From assembly GCA_944392235.1 (NCBI GenBank), contig CALXVZ010000005.1:3903-67902 (forward strand): 64,000 nucleotides of DNA. Direction: 5' to 3'. The position numbers and the translations under genes were made by a program. The notes beneath the pieces were generated by a model. It saw only the letters and a list, made by a program, of their open reading frames with translations, was not told the origin of the DNA and made no database searches. Positions 1 to 64,000 of this stretch are shown here, one piece after another. Origin of the DNA: an uncultured Alphaproteobacteria bacterium. Lineage in GTDB: Bacteria > Pseudomonadota > Alphaproteobacteria > RF32 > CAG-239. Numbering within the stretch: the stretch's first letter is position 1; every line of letters begins with the position of its first letter.

Positions 1-147
1 TTGTCCTTTATTATTAGAGTTTACAATCAAAAAAGTAGAACCGATAGCAATAGCTTCAAGTAGGATAATACCTAAAGTTATACCACCCCATTTGATCAAT
101 GGAAGTTTTTTATGTTTCGCATCAGATTTTACCAATTTGTCAGACAT
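1..147 (-). CDS. 5' part of a membrane-anchored protein, truncated by the window edge (MSDKLVKSDAKHKKLPLIKWGGITLGIILLEAIAIGSTFLIVNSNNKGQ...)
   Basis: Manual translation: ATG at 147 with GGAG RBS upstream, open to position 1, one hydrophobic segment; divergent from tsaD. Confidence 0.7.
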   Translation of the reverse strand, partial: MSDKLVKSDAKHKKLPLIKWGGITLGIILLEAIAIGSTFLIVNSNNKGQ

Positions 148-226
148 TTTATATCTCCACATACAATAGTTGTTTGCATTCTGCAAAATATAGTTTATAA
201 AATAAAAAAATAAACTGCAATATTTA

Positions 227-1315
227 TTGGATAAAGAAATGATAGTTTTAGGTATAGAAAGTAGTTGTGATGAAACTGCTGCGGCTCTGGTAAATGAAAA
301 TAAAGAAATATTAGGAGAAGCAGTATTAACACAAGAGGAGCATAAAGCATTTGGTGGAGTTGTGCCGGAAATAGCGGCACGATCTCATCTAGATCATATA
401 GATGGAATATTAGAGCAATGTTTTGCAAAAACAAATTTATCATTAAAAGATATAGATGCAGTAGCAGCCGCAGCAGGACCTGGGTTGATAGGCGGAGTAG
501 TCGTTGGGGTAATGACAGCCAAAGCGATATCAATAGCATTAAATAAGCCATTTATTGCAGTAAACCACTTAGAAGGTCATGCTCTTGCAGCTCGTGTTAG
601 TAACGATGTTGTTTTTCCATATTTACTATTATTGGTATCTGGCGGTCATTGCCAAATATTAGTAGTCAAAGATGTCGATAAGTATGAACGTTTAGGAACA
701 ACAATAGACGATGCGGTAGGAGAAGCTTTCGATAAAGTAGCAAAAATGTTGGGACTTGGTTATCCGGGAGGCCCCGCTGTAGAAAAATTGGCAGCAAGCG
801 GTGATGAAAATAGATTCACTTTACCCCGCCCCTTAATTGGTAGCCAAGACTGTAATTTATCATTTTCTGGATTAAAGACGGCGGTAAGAAAGATTATAGA
901 GACATACTCTGAAGATGGAGAAATAGAACACGCTGATATTCCTAAGCAAGATATAGCAGATATTTGTGCATGCTTCCAATATACGGCAACAGATTGTTTG
1001 TGTCGCAAATTAAAGAAAGCAATTGCATATTTTAAGGAAAAATATCCTGAAGGTAAGCATTTAGTAGTTTCCGGGGGGGTGGCATCAAACACATATTTAC
1101 GATCAAAATTACAAAAACTTGCAGATGATAATGATATGATTTTTGCAGCTCCTCCGATTCGCTTTTGTACGGATAATGGAGTTATGATTGCATGGGCTGG
1201 ATTAGAGAGATTCCGTAAAGGGTATATAAATGACTTAGACTTTAAGCCAAGACCGCGTTGGCCACTAGATACTGATGCCCCTAAGGCTGCAGGGGCAGGT
1301 GGTGTGAAAGCATAA
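227..1315 (+). CDS. tsaD: tRNA N6-threonylcarbamoyladenosine biosynthesis protein TsaD
   Basis: LGIESSCDETAAA, GGVVPEIAARSH, GPGLIGG, VNHLEGH, VSGGH, GEAFDK, CTDNGVMIAW motifs. Confidence 0.97.
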   Translation: MDKEMIVLGIESSCDETAAALVNENKEILGEAVLTQEEHKAFGGVVPEIAARSHLDHIDGILEQCFAKTNLSLKDIDAVAAAAGPGLIGGVVVGVMTAKAISIALNKPFIAVNHLEGHALAARVSNDVVFPYLLLLVSGGHCQILVVKDVDKYERLGTTIDDAVGEAFDKVAKMLGLGYPGGPAVEKLAASGDENRFTLPRPLIGSQDCNLSFSGLKTAVRKIIETYSEDGEIEHADIPKQDIADICACFQYTATDCLCRKLKKAIAYFKEKYPEGKHLVVSGGVASNTYLRSKLQKLADDNDMIFAAPPIRFCTDNGVMIAWAGLERFRKGYINDLDFKPRPRWPLDTDAPKAAGAGGVKA

Positions 1316-1329
1316 ATAAGGAATAAATA

Positions 1330-1971
1330 ATGCGCAAAAAACAAGAAATACTAGAAATAATGGAAATTTTTAATAAAGAAGATCCAAATCCTAGATGTGA
1401 ATTAAATTACAAAAATGCGTATACCTTATTGGTCGCAGTTATTTTGTCTGCGCAATCAACAGATAAAGGCGTAAACAAAGCCACCGAAAAACTATTTGAA
1501 ATAGCCGATACACCACAAAAAATGGTAGAGTTAGGTGAAAAGGGGCTTATTAACTATATAAAATCAATTGGTCTTTTCAATAATAAAGCTAAAAATATCA
1601 TAGCAATGAGTAAAGACTTATTAGAAAGATACAATGGAGATGTCCCATCAGATAGAGATAATTTAACAACATTAGCCGGTGTTGGTCGTAAAACTGCAAA
1701 TGTTGTCCTAAATGTATGGTATAAAAAACCTGCACTGGCGGTAGATACACATGTTATGAGGATTTCTCATAGATTAGATTTAAGTCAAGGAAAGACACCT
1801 TTAATTATAGAGCAAGATTTATTAAAAGTTTTACCGGAAAAATACATTATTAATGCCAATCATTGGTTAGTCCTGTTTGGGAGATATATTTGCAAAGCTC
1901 AAAAACCTAAGTGCAAAGAATGTCTGATAAATAAATATTGTTATAGTAAAGATAAAAAAGATGATAGTTAG
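1330..1971 (+). CDS. nth: Endonuclease III
   Basis: LLVAVILSAQSTDKGVN, HhH LAGVGRKTANVVL, AVDTHV, C-terminal 4Fe-4S motif CKAQKPKCKECLINKYC. Confidence 0.97.
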   Translation: MRKKQEILEIMEIFNKEDPNPRCELNYKNAYTLLVAVILSAQSTDKGVNKATEKLFEIADTPQKMVELGEKGLINYIKSIGLFNNKAKNIIAMSKDLLERYNGDVPSDRDNLTTLAGVGRKTANVVLNVWYKKPALAVDTHVMRISHRLDLSQGKTPLIIEQDLLKVLPEKYIINANHWLVLFGRYICKAQKPKCKECLINKYCYSKDKKDDS

Positions 1972-2028
1972 AGAGTTGTTAGCTTTAGATTTATAAAATT
2001 AAAAGAAAATACAAAATAGGGGAGCGAG

Positions 2029-3528
2029 ATGACATCAGAAGTGGGAAAAGGTTATTTTATAAAAATATTAGCTAAAGTAATAATATGGATGTTATTAGCC
2101 TATGGAATAGGATTCTCAATATGGACAATATTTTTTACAGAAACAGGTAATGGGGATAATGTAGAGCATATACATGCGACATGGTTGATTGCGAATGGAA
2201 AAGTTCCATATCGAGATTTCTTTCAGCATCATAATCCATTGCAATGGTATATATTTGCTCCTTTTATTAAAATGATAACAAATGCAATTATATTATTAGA
2301 TGTTGCTCATGCTATAGGAATTTTAGTAGGAATACTGACTTTCTTTATGGTATATAAAATTGGTAAAGATTTTTTTGCATCTAAATATGCGGTATTGCTA
2401 AGTATATTGGTTCTTTGTCCTCCATATTTTTATATATTCTGTTTTAACTTTAATCCAGATATTTTTTCAGCATTATTCCTAACAATAGGAATATATTTCT
2501 TATTTTATTTTCATAGAAATCGAAAATTGTCGGATTTAGTGTTGTCATTTTTAAGTTTTTTTATAGCATTTATGTTTACTCAAAAAGTATTAACTGTTTT
2601 AGGGCCTCTAGGAGTAATAAGCCTATATATTTTTTATAAAGAAAAAATTTCATTCACAACAATAGGATATGCTTTATTACTTCCAATGCTAGGGTTGATG
2701 CTGTTTCTAGCATATTTATATTATGAAAATGCATTGTTAATTTATTGGAAATCTAATTATCTGTTTAATATCAGAATGCAGGAATATTATGGATATTCTA
2801 AAGTTGCCGTAACAGAGTATAAAGTATTGTTATTTTCAGGAATTCTTGCCTTTTTAAGTATAATAACCCAATGGAGAAAAGAGGGCATTTTTTATAAAAC
2901 CATAGCAATACTATATATATTAGAAAGTATGCAGAGAACATTTTACTTCTCTATAGCTCCATATTATATGCTGCCTTTAATGATTTTTGCATGTCTAATC
3001 AATAGTGTTTTAATTGAAAAAATATGTAAGAGGTATATATATATAGTTATTATCTTCTTGAGTATAAGCATATGTTATGCTGGCATAAGTCAAAATCGTT
3101 ATTTATTGTTTAGAGGGCAAGATAGAAGTTTTGCTCAATATGTAGCAAATAATATAACTCCTTGTGATTATGTAATTAGTGCATTTTTAGGTAATCAGTC
3201 AATCATAAGTAAAGATCCTCACTATTATTGGTCTCTACTAGGACATGTGGATATTGCAGGAGAAGAATTAGGAATAGCACCTAAGCCAGATATAAATGAT
3301 TTAATAATAAAATATAAGCCTAAACTGATAAATGGGGGAATTTACTGGAATAATTATTATTTAAATAGAGGTAAACAAGTATATGTTCAAGAAGCCTCTC
3401 CTATATTAATAGAAAAATACTATGATCCCACCCCATTTCAGAATGTTTATATGCTAAAACGTAAATATCAAGGTCAAAATTGTCATTATGATTCTCAAAA
3501 AAAGGATTGGGTATATGCAAATCAATAA
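2029..3528 (+). CDS. Polytopic membrane protein, probable GT-C fold glycosyltransferase (ArnT/PMT-like), paralog 1
   Basis: About 10-12 hydrophobic segments; acidic first loop GDNVEHIHATW...G..PYRDFFQHHNPL; C-terminal soluble domain. Confidence 0.6.
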   Translation: MTSEVGKGYFIKILAKVIIWMLLAYGIGFSIWTIFFTETGNGDNVEHIHATWLIANGKVPYRDFFQHHNPLQWYIFAPFIKMITNAIILLDVAHAIGILVGILTFFMVYKIGKDFFASKYAVLLSILVLCPPYFYIFCFNFNPDIFSALFLTIGIYFLFYFHRNRKLSDLVLSFLSFFIAFMFTQKVLTVLGPLGVISLYIFYKEKISFTTIGYALLLPMLGLMLFLAYLYYENALLIYWKSNYLFNIRMQEYYGYSKVAVTEYKVLLFSGILAFLSIITQWRKEGIFYKTIAILYILESMQRTFYFSIAPYYMLPLMIFACLINSVLIEKICKRYIYIVIIFLSISICYAGISQNRYLLFRGQDRSFAQYVANNITPCDYVISAFLGNQSIISKDPHYYWSLLGHVDIAGEELGIAPKPDINDLIIKYKPKLINGGIYWNNYYLNRGKQVYVQEASPILIEKYYDPTPFQNVYMLKRKYQGQNCHYDSQKKDWVYANQ

Positions 3529-4993
3529 ATGGCGAAAAATTTTATTAGGTTTTATATTTATCTCAGCAATAGGATTAATCTGGGTATATAGCTTTATAGT
3601 CAAAGCCAATGGAGACAATGTAGAGCATTTACATTATTCATGGAGAATATGGCAAGGAGACATACCCTATAGAGATTTTTTTCAACATCATAATCCTCTT
3701 TTGTGGTATCTATTGGCTCCATTTGTAAATTTTTTGATTAACAATCATAGTATATTTTCGATATTTAATATGATTAGCTATCTTGCTGTGTTGTTAATGA
3801 TTTATTTCCAATATAAAATAGTTAGTAAAGATACAAAATCAGAAATATCGGCATTAGTAATGGCGGCTATACTCGTGACATCATATTCGGTATTATGGGC
3901 TTTAAGCCTACGTCCGGATACATTTATGTATATGTGTTTAATAATAGGATTATATTATCAGTATACATATGAAGAAGAGCCAAAATTATCTAATTTAACA
4001 ATATCCTTTTTATATTTTTTTGCCTCAATAATGTTTACTCAAAAGGCACTATTAAACTTAGTTATTCCCGGTTTTTGGGTATTATATAATATAGCAATAA
4101 GAAAAATAAAAATAACAGATTTTATGTGGTCTATCTTATTACCAGTAATGTTTTTAGGAACATTTATAGCATATTTATATAGTAATGAAATACTAGATTT
4201 ATATTGGATATCAAATTTTACATTTAATATGTATATTCCAGAGATATTTGAAGAAAATAAAATAACATTTCCGCCAAGTGAATTTTATGAATTTTATATA
4301 TTTATACCATTGGGAACAATTGCTTCTATATATTGTTTATATAAAGGAACAACAATAGAAAAGATTATAAGCTTAATGTTTTTAGAGGAAGGGATACTTC
4401 GAATATTTTACTTTTCAGCATTTTTGCATTACAGTATTTTTTGGTTGATACTTGGAATCATGATAACGATAATATTTTTAAGTAAAATGCCCATACCTCA
4501 ATATATTCTAAAAATATTAATTATATTATATCTCGGCTATTCAGCATATTATAATTATAGATACACATATAAAAAGGGTATGGAAGATATAAATATTATA
4601 AATGGACACGAGTATTGTTTCGATAAATTAACTCCATGCGATTATGCAATAAATGGCTATTATGCATCATATAATTTAAAAGCAAAAGATGCAGGGTATT
4701 ATGGAACATTACTTGGACAAATAGATATTTTGGGAGAAAAACTAAAAATAGCCCCCCGAGATAATTTGAATGAGCTAATAAGAGAAAAGAAACCTAAAAT
4801 AATATCCGTAGGACCATATTGGGACACCTACTGGGAGCAAAGAGGTAAACGCATATCAGCTCATAGCATAGATCCAATATTGGTTGATATATATTACGAA
4901 CCTAGTGGATATGGTGACATATTTATATTGAAACCCCAATATCGAAAACATAATTGCCAATATATAGGGGGTAAATGGGAGTATGTAGATTAA
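3515..4993 (+). CDS. Polytopic membrane protein, probable GT-C fold glycosyltransferase, paralog 2
   Basis: Shares GDNVEHLHYSW...GDIPYRDFFQHHNPL, MFTQK, PCDY.I, LLG..DI.GE.L.IAP..N.LI...KPK.I with the upstream gene; start at ATG 3515 preferred over 3488. Confidence 0.6.
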   Translation: MQINKWRKILLGFIFISAIGLIWVYSFIVKANGDNVEHLHYSWRIWQGDIPYRDFFQHHNPLLWYLLAPFVNFLINNHSIFSIFNMISYLAVLLMIYFQYKIVSKDTKSEISALVMAAILVTSYSVLWALSLRPDTFMYMCLIIGLYYQYTYEEEPKLSNLTISFLYFFASIMFTQKALLNLVIPGFWVLYNIAIRKIKITDFMWSILLPVMFLGTFIAYLYSNEILDLYWISNFTFNMYIPEIFEENKITFPPSEFYEFYIFIPLGTIASIYCLYKGTTIEKIISLMFLEEGILRIFYFSAFLHYSIFWLILGIMITIIFLSKMPIPQYILKILIILYLGYSAYYNYRYTYKKGMEDINIINGHEYCFDKLTPCDYAINGYYASYNLKAKDAGYYGTLLGQIDILGEKLKIAPRDNLNELIREKKPKIISVGPYWDTYWEQRGKRISAHSIDPILVDIYYEPSGYGDIFILKPQYRKHNCQYIGGKWEYVD

Positions 4994-4994
4994 A

Positions 4995-6800
4995 ATGTTT
5001 GATATAAAAAGAGGCTTAGAAGTATTACGACAAAACGTAAAAATAGCACCAGAAGCACCTGGTGTATATAGAATGATAAATGAACAAGACGAAGTTTTAT
5101 ATGTAGGCAAGGCAAAAAACATAAAGAAAAGGATAGTAGCCTATACAAGGATAGAGCAACTAACGATTCGTTTGCAAAGAATGGTATCTGAAGTTGTAAG
5201 GATGGAATTTATAATAGTAGAGAACGAAAATAGAGCATTAGTAGTTGAGAATGAATTAATAAAAAAATTCCATCCCAGATATAATATATTGCTAAAAGAT
5301 GATAAAAGTTATCCTCATTTGATGCTAAACATGCGAGAAGAATATCCAGCTTTACGAAAATATAGGGGGCAACGTAACGATAAAAGCCGATATTTCGGAC
5401 CATATGCAAGTGCAACAGCTGTAAATGAAGTAATGGACACAATACAAAAAGTATTTATGCTGCGGAGTTGTCGAGATAGTATGTTTTACAGCAGAGAAAG
5501 ACCCTGCTTACTTTATCAAATAAAAAGATGTAGCGCCCCATGTGTTGGAAAAATAAGCAAAAAAGAATATGAAGAGTTAGTGAAAGAGGTAATATCATTT
5601 TTAGAGGGAAAAAATACGAATATACAAGAAGAGTTATCCAAAAAAATGCAAGAGGCAAGTGATCAAGAAAATTTCGAAGAAGCAATAATTTTGCGAGAAA
5701 GAATAAGAGCATTAACAGGTATTCAAACTCATGCAAATTTAGAGTATGCTGGTTTACAGTCAGTAGATATCGTTGGAATAGCATACAAAGATGATTGGTA
5801 TTGCATAGAGATTTTCTTTATAAGAGGAGGGCAAAATTGCGGAAATGCTCCATATTTTATAAAGAAGACAGAGGAAGCATCGTCAGCAGAAATATTGGAA
5901 GCATTTTTAAGTGGTTTTTACGCAACTCATGTGCCACCCAAAGAAATATATACATCAGAAAAAATTGAAAATACAGAATTTTTAGAAGATGCTTTAAATG
6001 CAAAGATTTTAACATTTAGCAAAGGCAATAAATACAAGATTATAGAAACAGCAAAGAAAAATGCATTAGCGGCGATAGAACGCCGTCAGGCAGAAAAACA
6101 GAGTATAAAGAATAACTTAATAGAGATGCAAAAGTACTTTGATTTATCCAAACTTCCAGAGAGAATTGAGATATACGATAACTCACATAATCAAGGCAGT
6201 TATGCAATCGGGGCAATGGTAGTTGCAACACCAGATGGGTTTGATAAAAAGTCATATAGAAAATTCAATATAAAAGAAACAAAAATAACCAATGATGATT
6301 TTGCTATGATGAAAGAAGTATTAAGAAGAAGATTTGATAGAATGAGCGATGAGAATAGACCAGATGTGATATTGCTTGATGGTGGATTAGGGCAATTACA
6401 TGCAGTTCATGAAAGTTTAAAGGATTATGATTTAAGTGGAATAAGTATAATAGCAATATCAAAAGGTGTAGATAGAAATGCCGGAAAAGAATTCTATCAC
6501 CAAAAAGATAAAGAAAGCTTTGCTTTACCTTATAGATCAGCAATTGCTTTTTATCTACAAACATTACGAGATGAGGCACATAGATTCGCAATAGGAACAC
6601 ATAGAAAAAAGAGAGCTAAATCAATCATAAAATCAAGCTTGGATGATGTAGAAGGAATAGGTAGCAAACGAAAAAGAGATTTATTAAATCATTTTGGATC
6701 CGTTGAAGCAATAAAAGACGCATCAATTGAAGATATATCAAAAGTCTCAGGAATAAATAAAAAAACGGCTGAAAACATATATAATTACTTCCATAAATAA
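4995..6800 (+). CDS. uvrC: Excinuclease ABC subunit C
   Basis: GIY-YIG (PGVYRM...LYVGKAKN), PRYNILLKDDKSYP, Cys cluster, UVR domain, RIEIYDNSH, LQTLRDEAHRFAI, C-terminal HhH. Confidence 0.98.
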   Translation: MFDIKRGLEVLRQNVKIAPEAPGVYRMINEQDEVLYVGKAKNIKKRIVAYTRIEQLTIRLQRMVSEVVRMEFIIVENENRALVVENELIKKFHPRYNILLKDDKSYPHLMLNMREEYPALRKYRGQRNDKSRYFGPYASATAVNEVMDTIQKVFMLRSCRDSMFYSRERPCLLYQIKRCSAPCVGKISKKEYEELVKEVISFLEGKNTNIQEELSKKMQEASDQENFEEAIILRERIRALTGIQTHANLEYAGLQSVDIVGIAYKDDWYCIEIFFIRGGQNCGNAPYFIKKTEEASSAEILEAFLSGFYATHVPPKEIYTSEKIENTEFLEDALNAKILTFSKGNKYKIIETAKKNALAAIERRQAEKQSIKNNLIEMQKYFDLSKLPERIEIYDNSHNQGSYAIGAMVVATPDGFDKKSYRKFNIKETKITNDDFAMMKEVLRRRFDRMSDENRPDVILLDGGLGQLHAVHESLKDYDLSGISIIAISKGVDRNAGKEFYHQKDKESFALPYRSAIAFYLQTLRDEAHRFAIGTHRKKRAKSIIKSSLDDVEGIGSKRKRDLLNHFGSVEAIKDASIEDISKVSGINKKTAENIYNYFHK

Positions 6801-6858
6801 AAAAAAGTTATAAGATAGAATAAAAATGAACTTTAAACTATAAAGAAAGGAAATCGTC

Positions 6859-7497
6859 GTGTATAGTTTGCCGAATTTATTAACAATTTCAAGAATTGTG
6901 ATTATTCCGCTAATATTTTTATCGGTATATGTAAAATGCAGTTTTTACGGGTATTTTGCAGGGATTTTGTTTATTGCTGCATCTATAACAGATTATTATG
7001 ATGGAAAAATAGCAAGAGATAGAGGGGAAGTATCTGCCTTTGGTCGCTTGCTAGATCCTATAGCAGATAAACTTCTTGTAGCAACAGCATTAGTAGTTAT
7101 TTTGGTAAAACCGGGAATGATACATGATATTAGTTATATTCCTGTATTTATTATTTTATGCAGGGAACTGTTAGTCTCTGGTTTAAGAGAGTTCTTAAGA
7201 GAAGTGAATGTGGGGTTGCCTGTAACACGTTTAGCTAAATGGAAAACAGGATTTCAAATGACCGCATTGGCAATGATATTGTTTAATGGTTGGTGGATAT
7301 GGGGAAATATTGGAGAATGCTTGTTGTGGATAGCAGGTGGTTTAACTTTTGTAACCGGATACCAATATTTTGAAAAAAGCTTAGAATACGTAAGAAACGA
7401 AGAAAATAAAAAAGAAGCTAAACAAAGTGAAAAAGAAATAAAGCCAACAAATAAAACAAAAAATAATGCAAAATCTAAAAAAAATAATAAAAAATAA
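6859..7497 (+). CDS. pgsA: CDP-diacylglycerol--glycerol-3-phosphate 3-phosphatidyltransferase
   Basis: LPNLLTISR, TDYYDGKIAR...FGRLLDPIADK CDP-alcohol motif; follows uvrC. Confidence 0.95.
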   Translation: MYSLPNLLTISRIVIIPLIFLSVYVKCSFYGYFAGILFIAASITDYYDGKIARDRGEVSAFGRLLDPIADKLLVATALVVILVKPGMIHDISYIPVFIILCRELLVSGLREFLREVNVGLPVTRLAKWKTGFQMTALAMILFNGWWIWGNIGECLLWIAGGLTFVTGYQYFEKSLEYVRNEENKKEAKQSEKEIKPTNKTKNNAKSKKNNKK

Positions 7498-7510
7498 AGG
7501 ATAAAAATAA

Positions 7511-8200
7511 ATGCAGGAGATTAGTAAACATATATTAGTCGTTGATGACGATACACGTTTGCGTAGTCTCCTGCAACGCTATTTAAGAGAACAAGGATAT
7601 CTAGTAACGGCTGCAAAAGACGCAAATGAAGCAGAAATGTTTCTAGAGAAATATATATTTGATATTTTGATCGTAGATATAATGATGCCCAAGATAAATG
7701 GGCTTGATTTCTTAAAAGGTCTAAGAGGTAGAGGAAATACAGTTCCAGTTATATTATTAACAGCAATGGGGGAAGCCGCAGATAGAATTAGCGGTCTTGA
7801 AATTGGAGCAGATGATTATATAGCAAAGCCATTCGAACCTAAAGAACTCATATTGAGAATAAATAATATATTAAGAAGAACTTCTCAAGCAAAAGAGATA
7901 GCCGTAAAATTAAATTTCCACGGAATAAGCTATGATATAGATAAAGGCGAATTAAAGGATGAAAATGGAAAGATAGTCCATATTACACCAGTAGAGAGAT
8001 TATTACTTAGTTTATTCGGAAAGAATATTGGAGAAGTGCATACACGAGAAGAATTGGCTGAAATATTGGGAGTTGGAGAGAATTTAAGAACAGTAGATGT
8101 TCAAATAACAAGGTTACGTAAAAAAATAGAAAAGGACACAAAAAATCCCCGCTACTTACAGACAGTAAGAGGAAAGGGGTATATGTTAATTTCAGATTAA
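7511..8200 (+). CDS. OmpR-family response regulator
   Basis: ILVVDDD, DIMMP, GADDYIAKPF receiver; winged helix RTVDVQITRLRKKIE...QTVRGKGY. Confidence 0.93.
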   Translation: MQEISKHILVVDDDTRLRSLLQRYLREQGYLVTAAKDANEAEMFLEKYIFDILIVDIMMPKINGLDFLKGLRGRGNTVPVILLTAMGEAADRISGLEIGADDYIAKPFEPKELILRINNILRRTSQAKEIAVKLNFHGISYDIDKGELKDENGKIVHITPVERLLLSLFGKNIGEVHTREELAEILGVGENLRTVDVQITRLRKKIEKDTKNPRYLQTVRGKGYMLISD

Positions 8201-8210
8201 GGAGAGCACA

Positions 8211-9572
8211 ATGCATGTAAAGTTTCCTGATAAAATAGATAGAGTATTACAATATTTGAAACTAAAGATATTTCCTAATACATTGTTTTTCAGAACAATG
8301 TTACTCATATTTATCCCATTGATAATGGTGCAAGCAGTATCTGTAATAGCATTTTTTAACGGAAACTGGGAAAAAGTAGGTCGAAGATTATCTGATAATC
8401 TATCAAGCAATGTTGCGTTTGCTGTTGAGACAATTTCCAAGAATGAATATATTTTGCCTGAAATTACCGATTTGTATAAGCAGAACTACGGAATAAAATT
8501 AGAATTGATAACAGGAGATGAGCAGCTAAAAGTAAAAGCCAATACACATTATGATAAAGAGTATAAAATTGTAACAGGATTTTTAGAAAAGTCTTTACAT
8601 AAGAAATTTCCAAATTCCATAACAAGTGTATATTTGGCTAACGACAAAGACGATGTTATCATATTAATTGAAGCTCCTGAGGGATTATACCGTTTTACCA
8701 CATCGACTAAGAGCATCTTTAGCACATCAATATTTGGATTTGTTGCATGGATGGTTGGAACATCTCTATTACTATTTTTAGTAGCAACACTGTTCTTAAG
8801 AATACAAGTTCGCTCAATAGCAACATTAGCCCAAGTCGCGGAAGATTTTGGTAAAGGTATAAATACACCGTTTAAGCCATCCGGATCATCAGAAGTTAGA
8901 AAAGCAGGTTTAGCATTTATAAAGATGAAAGAGAGAATACAAAAACAAATTTCAGAAAGAACGCAAATGCTTGCAGGCGTTTCACATGACTTGAGAACCC
9001 CTCTGACAAGAATGAGATTGCAACTAGCAATGTTGCCAGAAAGTCCTGATAATAAAGAGTTCATGGATGATATTGGTGAGATGGAAAAAATGTTGGATGG
9101 TTATTTAGCCTTTGTATCAGGAGAAGGCGGAGAAAAGAATACATTTGTAGATATGAATGAATTAATATTAAGTATTATTAATAAGTTCAGAAATACAAAA
9201 GCAATGATACGCTATTCAACAAACGATCAAGTTAGTGCGATACAAGGACGTGAACAAGCTTTAAAAAGAGCTATTACAAACATTATATCCAATGCTTTTG
9301 CCTACGGAAAGAACATAGCCGTTGGTTTAGAAAGTAATAATAATAAATTAGAGATAACCGTAGATGATGATGGTCCAGGAATTCCTGCAGATAAAAGAGA
9401 AGATGTATTTAAGGCCTTTTATCGACTAGAAGAGTCTCGAAACAAAGAGACAGGAGGTGTAGGACTAGGATTGTCTATCGCAAGAGATATCATAAGCTCA
9501 CATGGCGGAAGAATTGAATTAAGTGATAGTGAATTAGGAGGCTTGAGAGTACTCATTTCTATTCCCTTATAA
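8211..9572 (+). CDS. EnvZ-like sensor histidine kinase
   Basis: Two TM segments, HAMP, H-box GVSHDLRTPLTR, N-box, DDDGPGI, F-box, GGVGLGLSIA. Confidence 0.93.
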   Translation: MHVKFPDKIDRVLQYLKLKIFPNTLFFRTMLLIFIPLIMVQAVSVIAFFNGNWEKVGRRLSDNLSSNVAFAVETISKNEYILPEITDLYKQNYGIKLELITGDEQLKVKANTHYDKEYKIVTGFLEKSLHKKFPNSITSVYLANDKDDVIILIEAPEGLYRFTTSTKSIFSTSIFGFVAWMVGTSLLLFLVATLFLRIQVRSIATLAQVAEDFGKGINTPFKPSGSSEVRKAGLAFIKMKERIQKQISERTQMLAGVSHDLRTPLTRMRLQLAMLPESPDNKEFMDDIGEMEKMLDGYLAFVSGEGGEKNTFVDMNELILSIINKFRNTKAMIRYSTNDQVSAIQGREQALKRAITNIISNAFAYGKNIAVGLESNNNKLEITVDDDGPGIPADKREDVFKAFYRLEESRNKETGGVGLGLSIARDIISSHGGRIELSDSELGGLRVLISIPL

Positions 9573-9621
9573 TTCTCACATACGAAAATATGTGTTCCGT
9601 TGTGGATGATAAAAGCGGAAA

Positions 9622-9651
9622 AAAAGAAGAGACCGAAAGGCCTCTTCTTTT
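9622..9651. terminator. Bidirectional intrinsic terminator-like hairpin
   Basis: aaaagaagag-a-cc-GAAA-gg-c-ctcttctttt between convergent histidine kinase and trxA genes. Confidence 0.7.
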
Positions 9652-9711
9652 GTAAATAGAAAAAGTAATGAAAACAAAGTATTTTAAATTTATGAAGAAT
9701 AAGTATCATGC

Positions 9712-9745
9712 ATAAAAAAAAGCGAGATAATCTCGCCTTTTTTAT
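9712..9745. terminator. Second bidirectional terminator-like hairpin
   Basis: A8-gcgaga-taa-tctcgc-c-T6 just downstream of trxA. Confidence 0.65.
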
Positions 9746-9764
9746 AGAATAAATAGATGTGAAA

Positions 9765-10079
9765 TTACATATGAGAATTCAACCAATCTTCAATAGTAGC
9801 TTGGGAGTTGAAACCAACTTTTGAATCAATTTTTTCACCATCTTTAAATAAGAAAAGAGTAGGAATGCTACGAATTTCAAAACTTGCAGCAGTAGCAGGA
9901 GCTTCATCAACATTCATTTTGCAAATTTTTACTTTATCACCTAATTCTTTTGAAACTTCTTCCAAAACAGGACCTAATTGGCGGCAAGGACCACACCATT
10001 CAGCCCAAAAATCAACCAAAACAAGCCCTTTAGCTTGTAAAACTTCCTGTTCAAATTGGCTATCATTAATAGATATCAT
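9765..10079 (-). CDS. trxA: Thioredoxin
   Basis: VLVDFWAEWCGPC active site, IRSIPTL cis-Pro loop. Confidence 0.97.
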   Translation of the reverse strand: MISINDSQFEQEVLQAKGLVLVDFWAEWCGPCRQLGPVLEEVSKELGDKVKICKMNVDEAPATAASFEIRSIPTLFLFKDGEKIDSKVGFNSQATIEDWLNSHM

Positions 10080-10169
10080 TGTTATCCCTTTCGCAAAAAT
10101 ATTTACTTATATTAATATAATTTATATCACTAAAATATTAAAGATATATCTAATAATAATCATAAAGTT

Positions 10170-13100
10170 TTATACTTTCATCAAATTACAAGTATTAGTC
10201 CACAACAAGTAAGTTTCGATTAATTTATCAGGATAAATGCGTTGGACTAACTCTTTGTAAGAAGAAAGTTGTTTTAAATAAATTTGAGGAACATCCTGAA
10301 TAGACTTTGCGGCTGGTCGATTTGTTTTATAATCAACGATGAGAACTTTTTCAGGTTCAATAACGAGTCTATCAATTTTCGCAGAAATAATTTTTCCATC
10401 AACTTCTCCAATAATTGGCACTTCAGCCTTGGAATTCTGCGTAAACAATTCAGGAAAACGAGAGCAAAGATTAATGACTTCTTCCACAATAAGAGAACGT
10501 TCAGCTGGAGAGAAATCAGAAAGGTGTTTTTTCAAAAAATTATCAGCAGCGCTTTGACGAGTCGTTTCCGGTAATATAGAAATGTATTGTAATAATTTAT
10601 GTATAACAGACCCTCGTCTATAAAAATTACCAGCCTCTTCAAGAGGAGATGCAACAATATCTTCTTCATCAGAAGTATCTTTAGACGGAGTATACGGCTT
10701 AGCTAAAGGGTCTTCTACAGGAGCCGGAGAAAGCAAAAAGGAAAAATCTTTTGAGCAATAAGTAACTATTGGCGTCTCTTCGCTATTTTTAACAATATTT
10801 AATTGTGGAACATCATAAACAATACGTTTATCATCATCTGGTAAAGAAATATTTGATTTTAAATTATCTGCAAGCAATTTATACCAAGATTGAGCGTCAG
10901 CGTCCCTAGATTTAGAAAAACCGGCAATATATAATCTATCTTCGGCACGAGTAAGTGCAACATATAATAATCTGCGATATTCATCAAAGTCAGCATCTAG
11001 ATTTGCTGTTTTAATTCTGTTACAACTATCATCATAAGAAGCAGCTGAAAGAGGAAAATAAAACAAATCATCATTATCCCATAAGAATTCACTTTTACGG
11101 GATTTATTTTTTATTTTAGTAGTATCAGCAAGGATGACAATAGGAGCTTGCAATCCTTTGGAACCATGAACAGTCATAATCTTTACAGTATTACTTTCTC
11201 CCTGTTCCATTTCCTTTTGAATAATTACTTCATCTTGCAAAATCCAAGCAATAAAAGCTTCTAAAGAAGGAGTATGATTTTGCTCAAATATGATAGAAAG
11301 ATTCAAAAATTCGTCTAAAACATCTTCAACTTCGATTCCCATACGAGCAATAAAATTCTGTCTTCCATGTAATTTAACAAGTACAGTATTAAAAATTTCA
11401 AAAGGTCGAGCAAATCCTACAAGATTGAGAAGTTCTTTAAGAATATCAGTGACAGATGAATATTTAGGATTTTTTAAGAGGCTATGGAAAAGAGTTCCTT
11501 TGCGATTAAAACAAAGCTCAAATAGATCATCATCATTAAGACCAAAAATAGGGGATTTAAGAACTTCAGCAAGAGATAAATCATCCGTAGGAAGCAGTAG
11601 AAATTTACCTAAAGATATCAAATCTTGCACTGCAATCTGTTCTAGAAGTTTTAATTTATCGACACCGGCAACATTTACTCCAATATCTTTACATGCACGA
11701 ACAAATTCCTCAACAAAACTTTTTCTTTGTTGAACCAAAAACATAAAGTCTCCATATTTAATAGGTCGATTCTTAGATGGAAGAATTTCTTTATTTTCCA
11801 CCATATTTTTAATATTAAGAGCAATTTGTCTAGCAAGAATTGCGGATACAGAAATTTTTTGTTCGCGAGTGACGGGAATAATCCAATTATAATCATTTTT
11901 AGAAGAAGTCTCATCAGGTTGAATTAAGGGTAAAACTTCAACACGACCTGCGTCACCGATTCTAAAAGGTAAGTGATTAATATGCTCTCCATCAGGAACG
12001 ACGCCTTTTTTAGCAGCGTCTATATCAAAAAGCAGATTAACACAATCCATAATAGCTTTTGTAGAGCGAAAGGATACATCGAGATGGACTTTTTTGAAAT
12101 CAAGGATTCGTTCATCAAAATAATGATACATTTTATCAAATTCATTAGGGTCAGCACCTTGAAAACTATAGATAGACTGTTTTCTGTCGCCAACAACAAA
12201 AACAGTGCGAGGGATTCGATCTTGATAAGCCCCATCACCTGCAAAAAATTCTTGAGTAAGAGCACGAATAATAGCCCATTGAATAGGAGAAGTATCCTGA
12301 GCCTCATCAATAAGAATATGGTCAATACCTCCATCAAGTTTGAATAAAACCCAATCAGCAACAGATTTATCTTCAAGCAAACGACGAGTAATAACGATTA
12401 AATCCTCATAATCTAAAGATGCATATATTTCTTTATAATCACGATAACGGGTGATTATATTTTGAGCGATATAAAGAACAGAAATTGTTGATTTAAGAAC
12501 ATTAAGAGAAGTAATTTTTTTCTCAGTGAGGACTATTCTTTGAGCTTCATTATTCATAAATTGCACAATTTCTGGAAATTTAGTAATAACTCCCTTTGTC
12601 GCTAAAGAACTGCGTATATTTCCATCGTCTTTAATAAAAATTTTTTTATACTTATTATACAGAGCTGAAGAAAAATCAGAAGTTGCAATTTCGGAAAAAA
12701 CTTGAGCACGTTTTAAATCTTCTTTACTCCCTTGACTAAATGCATCGATAGCAAATTTTAGTTTATCACGAGCTATCGATGAGAGAACCTTCTTTTGGAG
12801 ATTTTCGACATTCAATGACGAAGAAACATCAAGTTTTTGTTCAAGTAAGTTAGTAATTAAAGAGATATTATTATCAAATTTTAATAAGAGAGAATAAATC
12901 TTACTACGATTCGTCGTAATAAGATTCATTATTTCTGGAAATTTATATTCACTAGTATTTTGAGTAAGATAAGCAATAGATTGAGCAAGATGACTATTAG
13001 AATCAATATCAGTCTGCTTTAAGAGATCAATTTTTAAGTTCTGCAAAATTTCTTTGGATCTTCTATCATCCATAACTTCAAAGTAAGGAGAAATACCAGC

Positions 13101-13547
13101 TTCTAAAGGAAAACGCTTTAAGACATCTTGACAGAAGCTATGAATTGTTTGGATTTTCATCCCTCCCGGCGTATCTAAGAGCGTAGCAAATAAAGTGCGA
13201 GCAAAAGACAAAAGCTGAGTCTTATCAACAGAGTTATAATCGTTTCCAAGTAGATTATTTAATTCCTTTTCAAGTTTTTCATCCGTTTCAACAGCCCAAG
13301 AACTAAGACGCTTGGCAATACGCTCGCTCATTTCGACAGCAGCAGCTTTAGTGTATGTCAAACAAAGAATTTTTGAAGGATTAACTTTTGCTAACAAGAG
13401 TCGTAAAACTCTATCAGATAAAACTTTAGTTTTTCCGGTTCCAGCGGAAGCTTCAACCCAAACGGAGCTAAGAGGGTTAGACGCAGAAGCTTGCTGTAAA
13501 GAAGCTAAATTTTCTAGTTTATTTTTTTCAACAGCAATATCATTCAT
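10170..13547 (-). CDS. addA: Double-strand break repair helicase/nuclease AddA
   Basis: VWVEASAGTGKT Walker A, HILIDEAQDTS, VGDRKQSIYSFQGA, MTVHGSKGLQAP, LLYVALTRAEDRL, nuclease IDRL...IVDYKT. Confidence 0.96.
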   Translation of the reverse strand: MNDIAVEKNKLENLASLQQASASNPLSSVWVEASAGTGKTKVLSDRVLRLLLAKVNPSKILCLTYTKAAAVEMSERIAKRLSSWAVETDEKLEKELNNLLGNDYNSVDKTQLLSFARTLFATLLDTPGGMKIQTIHSFCQDVLKRFPLEAGISPYFEVMDDRRSKEILQNLKIDLLKQTDIDSNSHLAQSIAYLTQNTSEYKFPEIMNLITTNRSKIYSLLLKFDNNISLITNLLEQKLDVSSSLNVENLQKKVLSSIARDKLKFAIDAFSQGSKEDLKRAQVFSEIATSDFSSALYNKYKKIFIKDDGNIRSSLATKGVITKFPEIVQFMNNEAQRIVLTEKKITSLNVLKSTISVLYIAQNIITRYRDYKEIYASLDYEDLIVITRRLLEDKSVADWVLFKLDGGIDHILIDEAQDTSPIQWAIIRALTQEFFAGDGAYQDRIPRTVFVVGDRKQSIYSFQGADPNEFDKMYHYFDERILDFKKVHLDVSFRSTKAIMDCVNLLFDIDAAKKGVVPDGEHINHLPFRIGDAGRVEVLPLIQPDETSSKNDYNWIIPVTREQKISVSAILARQIALNIKNMVENKEILPSKNRPIKYGDFMFLVQQRKSFVEEFVRACKDIGVNVAGVDKLKLLEQIAVQDLISLGKFLLLPTDDLSLAEVLKSPIFGLNDDDLFELCFNRKGTLFHSLLKNPKYSSVTDILKELLNLVGFARPFEIFNTVLVKLHGRQNFIARMGIEVEDVLDEFLNLSIIFEQNHTPSLEAFIAWILQDEVIIQKEMEQGESNTVKIMTVHGSKGLQAPIVILADTTKIKNKSRKSEFLWDNDDLFYFPLSAASYDDSCNRIKTANLDADFDEYRRLLYVALTRAEDRLYIAGFSKSRDADAQSWYKLLADNLKSNISLPDDDKRIVYDVPQLNIVKNSEETPIVTYCSKDFSFLLSPAPVEDPLAKPYTPSKDTSDEEDIVASPLEEAGNFYRRGSVIHKLLQYISILPETTRQSAADNFLKKHLSDFSPAERSLIVEEVINLCSRFPELFTQNSKAEVPIIGEVDGKIISAKIDRLVIEPEKVLIVDYKTNRPAAKSIQDVPQIYLKQLSSYKELVQRIYPDKLIETYLLWTNTCNLMKV

Positions 13548-16443
13548 CAGAACTTTCTCCCTCTTCTTGAACAGACCATTCTCTAATACGAGCTAAATGT
13601 TCATAATCAGTATTTTTAGGAATAAATTTAGGTGTTGGACGAGAATGATATGGAGTTGTTTCGAAATCAAATGTTTCTACTAATTTGAGTAAATATTCTT
13701 CTGTTTGTTGCAAGAGTTTATCTGCATCAGGATCAATTTCCAAAGAAGAATTGCCTAATTGCCAATAAATAAGTTGCTGAACAGTAGCATTAGAAATACC
13801 TTTAAAAGAACCTTTTGTAGCAATCAAACCTTCAAGAGGAAGTTGTAGAGCATGACCACTAAGGACTTGTTTTTTAGAAGGAATTTTTCCTGTTTTATAA
13901 TCTAAAATATTAAGATATCCATTTTTTAGCTCATCAATTCGATCCGCTGTGGCTGTAAAAGTAAAAGAACCATTAGGCAGAGAATATTTAATTTCACCTT
14001 TAATTTCATTATGGACAGTTTTAACTAAAGCACGGTAGTTTTGCTCTTGTTCAACAATCCATTCAGCGGTTTTTAAGAATTTAGGCCACCAAAAAGCCTC
14101 AAGATCTTTTGAAACGTGATACGATTGAAAACATTCTTTTCCAATATTGATTAAAACATCCAAAGGATTTTCAGGAAGCTCAGCAGGATATTCATTATTA
14201 AAATTTTCGATAATTTGGTGAATAAGAGTTCCATAATCACGTTGATCTTGTTCTTTATCTAAATCATCTAAAGGATATAATTTTAGAATATATTTAGCAA
14301 AAACAGAGTATGGATCTTGAACAAGTAAATCAACACCACTAGCAGAAAGTTTTCTAGGACGAGCGGAGAGCGGTGGACAAGGAGCCGGAGGCTTGATTGA
14401 AGTATAAGAAAGAGGTTTATCAATTTGATTTAAGAACAGAGAAAAGTCAGAATCAAAAAGAGTTTGTATATTAGAATTTAGAGCCTTTAAGACAGTTTCA
14501 AAGCGAAGCAGCCAACGAGATTTTTTCATAGGTACGCCGTCAACTCTTTCTGCTCTAGTAATAATAACATTTTGGATAGCTAAAAAACCACATAAATCAG
14601 CACCTAAAATACCAATAGCTTTTTCAGGAAGACTGAAGCCAAAGTCTTTTTTCATAGGTCTGGACATCCACATATCAGCTTGTGCTGGCTTAGGCCAAAT
14701 CCCTTCATTAACTTCGCCAAGGATAACGGTATCAAAGTGATGTAATCTCGCCTCAATTGGACCAAGAATACTTAAACGCGGATGGGTGCCAAATTTCGTT
14801 CGAACAGTTTCCAATCCCATGAGCTCACATAATAAAGGCAAATAGTCTTCGCCATTAATTAATCCAAGAGCATTTGCTGAGGATAATAGTTTTGTAATAA
14901 ATGATGCAGCAGATTTTCCTGCATCTCCTTTCCAAAGAATAAGATTTCCAGCGAGTTCATTTGTTGAAGCAAAAAGTTCTGCCAATTGAATATGCTTTGT
15001 AAGAATTTCTTTAAACGCTATCTGGGAGTTTTTCAGACATTCTGAAAAATCAAGTAATTGATTACGGATTTCCTGAATAAAAGCAAGATTATCTTGAGAA
15101 ACAGAAGCAATATCATCATTTCTTAAAGAAGTTTCATAGGAATAAGCAATATTTCTAAAATTAGCCGCATTTTTTCCAAAAAGCATAAAAGGATTCTTAA
15201 GTAATGAAATAAATTTAATATTAGATTCGCAATCTGCGGCAGCTTCAGCGATTAATCTCAAATAAATTCCCACAGAAGATAGGGAGAGAGGTAAACCAGC
15301 TGAATCATCAACTTTTACTTCAAAACGTTCTAGTTCCGCAGCAACACGACGTGCCAAGTTTCGATCATAGGTTATAAGAGCAGCAGTCTTTTCCGGAGTA
15401 TTGAGAACTTCACGCATTTTAAGAGCAATAGCAAGAGCCTCGTCTCTTTGATTGTTGCAATTAATAATAGAGATACCTTTAAGAGCCGTATTAAGATTAA
15501 AATCAGGAGAAATATTTCTCCATTCATTAGAGACTAAAGCAGGCCTCATAATTTCAGAAATAAGTAATTCTCTATCAGGCAATTGAGGGGTGATAATATC
15601 TGAGACATCATCACGAGAAATACTCAAAAGATTGAATAGTTCTTTTAGCTCAAACATAGGATGAGTTTCATCAACGGCATCCCAATAATCAGTATCAGCA
15701 AATCTATCGATTCCCGAGAAGTAGATTTCTCCATTTGGAAGAGACATGATACATTTCAGTAAAGAAATGATTGCAGGAAAACTAGCAGTAATACCTGCTG
15801 CAACGATATTTTGAGAAGGCTTATTTTGAGACCAAATTTGAGCTTGTCGAAATAATAAAGAGTTATTTTTCTTACAAACATCAACAGCATCTCTTTCCTC
15901 TAAAATTTGTGGCCAAAATTCAGTGATAATTTTAAGCAATTTGAGCGTTTCTTGCCAGTGAGAAGCATATTTCTCAGGAACAAGATCTTGTAGTTTATTA
16001 AAAGAAAGTCCTTGATTATAGGCTGTATCAATAAGTTTTGCGAGATCAATAGCCAAACTAAGAGCCTGAGCCAAAGAAATTTGCTTTAAGCCAAAATCAG
16101 AAGGCTTGGACATAATTAATCGAGTAAAAAGAAAAAGTCTTTCATTACGATCAATTGTGCTAGTTTCTTCTTCAAACATGGCATTTAAATTAAAGCCACT
16201 AAAAAAAATCTCATCATCATCAAGATCAGCAATAGGAAGCATTTGAGGCAAAATAGAAGGGTGTCTACCGCAAATACGCACAAATGCATTTGTTAAGTCA
16301 ACACACGCTCTACGATTCGGGAGTAAGAATAAGACATTGGCAAGCTGCAAATAATCATTACGATATTTATCTATATAAATTTTTGCCAAAGTATCCCAAA
16401 AGGAGCAACTGCATGGAATATTGAATAGATGAGAAGGTTGCAT
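13540..16443 (-). CDS. addB: Double-strand break repair protein AddB
   Basis: FLLPNRRAC, ILGPIEARL, LSASGVDLLVQDPY, ADRIDE...ILDYKTG PD-(D/E)xK; adjacent to addA. Confidence 0.94.
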   Translation of the reverse strand: MQPSHLFNIPCSCSFWDTLAKIYIDKYRNDYLQLANVLFLLPNRRACVDLTNAFVRICGRHPSILPQMLPIADLDDDEIFFSGFNLNAMFEEETSTIDRNERLFLFTRLIMSKPSDFGLKQISLAQALSLAIDLAKLIDTAYNQGLSFNKLQDLVPEKYASHWQETLKLLKIITEFWPQILEERDAVDVCKKNNSLLFRQAQIWSQNKPSQNIVAAGITASFPAIISLLKCIMSLPNGEIYFSGIDRFADTDYWDAVDETHPMFELKELFNLLSISRDDVSDIITPQLPDRELLISEIMRPALVSNEWRNISPDFNLNTALKGISIINCNNQRDEALAIALKMREVLNTPEKTAALITYDRNLARRVAAELERFEVKVDDSAGLPLSLSSVGIYLRLIAEAAADCESNIKFISLLKNPFMLFGKNAANFRNIAYSYETSLRNDDIASVSQDNLAFIQEIRNQLLDFSECLKNSQIAFKEILTKHIQLAELFASTNELAGNLILWKGDAGKSAASFITKLLSSANALGLINGEDYLPLLCELMGLETVRTKFGTHPRLSILGPIEARLHHFDTVILGEVNEGIWPKPAQADMWMSRPMKKDFGFSLPEKAIGILGADLCGFLAIQNVIITRAERVDGVPMKKSRWLLRFETVLKALNSNIQTLFDSDFSLFLNQIDKPLSYTSIKPPAPCPPLSARPRKLSASGVDLLVQDPYSVFAKYILKLYPLDDLDKEQDQRDYGTLIHQIIENFNNEYPAELPENPLDVLINIGKECFQSYHVSKDLEAFWWPKFLKTAEWIVEQEQNYRALVKTVHNEIKGEIKYSLPNGSFTFTATADRIDELKNGYLNILDYKTGKIPSKKQVLSGHALQLPLEGLIATKGSFKGISNATVQQLIYWQLGNSSLEIDPDADKLLQQTEEYLLKLVETFDFETTPYHSRPTPKFIPKNTDYEHLARIREWSVQEEGESSDE

Positions 16444-17045
16444 TAGTTTTCGTTTTCTCCAGTAATATAAGCAACAAATTTTTGCAAAGCTCTGCCTCTA
16501 TGAGAAATTTTATTTTTTTCCTCACTAGTAAATTCGGCAAAAGAGCGAGAAAATCCGGTCGGGATAAAAATTGGATCATATCCAAACCCAGCAGTTCCAA
16601 TTTTACGGGTTGCAATATTCCCATCGACACGTCCCTCAAAAGATTTATATGAACCATCAGGAAGGGCAAGAACAATGACACAAGAAAAATGAGCTGCTCT
16701 ATTTTTAGAATTTGTATCATCAAGTTCTTTTAAGAGCTTATCCATACCAAGATTAAAATCACGATTCGGTGCATATCGAGCAGTATAAACACCAGGTTTT
16801 CCCCCAATAGCATCAACACAGAGACCTGAATCATCTGCAATACAAGGAATGTTTTGAGCTTTTGCCGCTGCAACAGCTTTAATATAAGCATTTTCCTCAA
16901 AAGTTTTACCAGTTTCTTCAACATCAGGTAAGTTTAAATCACGAGCAGAAAGAATTTGAATACCATAAGGAGCAAGTATTTCTTTTATTTCTGCAATTTT
17001 TCCGAGATTATGACTAGCAAAAATAAGTTCTTTATATTTCAACAT
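16443..17045 (-). CDS. rdgB: Non-canonical purine NTP pyrophosphatase (RdgB/HAM1)
   Basis: ASHNLGK, EETGKTFEENA, ADDSGL, GFGYDPIF, KNKISHRGRA. Confidence 0.96.
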   Translation of the reverse strand: MLKYKELIFASHNLGKIAEIKEILAPYGIQILSARDLNLPDVEETGKTFEENAYIKAVAAAKAQNIPCIADDSGLCVDAIGGKPGVYTARYAPNRDFNLGMDKLLKELDDTNSKNRAAHFSCVIVLALPDGSYKSFEGRVDGNIATRKIGTAGFGYDPIFIPTGFSRSFAEFTSEEKNKISHRGRALQKFVAYITGENEN

Positions 17046-17751
17046 TTTTTAAGGCCTCTTTTTGTAAATTAATTAATTGAAGAACACCAGTTTGAGCGAG
17101 TTTCATAAGAGCAAGGTAATCATCTTGAGAGAATGGATCACCTTCAGCAGTTCCTTGAATCTCTACAATTTTTCCACTTTCAGTTAATACAAAATTAGCA
17201 TCAACTTGAGCAGTTGAATCCTCGCTATATTCTAAATCTAATAAAAGTTCATTATGACAAATTCCGACGGAGACAGCTGCAACAAATTCTTTGATAGGAT
17301 TATAGGGGATTTTCCCATTATTAACCATTTTCTGTAAAGCAAGATAAAGAGCAACAAAGCTACCTGTGATTGCTGCTGTTCTAGTTCCGCCATCTGCTTG
17401 AATAACATCGCAATCAATTAAGATAGAAAAACCTTTAAGAACAGAAAGATCCACCACAGAACGTAATGAACGCCCTATTAATCTTTGAATTTCATGCGTT
17501 CTTCCGCCAACACCATGAGTTTCACGAGAAACACGAGTAGCGGTAGCTCTAGGTAAAAGCGCATACTCAGCAGTTATCCAACCTTTCTCTTCATTTTTTA
17601 ACCATTGAGGAATCTTTTCATCAACAGAGGCAGTGCAAATAACATGTGTGTTTCCACATTTTATAAGGCAAGATCCCTCAGCGTAGAGATTACAATTAGG
17701 AATAATCTCAATATGTCTTAACTCATCAGATGTACGATTATTATTTCTCAT
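17032..17751 (-). CDS. rph: Ribonuclease PH
   Basis: AEGSCLIKCGNTHVICTAS, GWITAEYALLPRAT, EIQRLIGRSLR, DCDVIQADGGTRTAAITG. Confidence 0.97.
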   Translation of the reverse strand: MRNNNRTSDELRHIEIIPNCNLYAEGSCLIKCGNTHVICTASVDEKIPQWLKNEEKGWITAEYALLPRATATRVSRETHGVGGRTHEIQRLIGRSLRSVVDLSVLKGFSILIDCDVIQADGGTRTAAITGSFVALYLALQKMVNNGKIPYNPIKEFVAAVSVGICHNELLLDLEYSEDSTAQVDANFVLTESGKIVEIQGTAEGDPFSQDDYLALMKLAQTGVLQLINLQKEALKNVEI

Positions 17752-18320
17752 AAAAGTTTATCCTCTTCATTATATTTCGAACCTAAATAAGCATTAATAG
17801 CATTAAGAACACGAGTAACAGTATTTTCGACAGCTTCATTTTTAGTTTCAACAACAATATCAGCTTCTGAATAGTAAGGATACTCAGCATCCATGTAAGA
17901 CTGCAGTTTATTTTTTATTTTAGAATCACTACATTGCAAGAAAGGTCGTCTTTTTCTACCAGCTGTTCTATTGTATAAAACATCAATATCCGCTTTGAGC
18001 CAAATAGTAAGAGCGTTTTTTTTTGCTAAAGATCTGGTTTGATCAGCAACGAAAGCCCCTCCGCCAGAAGCAAGAACACAAGGGGAACCAGATAAAAGCC
18101 TTTTCATAATTCTTTCTTCCCCTGCTCGATACTCATCAACACCAAAACATTTGAAGACATCTATAACAGAAAGTCCGGCTGCTTTTTCGATTTCTTGATC
18201 CCCATCAACAAAAGGAAGTCCAAGTTTTTTAGCGAGTCTTTTTCCAACACTAGTTTTTCCACTACCGATAAGGCCAACCAGTAATATTATTTTATTAGTT
18301 TTAAGCATATTGTTCTTCAT
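17748..18320 (-). CDS. aroK: Shikimate kinase
   Basis: LVGLIGSGKTSVG Walker A, FVDGDQEIE, LASGGG, RPFL. Confidence 0.93.
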   Translation of the reverse strand: MKNNMLKTNKIILLVGLIGSGKTSVGKRLAKKLGLPFVDGDQEIEKAAGLSVIDVFKCFGVDEYRAGEERIMKRLLSGSPCVLASGGGAFVADQTRSLAKKNALTIWLKADIDVLYNRTAGRKRRPFLQCSDSKIKNKLQSYMDAEYPYYSEADIVVETKNEAVENTVTRVLNAINAYLGSKYNEEDKLL

Positions 18321-18424
18321 AAAAAATATTATTCACACTTTACAATAAAAGATATAATGATAATAATAATAATCAACATCTATTTAAATAAAGTCAAAAA
18401 AAGCAATATCCAAGGGAGAAAAAA

Positions 18425-18568
18425 ATGAAAAACAAAAGTAATAAATATATGATGATATATGTAATTTTAGGAGTTATAGCAATAAGCATAGTCTATACGG
18501 CATGTAAAGATATAACACCTGAGCAGAATAGAGTAGAAGCAAATGTGGAATTGAAGCTTAGCAAATGA
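18425..18568 (+). CDS. Small (47 aa) single-TM protein upstream of xerD
   Basis: Manual translation MKNKSNKYMMIYVILGVIAISIVYTACKDITPEQNRVEANVELKLSK; GGGAG RBS; stop overlaps xerD start (ATGA). A similar small ORF lies between aroK and xerD in many alphaproteobacteria (from memory). Confidence 0.7.
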   Translation: MKNKSNKYMMIYVILGVIAISIVYTACKDITPEQNRVEANVELKLSK

Positions 18569-19479
18569 GAGATTATATTATCGAATTCATAGATGCCAAA
18601 TCTGTAGAAGGGGGAGCAGCATTAAATACTTTGAGGGCATATCGCAATGATATAGAACAATTTTCTAGATTTATACATCCCCGAGATATAGAAAAGGCAA
18701 GTTTTGAAGATATAGAAAATTATTTAGTAAAAATTAAAACAAAGGGATATACACCTAAATCATTATCTCGCAAAATCTCATCTATAAGAGAGTTTTATAA
18801 ATTTCTTCAAAGCGAAAAAATAATAACAGAAAATCCAGCCGGTAAATTAATGACGCCTAAAGTTGGAAAAAGTTTACCTCGTTTTTTGACAGCACAAGAA
18901 GTAAAAAAGATTTGTGCAACAGCAAAATCTGCTAAAAATTTTTCATCAATCCGAATGAATGTAATGATAAAATTAATGTACTCATCAGGGCTGAGAGTTT
19001 CCGAATTGGTAGCTCTTCCAGAAAATGCTATAAATTATGAGTTAAGGCAGATTCTAATATTAGGAAAGGGGAGTAAAGAACGTATAGTTCCGGTAACTAA
19101 AGAAGTGGTTACGGATATATTTGAATATTTGGAGTATCGCCAAAGATACATAGGTGATAGGAAAAGTAATTGGCTATTTCCCTCAATTTCTTCATTATCA
19201 GGACATATAACAAGAGGGGGGTTCTTTAAAAACCTAAAAAAAATCGCAATAAAAGCTGGAATTCCGACATCAAAAGTACATCCTCATGTGCTACGTCATT
19301 CGTTTGCAACCAGATTAGTTAATAATAATGCAGATTTACGTTCGATACAAAAGATGTTAGGTCATGAAAGTATAACCACAACAGAAATTTATACTCATAT
19401 AACAGCAGAAAAATTAAGTGATGAAGTCAAGAAATATCATCCACTGCAACAGTTGAATAAGAAACAAAATGACAACTAA
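18565..19479 (+). CDS. xerD: Tyrosine recombinase XerD
   Basis: NTLRAYRNDI SAM domain, YSSGLRVSELV, GKGSKERIVP, HPHVLRHSFAT, IQKMLGHESITTTEIYTH; alphaproteobacterial aroK/xerD context. Confidence 0.9.
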   Translation: MRDYIIEFIDAKSVEGGAALNTLRAYRNDIEQFSRFIHPRDIEKASFEDIENYLVKIKTKGYTPKSLSRKISSIREFYKFLQSEKIITENPAGKLMTPKVGKSLPRFLTAQEVKKICATAKSAKNFSSIRMNVMIKLMYSSGLRVSELVALPENAINYELRQILILGKGSKERIVPVTKEVVTDIFEYLEYRQRYIGDRKSNWLFPSISSLSGHITRGGFFKNLKKIAIKAGIPTSKVHPHVLRHSFATRLVNNNADLRSIQKMLGHESITTTEIYTHITAEKLSDEVKKYHPLQQLNKKQNDN

Positions 19480-19981
19480 AAAGCTCCATATATCAGAAGA
19501 ACCACATAGTAATGATCTAGAAAGTTTAGGGAGTATATTTGTCCCTATAGTAAAAGAGATTATGAATTCAGAAGATTTTATAGAAGCCGATATTTTGTTA
19601 AATTGGTATGATGTCGTGGGACAAGAATTAGGCAGGGTGATACGCCCACTAAAAATAAAATATGATAAAAAAGAGAGTCTAAGAGTGCTGTATATAGAGG
19701 TTCCTGCAGGAGGATATGCACTAGAAATTCAACATAGGGAAAAGTATATAATAGAAAAGATTAATGCATATTTTGGATATAGTGCAATTCAAAAACTAAA
19801 TATTAGTCAAAATTTAAATATGCGTCCCAAAATGCCCCAAAAGATAGAAAAAGAAGCGATTTTAACAGAAAAAGAAGAAAAATATGTAGAAGAAATTACC
19901 GATGGAATAAAAGATGAGAAATTAAAGAAAATTTTAATAAAATTAGGTAAAAGTGTGGTATTATCTAATCGGGAGAAATAA
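19469..19981 (+). CDS. DUF721 / DciA-family protein
   Basis: NWYDVVG...P.KI...L.I.V...ALEIQH....IIEKINAYFGY.AI.K.NI.Q pattern; precedes dsbA. Confidence 0.75.
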   Translation: MTTKKLHISEEPHSNDLESLGSIFVPIVKEIMNSEDFIEADILLNWYDVVGQELGRVIRPLKIKYDKKESLRVLYIEVPAGGYALEIQHREKYIIEKINAYFGYSAIQKLNISQNLNMRPKMPQKIEKEAILTEKEEKYVEEITDGIKDEKLKKILIKLGKSVVLSNREK

Positions 19982-19982
19982 G

Positions 19983-20696
19983 ATGGTGAAAATAATTAAA
20001 AGAATAAGCCGCTTTTTAGCATTAATAGTAGTATATTTGATGTGTGCATACGGATATTTGACAACTAAAGGTTTTATTATAAGAGATGGAGAACCGGTTC
20101 TAAGTAATGTAGCTCAAGCAAAAAATGAATTTGCAACAAAAGTTGAAGGGGAAATCCCATTAAATGAACGTCAAATGCGAGTAGAAGGAAAAGAAGAAGC
20201 CCCAATAACTATTTATGGCTTCTCATCGATGGCTTGTTCACATTGTAACGATTTTCATAATTATATATTACCTAAAATTAGAAGAGATTTTATTGATACA
20301 GGCAAGGCAAAATATATATATATACATTTCCCATTAGATGTAACATCGATGCGAGCAGCAAAGATATCATATTGCTTGCCAAAAGAAAAGTATAATGATT
20401 TTATAACAGAATTATACAAAAGAAAAGATTGGCTATATTCAGGAAAGAAAGAAGTGTTGAACAAATATGCAAAAGAATATGGAATGAGTGAAACAGATAT
20501 AAAAAAGTGTGATGATGACAAGAAACTGACAAGTGACATATTATTGACTGTTGACAGCGGGATAAAAACTTTTGGAATACAAGGAACTCCGTCATTTGTT
20601 ATATCTGTAGGAGATAAAAAGGAACTTATTCAAGGAAGTAAAAAATATGAAGATCTGAAAGAGTATTTAAATAACCGTATACAAGAGGTAAAATAA
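19983..20696 (+). CDS. DsbA-family thiol-disulfide oxidoreductase
   Basis: N-terminal TM, SMACSHC (CxxC), YIHFPL, GIQGTPSF; start at ATG 19983 after GGGAG. Confidence 0.88.
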   Translation: MVKIIKRISRFLALIVVYLMCAYGYLTTKGFIIRDGEPVLSNVAQAKNEFATKVEGEIPLNERQMRVEGKEEAPITIYGFSSMACSHCNDFHNYILPKIRRDFIDTGKAKYIYIHFPLDVTSMRAAKISYCLPKEKYNDFITELYKRKDWLYSGKKEVLNKYAKEYGMSETDIKKCDDDKKLTSDILLTVDSGIKTFGIQGTPSFVISVGDKKELIQGSKKYEDLKEYLNNRIQEVK

Positions 20697-20697
20697 A

Positions 20698-21000
20698 ATG
20701 GAAATACCTGAGGATATAAAAGCTCTAAATGAAAAAATATCCCAATTAAAAAAAGAACAAAATAAGGAAGATACTATAGATAAACATACGAATTTTTCCC
20801 ATATAGCCAGAGGGATGCGAATGGGCGTAGAGTTAGCGTCAGGAACTATTGTAGGAGCAGGAATGGGGTATGTTCTGGATGAAATATTTGACTTTAAGTT
20901 TTTAATGTTGCTAATATTTACTATATTAGGAGGTTTTGCAGGTATGCTAAATGCATATAGGTATGTTAAAGAAATAAATAAAGAAGATAGGGGAGAATAA
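20698..21000 (+). CDS. atpI: AtpZ/AtpI family protein
   Basis: GVELASGTIVGAGMGYVLD...LGGFAGMLN; first gene of F0 operon. Confidence 0.85.
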   Translation: MEIPEDIKALNEKISQLKKEQNKEDTIDKHTNFSHIARGMRMGVELASGTIVGAGMGYVLDEIFDFKFLMLLIFTILGGFAGMLNAYRYVKEINKEDRGE

Positions 21001-21004
21001 GATC

Positions 21005-21727
21005 GTGTCAAATCCAATGGAGCAATTTGAGATAAAAAAGCTTATACCCATAAATATAGGAGAGTATGATATTAGTTTTTCAAATTCTTCTTTATGCATG
21101 ATACTGTCAGCGGTAAGTGTTATTCTAATATTTTCGCTGTGCCTAAGAAAAAGACAAATGATACCAACAATATCGCAAAGCATTCCGGAAAGCTTATACG
21201 AATTCATATATGGGCTAATAAAGGATAATATAGGCAAAGAAGGATTAAAATATTTTTCATTTATTTTTTCATTATTTTTATTTATTGCAATGGGGAATTT
21301 ATTAGGTTTATTTCCTTATAGCTTTACTTTTACTTCACATTTAGCAGCTGTTGGTGCTCTATCAGTATTAAGCTTATTGTTTAATATTTGTGTTGGGATA
21401 AAAAAGAAAAAGTGGGGATATTTGAGAACATTTATGCCTAGAGGAATACCATGGCCTTTAGCCCCATTAATCATACCAATAGAAACAATATCACTGATGT
21501 CAAAACCGTTCAGTCTGACAGTAAGACTTGTCGCAAATATGACTGTAGGACACATCATGCTAAAAATTATAGCTGGTTTCATAGCGGCATTGGGTATAGC
21601 TGGTGTCGTTCCATTGCTATTTGACGGGTGTCTTATAGCATTTGAAGCATTTATAGCTATTTTACAAGCATACATATATACAATATTGTCTTGTATATAT
21701 CTAAGCGATGCATTACATTATCACTAA
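21005..21727 (+). CDS. atpB: F0F1 ATP synthase subunit a
   Basis: NPMEQF, PFSLTVRLVANMTVGH (conserved Arg), LQAYIYTIL. Confidence 0.96.
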   Translation: MSNPMEQFEIKKLIPINIGEYDISFSNSSLCMILSAVSVILIFSLCLRKRQMIPTISQSIPESLYEFIYGLIKDNIGKEGLKYFSFIFSLFLFIAMGNLLGLFPYSFTFTSHLAAVGALSVLSLLFNICVGIKKKKWGYLRTFMPRGIPWPLAPLIIPIETISLMSKPFSLTVRLVANMTVGHIMLKIIAGFIAALGIAGVVPLLFDGCLIAFEAFIAILQAYIYTILSCIYLSDALHYH

Positions 21728-21748
21728 CTCAGTATGAAAGGAAAAAAC

Positions 21749-21985
21749 ATGGAAAATATAATCGCATCAGATGCAGCAATGTTTTTTAGTGCGGCATTAT
21801 GTACAATACCAATGGCAGCATCAGCCTGGGGAGTTGCAAAACTATGGATAACAATGATTGAAACAGTTGGCCGCAATCCTCAGGTAAAAAAAGATGTTGA
21901 TACATATGGATGGGCAGGCTTTGCAGCGATAGAAGCAATAGCATTATACTGCTTAGTCGTAGCTCTTGTAATGTTAAATAAATAG
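21749..21985 (+). CDS. atpE: F0F1 ATP synthase subunit c
   Basis: Two TM hairpin, GRNP loop, AAIEAIALY carboxylate; start ATG 21749 after AAGGA. Confidence 0.9.
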   Translation: MENIIASDAAMFFSAALCTIPMAASAWGVAKLWITMIETVGRNPQVKKDVDTYGWAGFAAIEAIALYCLVVALVMLNK

Positions 21986-21993
21986 GAAAAGAA

Positions 21994-22494
21994 ATGCCAC
22001 AGCTAGAAATTTCAACATATACAACTCAAATATTTTGGGTGCTGACAATATTTATAATTTTTTGGCAAATAATGGATCACTTTATAATTCCTCGCATATC
22101 AGATATGATAGATGCACGGAAACGTAAATACGATGATTTTATATTAAAAGCAGAAGAGATAAATAAAAAAGCATTAGCTACATTAGAGCGTTATGAAGAA
22201 ACTCTAGCTGCGGCAAAAAAAGAAGCAGATAAGCAAATAGAAGAGAATGAGCAACAATTAAAAATAATGATAGAAGAGCGAGAAGAAGAAATAAGCATCA
22301 AATTAAAACAAAAGATAGAAGAAAGTGAAGAAAAGTTAAAACAAGAACAACAAGCAACAATGAATAAAATTGAGGAACTTTCAGAAAAAGCAGCTATAGA
22401 GATAATAAAAGAGTTGGGATTAAATAAAATAACAATTGAAGATATTCAAGAATTAAATCAGCAGAAAGACAGCGAAGATGAATACAGAAAATAA
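21994..22494 (+). CDS. F0F1 ATP synthase subunit b'
   Basis: MPQLE...TQIFWV...PRI...IDARK, followed by coiled coil. Confidence 0.88.
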   Translation: MPQLEISTYTTQIFWVLTIFIIFWQIMDHFIIPRISDMIDARKRKYDDFILKAEEINKKALATLERYEETLAAAKKEADKQIEENEQQLKIMIEEREEEISIKLKQKIEESEEKLKQEQQATMNKIEELSEKAAIEIIKELGLNKITIEDIQELNQQKDSEDEYRK

Positions 22495-23041
22495 TCAGAC
22501 AATACAAATTTCCTCGGAAACTATATTGGAGGAGCCGTTTTACCTTGGTGCCGAGTTTTGGGTAGGAGTGGCATTTGTCATAGTTGTTTTTGCGCTATTT
22601 AGACCAATAAAAAAGGCTCTAAAAAGCTTATTAACTAGAAGAATTATTAGAATAAAGAAAGAGCTTCAAGAAGCAGAAAATATAAAATTAGAAGCACAAA
22701 AGCTATATTCAGACTATGAAAGAAAATATTTGAACATCGAAAAAGAGGTTTCAGATATAATAAAAGAGCAAAAAAATGTAATAGAAGAAACAAAGGAAAA
22801 AAAAATAAGAGAATTAAATTTTATGCTACAAAGAAAAGAAAATGAAGTAAACAGAAGGATAGAACAAGAATTTGAACAAGCAGGAAAAGAGATTCGTAGA
22901 AAAATTAGTGAAAAAACAATTGAAATATTAAAAAGAATAATTAGCTCAAAATTAACTAAATCTGAATATAATAATCTAATAGATAATTCTATAAAGCAGA
23001 TAAAGGAAGTGCTTTCAAATAAAGACTGCATTCGGAGATGA
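22478..23041 (+). CDS. atpF: F0F1 ATP synthase subunit b
   Basis: AEFWVGVAFVIVV TM, RI..EL.EA..IKLEAQ coiled coil; last F0 gene. Confidence 0.88.
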   Translation: MNTENNQTIQISSETILEEPFYLGAEFWVGVAFVIVVFALFRPIKKALKSLLTRRIIRIKKELQEAENIKLEAQKLYSDYERKYLNIEKEVSDIIKEQKNVIEETKEKKIRELNFMLQRKENEVNRRIEQEFEQAGKEIRRKISEKTIEILKRIISSKLTKSEYNNLIDNSIKQIKEVLSNKDCIRR

Positions 23042-23991
23042 AAATGGAACTACTTCAACACAATTTTTCAGATTTATATATAAATGCAAAAAAAGATTTT
23101 TATATTTCAGATGAGAAATATGTAAATAGCCTAAAGAGAGTGGCCCCAGATGATAAGGATGAATTTTGCGAAAAATTGTTTTCCATAGAACATAAAACAA
23201 GCTCCTACTCAATGAACTATAAAGGAACATTTTTCCGTGTAGAAAATGTAATGAGTGTAAATGGGGAGCTATACTGTTTACGCCGAATGCCTCTAACAAT
23301 TCCGAGTATACATAATTTAGGTTTCGATCATAGATTCGTTCAGTACATGTTATCACTAGTATCGCAAAGCGGATTAATAATATGGGGTGGTGCTACAGGA
23401 TCAGGTAAAACAACATCAATATCCAGTTTATTAACGGAGTATCTCAATTTAGAAGGAGGTTTTGCCTATACGATTGAGGACCCCGCAGAAATGCCTTTGG
23501 AAGGAGAATATCAATCATTTAATGGGTCAATTGGTTTTTGTAAACAAACAGAGGTTCAAAATGATAATTGGCAAGATCCTCTAAAATCTGCATTACGCTC
23601 CAAGCCAAGATACATACTAATTGGAGAGATAAGAACTCCAGATGCTGCTTGCGAATGCTTGCGTGCAGCAATATCGGGACATTTAGTTTTAACAACAATT
23701 CATGCTAGCTCAATAACAGATGCACTGAGTTCATTAGTGAAGTATGCAAGCTTTAGTATGAGCGAAAGTTCTGCTTATGACATTTTATCGCGAGGATTAC
23801 TGGCAGCAGTAAAGCAAGATTTGGTTGGAACAGAGAATCATAGAAAACCACATTTGGAAGTGTTATTTGCAAATCCTGATTTAAACAAGGGATGTTCTGT
23901 TCGCTCAATAATAAGAAGTGGAAAATTAAACTTAGCAACATCAATAGAGATGCAAGCAGCAAGATTAGCTCAATCTGTTCCATTATTCTAA
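23038..23991 (+). CDS. PilT/DotB/TraJ-like secretion-superfamily ATPase
   Basis: IIWGGATGSGKTT Walker A, TIEDPAE Asp box, ILIGEIR Walker B, GHLVLTTIHA His box, SVRSIIRSGK resembling the PilT AIRNLIRE motif. Confidence 0.85.
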   Translation: MKMELLQHNFSDLYINAKKDFYISDEKYVNSLKRVAPDDKDEFCEKLFSIEHKTSSYSMNYKGTFFRVENVMSVNGELYCLRRMPLTIPSIHNLGFDHRFVQYMLSLVSQSGLIIWGGATGSGKTTSISSLLTEYLNLEGGFAYTIEDPAEMPLEGEYQSFNGSIGFCKQTEVQNDNWQDPLKSALRSKPRYILIGEIRTPDAACECLRAAISGHLVLTTIHASSITDALSSLVKYASFSMSESSAYDILSRGLLAAVKQDLVGTENHRKPHLEVLFANPDLNKGCSVRSIIRSGKLNLATSIEMQAARLAQSVPLF

Positions 23992-23994
23992 GGA

Positions 23995-24648
23995 TTACTT
24001 TAGAGACCAAATAACAGTATTATTTCTACTACTGCAAAATTCTCGACTTGAGTACTTCTTTACAGGAAGCGAATTTTTAGCACCCCAAGTAAAAATAAAT
24101 TCGCCAGAATCATTAACGATAGAGATTTTATCTAACAATAGAAGTTGTTGATCGGAAAAGCCAGCCTCAACATAAGCAATACATTGCGATTTATTGAGGT
24201 TTGATAAAACAATATCAAAAGTGGTGGATTTAGGCGAAATAGTAGAGGCTTCAGCACCAGAACCAATTTTAACGACAAGATTATCATTAAGAAAGATATA
24301 ATCATCATGGATAATATCTTCAGAAAGAATCTCATTGTCGATAAGATATTTAGTTGATAATCCCCAATAATCAGGTTTACTACTATAAAGAGTATGAATA
24401 CTATCAGCAATAGAAAATAATAAATTAACATTTTTCTGAGTAAGATTTTTAGAAAAAGAACAAGATCCAAAGGCCCAAAAAATAATCATACAAGGGAATA
24501 TAATTTTGATTAAAGCAATACGATTCAAATAAATATAATTCTTTAAGGTTAAAAGATACTTTTCGAATTCTTTTTTCTTTAAGAATAAGAAAAAAGAATT
24601 CGAATAAATCTCTAATTTTTTTTTCAAAAAGACAAAGTACTCACGCAT
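23995..24648 (-). CDS. Type IVb pilin-like protein (PilS-like globular domain) with atypical N-terminus
   Basis: N..LL..IADSIHTLYSSKPDYWGLS and FDIVLSNLNKSQC...C pattern like PilS; directly follows pilR. Start placed at ATG 24648 (MREYF), just after the pilR stop. Confidence 0.6.
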   Translation of the reverse strand: MREYFVFLKKKLEIYSNSFFLFLKKKEFEKYLLTLKNYIYLNRIALIKIIFPCMIIFWAFGSCSFSKNLTQKNVNLLFSIADSIHTLYSSKPDYWGLSTKYLIDNEILSEDIIHDDYIFLNDNLVVKIGSGAEASTISPKSTTFDIVLSNLNKSQCIAYVEAGFSDQQLLLLDKISIVNDSGEFIFTWGAKNSLPVKKYSSREFCSSRNNTVIWSLK

Positions 24649-24652
24649 ATGT

Positions 24653-25774
24653 TTATCCCATAGCACTAGTGATTTGATCTTGCATTTCAAACACTCCAAA
24701 CACAGCCCAAGCAATAATACCAGAAATAGCAAACATTGCAACCATGTTCAAGATAGAAGCTTTTTGTTCAACAGCCTCTGCAGATTCGTCAAGCCAATCA
24801 TTAGCCAATCTATCAAGCGCCTCTTCAAAATTATCTAATTCAGCATAAATACGCAAATCTGCAACAATATCTTTATCAGGAAAATTAAGTTTAGTTTTGG
24901 AAAGAGCCTGTCCCAAGTTATCACCATTTTTAATAAAGTCCATAGCTCGGTCAATACGTTCCTGAAGATAACGGTTTGAATCCTTACGAAGAGAAGTTAA
25001 AGCTACAGAGATAGGAACCCCACCCTTAATCAGAGCAGATAAAGAAAGTAACCAAGTAATACCCATAAACATCTTATAGAGAGACCAAGGAGGACAATCA
25101 TCAATAGCTTTTCTAGTAGGCCCCGTCCAAATACCAATTGTTGCGTAAATTAAAAGAAAAAGAGCTGGGAAAAAAGCAAAAGCCAACAACCAATTTTTTT
25201 GAATCCACAAAGAAACAGCAACCAAATCTTTAGCTGTTCCGGTCCATCTAGCATTAGGAGCAGCATCCATCATAGGAGGCACCATATATGCACCAATCGC
25301 ATAAATAACTAGCACAGACATAAGCAACAAGAAAGAAGGATATGCAATAGCACCAATAATAGGTTTAAGCATTTTTTCAGTACCTTCTGCCACGCGAATA
25401 AGGTTCAAAAGGGCACTTTCCAAGTCAGACATATCACCAACAGAAAGCATAAGTCTCTCACGGCTGGGAGCCCAACCCTTAAGAGCATCTGAAAAAGCGT
25501 TACCATTTTGAAGAGATTTTCCCCAAGAAGCAATAGCAATAGCCATAGGTTCGCTAGGATGCTTACCATTATCTGTAATACTATCATACATAATATCGAG
25601 AGCATTCATAAGGGAAAATCTATTTCTAAGAAGAGACGCCAATTTTTTATAAACTTTCAATCTGGCTTTACCAGCCATTCCTACTTTAAACTGAGCAAAA
25701 GTGACCTCAAGAGACCCCAGAGATTTCATTGCTTTATTAAAAGTAGCATTAGATGAATCTTCTTTTTTAGCCAT
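24653..25774 (-). CDS. pilR: Type IVb pilus inner-membrane platform protein (PilR/BfpE, T2SS-F family)
   Basis: VYKKLASLLRN, G..FSDALKGW.P..E..ML, AIAYPSFLL, three TMs, SALIKGGVPI..AL, GDNLGQAL...FP. Confidence 0.85.
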   Translation of the reverse strand: MAKKEDSSNATFNKAMKSLGSLEVTFAQFKVGMAGKARLKVYKKLASLLRNRFSLMNALDIMYDSITDNGKHPSEPMAIAIASWGKSLQNGNAFSDALKGWAPSRERLMLSVGDMSDLESALLNLIRVAEGTEKMLKPIIGAIAYPSFLLLMSVLVIYAIGAYMVPPMMDAAPNARWTGTAKDLVAVSLWIQKNWLLAFAFFPALFLLIYATIGIWTGPTRKAIDDCPPWSLYKMFMGITWLLSLSALIKGGVPISVALTSLRKDSNRYLQERIDRAMDFIKNGDNLGQALSKTKLNFPDKDIVADLRIYAELDNFEEALDRLANDWLDESAEAVEQKASILNMVAMFAISGIIAWAVFGVFEMQDQITSAMG

Positions 25775-25784
25775 AAGATTACTC

Positions 25785-27464
25785 CTAATAAACAGGACGC
25801 TGATCGATTAATCCACACCAACGCTCAACTTCATCCATATCAATTTGTCCTTTAATCATCCTCTCTATGGCAGCATCTTTAAGTGGTCTTCCATTTAATT
25901 CACTAACCCAATAGTCAATAGCCTTTGCTGTTTCATTATCAATCATAAGACGCAAGAAACGAGAGTCTGGCAAAATAATTTCATCAACAGCCATTCTTCC
26001 TTTAAAACCTTTGTAACCGCAAGCTTTACAACCTGGACCGCTAACAAAAACATTTTCAATACCATAATCGCCTAAAGCATTTTTCAATCTTTCAAATTCA
26101 GGAGACCCTTCTTTAGTTTTAATAGATTGTCTACAATTAGGACAAAGTTTTCTAAACAAACGTTGTGACACAAGTCCCTTAACTAATTCCGGGTCATTAA
26201 GCAAATAAGGTTGGATACCCATATCACGTAAACGAGTAACAATAGCAGGAGCTGAGTTAGCGTGCAATGTTGTCCACACACCGTGACCAGATAGAGCACC
26301 TTTAAATGTTAATTCCGCTGTAGACAAAGAACGTGTTTCACCCACCAGAATTACATCCGGGTCAGAACGTAAAGCTGCAGATAAGGCTTTTGTGAATTGC
26401 TCATTTTTTTCTTCCTCAGTATTCGCATTGGTAACAGGCATTTGTCTTGCCCCTGGAATAGGATACTCAGGAGGATCTTCCACAGTTAAAAGGTTAATTT
26501 GATAATTTTTTTCTTGCAACAGTTTAATCATATTACGTTGCAAGGTTGTTGATTTACCAGAACCGGTAGGTCCTGCAACAACGTTTAGCCCCACAGCCAT
26601 ACTTCTCATTTTATAGAAAAGGTCTTCTTCGTATTTACCAAGACCAAGAGAACGTAAATCTGAACTTCCCTCAGGATTATCATCAGCATACAAAAGACGC
26701 ATAACCAGATATTGCGAACCAAAAGCAATAGGGTTAAATTGCAAACGAATAGCTAAAACATTGTGAGGAAGCATTAATTTACCTTTAGATCCTCTCAATG
26801 GGGTGGAACCCAACTTTTGAGCTCCTTGGAATTCATTTTGAGAGTAGTTAGAGTCAGAAATATCGGCAGAAGCAAAAACAGAACGAACAAAAGCTTCTCC
26901 CCATTCTCCACCATACTCATTTTGCTTAACCATAATACCATTTTCGCGGAACAAAACAGTTGAAGAAGAACCAACGATAACGTGAATATCGGAAACCTTC
27001 TTTTGAGATGCACGTTGAATAATATTAATAAAGTCAATTTGCATCTGCATATCTTCAGCTTCTTCAGCCGAAACGTCGACAGTTCCTCCCCCACGTTCTG
27101 CATAAGCATAGATTGCGGAAATTTCGTTTAGAGTTACATACCTAGGAGCTTTAATAGGTATTTTTCTTCTTTTAACATTAGCTTCAAAGTTATATACAGC
27201 ACCATCAAAACGATTATCTTTAGAAACCAAATAAGTGCCATCAGAAAACAATGCTAACAATCTACGAGTTTCATTTGAAATCGCAAAATCAGAACCACTA
27301 ACAGTAAGCAATTTATTATTGTTGGCAAATAACTGATCAAAAAGATTCCCTTTTTTTGCTTGAGAAGCAGAAGTATCTTCTTCTTCGAAATTAGATTCCG
27401 TAGAAGTTTTAGCTTTCTCTTCCATATCTTTTTGTAATTCTTCAGCCATAATAACAACCTTCAA
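25785..27464 (-). CDS. pilQ: Type IVb pilus assembly ATPase (PilQ/BfpD, GspE family)
   Basis: SDIHV, VAGPTGSGKSTTL, TVEDPPEY, ALRSDPDVILVGETR, SGHGVWTTLHANSA, zinc motif CPNC...CKAC. Confidence 0.9.
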   Translation of the reverse strand: MKVVIMAEELQKDMEEKAKTSTESNFEEEDTSASQAKKGNLFDQLFANNNKLLTVSGSDFAISNETRRLLALFSDGTYLVSKDNRFDGAVYNFEANVKRRKIPIKAPRYVTLNEISAIYAYAERGGGTVDVSAEEAEDMQMQIDFINIIQRASQKKVSDIHVIVGSSSTVLFRENGIMVKQNEYGGEWGEAFVRSVFASADISDSNYSQNEFQGAQKLGSTPLRGSKGKLMLPHNVLAIRLQFNPIAFGSQYLVMRLLYADDNPEGSSDLRSLGLGKYEEDLFYKMRSMAVGLNVVAGPTGSGKSTTLQRNMIKLLQEKNYQINLLTVEDPPEYPIPGARQMPVTNANTEEEKNEQFTKALSAALRSDPDVILVGETRSLSTAELTFKGALSGHGVWTTLHANSAPAIVTRLRDMGIQPYLLNDPELVKGLVSQRLFRKLCPNCRQSIKTKEGSPEFERLKNALGDYGIENVFVSGPGCKACGYKGFKGRMAVDEIILPDSRFLRLMIDNETAKAIDYWVSELNGRPLKDAAIERMIKGQIDMDEVERWCGLIDQRPVY

Positions 27465-27481
27465 AAACTAATTTTAATAAA

Positions 27482-28990
27482 TTACTTTTTCTTTGTATCT
27501 GTAAGTCCTAAAGTTGGAATATAACCATCAATAGATCTGCCTACATATAGATAATCATCATAACCATCTCTAGTAAATTTGACGTAATCAGCGCCAATTT
27601 CGCTAACAACATGTCCTGAAGGCAGCGGAGATCCTACTTTTAAGGAAATAGGTTGTCCATCAACATCAATAATATCAACACTCATATTACCTGCTTGTCC
27701 ACTAATACCCAAGATGGCATATTTAGCACTAAGTTTCTCAGGAGCTTTCTCTTCTTCAACAAGTTCTTCTGTTGTCGCAGAAGCTTCCATAGCCGCAGCT
27801 TGAGCAGCTAAAGCAACATTAGCAGCATTTTTATTTTTTAATTCCTCAATAGACTGAGATTTGAGATATAAGCTATTTTTAGCGTTTTTAATAATTTGAG
27901 CATCAGCTTCAACACGTTTACGAAGTTGTTCATTTCTAGATTTTAAATTTTTTACAATACGCTCAAAATTAGCACGAGCAGCTTCAGCAACTTGTATATT
28001 TTTAGCAGAAGCTTCAAGAACTTTGTTAATTCTATCTTTGAAAAGTTCAATTAATTGTTTCTTTTCATCTTCAAGAGCCTTTATTTGCGCATAGAGACTT
28101 TCTTTTTCTTTCAACCACTCTTGATTATTTACAAGCATTTGATTCATATACGCATTAAGAAGTTTACGCTGTTTTAAAATTTCAAACAATTGCTCTTTAT
28201 CAAGTAGAGCTTGTTTTTCTTGTAAAACCTGAGCTTCTATTTTCTTTTTTCTCTCTAAATCTTTTAACTTTTGCTCTTCTTTAAGGCGTTCTTGATCATC
28301 AATATTCTTTTGACGAATAGCCTTTTGAGCCTCGATTTCGTTACGAATTTTTTCACGACGTAACTCAAGAGTGAGCAAAGTTGTGCTCTTTTCGATTTCT
28401 GACATCTTAGAAAAAAGATCACTATCCATTTGTGATAGAATACTATTTCCCAAAGCTTCAACAGGATTAGCCTCATATTGAATATCCTTAGGCAAATCAG
28501 CATCATTTAGAGCGGAAGCTGAAGAATTAACACCAGAAGAAGACGGAGCAACACTATGAGGGGCATTATTTGTCGGAGCATTGAGCGATTTCATTTTCAA
28601 ATCAAAATTAAAATCATCAGATACAGGAGCCGCTCCTCCATTACCGATAGAATGATTTTGCTGTGCAATAGGCGGTATTGTGGAATTTGAGTCTGATGAT
28701 GCTATTGTTTTTAAGTTAGCATTAGTAACAGCAGCAGTATTTGGAACAACATTATTCACATTTGCAGGAAGCTGTCTTGCAGCAGGAACATTTTTAGGTT
28801 GCGAAGGAGAAACCAAAGCAGGAGCATTTTGCTGTTGAGACGAGTTTACTTGTCCTGCTTGAGAAGCAACATTTATAGGAAGAGTCGCATCACTAAGTTT
28901 TGCATCTGCAATATTCACAGACTGAGCATAAGACGAACCAACTGTAGCAATAGAGATAAGCAATCCCCCGAAAAATTTTTTACTGAGCAT
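27482..28990 (-). CDS. pilP: PilP-like type IVb pilus protein with long low-complexity and coiled-coil extension
   Basis: Signal peptide; C-terminal YAILGISGQAG...LKVGSPLPSGHVVSEI typical of PilP; position between pilO and pilQ; start ATG 28990 after GAGGGG. Confidence 0.65.
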   Translation of the reverse strand: MLSKKFFGGLLISIATVGSSYAQSVNIADAKLSDATLPINVASQAGQVNSSQQQNAPALVSPSQPKNVPAARQLPANVNNVVPNTAAVTNANLKTIASSDSNSTIPPIAQQNHSIGNGGAAPVSDDFNFDLKMKSLNAPTNNAPHSVAPSSSGVNSSASALNDADLPKDIQYEANPVEALGNSILSQMDSDLFSKMSEIEKSTTLLTLELRREKIRNEIEAQKAIRQKNIDDQERLKEEQKLKDLERKKKIEAQVLQEKQALLDKEQLFEILKQRKLLNAYMNQMLVNNQEWLKEKESLYAQIKALEDEKKQLIELFKDRINKVLEASAKNIQVAEAARANFERIVKNLKSRNEQLRKRVEADAQIIKNAKNSLYLKSQSIEELKNKNAANVALAAQAAAMEASATTEELVEEEKAPEKLSAKYAILGISGQAGNMSVDIIDVDGQPISLKVGSPLPSGHVVSEIGADYVKFTRDGYDDYLYVGRSIDGYIPTLGLTDTKKK

Positions 28991-30257
28991 ATATTGTCCC
29001 CTCATAATTCCATACGCCACCATTATAACGTATACTATTAATCTTAAGTCCTGAAAATTTTGTTAACATCGGTCTCCAAATTTCTGGATCATATTTAGAA
29101 TTAATTTTAAAATTTAATGTTTCATAAACTTTTTTACCAGCTCTAACTTTACCATTAGAAAGAGAAATAGACATATTTAACGTTTGAAATAAATCATTAA
29201 TCATATTTCTAAGTTCATTAATATTTTTTGTCGGTAAAGCATTAATTTTTTTCACAGCTTGAAAAGGAAGCGATACTGTAATAGAAGTTCCCCTAGGATC
29301 TATAGTTTTATTAGTAAACGACATACCCGAGTAAGATAGAGCCATTTCAATCCAGGAGAGACGACCAAACTCTCTTCTCCAAGAAGTAACCACTCCCGAG
29401 GCAGAGCATGTAACACCCGTATTTCTCCAACCCGGAGTAGAAATAGAAACCAACGACTGAATAGAGTTTCTACAATTATCTAGTATCCAATTGGTTTCAA
29501 CAACAGATTCCCATGGTGCCGGAACAATTTTTTCAACTTCTTTAACTACTTTCTTTTTAGCTCGCCGAGTAACAATTTTATTTTGTTGCGTCTTAGTTGT
29601 AAAAAAAGTATTAGCAATAAACATAATAGCCCAAGCACCGGCTGCAATAGATAAAACTACAACAATAGCAAGTTCAGCACCACGAAGAGCATTAATTTTT
29701 TCTAATTGAACATCCAGACCTTGAGCAAAAATTTCAGAAATATTTTTTTGTTCAGTATCGTCAATATCCCATTCTTTAGGAGCAATTTTTCTAGACCAAT
29801 CGGGCACAGAAAGCATAGACATAAATTGTTCGCGAGCATCTTCTTCTTTTACAAATAAGACATCGCCATCTGATAAAATAACATCATTTCTGACGCATAA
29901 ATACCAATAACCAGCATCTACTTTAAAAACAGCAAGCAAAGAAGAAGCGTCACTCATAGCTGTAACAGCATTTACAGCAGCCACTTTTGTGCCTTTTTTA
30001 AATCCTTGGGAAGAAACAGCTAAACCCAATTGAGGAGATTTACCATGTTTAACACAAAATAAATCAGCACCAACCAAAACATTCTCAGCAGCTTCTTTAG
30101 CATCCAAAAAAGGAGCATCTATATTTTGCAGACTTTCCCAAAAGAGACTTGCTGCATAAGGAACGCCATCAACAGTAAAACTAGAAGCCCATTCCTTACT
30201 ATTCTCTCTAGAAGGATCATCTGAAAAAATTAAATCATTTTCTTCTTCTGCAACCAC
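28980..30257 (-). CDS. pilO: Type IVb pilus accessory protein PilO
   Basis: YAASLFWESL, GYWYLCVRNDVILSDGDVL, central TM, PAPW...C...PGW....VTC; position after pilN. Confidence 0.8.
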   Translation of the reverse strand: MVAEEENDLIFSDDPSRENSKEWASSFTVDGVPYAASLFWESLQNIDAPFLDAKEAAENVLVGADLFCVKHGKSPQLGLAVSSQGFKKGTKVAAVNAVTAMSDASSLLAVFKVDAGYWYLCVRNDVILSDGDVLFVKEEDAREQFMSMLSVPDWSRKIAPKEWDIDDTEQKNISEIFAQGLDVQLEKINALRGAELAIVVVLSIAAGAWAIMFIANTFFTTKTQQNKIVTRRAKKKVVKEVEKIVPAPWESVVETNWILDNCRNSIQSLVSISTPGWRNTGVTCSASGVVTSWRREFGRLSWIEMALSYSGMSFTNKTIDPRGTSITVSLPFQAVKKINALPTKNINELRNMINDLFQTLNMSISLSNGKVRAGKKVYETLNFKINSKYDPEIWRPMLTKFSGLKINSIRYNGGVWNYEGTIYAQ

Positions 30258-30266
30258 TCTTCACTC

Positions 30267-31871
30267 CTAAAACTTCATACGAGACTCAGGCATCAAAGGA
30301 GATTCTAGCACAACAGGAGTTAACAAAATAACAACAATACTACGAGTTTTATCAACTTTTTGATGTCCACCCAGAATATTATTATTAACAGCTCCTAAAC
30401 CTGCTTTATCACTAGTCGTTTCAACACGTTCATAACCAGAGAGAACCAAAGTTTCACCTGATTTTAAAGCAACTTCTTGAGAGAAGCCTCTTTCTTCAAT
30501 AATTGGATTCTGAATATAACCAGATTCCTCTGAACTATCGAGATTAACATTTTCAAGATCTAACAAGTCAGAAAGGCTAAGACTGAAGAGCATCATTAAA
30601 CGTCCATGATCCATAATACGAGGTAAAACATCAAGTGTAAAACCTGTCTCAATTTCTTCAGTTTCGACAGTAACATCATAACTAGCCTCACCACCCACGG
30701 TTCCGTTATTTGTTTTTGTATATTCAGAAATATAATTCTGTGTCTTTACAACTTGAATTGGTGCTGGTTTATTATTCATAGTAGTTACAGTACCACTAGT
30801 GACAAGTGTTGTTACACCTTGGGTTGAAAGAGCCTGAATAGCAGCATTTACAGTAACATCACCACTCAAAATTTTCATGGACATACCGCTATTACCATCG
30901 ACCAATCCTTTTGGACCAAAGTTACTATCACCCAAAGTAATATTTCCACCAGAAGCCGTTCTATCTTTAAAAGCTGCATTAAGATCGAAACCAAAGCCAC
31001 GAGATTCGTCAACCTCTACTTGTAATACTTTAACGCTTATAGCAACTTGACGAGAAAGGCGAATATTTTGCTCATTTACAAATTTAGATACTTTTTTTAT
31101 TTCTGTAGGAGTAGCTGTAATTGTCAAAGTTCCGTTCATTGGATCTGTTACTAAACTAGAACCTTTTCCGAGCATAGATTTAACTGCAGTAACAATATTT
31201 CCCCATAAGTCAATACCAGAAACCCCACTAGTAATACTACCACCACCAGAAGAACTGCTTACGCTGGAGGTCATAGAAGGTTTAGTTGGTAAGGTATAAA
31301 GAGTGAAAGTTTTAGTTGTATATTTATAGATGTATAACTCACCGTGTTCATATTTCCACCAGACACCAAAGCGTGAACAAACCTCATCAAGTAAACCACT
31401 TAAAGGGCCTTTATATGAAACAAGCATTCTTGATGTATCTGACCATTTAGACCCAACTTTTGAAACGGTAGGAGCATTTTTATCAGCTGCTGCTTTAGCC
31501 TCACTTTCAAGTTGAGGCGCAAAACGAATTTTAATAGAAGTAATTTGACTAATCATATTACCTATTTCATATAAAGTAATAGGTCTGTTACTAACCAAAG
31601 TAACACCATCAGCCGTTTCCAAATAACTAGGCAATGGTTTATCACCCTCATACTCTATTTCACTAGTATCTCCAAGCCAAATATCATCTTTAATACGAAT
31701 AACATCCGTATCAGCAACGGTTTGAGGAGCTTTTGCATCTTCTTTATATTTGATAGTTGCATCAACATCACGCTCCAAAGCTGCATCAAAATCTGTTGGT
31801 AAAGAACAAGAAGCAACACCTAACAGTAAGAAAGAAGCAAATCCAAGTAAACATTTTTTATTAGTAAGCAT
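30267..31871 (-). CDS. pilN: Type IVb pilus secretin lipoprotein PilN
   Basis: Lipobox LLGVASC, RQVAISVKVLQV, NNKPAPIQV, GFTLDVLPRI, VALKSGETLVLSGYE, IVVILLTPVV. Confidence 0.9.
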   Translation of the reverse strand: MLTNKKCLLGFASFLLLGVASCSLPTDFDAALERDVDATIKYKEDAKAPQTVADTDVIRIKDDIWLGDTSEIEYEGDKPLPSYLETADGVTLVSNRPITLYEIGNMISQITSIKIRFAPQLESEAKAAADKNAPTVSKVGSKWSDTSRMLVSYKGPLSGLLDEVCSRFGVWWKYEHGELYIYKYTTKTFTLYTLPTKPSMTSSVSSSSGGGSITSGVSGIDLWGNIVTAVKSMLGKGSSLVTDPMNGTLTITATPTEIKKVSKFVNEQNIRLSRQVAISVKVLQVEVDESRGFGFDLNAAFKDRTASGGNITLGDSNFGPKGLVDGNSGMSMKILSGDVTVNAAIQALSTQGVTTLVTSGTVTTMNNKPAPIQVVKTQNYISEYTKTNNGTVGGEASYDVTVETEEIETGFTLDVLPRIMDHGRLMMLFSLSLSDLLDLENVNLDSSEESGYIQNPIIEERGFSQEVALKSGETLVLSGYERVETTSDKAGLGAVNNNILGGHQKVDKTRSIVVILLTPVVLESPLMPESRMKF

Positions 31872-32982
31872 TCTCATTCTCCATTGTTTCAACAACTATA
31901 ACTCTATTACCTTTATAATATGTAGCAATCGGTGCAGGACGAGCTCTTGCAAAGGCTCTGATAAGAGCAGAACTGACATCGGCAAATTTTCCTTTAAACA
32001 TAACACCGGCACTTAAAATATAATTACGATTTGTATTCCATAGAAGTTTCCAGCCAGACATAGCACTCCACTTAGTAAGGAGTTCACGCAAATTTTCTCC
32101 TTCTTCTGCTTCCCAAGTTAAAACAGTATCATCGCCTACCTGAATTTCAGCTATATCAATATCTGTAATAATTTCATTTTGTTTACCAATATTAGTGAAT
32201 TCGATATTTTCATCGTCTACATAATCCGCAATATCAAAAGATTCTTCTGTAAATTCTGAAGTTATAACATCTTCATCAATAATATCATCACATTCCTCTT
32301 CACAAACGATTTCATAGGTAGAACCATCATCCGCTACACTTTTTCTAATTTTCTTCATACCAACAATTTCAATATTATTAGCACGACCAACTTTATTTTT
32401 AGGTTCTGCTATGTTTTTTGAAATAAGTTTCCCTTTTAAGTTACTTTGTGGATCATCTTTAGTGGTAATTTTAGCGCCCGATTGAGATAAAGATTGTGTT
32501 GCATTATCTGAGGCATCTATAACATCTTGATCGGCCAATGTGTAATCTTTGCGTGAAGGTTCTAAATCAAAAGATGCTGTTTGAGAAAACACCCCGTCAT
32601 CAACGGTGTATTTTATATTATCTTTTTTGACAATTGGTTTTATTTCGGTTTTTTGTGGAACGACAATATCAGCCTCTATATCAGGTTGTATAGATGAAGC
32701 TAAATTATTTCCAACGGAAGATTGAGTGTAAAGATGGTCGCGTTTAGTTCTCTCGCCATAAGCTCTATAATCAGCCTCTGTTTTGGAGTAATTTACCAAT
32801 GGCGTATCATTACAAGAAATACCATTTACACCACAACGATTCTGCGGGTTAATGGTTGCATCGATAACTTGAGTATCGTCTTCCTCTATTAAGGGAGCTT
32901 GATAAGAACTATTAGTGCTATTGCAAGCTGAAAGGCTACAAGCGCATAATAAATAAAATGGTAATACAAAATTTTTCTTCAT
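31861..32982 (-). CDS. PilL/TcpQ-domain lipoprotein
   Basis: Lipobox CSLSAC; C-terminal TWEAEEGENLRELLTKWSAMSGWKLLW...Y...F.G.F TcpQ-type domain; first gene of pil operon. Confidence 0.75.
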   Translation of the reverse strand: MKKNFVLPFYLLCACSLSACNSTNSSYQAPLIEEDDTQVIDATINPQNRCGVNGISCNDTPLVNYSKTEADYRAYGERTKRDHLYTQSSVGNNLASSIQPDIEADIVVPQKTEIKPIVKKDNIKYTVDDGVFSQTASFDLEPSRKDYTLADQDVIDASDNATQSLSQSGAKITTKDDPQSNLKGKLISKNIAEPKNKVGRANNIEIVGMKKIRKSVADDGSTYEIVCEEECDDIIDEDVITSEFTEESFDIADYVDDENIEFTNIGKQNEIITDIDIAEIQVGDDTVLTWEAEEGENLRELLTKWSAMSGWKLLWNTNRNYILSAGVMFKGKFADVSSALIRAFARARPAPIATYYKGNRVIVVETMENENAY

Positions 32983-33024
32983 CGTTTGACCTATCTTTAA
33001 ATAAAATCTTTTCTTACAATAAAT

Positions 33025-33040
33025 GTTAAAAAATAATTAA
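33025..33040 (-). promoter_or_regulatory. CtrA-type box TTAA-N7-TTAAC upstream of pilL
   Basis: Plus strand gttaa-aaaataa-ttaa = minus strand TTAA-ttatttt-TTAAC, 43 bp upstream of the pilL start. Confidence 0.5.
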
Positions 33041-33077
33041 TCAAGTTTAACACTCTATTTATAAAACGTTTTGTTAA

Positions 33078-34457
33078 TTAAATTTGCTTATCGTTATTTT
33101 TTATTTTAATAATTCTAATAATAAAAGTATCAGGTTCTGTTAGAGAAAATACTGTATCTACTTTTTTGAAATCTACTTCATTGTTCATAAAAATAGAATA
33201 TAGTAAGCTGAGTCTTTTTCTTTGTAAATCAATCGGAGCTGTGGCGTCTAAACGAACCTGTAAAAAGGTTGATGGCTCTTGAGATTTTTCAGAAAATGCT
33301 TTTAGCCAACGCAAAGTTTGACCTGAAATTTCAGCTCGTTCTGGCTGGAAAGATAATTTCAACTCAGATGGAATAATGTTATTGTTAGCATGTTCTTGTT
33401 CTGCTTGCTGCATGGTTTCATAGAAATTAACAAAGGCATCGTTAGATGAATTGTTTTCAGGGGGTGAAGAAAGTGCGTTTGCGTTATCTTGACTACTGTA
33501 TAGAGGAGGTTTTTTGGGTGCTTCCTGTTTTTTTTCTGTAGGAGTTTCTTTTTTTGAAGAGGGAGATAGCCAAGATGATAAGCTGTCAATAATGCTTTTA
33601 GATTCCTTTGGTGTCTCTTCAGAAACGGAAGAGGGTGTAATTTTGGGAATAATTTTCATAGAGTTGACATTAATAGTATTTTTTGTTTCTTTTGTGGTAT
33701 TCTTTTCGTTATTGGCAACATGCTCTTTCTTAGAGGTATCTTTAGGTTGAATAAATGTAGGTGTCAGATTTTCATCACTAAGAATTTCATCAGGAATTGG
33801 AAAGATGATGCTTTGCTTAATTTTTTCTGCAACTTTATATGAAACATCGCTATTTTTGTCAGAGCTTAATTTTAAATCTTTGTTTAGAAGATTTGTTTGA
33901 ATATCTGGAGTGTATTTCTCAAGTAGTTTTTTGTTTTTAATGTGTTTGCTACCTTTTGCAATGACCCAAGGTGAATTTTCTTCAAGGTTATCAGCAGTGT
34001 AATCGGGGAGCATGGCTATTTTGTTGTCATTATCAATATGAGATACTTCGGCATTTTTAGATTGTAAATTATCTTTATTAATATCTATAGGGATAATATC
34101 GTTGGTATTGATGTTGAGGATAATGTCATCTTCCTCACCCTCTGTATCTGATGGTGAATAAACCACATCGGAATTTGAAGGAGACTGAATGTCGTTAGAA
34201 AGATTATCTAAATGAGCAATAGTAAAAGCTTCCTTTGGGACAAGTTTCTCACTTGAGAAAGTTTTTTGTAAAGATTGTTTCTGGATGTTTGCAAAAATAT
34301 TCTGTGATTGAATATGTTCTTTTTGAGGAGCCTGAAATAAATTAATTCTTAAATCATTTGGTATGTTTCTATGAGGTGTAACAGAATTATCTCTAATTAA
34401 AGCAATGCCAATTAGAGATATAGAAAAACCAAAAATAAAGCTACTTAAAATTTTCAT
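33078..34457 (-). CDS. Hypothetical exported/membrane-anchored protein; low-complexity middle, compact C-terminal domain (OmpA/MotB-like start)
   Basis: N-terminal hydrophobic segment, S/N/K/E/P-rich linker, C-terminal LKLSFQPERAEISGQTLRWL...LQRKRL. Confidence 0.75.
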   Translation of the reverse strand: MKILSSFIFGFSISLIGIALIRDNSVTPHRNIPNDLRINLFQAPQKEHIQSQNIFANIQKQSLQKTFSSEKLVPKEAFTIAHLDNLSNDIQSPSNSDVVYSPSDTEGEEDDIILNINTNDIIPIDINKDNLQSKNAEVSHIDNDNKIAMLPDYTADNLEENSPWVIAKGSKHIKNKKLLEKYTPDIQTNLLNKDLKLSSDKNSDVSYKVAEKIKQSIIFPIPDEILSDENLTPTFIQPKDTSKKEHVANNEKNTTKETKNTINVNSMKIIPKITPSSVSEETPKESKSIIDSLSSWLSPSSKKETPTEKKQEAPKKPPLYSSQDNANALSSPPENNSSNDAFVNFYETMQQAEQEHANNNIIPSELKLSFQPERAEISGQTLRWLKAFSEKSQEPSTFLQVRLDATAPIDLQRKRLSLLYSIFMNNEVDFKKVDTVFSLTEPDTFIIRIIKIKNNDKQI

Positions 34458-34643
34458 TAAATAAAGAAATCCTCTAACGAATAATCAATGAACTCCCATT
34501 AACTATATTTTAAACATTAAATAAAAACATAAGCAAGAATATTTACAAACTAATAACAATAAAATGTTTTGAGGTGTTTTGTTGTGCGTAACACGGTGTG
34601 TGAAGTTTTTGTTACAACAATAAATATTATTTAAAAACAATAA

Positions 34644-34659
34644 GTTAATCAATATTTAA
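34644..34659 (-). promoter_or_regulatory. CtrA-type box in the divergent pil/virB control region
   Basis: gttaa-tcaatat-ttaa = TTAA-atattga-TTAAC on the minus strand, 15 bp upstream of the virB2 -35 element. Confidence 0.5.
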
Positions 34660-34674
34660 AGGGAGGTAAAATAC

Positions 34675-34703
34675 TTGAATTTTTTTTATTTTTGAGATAG
34701 AAT
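34675..34703 (+). promoter_or_regulatory. Sigma70-like promoter for virB2 operon
   Basis: TTGAAT-17 bp-TAGAAT, followed by AGGAG RBS and ATG 34735. Confidence 0.6.
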
Positions 34704-34734
34704 AATAATGTATAATGAATTTAGGAGAATTGAA

Positions 34735-35091
34735 ATGAAAAAAATGAAAACAATGTTAAACTTCTGCTTTATGGTGCTTGCATTTACTGTATTGTTTACA
34801 GATGTAACATTTGCAGCAGAAGGAAACTCTGTAATGGAGTTAGGTATGAATAAAGCATTGACGTTGTTTGTTCATATAAGAACAATTATCTTCGTTGTTG
34901 GTGCTTTTGGTTTGGTTGGTATTGCATTCCAAGCTATTTTTGGAAAAGTTAAATGGACATGGTTTGCTGGTTTGGCTGTTGGGTTAGCTATATTGGCTGC
35001 AGCTGGTGCTATTGTTAACTACGCTACAGGTGGTAACATAACCTCCAACCAAACACATGATACATTTACAAACTCAGCAAATGGTTTGTAA
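34735..35091 (+). CDS. virB2: VirB2/TrbC-family T4SS pilin, copy 1 (probable major pilin)
   Basis: Long signal peptide ending TFA, two hydrophobic helices with FGK...W.W loop; codon usage (GTT/GGT/GCT/TTC/AAC) typical of highly expressed genes. Confidence 0.75.
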   Translation: MKKMKTMLNFCFMVLAFTVLFTDVTFAAEGNSVMELGMNKALTLFVHIRTIIFVVGAFGLVGIAFQAIFGKVKWTWFAGLAVGLAILAAAGAIVNYATGGNITSNQTHDTFTNSANGL

Positions 35092-35097
35092 TAATAG

Positions 35098-35149
35098 TCT
35101 AATAACAATAAAAAAGGGGAGGGTTCTCCCCTTTTTTATTGTTATTAGA
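35098..35149 (+). terminator. 24-bp perfect inverted repeat, strong intrinsic terminator after virB2 copy 1
   Basis: tctaataacaataaaaaaggggag-ggtt-ctccccttttttattgttattaga. Confidence 0.85.
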
Positions 35150-35290
35150 TAAATATCTAATTGTATGAAGTTTTTGTTACAGAGTGAAAAAAATAATAAA
35201 AACAAAGAGATGATAAGAATAGTGTTTAACGGATTTTTCTGGATTTTTTATATATTTTATGATATAATTTCCCAAAAAAAGGGGGGTGTG

Positions 35291-35623
35291 ATGTGTGAAA
35301 AAAATAGAGTATTGCTTTTAATATTACTAGCACTAGTAATAATTAATTTCCCAGGAGTTTCTTATGCTGCGGGGATGTTTGAACCATTAAAAAATGCTGG
35401 AAGAACAATTTTTGAGGGGTTAAGACAAATTATCTATCCTGCTTCAGCTGTGGGTATAATAGCAGTATGTATTGGTGGATTTTTTGGAAATATCAACTGG
35501 AAATGGTTGACAGCCATTATTTTAGGCTTAGTGGTAATAACATTGTGTGTGCAGTTTGTGGCAATGTTTGCTCCATCTGATGCCGCAGATGAGATAGGTG
35601 AGAGACTGAGTATAGGAGCGTAG
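35291..35623 (+). CDS. virB2: VirB2/TrbC-family pilin, copy 2
   Basis: Signal peptide ending SYA; GIIAVCIGGFFGNINWKWLTAIILG matches copy 1; start ATG 35291 after GGGGGG. Confidence 0.7.
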   Translation: MCEKNRVLLLILLALVIINFPGVSYAAGMFEPLKNAGRTIFEGLRQIIYPASAVGIIAVCIGGFFGNINWKWLTAIILGLVVITLCVQFVAMFAPSDAADEIGERLSIGA

Positions 35624-35626
35624 AAA

Positions 35627-35995
35627 ATGAAAAGTATAAAAAAATATATATCTTTGTTATTATACTTATTGATATTGAGTATTTCGTTTAGTTGCGAAGC
35701 TCAAGCAGATGTTCTAGCAGTATTAAAAGGAAAAACATTAACTTTTGCAGTTCAGCTGCGAGTATTTGCATATGTAATTGCTTGTTTTGGTATTGTAATG
35801 TTTACCTTTTTGGCAATTAGCGGAAAGATAAATTTTAAACATCTCGGATATATATTTATAAGTTGTTTTCTTTTAGCATCAGTAGGCGGTGTTATAGATT
35901 ATTTTACCGGAGGAAATGCTAAATTAGATGGGCATAAGGGAGCGTTTAGACCTGATTATTTATATGCAACCCCGAGCAGTAGTCTTGGACAATAA
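35627..35995 (+). CDS. virB2: VirB2/TrbC-family pilin, copy 3
   Basis: Signal peptide ending AQA; FGIV...AISGKINFKHL...GGVIDYFTGG matches copy 1 (GAIVNYATGG). Confidence 0.7.
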   Translation: MKSIKKYISLLLYLLILSISFSCEAQADVLAVLKGKTLTFAVQLRVFAYVIACFGIVMFTFLAISGKINFKHLGYIFISCFLLASVGGVIDYFTGGNAKLDGHKGAFRPDYLYATPSSSLGQ

Positions 35996-36069
35996 TAAAG
36001 GTTTAATTTAAAAAATTTAATGATTTTGTAAGAAATTCTGAGATACACTATCAGAAAAGGAGCAATATC

Positions 36070-36360
36070 ATGAAAGATGTAATATTAAAAGCTGTTGCAA
36101 ATCCTCCAAAGTTATTTTGGGGACCTGTGTTGCCGACAGCATTAAATGCAGGTTTGCAAATACCTTTTATGTTTATGGCTATAGGAATATGGAATGTGAA
36201 TCCTTTGGTCTTTATAATAAGTATAATAACTGGACACCTGATAGTTATAGCCCTAGGAGCAAAAGACCCACATTTGTCTGGAATGATACAAGCCTTTGGT
36301 CAAACCAATTTAGTATCACAAAACTTATATAAAGAGAAAGGGAATAAATTTGAACCTTGA
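36070..36360 (+). CDS. virB3: VirB3-like inner-membrane T4SS protein
   Basis: About 96 aa, D.ILKA.ANPP..FWGP, two TMs, KDPH; overlaps virB4 start. Confidence 0.7.
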   Translation: MKDVILKAVANPPKLFWGPVLPTALNAGLQIPFMFMAIGIWNVNPLVFIISIITGHLIVIALGAKDPHLSGMIQAFGQTNLVSQNLYKEKGNKFEP

Positions 36361-38803
36361 TTTTGATTTTTATACACTTTTTTGGGCTGGACTGCAAAGT
36401 GGTGATGCATTTGTAGCAACAATAGGCATAATCTCAGCAGCAGCAATAATCGTATCATTAGTATCTAAAATAGGAACATGGGTACTTCCTCAGCCGAGTG
36501 AATCAAGAGTGTCAGATTTTTTACCATTTGATAGTTTATTATCAGATGGTTCTACTCTTCGTTGCAGTAATGGAACATATGTTAGGGTATTTAAGGTTGA
36601 AGGTGTCGATTTAACCTCAGCACGCGAAGAAACAGTAATGTCAATGTTTGAAGCTCGAAAATCATGGCTGGATAACATGGCGGATTTACAAATAACCTGC
36701 CGCGTTATAACATTAAGAGAAAAAGTTCCCATGGAAAAAAATAAAGATGATTTTGGGAATAAATGGTTAAAGATAGTAGATGATACATGGCGAGAAAATC
36801 TAAGTAGAGTATATAAAAATGATCACTATATAATATTATCAATAGAAGACAGAAAAGATGCAGTAAAAGACTTGAATTATGCCTCTCAATCAGTAGTGGC
36901 AAATTTAAATGATTATGGAATAAAAGTATTATATGAAGATGAAGATAGTCCGGCAGAACTAAGTCCGATATATCCTTTCGTTAGAATTTTAAATCCAATA
37001 AGTAAGCCTCTTCCAAAGATAAGAGCGGCAAAAGGGTTCCAGTTAAAAGAATTACTATGTTCAGATGGAATTCATTTTACAGGTGAAGAAGGGGTAATTA
37101 AATTCTTTTCAGGAGGCAAAGAAAAATATGCCTTAACAATGGGGATAAGAAATTCCGGAGACTATATGGATGAAAGTATGATTTCATCGCTACTTGCAAT
37201 AGACTGTGAGCTGACGGTTTTACACCACATACATCCATTATTTAAGCCCAAAGCCAGAATGATACTTATCCAGCAACAAAAGATGGCAGAAGTAACAAGT
37301 TTTTCATCAGATGTGGTTTCCCAATATAGTGAAGCACTGGCCGCAATTGAAGATAGTGATGTAGATCATCAATCATTAATAGAATATTCAATGAGTTTTA
37401 TATTGAAAGGGGATAGTCTAAAGGAGATAGAGTTTGGAGAAAGTGAGGTTCAAAGAATATGTCGATTATTTAGTGTAACACCTGTAAGAGAGAATTGGAT
37501 AGCTCAAGCGACATTCTTTAATCAATTCCCCGGATATGACACCTGTGGAAGAACATACTTTTATCTATCAAGAATAGTGTCATTAGCGGTTTCCTTTGAA
37601 CAATTATCAACGGGGTTACCGAGAAGTGACTGGGGTGAAGGTGCCATAACAGTATTTAGGACAATGAGTGGCTCTCCATACAGATTTCAATTTCATATTT
37701 CAGCAGCAGAATCAGCAGTGGCACACTGTTGCATAGTTGGTCCAACCGGTCAAGGTAAAACAACCTTGCTAACATTTTTAGCAGGTCAAGCTATGCGCCA
37801 CGGGGATTTAAAAGTATACTTTTTTGATAGACACAGGGGTGCTGAAATATTTACGCACATGGTAAAGGGTGCATATGTAGGTTTTAGTGGAGAAAGAAAG
37901 AATGTAGCATTAAATCCATTTGATTCTAGAGATACACTAAGCAATAGAGCATTTTTAAGAAATTGGTTAAAAGCAATAACAATGGCCAAGGACGCTCTCT
38001 CAGAAAGAGAAGCAGCAAGAGCAGTGACAACAGCGTTTGATTATTTACGCCCGGAAGAACGTATGCTAAAAAATTTATATAAGAGTTGTTTTTCACCAAC
38101 AGGGACAATGAGAAGAGAGCTATATAGATGGATAAATCCGGAGCAATATGGTAATATATTTAATGCTGAACACGATAGTTTGGATTTAAGTGCAAATCGT
38201 TTTGTTGCATTTGATTTTACAGAAATATTCGATGATGACATTCTAGCAGCAGCATCTATTAGTTACATTATGCACAGAATACAATCAGAAAGCACAGAAA
38301 CCGGAACCCCAGCACTAATTATGATAGACGAAACAGCTCCGATGTTAAAACATGAAATGTTTAGAGATAACTTTATAAAAGGATTACAAGAGGGACGTAA
38401 GAAGCGTCAAGCATATCTCTGTGCATTTCAACAACCGAACATTGTAGACAGTTTAGGAGTAGGGGATGCTGTCCGAGGGCAATGTAAAACAATGATATTT
38501 TTTAGAAATACCCAAGCGACACCGGAATCATACGAAAAATGGAATTTAACTGATAGCGAGTATGATTTCATAAGCGGAAAATCGTATAGAGATTGCCCGT
38601 ATGCCATACTATTAAAACGTCCAGATGCAGGGGAAAATGGTGAAGGAGAGTCAGTAATATTGGATGTGAATTTGAGTGGATTAGGGCCATATTTGAAATT
38701 ATACAATTCAGGTATAAAGAATGTATTATTAGTTGAAAGTTTAGTAAAAGAATTCGGAGAAGATGGATTCGTTACGAAATATATAGGTGAAATGAATTTA
38801 TAA
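36350..38803 (+). CDS. virB4: VirB4/TrbE/CagE family T4SS ATPase
   Basis: SDFLPF N-terminal motif, FNQFPG, CIVGPTGQGKTT Walker A, FFDRHRG, LNPF, AFDFTEI, LIMIDE Walker B, RKKR, IFFRN. Confidence 0.92.
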   Translation: MNLDFDFYTLFWAGLQSGDAFVATIGIISAAAIIVSLVSKIGTWVLPQPSESRVSDFLPFDSLLSDGSTLRCSNGTYVRVFKVEGVDLTSAREETVMSMFEARKSWLDNMADLQITCRVITLREKVPMEKNKDDFGNKWLKIVDDTWRENLSRVYKNDHYIILSIEDRKDAVKDLNYASQSVVANLNDYGIKVLYEDEDSPAELSPIYPFVRILNPISKPLPKIRAAKGFQLKELLCSDGIHFTGEEGVIKFFSGGKEKYALTMGIRNSGDYMDESMISSLLAIDCELTVLHHIHPLFKPKARMILIQQQKMAEVTSFSSDVVSQYSEALAAIEDSDVDHQSLIEYSMSFILKGDSLKEIEFGESEVQRICRLFSVTPVRENWIAQATFFNQFPGYDTCGRTYFYLSRIVSLAVSFEQLSTGLPRSDWGEGAITVFRTMSGSPYRFQFHISAAESAVAHCCIVGPTGQGKTTLLTFLAGQAMRHGDLKVYFFDRHRGAEIFTHMVKGAYVGFSGERKNVALNPFDSRDTLSNRAFLRNWLKAITMAKDALSEREAARAVTTAFDYLRPEERMLKNLYKSCFSPTGTMRRELYRWINPEQYGNIFNAEHDSLDLSANRFVAFDFTEIFDDDILAAASISYIMHRIQSESTETGTPALIMIDETAPMLKHEMFRDNFIKGLQEGRKKRQAYLCAFQQPNIVDSLGVGDAVRGQCKTMIFFRNTQATPESYEKWNLTDSEYDFISGKSYRDCPYAILLKRPDAGENGEGESVILDVNLSGLGPYLKLYNSGIKNVLLVESLVKEFGEDGFVTKYIGEMNL

Positions 38804-38809
38804 AAATAA

Positions 38810-38838
38810 TTGACAAAAAGGCGAAAATGTGGTAAAAT
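38810..38838 (+). promoter_or_regulatory. Near-consensus sigma70 promoter internal to the T4SS cluster
   Basis: TTGACA-17 bp-TAAAAT with extended -10 TG immediately after the virB4 stop. Confidence 0.75.
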
Positions 38839-38882
38839 TTCACAACTTAAGCATATGAAATATGCAAGTTAGGGGGGAAATT

Positions 38883-39926
38883 ATGAAAATAAGCAAATAC
38901 TTATTAATCATTAGTTTTATATCAATGCTATCAAAGCCGACACAAGCATTTTGGCCAGTATTAGACTTTGGAGAAATAATCCCCATTGTATCAAATGTGA
39001 CAACATCAATAGATTCCATGAATCAAGTAAAAGATCAACTAACTCAATTAAAAAATACACTAAGTTCAATCGGTGAAAATATCAAAACAATCGCTGCATT
39101 TAGCCAAGATTTAAAAAAGACTGCGGAAGATGCTGTAAATCAAGCAACGGGGAGTATGAGTTTGGTTAATAAGAACACCGGTTTAAATATAGAAATTCCC
39201 CACATAATTAATAAGAATTTAGAAGATATAGACGGTCAGTTTACAATTGCACTAAATGACATAACAACAGAAACCAATAATATCATATCTGGAAACATTG
39301 CAAAAGTAGAAACAGAAATATTAGAAGAATCAAATATGCAAATTGAAGAAGAGGAGGAAGAAGAAGAGACAAGTGAGGAAGAAGGTTTAAAAAAAAAACA
39401 AGATAAAATAATAAAAAATCTCGAAGAGTTTCAAAAAGACTGCAATCAAATAATGGTTCAAATGAATGATGTTTTGGATGCATCAATAAACACACTAAAC
39501 AGTGCAGCCAATAAAACAAAGGAAACTATGGAAAGTTTAAGAAAAACAATAACGTTGGTAGAAGATACGGATCAATCATCAAAAGATAAGATAATTAATC
39601 AGATAGAAGAATTAATACAAAAGCAAGAAAATTTATCAGATTCAGCAATTGAGGTTATAGAAGAAGCAAAAGAAAACTATAACAAGGAGTATCAAAAGAG
39701 ATTAATAGAAGGAATTGATAATTATAAGAAAGTGATTATACAATATTTCAACGGAGATGTGAGAGTTGAAGAAGTTGGAAAAGTTGGGAAAAGTTTAAAA
39801 GAAGATATTGCGAAGATAGATATAAAAGTGGATACAAAGGCTTTAGAGAATATACAAAGCCAAACAGAAGATATAAAAGCAATGATGCAAGAAATAGTAA
39901 AAGAAATAGAGGCGATGAAGAAGTAA
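38883..39926 (+). CDS. Secreted coiled-coil protein, VirB5/TrbJ-like N-terminus (array member 1)
   Basis: Signal peptide ending TQA, then FWPVLDFGEI...QVKDQL heptads; start ATG 38883 after GGGGG. Confidence 0.6.
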   Translation: MKISKYLLIISFISMLSKPTQAFWPVLDFGEIIPIVSNVTTSIDSMNQVKDQLTQLKNTLSSIGENIKTIAAFSQDLKKTAEDAVNQATGSMSLVNKNTGLNIEIPHIINKNLEDIDGQFTIALNDITTETNNIISGNIAKVETEILEESNMQIEEEEEEEETSEEEGLKKKQDKIIKNLEEFQKDCNQIMVQMNDVLDASINTLNSAANKTKETMESLRKTITLVEDTDQSSKDKIINQIEELIQKQENLSDSAIEVIEEAKENYNKEYQKRLIEGIDNYKKVIIQYFNGDVRVEEVGKVGKSLKEDIAKIDIKVDTKALENIQSQTEDIKAMMQEIVKEIEAMKK

Positions 39927-39997
39927 TATTTTATATTAATAGAATATAAATAAGTCATAGAATATATGTATGATAAAATTATGATGGAGGGCATAGA

Positions 39998-42190
39998 ATG
40001 ATAAGGAATATATTAGCAAGGTATATACTAGGGACAGCACTATGTTGTTGTAGCATTCTTATTGGCCCGAAGTCGGCTCAAGCATTTGTCTGGCCAACAA
40101 TAGATTTAGCTGAAGTAACTTCATTTGTTAACTCGATTAATACAGGATTACAACAGATAATCAGTATAAAGAGTCAGGTAGACAATGCGATAAATACAGT
40201 AAAAGTAGTAGGAGACCAAGTTTCATCGGTTATGAAATATGCTACAGATTTAAAAAACACCGTAGCAAATGTTCAAGATAAAGTTTCCAGCACAATAAGT
40301 AGCGTCGAAGACGGAATGAATGGCATAGGATATGCTATGGCAGACGTAGGCAACAAGTTAGAAGGAGAAAATAGTAAAAACCAAAAAATCTCATCAGCAA
40401 CCGCAAGTAAAGTAGAAGCTAGAGTAAGAGCTGGAGCACCGGAGTCAGAAATTCAAACAACATTAAGTGATTATAAGAACGAAATTATTTCACCAATGCT
40501 TGCCACGAACGAGATTTTTGACGACGTTAAAATAAATATAGATAGCACAACGGAGAATTCTCAAAAAGCAATAGAAATGCTGATTAGTGGTATAAATCAA
40601 AATAGTGATTTAAGGGATTATGAAAAACAAGCATTACAAGATCAAGCCACATCAATTAAAAAAGATATAAGTGGCATACAATCCAAAGCATCATATATAA
40701 TATCAAGCACAAAAGATAATTATAATCAAAAATACAGTCAACAAGTAGCAGAAGCTTTTGATAAATATAGCCAATTAATTAGTGCATACTATGCTGGGAA
40801 AATAGACCAAAATAGTTTACAAGATGCCGGTAAAGATTTTGAAAAAAATATATCAGAAGCTAATACAAACATAGATGACAGCATGGTATCCGATTTAGTA
40901 TTAGATATTCAAAAATTTGCAGATAACATACATAATTTAGAAAATAATATAATAAATAATATCAGTAATTCTAAAGGCTATTCAGATGGAAGTGAAGAAG
41001 CCAATAATAAAATCTTAGAAGAAAAGACATATGTATTTTCATTTATATCAGATAAAGAAACCGCATTATTTTCAGCAATATACCATAAGGGGAATTTTGA
41101 AATTTCAAATGAATTAAAATGTCCAAAATTTAGCGGAATGGATGAAATTGAAAGCGATATAAGCGGTTTAAGAATGTGTCTAGATAAAGCAAAAGGGGAT
41201 AAGGATACATGGGGAGATATATATAAGGAAGATTTATACAAAGATTATAAAAGAGATGGAGTATATCACCATATTGTCAAGGACTACAATATAGCCAATA
41301 TTATAGGAGTAAGCAGAGCAAAACAATTTGCTGCTACATGGGGTAATTTAGAACCAGATGAAGAAAAAGGAACACTTCAAAAACTCCAAGACATGTTAAA
41401 GAATGTAAGTAATACCAGAGAAGCCTTTGCAGCGATGGGTATGATTGATATAGAAGCACCCAAAATATGGAGTTTAATAAGAAGAATGGATGCTTTATAT
41501 CGTTCAAAAGTTGCGATGCAAGCATATGAAACGGAGCCTATTTTATATATAAATGAGAATACAGATGAAGATTTTGCTCAAGCAAAAAGAAAACTTCAAG
41601 GGATAATAATAAACGAAAGTGATTTAGACCCAAGGGAGCCAAAAATTGTTAAAGGAAAAAGACTATTTACAGATGTTTTTTTATACCTATGTTTCCCCGA
41701 TGAATTATTTGCGAAAGATATATCTGTATCCGTAGTTAACAAAAGGGAGAATGTTAAATATAAAGAAGCCGAAAAAAAACTAAAAAAGTGTTTATACAAA
41801 TATGCATTAAATGCAAATAAACAAGAAGGACAAAATGCAGAAATGCTTAAAGAGGAGTGGAGAAGAAAGCAAAAAAAAGCATACAATGAATCTGTTCTTT
41901 ACAATTTTGCAATAGCAGCGACAAATATATACAAATCAAATAGGGATAACGATGAAAAAAATATAAATTCGAAAGAAAAAAGTATAATTAGCTTACAAGA
42001 AGGTTTAATCAACAGCACCACAACAAAAGACGATTATTCTGCAGGAGCACAAATAAATTATTACGCAACACAACAAATACTAAGTATAGTGTCTTCAGAT
42101 GCACAAAATCAACAAACAGAAATATTAAAAGATTTGTCAACATTTAATTATAACTATTTTGACGATATAGATGCAGCGGAGGGAGAATAA
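39998..42190 (+). CDS. Secreted protein, VirB5/TrbJ-like N-terminus (array member 2, 730 aa)
   Basis: Signal peptide ending AQA, then FVWPTIDLAEV...LQQIISIKSQV; internal region paralogous to member 1. Confidence 0.6.
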   Translation: MIRNILARYILGTALCCCSILIGPKSAQAFVWPTIDLAEVTSFVNSINTGLQQIISIKSQVDNAINTVKVVGDQVSSVMKYATDLKNTVANVQDKVSSTISSVEDGMNGIGYAMADVGNKLEGENSKNQKISSATASKVEARVRAGAPESEIQTTLSDYKNEIISPMLATNEIFDDVKINIDSTTENSQKAIEMLISGINQNSDLRDYEKQALQDQATSIKKDISGIQSKASYIISSTKDNYNQKYSQQVAEAFDKYSQLISAYYAGKIDQNSLQDAGKDFEKNISEANTNIDDSMVSDLVLDIQKFADNIHNLENNIINNISNSKGYSDGSEEANNKILEEKTYVFSFISDKETALFSAIYHKGNFEISNELKCPKFSGMDEIESDISGLRMCLDKAKGDKDTWGDIYKEDLYKDYKRDGVYHHIVKDYNIANIIGVSRAKQFAATWGNLEPDEEKGTLQKLQDMLKNVSNTREAFAAMGMIDIEAPKIWSLIRRMDALYRSKVAMQAYETEPILYINENTDEDFAQAKRKLQGIIINESDLDPREPKIVKGKRLFTDVFLYLCFPDELFAKDISVSVVNKRENVKYKEAEKKLKKCLYKYALNANKQEGQNAEMLKEEWRRKQKKAYNESVLYNFAIAATNIYKSNRDNDEKNINSKEKSIISLQEGLINSTTTKDDYSAGAQINYYATQQILSIVSSDAQNQQTEILKDLSTFNYNYFDDIDAAEGE

Positions 42191-42192
42191 CA

Positions 42193-42909
42193 ATGATGAA
42201 AAGAATAATGATAGTCGCTGTATGCTTTAGTTTTTTGAGTATTCAAGAAGCATATGCTGTGTTTGATATAATGGCGGCAATTCAGTCGAAACTTGAGTTG
42301 TATAAAGATGTTGAAAATAAAGTGCAAGAAATGCAAAAAAAAATATCAGATATAAGAAAGAGAGCAACACAAGGATTCGAAATAGCCAGTAATTGTTTTA
42401 AAAATCCGACAAAATGTGATTTGAATGCAATAACAACATTTACCAAAGATTCAAAAAGTTTCGTTCAAAATAACATAAAAGAAATTCGCGTTATGCCTAA
42501 TAGTATTGAAAGCCAAGAACTTGTAGAGACTAAAGATGAAGAGTTAACGAATGCTGTTGACGAATCATACATATACACACGCAGAAAAGGTGAAGATATC
42601 GAAAGAACAAATAAAAACAGGAAAGACATTAATGCAGTGATTATAGATGACGTAGCGATAGCTTTTGCCAAAGGAGTCGCTACAAAACAAAGTATATATC
42701 AAGAGACAGGAGATTTGTATCAATATGATTTTAAAAATAAAAACATAGATGAAATATTACATGCCCAAAATATAGTAACTTTAGCAACCCAACAACGTTT
42801 AAATAGAATACTAGAGCTAAAGGCCTATCAAATAAGCGCTCAAGAAACAGCCGATTTAACAAGACAATCACATGATGATACGTCTGATTTAGGCAATGAA
42901 GGAGACTAG
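42193..42909 (+). CDS. Secreted VirB5/TrbJ-like protein (array member 3, 238 aa)
   Basis: Signal peptide ending AYA, then VFDIMAAI...coiled coil; size typical of VirB5. Confidence 0.6.
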   Translation: MMKRIMIVAVCFSFLSIQEAYAVFDIMAAIQSKLELYKDVENKVQEMQKKISDIRKRATQGFEIASNCFKNPTKCDLNAITTFTKDSKSFVQNNIKEIRVMPNSIESQELVETKDEELTNAVDESYIYTRRKGEDIERTNKNRKDINAVIIDDVAIAFAKGVATKQSIYQETGDLYQYDFKNKNIDEILHAQNIVTLATQQRLNRILELKAYQISAQETADLTRQSHDDTSDLGNEGD

Positions 42910-42912
42910 ACT

Positions 42913-44226
42913 ATGAAAAAAATAGGAAAAATAATTAGTATAATACTGATAACAACAGTCTTCTATACAAACCCTGCTCAAGCTTTGATGATAGATGCTG
43001 CAACATTAATTGCAAAAATAAGTGAATGGGTAAATAAAGTAAACGAAGCAACAACAAAAATATCCCAACAAGTTGCTCAAGTAAAACAAATGTCTTCACA
43101 AGGGTTTAATAAAAAGGCTCTTGCTGAATTAGCAGAAACGTATATCCAAAATTATGGGAGCTCGTTATTAGAAGCAAATAAAATGGAGGAGAATGTTGGT
43201 AGCACAAAAGATAAAAATAAAAAAGCCATAGAAGACGAACGCGATTTATATAAAGAAAATAGACAGCAATACTCTGATGAAAAAATAACAGTAGAGGAAC
43301 ACAACCTTGCAGAAGTGACAAAACTTTATCAAACAACCACGCTTGAACTAAATCGAAAGAAAATAGAAACAGAGCAAAAGAAAAAAATATATGAACAAGC
43401 GATAGGAACACCGCAGGAAGAACAAGCATATAATGAATACATGACTGTTCTAATGGAATATGAACGCTTAATGTTTGCAGAATCTGAACTTCGAAATCAG
43501 ATGAAGGGGCATAGAGATTCAATAAAAGGATTAAAGGAAGAAAAAGAGAAAATTGGCACTAACGCAGATCCTATTTATAAGAAATATCAAGAAAGAATAG
43601 ATGCATTATCAGCTAACAATACTGATGCAAATGAAGATGCATTTATAGGAACCGTAGAAGCGGAAGAAGACGACGAATGGGATAAAGAAAAAACAATGGA
43701 AAAATATGAATTGAAAGAAGAAGATTACGAAAATTTCATGAAATATTATTTCTATGATCCAAGCAATTTAGGAAATGACACAGAATATCAAACCAAAATC
43801 GATGCAGTTATCCGCAATAGAAGATATTTATTAATAAATTCAGCAGTTCATTTATTGCAAGTATCAGCAACATTAAGAAGAGAAATACCTGTTCGCACAG
43901 AAGTAATAGATGAAATGTTCCAAAATACACCTCAAGCACCGGGAGAGCTGGAAGCAATATCTTCATATAGTGCGACAAAAATAGAAAATATGAAAGCATT
44001 ATTAATGTATGCAAAATTGCAAGCAGCGAGGTTACAATATGTAGCAGCGAGAGAGTTACAAAATGTCAGCGTTGCAAAGAAAAAATCAGAAGAGGATTAT
44101 TCAACTTTTGATTTAGAAAAATACATATTAACAAAAGAATATATAGATCAAGCAATAACAGAAGCAGAAACAACTAATAAAGAATTAGAAGCGCAATTAG
44201 AGCTAAAAAATAAATACGAGAAATAA
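42913..44226 (+). CDS. Secreted VirB5/TrbJ-like coiled-coil protein (array member 4, 437 aa)
   Basis: Signal peptide ending AQA, then LMIDAATL...KISQQVAQVKQM. Confidence 0.6.
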   Translation: MKKIGKIISIILITTVFYTNPAQALMIDAATLIAKISEWVNKVNEATTKISQQVAQVKQMSSQGFNKKALAELAETYIQNYGSSLLEANKMEENVGSTKDKNKKAIEDERDLYKENRQQYSDEKITVEEHNLAEVTKLYQTTTLELNRKKIETEQKKKIYEQAIGTPQEEQAYNEYMTVLMEYERLMFAESELRNQMKGHRDSIKGLKEEKEKIGTNADPIYKKYQERIDALSANNTDANEDAFIGTVEAEEDDEWDKEKTMEKYELKEEDYENFMKYYFYDPSNLGNDTEYQTKIDAVIRNRRYLLINSAVHLLQVSATLRREIPVRTEVIDEMFQNTPQAPGELEAISSYSATKIENMKALLMYAKLQAARLQYVAARELQNVSVAKKKSEEDYSTFDLEKYILTKEYIDQAITEAETTNKELEAQLELKNKYEK

Positions 44227-44238
44227 AAGACGGAGGAT

Positions 44239-47200
44239 ATGCAAATGAAAAAAGGACTAAGATTATTACAGAGTATAGTATTAGGTGTATTAATCCTAGG
44301 CTGTAATGCATATAATGCAAAAGCATTTTTTCTAATTCCGCCAATGCCATGGGATGTGGAAATTGACATACCTGGCAATGCAAATAAGATAGTATCTAAT
44401 GCACAAGCGATTTACAGACAGCTTCAGACAATACAATCAGAGTTGAATACAAATAAACTTGAAGCGATAAAAAAAGGAATTGATTTTGCTTTAGAATTTA
44501 CTGAAAATCCAGAAGGAGAGACCAAAAAGGCTCCAGGTAAAAGCAATCCTGAGTTAAAAAATAATGAAACTTTAAAAATTACAAAGAACGGAATGGATGA
44601 AAAAGAAAACTTTGATGCATTCCACAAGTTATTTGTTGTTTATCCATTAGAAAAGCAATATAATTCGAAGCATTATAATGCCGTAAAAATGGCCTTTAAG
44701 CGTAAAGGAATTGAATATAAGCAAGATATGGTTATGGAAACATACATGACCGGAAGAATGACGGAAGATTTTTTAAGAGTAGTAGAGACAACTATAGAGA
44801 GATTAGATCGTTGTCAAAAAGGAGAAGAAAAAAATAATTGTAAATTTTTTGGAATGCAGATGTCGGATGTAAATCCAAATCAATCGGAAGAAGATCTGGA
44901 TCCTGAAAATCCGGACAATGGCGGACAGTATGCTGAGATGATGAATGCTTATATAGTAAGCGTTGTCTATGATAAATTAATGAGAATAGTAGAAGACTTA
45001 GTAGCAACAGAAACGATATTTACATCAGCAAGACAATTAGATATAATACAGCAAATAGAACAAGATAAACAAAGCTCAGCAGAAGAATATATAAATAGAG
45101 AATATCAATTTGCCTATAGTGAAAATCAAAGTTATACATATGCAAAAGGAACTCCAATAGTAGCAAAAGATTACCAACGTAGTGAAGTTTGTCAAAATGG
45201 TGGAGGAGAAAATTGTCCAGAATTAAACAAAGAGCAAGCTAAATTAAAAAATGTAGATGATTCAGCAATATTAGGGGCTCTACAACCAATAGAAGCTAAG
45301 ATAGATGAAGCTTTGCAACTACATAATTTAAAGGCAAGTTTAGGTGAATATAAATCACAGTATAGAAAGTATTTAAAAGCAAAAGAAATACATGAGAGAC
45401 TTCTAAAAGTTTTGGAAGAAAGTGATAAGAGCGTTGTTAATTTTATGAACAAATATGGTGACGGAAAAGGTGTATCAATATGGTATGGAGGAAGTAAACC
45501 AAACAAAGTAAACAACCATGAAGCAAGAGATGGTGTATCAAAAGAAGTAATAGAAGAATATCAGAAATACACAACAGATACTCTAATAGGCACATCGGGA
45601 GAATGTAGTGGATATTATGAAACATGTCCGGATGGATATAAGGCAGATACAGAAAATCCATGTAAAGAAAATCCCAATATGTTTCCATGCATAGTAGACA
45701 CAGTGACAAGCGATATGGATTCAGAAACACCGGCAATATCTTATAATCAAACAGAAATTCCTCAAGATTTTACAAATGAAGCAGAGAGGAACAAGCGTGA
45801 ATATAATGATACGGATTTCTTAAAAGATGGAACGGATGCCGACAGAATTGAAATAGAAAATAGAATAAAAGCTGAAAAAAGTTGGAGAATTGGTGCTAAT
45901 AAAATAATGGAATTAACAAATAACGGTGTATTACAATTCTCACCATGGAATGATCAGATGGATTTTCAGGCAGAATATATGCGTAATAAATACCGTAATA
46001 TCAGAATGATAATCCAAGCCATAGATAAAGGAATGATGTCATACCGCATTGCAACAGGTTTGGCAGAAGATGAAAAAAATGTTGGACCGATTGAGTTTGT
46101 ATTGCCAGCAGTAACATCATGCAAGTTGACAACAGATGCAACAGAGGACGCTTACAGAGATTTCTGTTCTGGATATTCTGGAAAAAATTGCACAGAATCT
46201 AGCGGTAAAAAGACTTGCATAGGAACAAAGATTGTTACATGTAATTCTGCAGGAGAGCCTATAACAGATACAGTTATATGTAGGGTAGAAGGAGATAATA
46301 GCACCGGTTATATAAACGGAGCAATAATATCTACAAAATGTCCAGGATACTATAAAACAAAAAAATACGACCAAAGAATAATTTCAAAAGATGGAGGTTG
46401 TCGCTTCACAAAAGCAAAAAGTGTCTATACGGTGTTGGAAACAAATGACAATTGTCCTGGAGAGTGGGATTTCAGGGTAAGCAGCCTTGTAAAGAAATAT
46501 ATGCCGGCAGTATTAGGAAGTTGGAAGAGTGATGGAAGCTATGAACAAATTTGCAAAATGAATGATTTAGACGTTCAAACAAAGCACTTGCGCAAACAAA
46601 CTTATGAAGCAGGACGAAGAGTAGCTTCCGATGATTTCCAAAACGTATTGGAAGTAAGAAAAAATGTTGAAGAGAGTTTAATAAAGCTTATTATGAATTA
46701 TGATAATGAGCAGAAGCAATTAAAAAGGGAATTAGAAAATATAATAAAAACAAGAAGTGATTTTGCAAACAAATTAAGTGATGCAACAGATGAAAAGAAT
46801 GAAGCAGTAGAATTACGTCAAGAAGCTTTAAGACGAGTATCCTCAATTACGACACAGATTGCTGAATTAGAGGCAAGAGTAAAAGCTTTGCAAGATCAAC
46901 TCAATACAACAGAAGATGAAAATACAAAAATATTATTAGAAAAAGAGATAAATTCGATTGAAAAAGGTATGAGCACTTTCACATCAGAACAGAAAAACGA
47001 AATAAAAAATCCAACAAGAGCTCAAGAAATAGGTCAAATTCCGGCATTAAAAGAGGAAAGAAATTATATTTGTTATAAAGCAAATACGAACAAGTATGAG
47101 GAATGCAAAGGATTTAATGAAAAGGAAATAACAGAAGATTTATATGCAAATAATGAAGATAATAAATTCTTCCCAATATCTGAACTAGAGGCGAATATTG

Positions 47201-49635
47201 CTAAAGCTCAGACAGAGATAGATTCTGCAGAAACAATGATGGAAACTTTGCAAGAAGATATAAACACTAAAAAAGAAGAAATAGAAAAATCGGCAGAAAC
47301 ATTTGCTAAAAAATATTTAGAAGAAGCAGAAAAAGGATATGTAGAAATAGAAGAGGCAAATAAAAAATTTGAAAATAAGCTAGAAGCTAAAGAAGACGGA
47401 TCAGAACCAGATAGAATGGAAAGTATCAAGAGAGGATATTATCCTAGTTCGACAGGATTACCGATTACAGAAGAAGATAAAAAATATGAATATGATAAAG
47501 ATAATTTAAGCTGGACAATGGCCAGAGTAATGTTCGGTGGAGGAACAGAAAATTCAGATTCATCAGTCCAGAATGAACTGCCAAAAATCGTAAAAGATAC
47601 GATGGATGATAGATGGTTTACTGGAGAGCAATGGAAATCAGATGCGGCAGCAAAATTAAAAAATGTTGGTGTAGTTAAAAATTTTGTTATAGCGGAGGGT
47701 GCTTTAGAAAAGTATGGCATATCAGATGCCACCTATACTCCTGAAACACTAGCACTTGCTCTTAAAGATGAAAGTGTAGAGCAAGCGGCCAATTTATTAG
47801 CTGGTTACATCAAAAACGCAGATGAGATTGTGGATGACGAAATAAAAGCAGCTACAGAAGAAGTCGATTATTTTAGAAAAGAATTAAAAATAACAGGAGA
47901 AGATGGGGAAGAACCAGATGCTTCAATTTATGAAAGAAATAACTATGCGAATGACAATACAGTATGCGAAGAGGATATGTCAGAACTTCCAGAAATTACC
48001 CAGAAACATTGCCAACTAATTAAAAAATTAAGTGAAGCAAAAAATAAGGAAGAATTGGAAGGTGCCGAAATTAAATTAACAGAAAGTTTTGGTATTCCGA
48101 ATCCTATTAAAACAGATGATAATTACTTTGTAGGCTTACCTGCAAGAGGAACCTATGATAATCCAATCCCAAGTTATGGCCTAGAAGTAGGTGAAATGCC
48201 TCAAATGGTAGAAGATTTAATTGATCGTAATGATGAAAATGCCGGAAGAGACTTTATGGCTCCGCATAAACCAATGGTAAATTTACCGCCACTAAGAGAG
48301 ATATTCTATTTCAGTGCCCAAGATTATGTAGATGTTCCTAAATATATAGATGCGGATAAACTAGAAAAACCATCAAAATCAACCTTGGTAGATAAAAAAT
48401 TCAAGGGAACATATAATGAGGTTGAATATTTGCCCGAAATATGGAGATACTTATTGGCAACACCAAACTTAAGAGGCGATGAATTGTATCAGCATACATT
48501 TGTTGAGAGAGCATATGATAATAGTAAATTAAAAGATATGCTTGAGAGAGGGTTAAGTAGCGATAATTATACAACAATTATATCACGAGCAGGAGTATAT
48601 CCATGTAAACTTGGCGGTGTGATTATTGATATAAAAGGCAAAAATAATGATGTCAACGCTATAAAATTTAGGAAAAGAACTGCTGGTGTTGAAAGCGGAT
48701 ATGATGTTCCAACTTGTCAAGATATTGAATTATATGGAACTGGAGTTCGTCACTTACTTGCCGACCATGATAGTATTAACGATTCTAAATCAAAAGCAAT
48801 AGAGAAAAATATTTCTACAATGAATGATGGAATGTTTAGTGAAGTAAGTGAATTAGCATTATTCCTAAACAAATCATTCCAATATAGAGGTGTATTAGGA
48901 AATATGTATAAATATCTGCTAAAGAAAGAAAATGCAGAAAATGACATTAAGCGTCAAAAAATAGATTTAGCGACATATAAGCGGAATTTAATTGGTTCAT
49001 TCTTAGATTCAGTAAATGCCGAGCATAATGCAGAAAAAACAATGAATGAAAACGAAAAAGATGTAGAAGATGCATTAAAAAGTTTATGCACACAACTTCA
49101 TAATTTTGGCGAGTCAGTAGATGGAGAAAGCTGTGAAGATAAAAATGATACAGGTTGCCCGAATAAAATTGCTGAAAGTTGTGCTATATATATTATGAAA
49201 AATGGCGGATTAGCAAGTAGTGCAGAGGATGACAATTACAACGTTGATTGTAAAAAACAAAAGAGAACATCTTACTATGATGAAATTTTCTGTAAACTTG
49301 ATGAGTTGAAAGATAACACAATTGAAGAAGCAAAATTCGGTTATAGAGAAGGCGAGGAAGAAATAAAAGGATTTGAGTCTGTAAAAAATATGACAGGTAA
49401 TGATAAAGCTCAAGAGCGTATTCAAAGAATAAATAATTATTTGGAAGCTTTTGATGCAGATAAAGAAGAGGTTTCGGTAATAACACCGGATAGCACTGCA
49501 GACAAAGTCAAAGAAGCTGTAAAAGAGGCTGAAGCAAATCAAAAAGCATCACGAGCCGCCGAAGAAGAAGGTATCAAATCCATGGACAATCAAAGTCGAG
49601 CAACGGCATACGCTCCTGTGATGAAGGAGAAATAA
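44239..49635 (+). CDS. Giant secreted Cys-rich and coiled-coil protein (array member 5, 1798 aa); candidate adhesin
   Basis: Signal peptide ending AKA, then ...EIDIPGNA...AIYRQLQTIQ; Cys clusters; long heptad stretch; no polytopic TM domain. Confidence 0.6.
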   Translation: MQMKKGLRLLQSIVLGVLILGCNAYNAKAFFLIPPMPWDVEIDIPGNANKIVSNAQAIYRQLQTIQSELNTNKLEAIKKGIDFALEFTENPEGETKKAPGKSNPELKNNETLKITKNGMDEKENFDAFHKLFVVYPLEKQYNSKHYNAVKMAFKRKGIEYKQDMVMETYMTGRMTEDFLRVVETTIERLDRCQKGEEKNNCKFFGMQMSDVNPNQSEEDLDPENPDNGGQYAEMMNAYIVSVVYDKLMRIVEDLVATETIFTSARQLDIIQQIEQDKQSSAEEYINREYQFAYSENQSYTYAKGTPIVAKDYQRSEVCQNGGGENCPELNKEQAKLKNVDDSAILGALQPIEAKIDEALQLHNLKASLGEYKSQYRKYLKAKEIHERLLKVLEESDKSVVNFMNKYGDGKGVSIWYGGSKPNKVNNHEARDGVSKEVIEEYQKYTTDTLIGTSGECSGYYETCPDGYKADTENPCKENPNMFPCIVDTVTSDMDSETPAISYNQTEIPQDFTNEAERNKREYNDTDFLKDGTDADRIEIENRIKAEKSWRIGANKIMELTNNGVLQFSPWNDQMDFQAEYMRNKYRNIRMIIQAIDKGMMSYRIATGLAEDEKNVGPIEFVLPAVTSCKLTTDATEDAYRDFCSGYSGKNCTESSGKKTCIGTKIVTCNSAGEPITDTVICRVEGDNSTGYINGAIISTKCPGYYKTKKYDQRIISKDGGCRFTKAKSVYTVLETNDNCPGEWDFRVSSLVKKYMPAVLGSWKSDGSYEQICKMNDLDVQTKHLRKQTYEAGRRVASDDFQNVLEVRKNVEESLIKLIMNYDNEQKQLKRELENIIKTRSDFANKLSDATDEKNEAVELRQEALRRVSSITTQIAELEARVKALQDQLNTTEDENTKILLEKEINSIEKGMSTFTSEQKNEIKNPTRAQEIGQIPALKEERNYICYKANTNKYEECKGFNEKEITEDLYANNEDNKFFPISELEANIAKAQTEIDSAETMMETLQEDINTKKEEIEKSAETFAKKYLEEAEKGYVEIEEANKKFENKLEAKEDGSEPDRMESIKRGYYPSSTGLPITEEDKKYEYDKDNLSWTMARVMFGGGTENSDSSVQNELPKIVKDTMDDRWFTGEQWKSDAAAKLKNVGVVKNFVIAEGALEKYGISDATYTPETLALALKDESVEQAANLLAGYIKNADEIVDDEIKAATEEVDYFRKELKITGEDGEEPDASIYERNNYANDNTVCEEDMSELPEITQKHCQLIKKLSEAKNKEELEGAEIKLTESFGIPNPIKTDDNYFVGLPARGTYDNPIPSYGLEVGEMPQMVEDLIDRNDENAGRDFMAPHKPMVNLPPLREIFYFSAQDYVDVPKYIDADKLEKPSKSTLVDKKFKGTYNEVEYLPEIWRYLLATPNLRGDELYQHTFVERAYDNSKLKDMLERGLSSDNYTTIISRAGVYPCKLGGVIIDIKGKNNDVNAIKFRKRTAGVESGYDVPTCQDIELYGTGVRHLLADHDSINDSKSKAIEKNISTMNDGMFSEVSELALFLNKSFQYRGVLGNMYKYLLKKENAENDIKRQKIDLATYKRNLIGSFLDSVNAEHNAEKTMNENEKDVEDALKSLCTQLHNFGESVDGESCEDKNDTGCPNKIAESCAIYIMKNGGLASSAEDDNYNVDCKKQKRTSYYDEIFCKLDELKDNTIEEAKFGYREGEEEIKGFESVKNMTGNDKAQERIQRINNYLEAFDADKEEVSVITPDSTADKVKEAVKEAEANQKASRAAEEEGIKSMDNQSRATAYAPVMKEK

Positions 49636-49641
49636 GGACCA

Positions 49642-50400
49642 ATGGCAAACTTAATCAATCAAAAGATTCTCCGTCTGACAAATAAAAATAAGGAAAAAGA
49701 GGCTCCTGCTTTTATTACAGAGGATGTTATTGAAGTTAAACGAGCAAAATTAATATACTATAGGTGGATAAGCCGCTTAATGGCATTTCTTGCGACAATT
49801 TCTCTTTTATATGGAATATGTGCAACACTATCAATACTAAAATTAGCACCATCAATAATAATAGATCCGCAAATCTTTGTATCTTTTTCTGATTCGGAAT
49901 CATATGTCAAACGCGAACGAATAGAATGGTGGATGGATTCACGAGAAAAAATGATGATAAATTTTATGAAACAATATGTAGAATATCGAAATACATACAT
50001 AAAAGATGCTCGAGAAATGGAAAACAGATGGTTATGGGGAGGTTTAGTATCATATTTATCAACCTATAATGTATATAAAAGCTTTGAAAAAGAGTTTCCT
50101 GCAGTAAAATCAGAACTAGATGAAAAAGGAGCAAGCCGATCAGTTGAAATCCTTTCTGTAGAAAGAACCGGTGGAGAAAATAGTAATACATGGAAAATAG
50201 AATTTAAGACATACGATTTTACATATCAAAAAGGTATTATAAATCGTAAAAAAGATACGTTCCCCATAATAAAGGAAAGATATTGGACCGCCAATGTTAG
50301 GGGATATGTTGATCCAAGAAGAATAACCTCATATCGAAGATTATTAAATCCATTAGGATTTGTCATATATAGCTATTATCAAAGTGAAATAAAAGTTTAA
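49642..50400 (+). CDS. virB8: VirB8-family protein, copy 1
   Basis: Bitopic TM, F..QYV..R..Y, R.VEILSV, C-terminal LLNPLGFVI..Y (NPxG motif). Confidence 0.82.
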   Translation: MANLINQKILRLTNKNKEKEAPAFITEDVIEVKRAKLIYYRWISRLMAFLATISLLYGICATLSILKLAPSIIIDPQIFVSFSDSESYVKRERIEWWMDSREKMMINFMKQYVEYRNTYIKDAREMENRWLWGGLVSYLSTYNVYKSFEKEFPAVKSELDEKGASRSVEILSVERTGGENSNTWKIEFKTYDFTYQKGIINRKKDTFPIIKERYWTANVRGYVDPRRITSYRRLLNPLGFVIYSYYQSEIKV

Positions 50401-50542
50401 AAAATTTTTAAGTATTAATACGATACATTAATATTATCCGATTTAACTTGTTGATAAGTTAGGGTAAATGATTTTCTCGTTAGACTTTTAAAAATAAAAG
50501 ATTTAATTATGAAAAGAGAGTTACTAAAAAGAGGGTGTAAAG

Positions 50543-50731
50543 ATGTATAAGATATTAGTAATTATGCTATCAATAGTCATTTTAGCCGCATGCAATTTTA
50601 TAGGAAGTTATTATGAGCCAGAACCTGTTGGAATTGGTAAAGATATTTATGAACTAAAATTATCTCCATGTGCATGTATAGAGGTAGAGTTACCAAAAAC
50701 ATTACCGGATTGGTTTAAAGCAATGAGCTAA
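50543..50731 (+). CDS. virB7: VirB7-like small lipoprotein
   Basis: 62 aa, lipobox ILAAC, LKLSPCAC motif; located between two virB8 genes. Confidence 0.7.
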   Translation: MYKILVIMLSIVILAACNFIGSYYEPEPVGIGKDIYELKLSPCACIEVELPKTLPDWFKAMS

Positions 50732-50740
50732 GGTAGAATA

Positions 50741-51499
50741 ATGGTGGAACAGATATCTTCTGAAAATACAAAAAAAATATTATTGGAAGGGCAAAAAGGA
50801 ACCTATCCTCATGCAAAAATGTCAAGAGCATATAAAAAAGGCTCTGCAGACGTTATTGTTGAGAATGCGACGGAGAAGAGGTATTTATGGACAGCAAGAG
50901 CTTTTGCAATTATTTTTGCAGTAAGCGTATGCTGTAATTTGATACTAACTTATGTCATCTTTGCAATTATGCCATTGTATCGCGTTGAGCCATATTTATT
51001 AAGTTTTACAGATAAAAAGGATCAAATATATAATGTTGAGCCTGTGAGGAATATATATGAATATAAATATTTAACGGAGATATTTATAAGAGAGTATGTA
51101 TTACTTAGAAATACTTTTGTAAATGATATTGAGGAAATGGAGCTTCGTTGGGGACCAGGAGGAACAATTCAAGAAATGTCATCAACAGGAGTATATGATA
51201 AGTTTAAAAAAGAGTTTGCTGATCCTGCTCTGGAAATAATTCGTCAACATAATATAACAAGAAACATAAAAATATCATCTGTTACCGAAGTTGGTGGAGC
51301 AAATGGGGAAAATTGGTGGCAAGTCGAATTTAGAGTGGAAGACATGATGCCAGAATATGAAACCCCAAGAGTAAGTGTTTGGGTTGCTTCAATAAAAATA
51401 AGGTATAGAGCAAAACGAGTGACATTTGGAGAGAGATTGAAAAATCCATTAGGATTTACAGTATTAGATTATAAACAAGTAGAGCGTAAAACAAATTAA
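50741..51499 (+). CDS. virB8: VirB8-family protein, copy 2
   Basis: TM then MPLYRVEPYLL, FIREYVLLR, W.VEF, LKNPLGFTVLDY. Confidence 0.85.
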   Translation: MVEQISSENTKKILLEGQKGTYPHAKMSRAYKKGSADVIVENATEKRYLWTARAFAIIFAVSVCCNLILTYVIFAIMPLYRVEPYLLSFTDKKDQIYNVEPVRNIYEYKYLTEIFIREYVLLRNTFVNDIEEMELRWGPGGTIQEMSSTGVYDKFKKEFADPALEIIRQHNITRNIKISSVTEVGGANGENWWQVEFRVEDMMPEYETPRVSVWVASIKIRYRAKRVTFGERLKNPLGFTVLDYKQVERKTN

Positions 51500-51518
51500 C
51501 TATATTAAGGTATTCGTT

Positions 51519-53486
51519 ATGAAGAGAACATTAAAAATATTATCAATAGCAATATTAGCACTTGGATTTTGTATAATAGAAGCAAGGGCTCAGGTAACGA
51601 AAAATAGTTTAGATCAAAATGCTGACCAAAGTCAGGGAAATTACGCTGCAACAAATTTAAATTATTTAGGGGGCGTTGGGTCTCTTGGAATGATGCAAAG
51701 TGCATGGAAAGATCCTTTGCAACATATGGGAGAAGGTCAAAGTCGACCAGGTTATACAAAATATTATTGGACACCGGAATTGGTATTGCCAGTACGTGTA
51801 AGAGAGGGAATGTATACATTGATAAATTTTCCAAATTGGGAAGTGATAGAGAATGTATATATTGGTGACGGTCAATCATTTAATGCAGAAATACAAGGTC
51901 CATCAAGTTTAATGGTGTATCCGGATTCATCACAATTTGTGGGAGTAGATACAAATATGATTGTATTTGGTCGTTCTGGCAATAAATATGTTTTCTATGT
52001 TCAAAGTGAAACAGTTAATACCGATAGAATAACAAATGCAATTATAGATATTGAAGTAGTAAAGAGAAAAGGTGGTATAAATGGCTCTGGTTCTATAGGA
52101 AATAGCGGAAATGGACATGTAAATGCAAGTACGTATGAAACAGGCGGAACAAGCGTGGATTCAACATTTACAAGGGATTTGCAAAGAGAGGATTGGATTG
52201 AAAAAATCCCCGTTGATCCAACTAAATTTAGGTTTGATATTGAAGTATATGTTCCAAATCCAGATGACATTGTAATAGCACCGGAGAGAGTATGGAGAGA
52301 TAATATATTTACTTATATAGACTTAGGAGATAAAGCCCTAACAGCAGTTCAAAGACCGATAGTAACTTTGATAGTAGAACGTTCAGAAACTCCTGTCGGT
52401 TTTAGAACAGCCGGCCCAAACAATAGATTGATTATTGTTGAGGGAATGGGAGACATGGTTTTGCGTAGCGGCAAAAGAATTGTATGTTTAAAATTAAGAA
52501 GAGCAGATTCGGATGGTCTTGAAAATGCAGTCTATGCAAAAACAAATGAATGGGATTTGCAGGCTCAAGATAGAAATCTTTCAAAAGAAAATTATGAAGA
52601 TGTATACAATGCTCCTAAAGACGATTCTGAAGGAACAGCAGAAAAAAAATCATTCTTTGAAAGCAATTCTTTCTTTAATTCGAAAGGAAGTGATAACTTC
52701 CAGCAAAGAGAACAGAACTCAGATATGAGTTATGAACAGATGATAAGTGATGGAAAGAATACTGCAACAGCTCCACAAACAGAAAAGTCACAGCAAATTG
52801 AAAATAAACAGCAAATTGAAGCAAAAAATAAGATAAAGGAGGCTAATGAAACTGCTTTAGAAATCTTAGAGAGTTTACCGAAGGCGAAGACTATTGTGGC
52901 ACCGGAAACACCTAAAATTCCTCAACAAGAAAAGCCACAAATCGAAGGACAAATTGATATAAAATCGGATAGAGCAGAATTGATTAGCCCTATATATAAT
53001 AATCAACAAGAAAAAATAAGTGTAAATAATCAACAAGAAAAAAGTTCACAAAATTCATCGTCTCCAAATATCACCACTAATACAATAGGAAATTCAAATA
53101 ATAATTCTAATCCTATATTAATTAGTCCAAAAGATGGAAATATAAATAGAAACAAAGCTATTTCATCAGAAACAGAAGCATTGCTACAAGAATTTAAGGA
53201 TGGTAGAGCTTTTTCCCAAACAAAAGGAGATAGTATATCAATAGAATTAGGAACAGATAAAGACATAAATAATCTTGAAAAATTATGGAATGGCATATCA
53301 AAAAATTATTCAGCAACACTAGGAAAATATCAGCCCTTTTATTCAGTAGATACACCTGCTGATGGTCAGGGAAAAGAAGTATTTCATCTTCGTGTTGGCC
53401 CTATACAATCATTAGAAGAAGGTGATAATATATGCAGTCAATTAGGTCGTAATGGTATATTTTGTAGTGTGGTTAGGATACAATGA
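51519..53486 (+). CDS. virB9: VirB9/TrbG-family protein with C-terminal SPOR domain
   Basis: Signal peptide; V.VREGMYTLI.F...E.I..V.IGD, DTNMIV, FDIE, VWRDNIFTYI; C-terminal IELG...LW......FHLRVGPI.S......C.QL...G..C.VV SPOR pattern. Confidence 0.8.
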   Translation: MKRTLKILSIAILALGFCIIEARAQVTKNSLDQNADQSQGNYAATNLNYLGGVGSLGMMQSAWKDPLQHMGEGQSRPGYTKYYWTPELVLPVRVREGMYTLINFPNWEVIENVYIGDGQSFNAEIQGPSSLMVYPDSSQFVGVDTNMIVFGRSGNKYVFYVQSETVNTDRITNAIIDIEVVKRKGGINGSGSIGNSGNGHVNASTYETGGTSVDSTFTRDLQREDWIEKIPVDPTKFRFDIEVYVPNPDDIVIAPERVWRDNIFTYIDLGDKALTAVQRPIVTLIVERSETPVGFRTAGPNNRLIIVEGMGDMVLRSGKRIVCLKLRRADSDGLENAVYAKTNEWDLQAQDRNLSKENYEDVYNAPKDDSEGTAEKKSFFESNSFFNSKGSDNFQQREQNSDMSYEQMISDGKNTATAPQTEKSQQIENKQQIEAKNKIKEANETALEILESLPKAKTIVAPETPKIPQQEKPQIEGQIDIKSDRAELISPIYNNQQEKISVNNQQEKSSQNSSSPNITTNTIGNSNNNSNPILISPKDGNINRNKAISSETEALLQEFKDGRAFSQTKGDSISIELGTDKDINNLEKLWNGISKNYSATLGKYQPFYSVDTPADGQGKEVFHLRVGPIQSLEEGDNICSQLGRNGIFCSVVRIQ

Positions 53487-56400
53487 ACGAAAATACGCGT
53501 TTTGAGGAATATGAAAAGAAAACAAGAAAAATAATTCTAATAATAGGAATTATTCTATTTTTCTTATTTTTGATTGGATTGCAATTAAATTCTTCAGACG
53601 GAGAAATATATAATCCAGAAGAAAATACACCAGATTTTGTAGAAAATCAAAATATACTACCAGAAATTAATTCAGAAACCCCCCCGTTATTTATAGATAC
53701 GGAAAATTCAGAAATTGGAAATAAAAATAAGCCGATAAAAATAACTCCATCTCAAATAAATATGAATAAATTTATATTAGGGGTAGATACGCAGAATCAA
53801 AGCATTTTGACAATAGGAACAGATGGAAGCGAGAGTATTCATATTGAAAGAGTAGAATTAGTTGAAGAAATGGAAGATGGATTTGAGCTTCGTGATAAAT
53901 GTAGAAACAGAGATTTACGCGGAGACGAGACTTGTAATATTTTAATAAATTGGAATCCTCATTTACCGGGAAATGTTCAAAACAACATTAAGATAACATG
54001 GTATGAAACAAGATTAGATAAATCGAGTGTAAAATCCGAAGAAATCAGTGTAAAAGGAAGTGCATTATATCCAGAAGCAAACTATCAAATATGTGAGGAT
54101 GGCACAAATTGCTCAGTTGGAACAATGAAAGAGAGTGCACATCGTCTAGCAATAGGTCCAAATGGAGAAATAATAGGTTATATAGATGAAGCTGGTAATG
54201 TGCACGATAAAGACGGAAAAATAATAGGACGTGTAAATGAAGATGGATTAATTGTAGATGCCAATGGTAATATCATTGGAGTAGCCCAAAATATGAAATT
54301 AGCCTATGATAAAGATGGTAATATAATGGGGTATGTAAAAACAGATGGATCCGTAGTAGATTTGCAAGGGGAGGTAATAGGCAGAGCCCTTGCTGATGGA
54401 ACAATTGTGAACAGTAAAGGAGAAATAATAGGAAAAGCCGTAGAAGCAGGATTTGTATATGATAAAAATGGAAAAATAATAGGAAGAGTATTACCTGATG
54501 GAACAGTCGTTGATATAAATGATTCGCAAAAAATCATAGGTCGCCTAAACGAAAATGGAGACGTTGTTGATGCAGAAGGTAATATAATTGGTAAGGTAAC
54601 ATCATCAGGAAACATTGTTGTAGATGAAAATGGCAATTTACTTGGAGTAGTAATGCCAGATAATAGTGTTGTAGATAAAGATGGCAATGTAATAGGATAT
54701 GTTGATGAAGAAGGAAATGTATATAAAGTTGCAAGTGAAAAAATCGGAAGTAATGGAGAAAGTAGAAAGATTGTATATGATAAAGAGGGGAAAGCAATAG
54801 GTTATATTGATGAGAATGGTAAGATAGTCAAATTTACAAAAGGAAAGAATGCCCCCCAAATAATAGGAAAGGTCGGAGCAAGCCACAGACTAGCTTTAGA
54901 TAAAGATGGCAATGTAATAGGATATATTGATAAAGATGGAACAGTAAAAGACTTTAATGGAAATATTATCGGAAAAGCAGATAAAGATGGAAACATCAGA
55001 GATAAAGATGGTAATATAATAGGAAAAGCCGGAGCGTATAGTAAATTAGCATTAGATAAAGATGGTAAAGTTATTGGTTATATCGATGAGCAAGGACGTG
55101 TCTTTGATCATAATGGTAAGCAAATAGGAACAGTTGATGAAAATGGAAATATAATAGCTCTAGATGATTCTGAAAATAGCGGGGATAAAAAAAGAGTAGC
55201 TATGGGTGTAGATGGTAAACCCATAGGATACATAGATGATGATGGCAATGTTATAGATTATGAAGGAAACATAATTGGAAAGCTAAACGAAAAAGGCGAA
55301 ATAATTGATCAGAATGGTAATGTTATCGGAAAAGCGGGGGCATACGAAACCGTAGCTTATGATAAAAATGGTAAAATCATTGGTTTTGTAGATGATAAAG
55401 GCGGAGTAATAGGAAAAGATGGTAAACTCATAGGTTACATTGATGATAAAGGTCAAATAATAGGACTAAGTGAAGATATATTAGGGCGAGCAGGAAGATT
55501 TGCAGAAATTGTCTATGATAAAAATAATAAATTTATTGGATACATAGAAAAAGACGGAACAGCAAAAGGCTGTGGTGGAATTATTATTGGTAAAAAAGAT
55601 AAAGAAGGAAATGTGAGAAATAATGAAGGGGAGATAATAGGCAAAGTTGGTGAGGTAAAAGAGCTGGCTTTTAACGAAAAAGGTTTATTGATAGGTTACG
55701 TTGATGAAAAGAAAAGAATAATTGATTGCAGTAACAAAATTGCAGGAATTGTAGATAATAAAGGTAATGTAATCGCAAGTAGCGGAGAAAAATTAGGAAC
55801 AGCAGGAAATTATAAAAGATTAGCCTATGATAAAGATGGAAAAGTCATAGGATACATAACTTCAGACGGAACCGTAAAAGATTTTAAAGGAAATTTAATC
55901 GGAAAGATGCTCGAAGATGGAACCGTTTTAGATAAGAATGGTAATATAATCGGACAAGCCGGTGAATATGAGCAAATGGCTGTAGATAAAGACGGTAATA
56001 TAATAGGATATGTTGACGAAGAAGGACGTGTCGTTGATGAAAATGGTAAGTTAATAGGTTTCATTGATGAAGATGGAAATGTCATAAAAGCTGGGGATAA
56101 AATAATAGGTAGAACATGTGCAGAAAGGAAAATTGTCGAGAATAAAAAAGGTGAAATTATTGGATATTTGGATAAAAACGACATCGTAAAAAATTTTAGC
56201 GATAGAATAATAGGACATAATAAAAAAGGCGATGTTTTAGATAATAAAGGACTACTAATAGGAAGTGTGAAAGAAAAGAAGAATATCGCACTACTAAAAA
56301 ATGGGAAAGTAATTGGATACATTGATGAAGAAAACAATGTTCGAGGAGATAATGCAGAAATAATAGGCATTATAAACGAAAAAGGAGAGGTTCTTTCTAT

Positions 56401-59400
56401 TAAAACAAATATAATAGGGAAATTATCTTCTGACAATATTACAGTATACGACTTAGGTGAAAATACTATAGGCACAATGAAAAATAATAGAATAGCCTAT
56501 AATAAAGAAGGAAAAATAATAGGATATATTAATAAAGAAGGTGCGCTATTAGCTTCAGGAGAGATAATATGCACAGCTTGTAAGACTGCATTAATTGGAT
56601 ATAATAAAAATAGTCAAGAGATTGGATATGTTGATGAAAATGGCAATATCTTAAATAGAAGTGAAATAAAAGGAAAAATAGATGAAAAAGGAAATATAAA
56701 AGATAAAGAAGATAAAATTTTAGGCAAGGCAGAAGAAAAGAAGAATTTAGGATATAGCCTTGAAGGGAACATAATTGGATATGTGTATAAAAATAATATA
56801 GTGAAAGATTTCGATGGAAAAATAATAGGTTATGTAGATGAATACGGTAACATATTGAATAATACGGAAGAACAAATAGGAAGTGTCGGTCAATATGGAA
56901 AGCTAGCTTTAGACAAGGATGGAAATGTTATCGGCTATGTCGATAAAGATGGGAATGTATATGATTTTAATGGAAAGTTAATAGGAAAGGCGACAGAAGA
57001 TGGTCGTATATTAGATGAATATGGTCGAGAAATTGGTGAAGTAGGAGATTCGAACGCTTTAGCAGTTAATAAAGACGGTAAGGTAATAGGATACATTGGT
57101 AAAGATGGTCGAATATACAAAGAAAATGGAGAGATTGCAGGCTTTTTAGACGATGAAGGTAATGTAATAGGTGTAACAGATGAAATTATAGGAAAAGTAG
57201 GTCAAGTAAAAAAATTAGCCCTAGATAAAGAAGGTAATATAATAGGTTATATAGATGAAGATGGAACAGTAAAAGATTTTGATGGCAATTTAATAGGCTA
57301 TTTAAATGAAGACGGCACCATAAATGATATAAATGGCAATATAATAGGGAAAGCAGGAGAACTGACAAAAGTTGTTGTCGATGAAAATGGTAATACTGTA
57401 GGCTATACTGACGAACAAGGGCGCGTTATTGGAAAAGATGGAGAAGTAATAGGCTTTGTCGGAGAGGATGGCATAGCATACAAGAGCACAGGTGAGGTGA
57501 TAGGTCGACTTGCAGAACAGGGAGATAGCACATTAAGTGTAGTAGGAAGACAAGGTATAATCGATGAAAATAATAATACAATTGGCTACGTTGATGAAAA
57601 TGGAATGGCTCGAGATTTGAATGGTAACATAATAGGAAGAGTGCAATCAGATGGTAGCGTTATAGATGAAACAGGAAAGATTATTGGAAAGGTTGGTGAA
57701 TTTGTTGACTTTACAATGGATGAAAATGGTAAAGTAGTAGGAAAAGTAGGAGATTACGCAAATCTTGCCGTAGATGAAATAGGCAACGTAATAGGTTATG
57801 TTGGAAAGGATGGAAAAGTATATAATGCAGAAGGGATAGTTATAGGCTACATTGATGAGAATGGTAATGTCATCAGCTCAAGAGGTATAAAAATAGGAGC
57901 TGTTATAAATAAAGATATGATAGCACTATCACCAAATGGTTATAGTCTTGGCACAATAAATAACAGAGGCGAAATAATCAATAATAAAGGTCAAGTAATA
58001 GGAAAGACCTTACCTAATAGTCTAATAAGATCAGTTGAGGGAAATAGAATAATAGGAAAGACGGTTATTGGAGGATTAGCAATAGGTTGGGGCTGTCAAC
58101 AATACGGATATATAGATAAAGATGGAAGAGTCAAAAAAGAAGGAAAAGATATTGGATATAGAATGCTTTTTGATGGCAGTATAGTTGATAAAGATGGAGA
58201 ATATAAAGGAGACGTTCTAAAGACGGGTATAGTTAGAGATAGTAAATGTAACATAATAGGAAGAGCTGGAAATGATGGATTTGTTCGAACAGATAATGGA
58301 CAATACATTGGATGTGTAAATCCAGATGGTGGAGTATTAGACCAAAATGGACAATTAATAGGTAAAGTCCATACACCAACGTATGCATTATATTATAATG
58401 GTGAGATGATGGGGAGTGTAAGCTCAAATGGTTTAATAAAATCAGGCCAAGAGACACTTGGGTGTGCAAATTTAGAAGGAGAAGTTCTTAACAAAGATGG
58501 CTTTATTATTGGCCACATAATGGATAAGAAACAAGCATTTGACACAGAGGGGAATTTTATTAATAAGCTATCAATAAACAATTACGATAACACAGAAGTA
58601 ATTCCAAATACAAAAATTTTATTTAATAAATTGCTGGTCAATTCAAAACAAGAAGTAAAAGGCATAATTTTACCGGAAAAAAATATCATAGTCGATTCTA
58701 ATGGAGAAGTTATAGGTCATCTATTTGCAGATGGATATGTGTATAATCAACAAGGTATAGCAGAAGATAAATTTATTTATGAGGGTAATTCATTTTATAA
58801 TAAAAAGGCCGGACGTATTTTGCCTAAAGGAAATGTTGTAGATTTCAATGGTAATTATTTGGGATTTGTAAGCGATAACGGTAAAGTCATTGATTATTTA
58901 GGCACAGAATACGGACATATAGATGTAAAAGGAAGAATGTTTGATTCTCAGGGAACATACAAGGGAGGCATTGTAAAAACAGGAGTTGGAATAGGATATG
59001 ATGGGTCATATCTTGGATATGTTAGCAAAAGTGGAAAGGTTATAGATGTAGATGGAAATACAAGTGGGGTAGTTAGTTCAGAAGGTCATATATTAGATAA
59101 AAACAAACAGATTATAGGTGAAGTAATTTCAGAGGATTTTGTCATTGATATACAAGGAAATATACAAGGATATGTGAATGCATTAGGCGATATAATAGAT
59201 AAAGAAAATAAGATAGTAACAACAGTATTACCAGGGGGAGCATCTAATAAAAATTATAGTCTAATAAAGAAAGGTATTATACTTAATTATTCAGGAAAAG
59301 TAATTGGTCAAGTTGTCTCGGATGGAAATGTCATATCAACAAATAATGAGAAAATAGGAAAGATATTAGTGACAGGACGAGCAGTTAACAATAAAGGAAT

Positions 59401-59758
59401 TTTATTAGGAGAAATAGTGGACAGCGATATAGTAATCAATGACGAAGATAAAGTTATAGGTATAATAAATGCAGAAGGAGAAGTAATAGACGCTGATAAA
59501 AAAATCATAGGAAAAATGATATCATCAAATTTAGTTGTAGATAACAATGGAAAAATAATGGGACATGGATATAAGATTGGTGCTAATATATTAGGGAATG
59601 ATGGTAAATTTTTAGGACGATTATCAGCAAATGGAAGCGTTTTAAATTTAACAAATGGACGAATAGGATATCTAAAGAGTAATGGCTCTTTTGTAAATAT
59701 TCAAAATAAGGTAGCAGGGTATGTGCTTGAAGAAGCAGCACAAAATCGGAGGAATTAA
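53483..59758 (+). CDS. 2091-aa membrane-anchored protein: N-terminal TM, Ig-like domain, about 100 17-aa beta-hairpin-type repeats
   Basis: ORF track; TM at about aa 16-35; C..L.G..TCNI.I.W.P..PG Ig-like pattern; repeat xVxDxxGxIIGxVxxDG. Confidence 0.85.
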   Translation: MNENTRFEEYEKKTRKIILIIGIILFFLFLIGLQLNSSDGEIYNPEENTPDFVENQNILPEINSETPPLFIDTENSEIGNKNKPIKITPSQINMNKFILGVDTQNQSILTIGTDGSESIHIERVELVEEMEDGFELRDKCRNRDLRGDETCNILINWNPHLPGNVQNNIKITWYETRLDKSSVKSEEISVKGSALYPEANYQICEDGTNCSVGTMKESAHRLAIGPNGEIIGYIDEAGNVHDKDGKIIGRVNEDGLIVDANGNIIGVAQNMKLAYDKDGNIMGYVKTDGSVVDLQGEVIGRALADGTIVNSKGEIIGKAVEAGFVYDKNGKIIGRVLPDGTVVDINDSQKIIGRLNENGDVVDAEGNIIGKVTSSGNIVVDENGNLLGVVMPDNSVVDKDGNVIGYVDEEGNVYKVASEKIGSNGESRKIVYDKEGKAIGYIDENGKIVKFTKGKNAPQIIGKVGASHRLALDKDGNVIGYIDKDGTVKDFNGNIIGKADKDGNIRDKDGNIIGKAGAYSKLALDKDGKVIGYIDEQGRVFDHNGKQIGTVDENGNIIALDDSENSGDKKRVAMGVDGKPIGYIDDDGNVIDYEGNIIGKLNEKGEIIDQNGNVIGKAGAYETVAYDKNGKIIGFVDDKGGVIGKDGKLIGYIDDKGQIIGLSEDILGRAGRFAEIVYDKNNKFIGYIEKDGTAKGCGGIIIGKKDKEGNVRNNEGEIIGKVGEVKELAFNEKGLLIGYVDEKKRIIDCSNKIAGIVDNKGNVIASSGEKLGTAGNYKRLAYDKDGKVIGYITSDGTVKDFKGNLIGKMLEDGTVLDKNGNIIGQAGEYEQMAVDKDGNIIGYVDEEGRVVDENGKLIGFIDEDGNVIKAGDKIIGRTCAERKIVENKKGEIIGYLDKNDIVKNFSDRIIGHNKKGDVLDNKGLLIGSVKEKKNIALLKNGKVIGYIDEENNVRGDNAEIIGIINEKGEVLSIKTNIIGKLSSDNITVYDLGENTIGTMKNNRIAYNKEGKIIGYINKEGALLASGEIICTACKTALIGYNKNSQEIGYVDENGNILNRSEIKGKIDEKGNIKDKEDKILGKAEEKKNLGYSLEGNIIGYVYKNNIVKDFDGKIIGYVDEYGNILNNTEEQIGSVGQYGKLALDKDGNVIGYVDKDGNVYDFNGKLIGKATEDGRILDEYGREIGEVGDSNALAVNKDGKVIGYIGKDGRIYKENGEIAGFLDDEGNVIGVTDEIIGKVGQVKKLALDKEGNIIGYIDEDGTVKDFDGNLIGYLNEDGTINDINGNIIGKAGELTKVVVDENGNTVGYTDEQGRVIGKDGEVIGFVGEDGIAYKSTGEVIGRLAEQGDSTLSVVGRQGIIDENNNTIGYVDENGMARDLNGNIIGRVQSDGSVIDETGKIIGKVGEFVDFTMDENGKVVGKVGDYANLAVDEIGNVIGYVGKDGKVYNAEGIVIGYIDENGNVISSRGIKIGAVINKDMIALSPNGYSLGTINNRGEIINNKGQVIGKTLPNSLIRSVEGNRIIGKTVIGGLAIGWGCQQYGYIDKDGRVKKEGKDIGYRMLFDGSIVDKDGEYKGDVLKTGIVRDSKCNIIGRAGNDGFVRTDNGQYIGCVNPDGGVLDQNGQLIGKVHTPTYALYYNGEMMGSVSSNGLIKSGQETLGCANLEGEVLNKDGFIIGHIMDKKQAFDTEGNFINKLSINNYDNTEVIPNTKILFNKLLVNSKQEVKGIILPEKNIIVDSNGEVIGHLFADGYVYNQQGIAEDKFIYEGNSFYNKKAGRILPKGNVVDFNGNYLGFVSDNGKVIDYLGTEYGHIDVKGRMFDSQGTYKGGIVKTGVGIGYDGSYLGYVSKSGKVIDVDGNTSGVVSSEGHILDKNKQIIGEVISEDFVIDIQGNIQGYVNALGDIIDKENKIVTTVLPGGASNKNYSLIKKGIILNYSGKVIGQVVSDGNVISTNNEKIGKILVTGRAVNNKGILLGEIVDSDIVINDEDKVIGIINAEGEVIDADKKIIGKMISSNLVVDNNGKIMGHGYKIGANILGNDGKFLGRLSANGSVLNLTNGRIGYLKSNGSFVNIQNKVAGYVLEEAAQNRRN
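54140..59740 (+). repeat. Coding tandem repeat, about 51 nt / 17 aa period (xVxDxxGxIIGxVxxDG; DUF3659-like by recollection)
   Basis: e.g. LAIGPNGEIIGYIDEAG NVHDKDGKIIGRVNEDG LIVDANGNIIGVAQNMK LAYDKDGNIMGYVKTDG; degenerate at the DNA level. Confidence 0.85.
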
Positions 59759-59759
59759 T

Positions 59760-62700
59760 TTGCAAAGAGTAAGATTAAAAATAAAAAATATAACTAAACT
59801 AGTATTGCTTTTAATAATAATAAGCCTAAAAGCGATAGCCGCCGATATTAGTGCTCTTAATTTTAATGGAGATTTAATAGGAAAAGTAATACCGGATGGA
59901 ACAGTCGTAAACGAAAATAATGAAGTTATTGGCTATATGACTGCAGATGGTCTGATTTATGATAATCAGAAAGAATTAATAGGCGGTGTAATTCCGCAAG
60001 GGATGGCTATATCAAATAACAATAAAATACTTGGAAAAATTAATAATGATGGTTCTGTGACATCGATAAATAATGCATTAGTCGGCAAGGTGTTACCCAA
60101 TGGATTAGTTGTAAATGATAGTTATGATGTTCTAGGAGCTGTAATACCAACAGGTCTTGTCTATAATGATTTAGGTTTAGTAGTAGGAAGAGTATCAGGA
60201 GATGGTAAATATTATAATTTAACAGGCGAAAATAATGGCTTTGTAACAGTAAACGGAGATGTTTATGGATATCAAGGTGTAGATGGACAGATAGCATTAA
60301 TAGGAAAATTAATTTCATCAAAGATAGTTCTTTCATCAACAGGAAAATTTATAGGAAGTTTAGCACCTGATGGAAAGGTTATTAATAATCAAAAGAAAAT
60401 GCTAGGTAAAATACATGCAAATGGGTATGTATTTAATGAAGAAGGTAATGCTATAGGAAAAGTAGTAAAAGAAGGATATGCATTCAATAATAATGGAGCT
60501 TATATTGGTATTGTTAGCTATAATGGAGATATCATAAATAAAGGGATAATAATAGCCAAAGCTATTTCTGGAAATAGAGTTATAAATAAGGAAGGTCAGC
60601 GCATTGGTTTTACACTAAGTTCAATGACGACTGCAAATAATTTAAAAGGGGAATATTTAGGAAGACTATCTGCAAAAGGAGAGATTTTAAGAAAAAGAAA
60701 TGTAGTAGGAAAGATTGGAGCGAATGGTAATATTGTAAATGAAAAAGGAGAGTTAATAGGAACTATAAATTATGCAGGACCTATATTTGACTACCTTGGA
60801 AATTTAAAAGCAAATGCGTCAATAAATGGAAAGGTATATTCCTTAGAAGGTATAGAAGTAGGACTAATAAGAGAAAAAGAAGGATTTGATAATGCAGGAA
60901 AAGTTATCGGCTCTTTATTAGATGAAAGTGTATGTTTCAATAACACAAATGAATTTATAGGTATAAGTGGAATAGGAACAAAGCTTGAAAAAAATGGAAA
61001 AATATATAAAATATCACCTAATGGGTATGTTTTTGATGAAAAAGGCACAATTGGCGGTGGAACAGTAAAATTTGGAGAAATATACACAGCAGAAGGCACG
61101 CCACTAACTTACATATCTGATAATGGAAATACAGAAACATCTAGTTTAAATGAAATAGCTAAAATAACAAATGGCGGACTATATATAGATAAAAATAATA
61201 AGTTATTAGGAAAGCAAATACAAGGCAAATATGTTACAAATTTTGCAGGCGAAACGCAAGGATATACAGGAAAATCGAATTTTGTAGTAAATGATGAAAA
61301 CAAAGTATATGGCAAAATACTACCTAATAATGATGTTGTAGGAATATCAGAACGTTTCTCACAAAATTATGGTAAAGCAGATAACAAAAATTTAAGTATA
61401 AGCATAAATGGAGACTATCTAGGTTCAAGCACTCTAGAAGGAAAGATTGTTAATGGGAATGAAATCGTAGGTAAAATAAGCTCTAACGGATATGTTGTAG
61501 ATAATACAGGAGCCCTATACGGAAAAACAGTAAACTATGGTAGTATAATTTCACCAAAATGCGAAGTTTTAGGAGTTGTATCTGATAATGGGGAAGGAAG
61601 GACTTCGCAGGGAGCATATCTGGGAATGATATTGGCAAATAAACAAGTTCTTTCAGACACAGAAACTTTAGTAGGGTATGTGGTAGAGCCACAGGTAATA
61701 AACGGAAAAGAAGGAAAAGTTATTGGAATAAGTAGTCCTATAGGTAATACTCTAACGTATAATAATGAAAATTTAGGATGTATAGATTGGCAGGGTAAAG
61801 TAAGAAACTCACAAGGAGAAATCGTAGGACAAACAATACCATCCATGTCAATAATGGGCTATGATAATAAAATTGTTGGATACACAACTTTTGGTGGAAA
61901 AATTATAGACAATTCTGGATTAGAAATTGGTTATATGGATATCAATGGAGAAATAAAGTCAAAAGACGGAAAAAATATTGGGGTTCCTTTTCTATATACA
62001 GTAGCCTTTGATTTTAATAATACATATCTAGGGCGTATAAACACAGAGGGACAAGTAGTATCGGACCAAGGAGTAATACTCGGAAATACACAGTATAATG
62101 GATTAGTTAAAAGTTCGAACGGAAATATAGGATATGCTTTATATGATTTATATGTATATGATAATGAAGGAAAAACAATAGGATATATATCAAAAAATGG
62201 AAAGGTTTATAGTATTTTAGGAGAAATACAAGGAACAATCTATCAGGGTTTTGTTTTAGATAAGAAACAAAACCTCATAGGAAGAGGATTACGCGATTAT
62301 AATATAAGAGATAAACAATATAATATAATCGGAGAATTGAAATTAGATGGTAGAGTAATAAATATCCAAAATATAGAAGTAGGTAAATTAGGTGAAGATG
62401 GTCAAATATTAAATGCAAGAGGAGAAGTGATAGCAATAGCAGAAAAGTTGCAATACTATCAAAAACCCAAAATTGTAGCACCAAAATCAGAAGTAGAGAT
62501 ACAAGAAAAAAAGAAAGATAATATAACAGATACAGAGATAAGAACTGAAGAAGCTAAAGAAACTAAAGAAACAGAAGAAAACAATACACTTGCTGAAAAA
62601 AAGGAAGAAGTAATAACACCTGCAGAACAAATAAGAGATAGTGAAAAAGTAATAGGAATAGCTGTAACACCGGGTGGACGCTATATTGGAGATATATATA

Positions 62701-64000
62701 GCGACAATAGTGTAATAGATGAAGAAGGAAAAATTATAGGAAAAAAGAATGAAAAAGGAGAGATTATAGATAACAAAGGACAAAATATAGGGATAATTGA
62801 GCAGAAAGAATATCAAACAACCAAAGATATTAATCCTAATAGACGAGCACAAATTTCAGCTGGAACAACAATTGATCCATATAATATAGGTAATTCAATC
62901 ACAAATGTAGGTCCTGGAGGAGGTATAGGTCCAGGAGGAAGATATAATCCACGTCGAGCAGCAATTTTATCGCAATTACAAGAAGAGCGCCGGAGGACAA
63001 TGGTCGCAGCAAAAATAAATCCAGGTTATGATGCGGCATCATACACAGGATGGCAAGACAATTGGGGAATTGGGCGAACCATATCAACATTACGAGTAAA
63101 CATGGATAATATGATAACAGGAGATAAACCAATACCTGCAGTTTTAGCAAGGTCATTAATATCATTAGGAGAAGCCCCTGTTACAGCAATAGTTGAGCGG
63201 AATATCTATGGGGATTCTGGACGTAATGTTATTATACCTGCAGGAAGTAGGATAATCGGGGGGTTACAAGCAGCTGAAGGCCGATCCAGATTTGATGGAA
63301 CGAGTGGTGGTGTAAAAATGGATATAGCCTGGGAAAGGATAATCCGCCCTGATGGAATAGCCTTTTTGTTATCGCCAGGAAGAACAAGAACTGGTGATGC
63401 ACAAGGACGAGGAGGCGGAGCTCTAGGATATGTGGATGAACAGTTGGTGAAAAAATATACACTTCCAATAGTTGGCACAATGGTTGCATCCGCAGTAACA
63501 TATATGATGGCTGCAGATGAAGATAGCACGGGAGAGGTGGAAACATCAAAGCAACAAGCAGCATCAGATGCAAGACAACAATTCATGGAGAAAATGGATC
63601 AAATATTACAAGAAATTATAGATAGTAAGTCGCAAATTGAACCTGTAACATTTATTCCTGCGGGCACAAGGGTAATTATATATCCTATGCAAGATTTATG
63701 GCTGAGAAGTACAAAAGAAATAGAAAAAGGAATAAGCGCTACCGGTATAGATGGAGGAAGAGGTGGCCTAGTTAATGAGACATATTATGGATCTGGCGGT
63801 GGAACAACTACTATCGACGGTAACAATAGTCAAGGCAGTCAAAAGGTTATACTTGGCAACCAAGGGCAAAACACAAATTCAAATGAAGGTGGTGGAACCC
63901 CATTGATAAATGAAGGACCTTCAAATAATCAACCTCAAAAGCCAAATAAAAATATAGGAGCAATTCCTCCTCCAACAGCTGATGGAACGGAGATACAAGA
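59760..64000 (+). CDS. virB10: Giant VirB10/TrbI-family protein (at least 1413 aa, 3' truncated) with about 50 N-terminal 17-aa repeats
   Basis: Manual translation: GGAGG RBS, TTG 59760, no stop to window end. Core at about 63100-63704: MITGDKPIPAVL...VTAIVERNIYG..GRNVIIPAGSRIIG, IAWERIIRPDG, DAQGRGG..GYVD, IEPVTFIPAGTRVIIYPMQDL. Confidence 0.9.
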   Translation, partial: MQRVRLKIKNITKLVLLLIIISLKAIAADISALNFNGDLIGKVIPDGTVVNENNEVIGYMTADGLIYDNQKELIGGVIPQGMAISNNNKILGKINNDGSVTSINNALVGKVLPNGLVVNDSYDVLGAVIPTGLVYNDLGLVVGRVSGDGKYYNLTGENNGFVTVNGDVYGYQGVDGQIALIGKLISSKIVLSSTGKFIGSLAPDGKVINNQKKMLGKIHANGYVFNEEGNAIGKVVKEGYAFNNNGAYIGIVSYNGDIINKGIIIAKAISGNRVINKEGQRIGFTLSSMTTANNLKGEYLGRLSAKGEILRKRNVVGKIGANGNIVNEKGELIGTINYAGPIFDYLGNLKANASINGKVYSLEGIEVGLIREKEGFDNAGKVIGSLLDESVCFNNTNEFIGISGIGTKLEKNGKIYKISPNGYVFDEKGTIGGGTVKFGEIYTAEGTPLTYISDNGNTETSSLNEIAKITNGGLYIDKNNKLLGKQIQGKYVTNFAGETQGYTGKSNFVVNDENKVYGKILPNNDVVGISERFSQNYGKADNKNLSISINGDYLGSSTLEGKIVNGNEIVGKISSNGYVVDNTGALYGKTVNYGSIISPKCEVLGVVSDNGEGRTSQGAYLGMILANKQVLSDTETLVGYVVEPQVINGKEGKVIGISSPIGNTLTYNNENLGCIDWQGKVRNSQGEIVGQTIPSMSIMGYDNKIVGYTTFGGKIIDNSGLEIGYMDINGEIKSKDGKNIGVPFLYTVAFDFNNTYLGRINTEGQVVSDQGVILGNTQYNGLVKSSNGNIGYALYDLYVYDNEGKTIGYISKNGKVYSILGEIQGTIYQGFVLDKKQNLIGRGLRDYNIRDKQYNIIGELKLDGRVINIQNIEVGKLGEDGQILNARGEVIAIAEKLQYYQKPKIVAPKSEVEIQEKKKDNITDTEIRTEEAKETKETEENNTLAEKKEEVITPAEQIRDSEKVIGIAVTPGGRYIGDIYSDNSVIDEEGKIIGKKNEKGEIIDNKGQNIGIIEQKEYQTTKDINPNRRAQISAGTTIDPYNIGNSITNVGPGGGIGPGGRYNPRRAAILSQLQEERRRTMVAAKINPGYDAASYTGWQDNWGIGRTISTLRVNMDNMITGDKPIPAVLARSLISLGEAPVTAIVERNIYGDSGRNVIIPAGSRIIGGLQAAEGRSRFDGTSGGVKMDIAWERIIRPDGIAFLLSPGRTRTGDAQGRGGGALGYVDEQLVKKYTLPIVGTMVASAVTYMMAADEDSTGEVETSKQQAASDARQQFMEKMDQILQEIIDSKSQIEPVTFIPAGTRVIIYPMQDLWLRSTKEIEKGISATGIDGGRGGLVNETYYGSGGGTTTIDGNNSQGSQKVILGNQGQNTNSNEGGGTPLINEGPSNNQPQKPNKNIGAIPPPTADGTEIQ
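59840..62450 (+). repeat. 17-aa coding repeats within virB10
   Basis: SALNFNGDLIGKVIPDG TVVNENNEVIGYMTADG LIYDNQKELIGGVIPQG MAISNNNKILGKINNDG..., the same unit as the upstream giant protein but more divergent. Confidence 0.8.

Follow-up and report, generated by a model that had tools for sequence, protein, structure and literature searches.

A giant VirB10 protein probably divided between two adjacent genes in an uncultured alphaproteobacterium

Two large genes between virB9 and virB11

The stretch of DNA analyzed here (the window) comprises 64,000 nucleotides from an uncultured gut alphaproteobacterium. It carries virB2, virB4, virB8 and virB9 genes (virB9 at 51519-53486; CagX, 5.4e-13), followed by two large genes on the forward strand. 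The first (53483-59758) encodes a protein of 2091 amino acids, which we call the anchor, and the second (59760-64049) a protein of 1429 amino acids, for a total of 3520 amino acids. An earlier sequence-only reading had estimated a combined length above 3500 and had recognized the second gene as a hidden virB10 that has no stop codon in the window, and both points hold. A search for open-ended frames recovers a 3′-open frame from 59721 to the window edge (63998), and on the full contig this frame ends 49 nt past the window, with its stop at the window-equivalent positions 64047-64049. A virB11 gene (T2SSE, 93.7 bits) begins 24 nt after this stop, just past the window end, which places the second gene in a virB-type operon, after virB9 and before virB11. 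It is the only TrbI gene of the genome. No 31-mer is repeated within the 10.5 kb between 53483 and 64000, and collapse of repeats by the assembler is therefore unlikely.

The C-terminal part of the second protein includes a TrbI/VirB10 barrel domain (aa 1119-1315; 63114-63704) that matches PF03743 with 95.3 bits (cut-off 35; 5.5e-27), essentially where the sequence-only reading had placed a core (aa ~1110-1315). The NCBIfam models for ComB10 and VirB10 also match across this domain, with scores below their strict equivalog cut-offs, and matches among known structures include ComB10 (2bhv, 3.5e-17), TrwE (7o3j), 6gyb, Xanthomonas VirB10 and CagY. In VirB10/TrbI barrels, an inserted helix-loop-helix ‘antenna’ lines the outer-membrane pore. 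By sequence alignment, residues ~1223-1295 correspond without deletions to the helix-loop-helix segment of ComB10 and include the hydrophobic stretch LPIVGTMVASAVTYMMAA. A low-complexity tail rich in G, N, Q and S follows (63705-64000, plus 46 nt past the window) and ends in ELELSF, with the terminal aromatic residue kept across the clade (F in 73 and Y in 5 of 80). Judged by its domain content, the downstream gene is a giant VirB10.

Most of the remaining chain consists of β-hairpins with a period of 17 amino acids, which match the β-flower family Bflower_2 (Pfam, 4.7e-51, nine stretches). The main array (aa 28-893; 59841-62438) holds approximately 51 units and is followed by an acidic, lysine-rich linker of low conservation that was read from the translation (aa 894-962; 62439-62645). 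The interval before the barrel (62646-63113) contains three further hairpins (aa 963-1013), a spacer and a basic, helix-like stretch, and the spacer motif GPGGGxGPGxRYxP is invariant in both split and fused forms of the protein. The total of about 54 hairpins agrees with the estimate of about 50 repeats and a charged linker made from the letters alone.

The VirB10 chain begins with a candidate Sec-type signal peptide (aa 1-27; 59760-59840), reading MQRVRLKIKNITK-LVLLLIIISL-KAIA before a predicted cut and ADISALNF after it, where the first residue is the methionine encoded by TTG. Substrates of SPase I carry a basic n-region, an h-region some 7-15 residues long and small residues at positions -3 and -1, and the parts of this pre-sequence (RVRLKIKNITK, LVLLLIIISL, and K-A-I-A ahead of A-D) conform to that layout. 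A pattern search revealed the same organization in 70 of 78 orthologues: the basic and hydrophobic pre-sequence is variable, whereas the small-x-small site is followed by a nearly invariant mature start, (A/Q)(D/E)I(S/T)A(I/L)(N/D)FNGDLIGKVIPDG. The other eight carry the variant AAA, cut before EEISAIDF. These characteristics point to a Sec signal that is removed by cleavage, as the sequence-only reading had supposed. Hydropathy alone would also allow a weak, uncleaved anchor at this terminus.

The upstream protein (Bflower_2, 1.1e-126, Pfam) is composed of a 16-aa cytoplasmic tail, one transmembrane (TM) segment, an acidic and proline-containing linker, an Ig-like domain and approximately 110 β-hairpins. 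Its TM segment (aa 17-35, IILIIGIILFFLFLIGLQL; 53531-53587) is the only 19-aa window with a mean Kyte-Doolittle hydropathy of at least 1.6, with a value of 3.07, and the basic stretch KKTRK that precedes it indicates that the N-terminus faces the cytoplasm. This TM segment and the tail motif E-x-Y-x-KKT-x-R are kept in both split and fused forms. The putative periplasmic Ig-like domain of the ASH/HYDIN type (aa ~83-198; 53729-54076) was delimited from an alignment of 19 anchors. Its orthologues give weak Pfam matches to ASH and HYDIN_VesB_CFA65-like_Ig, the copy in the window gives no Pfam match, and the supporting profile (A2) also matches many multi-Ig proteins. Further along lies a genus-wide expansion of regular, acidic hairpins (aa ~400-1450; 54680-57832), in which every three hairpins make up a super-repeat of 52 aa (autocorrelation maxima, 17 and 52 aa). 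This expansion is colinear within the genus, and its residues have occupancies of 0.01-0.55 in a more distant split group. In contrast, the C-terminal module (aa 1501-2091; 57983-59755) has an occupancy of 1.00 and a fixed position throughout the split clade. Column identity over the last 300 amino acids is 66% (77 sequences, 302 columns), and the final seven residues, AAQNRRN, are predicted to be disordered.

Both modules that face the junction were modeled with AF2. The last 300 residues of the anchor yield a pLDDT of 92.2 and a pTM of 0.86, and residues 28-330 of VirB10 yield a pLDDT of 93.4, a pTM of 0.87 and 34 short strands. Each module folds confidently alone, and the models demand no partner. 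A Foldseek search recovered no solved structure resembling the modeled arrays at a TM score above 0.2.

The two genes almost touch. The anchor ends with TAA (59756-59758), a lone T follows (59759), and the VirB10 frame opens with TTG at 59760 in the +1 frame relative to the anchor, as the sequence-only reading had described. The Shine-Dalgarno sequence GGAGG that it had assigned to the second gene lies at 59748-59752 on the forward strand, one immaterial base from its earlier placement and 7 nt upstream of TTG. It resides inside the last codons of the anchor, embedded in CGG AGG, which encode the RR of the NRRN tail.

Split and fused forms among relatives

The same division is found wherever the junction can be read in public genomes of gut and rumen Alphaproteobacteria (76 of 76 loci), and it recurs in all 15 fully fetched loci of the same genus. 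The two genes were never found apart in either set. Furthermore, 23 of 24 genus relatives have an open VirB10 frame of 1384-1504 amino acids. Since close relatives are all split, the arrangement is not an assembly frameshift, a possibility that the sequence-only reading had set against itself, and by this recurrence it is not a product of chance.

At 75 of the 76 junctions, an SD-like site occupies the same place inside the last codons of the upstream gene, and at 75 the gap from the upstream stop to the VirB10 start measures 0-4 nt (overall range 0-7 nt). The start codon is TTG at 56 loci, GTG at 14 and ATG at 6, so that 70 of 76 are non-ATG. All three relative frames and all three stop codons occur, including relatives in which both ORFs share a frame and are separated by a single stop codon. 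As these junctions indicate, the two reading frames are tightly coupled.

Summed lengths of the split pairs range from 2505 to 3627 amino acids. This variation is confined to the middle of the anchor, and colinearity holds throughout the clade for the last 600 residues of the anchor and for VirB10 over its full length. About 1050 amino acids of the anchor are missing in the distant group, where VirB10 is still colinear. Conservation is highest on either side of the break, at the anchor C-terminus and the mature VirB10 N-terminus. The first 100 residues of mature VirB10 are its best-conserved part, with 58% identity to the distant group versus 51-53% for the core.

Five relatives instead encode a single chain of 1273-2350 amino acids in which the anchor N-terminal module (tail, TM segment and Ig-like domain), a β-flower array and the TrbI core occupy one ORF. 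Profile searches detect the N-terminal module in P0094 (2201 aa), P0123 (1930 aa), P0125 (2350 aa; present in two independent assemblies) and P0130 (2266 aa). The shortest form, G027 (1273 aa), resembles the anchor over its repeat-free N-terminal portion (2e-23). With 55-mers repeated in its sequence, G027 might be the product of a collapsed assembly; the check for repeated k-mers covered the window region and G027, and the other four forms show no obvious dependence on such a collapse. Operon position was read for these four, whose neighbors are readable, and the order is virB8, a small ORF, virB8, virB9, the fused gene and virB11, with only one virB8 visible at P0123. The window agrees with this order. 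Split pairs and single chains thus have in common the N-terminal module, the repeats, the GPGGG motif, the barrel and a C-terminal LF, as well as operon position for the same four forms, but the single-chain proteins are encoded by one ORF and lack an internal signal peptide.

These fused orthologues, which unite the N-terminal module of the upstream protein with the TrbI core on a single polypeptide, support the proposal that this protein supplies the front half that VirB10 lacks. A tree of TrbI cores was rooted on canonical VirB10, with the root depending on two very long outgroup branches. In this tree, the 34 split forms sampled all group in one clade (99/98) and the fused forms fall outside, a topology that fits a single fission. 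Turnover of the repeats prevents the fission point from being mapped onto the fused proteins. Taken together, these observations make it highly probable that a giant VirB10 underwent fission into two separately exported halves.

Possible contact between the two halves

If the halves have a common ancestor, do they still touch? Our preferred reading, to which we assign a probability of roughly 0.7 as a whole, is that the genes at 53483-59758 and 59760-64049 encode halves of one ancestral giant VirB10 that dock end to end. The concentration of conservation at the anchor C-terminus and the mature VirB10 N-terminus points to such end-to-end contact, although we give the docking step itself, a non-covalent contact of the two halves, only even odds. 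Conceivably, the halves have parted company, the anchor having become an independent inner-membrane scaffold or an adhesin-like periplasmic protein and VirB10 residing at the outer membrane only. This would leave a type IV secretion system (T4SS) without any VirB10-type bridge between the membranes. Such a separation would accord with the independent variation in length and with the confident AF2 models of each junction module taken alone. We nevertheless consider it unlikely, given that the genes stay together at every locus, that their frames are so closely linked, that the best-conserved repeat parts are the break-facing termini (in VirB10, the first 100 residues exceed even the barrel), and that the fused orthologues place these parts in one functional unit.

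The sequence-only reading had favored another form of contact, in which the two arrays pair side by side as a two-chain stalk across an unusually wide envelope. The same 17-aa hairpin does build both chains, and the high pTM values suggest rigid arrays rather than beads on a string. However, the repeat regions differ about two-fold in length in this genome (~1870 versus ~930 aa), and anchor and VirB10 lengths do not co-vary across genomes, with no positive correlation within either of two groups (rho -0.18 and -0.25). The loss of some 1050 anchor residues in the distant group left VirB10 colinear, and the strongest conservation lies at the facing termini, not along the arrays. From these sequence comparisons, end-to-end docking is more likely than side-by-side stalks, which we regard as improbable. 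The earlier reading consequently survives in its giant VirB10, its Sec-like N-terminus and its front half, but not in its paired stalks.

Two further explanations concern the junction and the VirB10 N-terminus. An uncleaved signal anchor at that terminus, with the upstream protein a mere accessory paralogue, could be argued from the best 19-aa window (mean hydropathy 2.31, above the usual threshold of 1.6) and from the uncharged runs of 20-26 residues in the VirB10 of some relatives. Yet the value of 2.31 is much weaker than the ~3.0-3.1 of true anchors, and in this genome the uncharged core spans only 10 residues flanked by lysines. Moreover, the pre-sequence varies freely while the cleavage site and the start of the mature chain are conserved, and VirB10 lacks the tail motif and TM sequence conserved in the canonical-type anchors of the fused forms, leaving this explanation with very little probability. 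Least probable of all is that recoding yields one chain, by a +1 frameshift here and by stop read-through where the frames coincide, with the split serving as a regulatory device. The 1-nt gap and the in-frame relatives would suit such an arrangement, but a conserved recoding signal is not possible with three frames, gaps of 0-7 nt and all three stops. The conserved, optimally spaced SD site, the start codon and the signal peptide with its conserved cleavage site instead favor independent initiation, and a fused product would hold an internal hydrophobic signal sequence.

Relation to known VirB10 and β-flower proteins

Canonical VirB10/TrbI proteins (A. tumefaciens VirB10, R388 TrwE, pKM101 TraF, Xanthomonas VirB10 and H. 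pylori ComB10) share with the present VirB10 the C-terminal TrbI barrel and the gene position between virB9 and virB11. Identity to the canonical-size proteins found here (P0204 and P0205) is 26-30%. The logic of a short cytoplasmic tail, one TM segment, a periplasmic connector and an outer-membrane barrel is likewise common to both. However, canonical proteins of ~350-480 amino acids link both membranes as one chain through a proline-rich connector, whereas here the protein is encoded as two chains and its connector comprises ~2800 amino acids of β-hairpins plus an Ig-like domain. In place of a proline-rich segment we find this domain, ~165 hairpins, the acidic linker and the Gly/Pro motif. 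Tail and TM segment, which canonically belong to the barrel polypeptide, are located on the upstream protein (and on the same chain in fused orthologues), and the barrel half carries a Sec signal instead.

CagY of the Helicobacter pylori Cag T4SS (~1900 aa) is another giant VirB10 in which extensive repeats precede the barrel, and this barrel gives a weak sequence match here (8cb2, 9vgf). CagY, a single polypeptide, carries a membrane anchor of its own. Its repeat number shifts by recombination between strains, and its repeats, which are unrelated to β-flower hairpins, contribute to a large periplasmic structure, the Cag periplasmic ring. In contrast, two polypeptides are present here, and their repeats have diverged in DNA (no shared 31-mer) and are positionally orthologous across species, unlike the recombining, near-identical DNA repeats of the CagY type. 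Legionella DotG of the Dot/Icm system likewise has a VirB10-like C-terminal domain after a long repeat region, but it is a single chain with pentapeptide-type repeats from a type IVB system, and we detected no sequence relation to it. A literature search returned no published account of a giant VirB10 split into two adjacent genes.

The repeats belong to the β-flowers (PF21785, PF21784, DUF3659; clan CL0395), scoring 171.8 and 415.3 bits against a gathering threshold of 38, and show the short hairpin period of the family and its [DNEQ]xxG hairpin-tip motif (Durairaj et al., 2023; PMC10584680). In β-flowers, hairpins form shallow barrels of 8-12 strands with 4-6-fold symmetry. The AF2 models of both junction modules consist entirely of short β-strands (pLDDT 92-93, pTM 0.86-0.87), as read from the model summaries. 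Described β-flowers are small single domains of ~96 amino acids with no known function (Durairaj et al., 2023; PMC10584680), whereas the ~165 hairpins here are spread over two chains and welded to a T4SS subunit.

These observations are consistent with the following history. The ancestor would have been a single chain of cytoplasmic tail, TM segment, Ig-like domain, long β-flower array and TrbI barrel, a form that persists in sister lineages. Its gene would have broken within the irregular part of the repeat array at the base of a large clade of gut and rumen Alphaproteobacteria, after which the rear piece would have acquired a Shine-Dalgarno site, a start codon (mostly TTG) and a Sec signal peptide. 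The front half would remain an inner-membrane protein with a cytoplasmic tail, like the N-terminus of canonical VirB10. The rear half would be exported by Sec and cleaved between AIA and AD, after which its barrel would assemble with VirB9 and VirB7 into the outer-membrane core. A ratio of the halves close to 1:1 would follow from termination-reinitiation across the 1-nt gap. Non-covalent docking of the C-terminal module of the front half onto the N-terminal module of the rear half would rebuild the link from inner to outer membrane. With each pair contributing ~165 hairpins, the VirB10 copies of the core may together build an extensive, fairly rigid scaffold in the periplasm, much as the CagY repeats contribute to the Cag ring. 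Joined in this manner to a T4SS subunit, the hairpins give the β-flower fold a cellular context.

The VirB10 gene, its upstream partner and their operon

VirB10 is the textbook case of a bacterial protein spanning the gap between the inner and outer membranes. It is usually viewed as one continuous chain across both that relays the energy state of the inner-membrane ATPases to the outer-membrane gate, conformational signals being believed to pass from the ATPases to the pore. The final 4.2 kb of the window is, in the ORF listing, a single open frame running off its end, and on the whole contig (where the window is C5:3903-67902) this frame closes 49 nt further on to give a VirB10 protein of 1429 aa. 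The gene starts at a TTG (59760), in the +1 frame relative to a 2091-aa gene (53483..59758, + strand) whose TAA stop (59756-59758) is separated from the TTG by one T, and a GGAGG (59748-59752) lies 7 nt 5' of the start, within the final codons of the upstream gene. A basic and hydrophobic N-terminus ending AIA-AD (aa 1-27) is followed by 17-aa hairpins (aa 28-893), an acidic linker (aa 894-962), three further hairpins (aa 963-1013), a GPGGGxGPG motif, the TrbI domain (aa 1119-1315; 95.3 bits, cut-off 35) and a low-complexity tail. Thus all elements that the sequence-only reading had listed for this gene (frame, ribosome-binding site, N-terminus, repeats, linker and TrbI core) were found.

No 31-mer is repeated in the 10.5 kb spanning both genes, so collapse of repeats by the assembler is unlikely; on this ground, and because relatives have the same split, an assembly artefact is rejected for the window.

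The upstream protein, hereafter the anchor, begins with a 16-aa tail, one strong transmembrane segment (mean hydropathy 3.07, the sole such window in the protein) and an acidic linker. These are followed by a conserved domain of ~115 aa, which gives weak ASH/HYDIN Ig-type matches in orthologues and whose profile matches many multi-Ig proteins. Approximately 110 hairpins come after this domain (Bflower_2, a Pfam family of short beta-hairpin repeats, 1.1e-126; periods 17 and 52 aa). Residues 1-400 and 1500-2091 are colinear across the clade, whereas the regular 52-aa super-repeats of residues ~400-1450 are colinear in the genus and largely absent from the more distant split forms. This stretch (window 54680-57832) comprises ~1050 aa of very regular acidic hairpins common to the genus, and accounts for all variation in the length of the pair.

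The operon, entirely on the + strand, encodes VirB2-type pilins, VirB4, five ORFs without a Pfam match, two VirB8 paralogues, VirB9, the 2091-aa anchor and VirB10, and virB11 (T2SSE, 93.7 bits) begins 24 nt after the VirB10 stop. The five successive ORFs between virB4 and virB8 (354, 730, 238, 437 and 1798 aa; 38862-49635) have no significant Pfam match, and no VirB6-type polytopic protein was recognized in the operon by Pfam. VirB9 (51519-53486, +; CagX, 5.4e-13) has 655 aa and a low-complexity linker. Its C-terminus gives a weak match to the peptidoglycan-binding SPOR domain (E 0.0016, under the Pfam cut-off), as does the VirB9 adjoining one of the fused VirB10s described below (P0130).

The genome (1.29 Mb, 33% GC, 77% complete) holds this one TrbI gene only. 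A VirD4/TraG-type coupling protein is encoded on a separate contig, away from the virB operon (746-aa open frame, G000:C3:51681-53270), and the 77%-complete genome gave no match to Relaxase (PF03432) or TrwC (PF08751), an absence that suggests a non-conjugative type IV secretion system. Because a VirD4 homologue is present and neither of these relaxase families was found, the system probably serves contact with other cells rather than conjugation. The records that contain relatives are MAGs of uncultured Alphaproteobacteria from the guts of humans, mice, ruminants and other animals.

Fused relatives and the origin of the split

A genome of another order (G027) carries a single 1273-aa ORF that adjoins virB9 and ends in a TrbI core, and whose non-repeat N-terminus is 29% identical to that of the anchor over 177 aa (2e-23). 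This gene (L025:2264-6085) is the shortest fused form, and its near-identical repeats share 55-mers. Because of these repeated 55-mers, short-read assembly may have collapsed what is really a longer gene or a split pair, and therefore independent fused cases were sought. A homologous-protein search with the G027 N-terminal region found nothing, and no further fused form was to be found in its order, which holds that one genome only. We ran a profile of the N-terminal module (A2) over 1.84 billion representative proteins and, from a match list crowded with unrelated multi-Ig proteins, kept only matches spanning the whole profile from residue 1. This search yielded four fused proteins, P0094 (2201 aa), P0123 (1930 aa), P0125 (2350 aa) and P0130 (2266 aa), all of which combine the module (residues 1-200) with a long Bflower array and a TrbI domain close to the C-terminus. 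Their genes have virB9 before and virB11 after them, with virB8 genes and a small ORF further upstream, and so occupy the exact slot of the window's two genes. P0125 is identical on contigs of two separate assemblies.

Most proteins found in a search for close relatives of canonical size were giant proteins whose gene calls had been truncated; P0204 and P0205 (26-30% identity) were the only genuine short VirB10s. In a maximum-likelihood tree of 41 TrbI cores rooted on these two, where the outgroup branches are long and the root is the weakest point, the 34 split forms make one clade (99/98) and all five fused forms branch outside it. A single fission explains this most simply, given that canonical VirB10 is one chain. 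This evolutionary account is well supported, as is the proposal that the anchor represents the other half of VirB10, on which the fused forms, the operon position and the phylogeny agree. Mapping the break point onto the fused proteins by window-wise BLAST and by HMMs of the two modules flanking the break yielded no position; split and fused forms are colinear in their non-repeat ends only, and the junction HMMs match every repeat equally.

In split and fused forms alike, the low-complexity tail of the clade's giant VirB10s (window 63705-64000 and beyond) is followed by a terminal L-x-F or LF. Among 80 relatives (L032-L111) the C-terminal residue is F in 73 and Y in five, P0094, P0123, P0125 and P0130 also end in L-x-F or LF, and both outgroup canonical VirB10s lack this ending. 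It is reminiscent of the aromatic residue that marks the C-terminus of outer-membrane proteins, or it may be a docking motif.

The junction of the two genes and the chain ends that face it

The VirB10 open frame measures 1384-1504 aa in 23 of the 24 other species of the genus, and a gene of 1990-2516 aa with a transmembrane anchor lies directly upstream in all 15 fully fetched loci. We kept the best 80 of 187 relatives in the genome collection, and all 76 loci with a readable junction have the two-gene pair. A Shine-Dalgarno-like cGGAGGa sits inside the final codons of the upstream gene in 75 of these 76, the gap from stop to start is 0-4 nt (most commonly 1) in 75, and TTG or GTG is the start codon in 92% of the VirB10 genes (TTG 56, GTG 14, ATG 6). 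Each of the three relative frames and each of the three stop codons occurs among these loci, so there is no conserved frameshift or read-through device, and the varying frames rule out programmed frameshifting or read-through as the route to VirB10. The design of the junction instead points to termination-coupled reinitiation. In the window (59748-59762), as in the same junction of the 76 loci, the Arg-Arg codons of the anchor's invariant NRRN tail supply the Shine-Dalgarno sequence; in this disordered segment a nucleotide-level constraint is visible as protein conservation. The AAQNRRN tail is largely a by-product of this overlapping sequence.

At the other side of the break, a pattern search picked up 70 of 78 VirB10 orthologues, in which the sequence ahead of the predicted cleavage site varies freely. 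These pre-sequences consist of a basic stretch and 10-26 uncharged hydrophobic residues (only 10 in the window's protein), with small residues at -3 and -1, and are followed by a near-invariant mature start, (A/Q)(D/E)I(S/T)A(I/L)(N/D)FNGDLIGKVIPDG. The remaining eight carry the variant AAA-EEISAIDF. Such variation ahead of a near-invariant mature start is the classic mark of a pre-sequence that is cleaved off, from which we infer that VirB10 is processed; the semi-tryptic peptide expected of the predicted cleaved protein is ADISALNFNGDLIGK.

In a full-length alignment, the mature VirB10s of the genus and of the distant group are colinear at an occupancy of about 1.0, and identity between the two peaks in the first 100 aa (58%; barrel, 51-53%). 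Column identity is 66% for the last 300 aa of the anchor (302 alignment columns, 77 sequences) and 64% for the first 300 aa of mature VirB10 (324 columns, 78 sequences). AF2 models both modules as arrays of short strands, with pLDDT 93.4 and pTM 0.87 for VirB10 aa 28-330 and pLDDT 92.2 and pTM 0.86 for anchor aa 1792-2091, where disorder is limited to the final AAQNRRN. The high pTM suggests that the modelled arrays are rigid, not strung together like beads. Nothing resembling the two modelled modules was found among solved structures, which fits the status of the beta-flower fold as one known from predictions only (PMC10584680).

A possible two-chain bridge

Our best reading is that the front half stays in the inner membrane, that the rear half would be exported, cleaved and incorporated into the outer-membrane core, and that the two conserved modules at the break may dock end to end, a testable proposal by which the membrane bridge would be restored. 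We give a probability of roughly 0.4 to a two-polypeptide bridge that only a conserved, non-covalent joint between beta-flower modules holds together, and in which the ~165 hairpins per pair form a megadalton-scale periplasmic cage.

The sequence-only reading had the two repeat arrays pairing side by side. This arrangement is unlikely, because the arrays differ two-fold in length here, their lengths show no positive correlation across genomes (rho -0.18 and -0.25), and length change is confined to one part of the anchor. The two chains could alternatively complete a single domain in trans from hairpins of both; this idea gained no support, as both modules fold confidently alone and disorder is limited to the seven-residue NRRN tail. 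Neither model shows a module that requires a partner, and so the possibility that the halves function apart, without docking, keeps some weight beside end-to-end docking.

The barrel of the window's protein places it in the canonical VirB10/TrbI family, but the chain that bears it has neither a transmembrane segment of its own nor a Pro-rich connector. Giant relatives of VirB10 are known in CagY and DotG, both single chains with repeats unrelated to beta-flower hairpins. Our literature search turned up no account of a VirB10 that is split or that carries beta-flower repeats, and a paper on related gut Alphaproteobacteria with reduced genomes (order Rs-D84) nowhere mentions secretion systems. 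The split form is a real and strongly conserved variant of VirB10 that has apparently not been described before. It extends over a broad clade of Alphaproteobacteria that are common in the guts of humans, rodents and ruminants, beside single-chain sister forms.

A natural and stably inherited two-chain VirB10 asks directly whether covalent continuity is required. The beta-flower fold, hitherto a set of predicted structures without an assigned function, gains a defined place in a secretion machine, and the two-chain bridge or cage would, if true, be its first cellular role. Moreover, the probable cell-contact role of this secretion system bears on the lifestyle of these little-known, small-genome gut bacteria.
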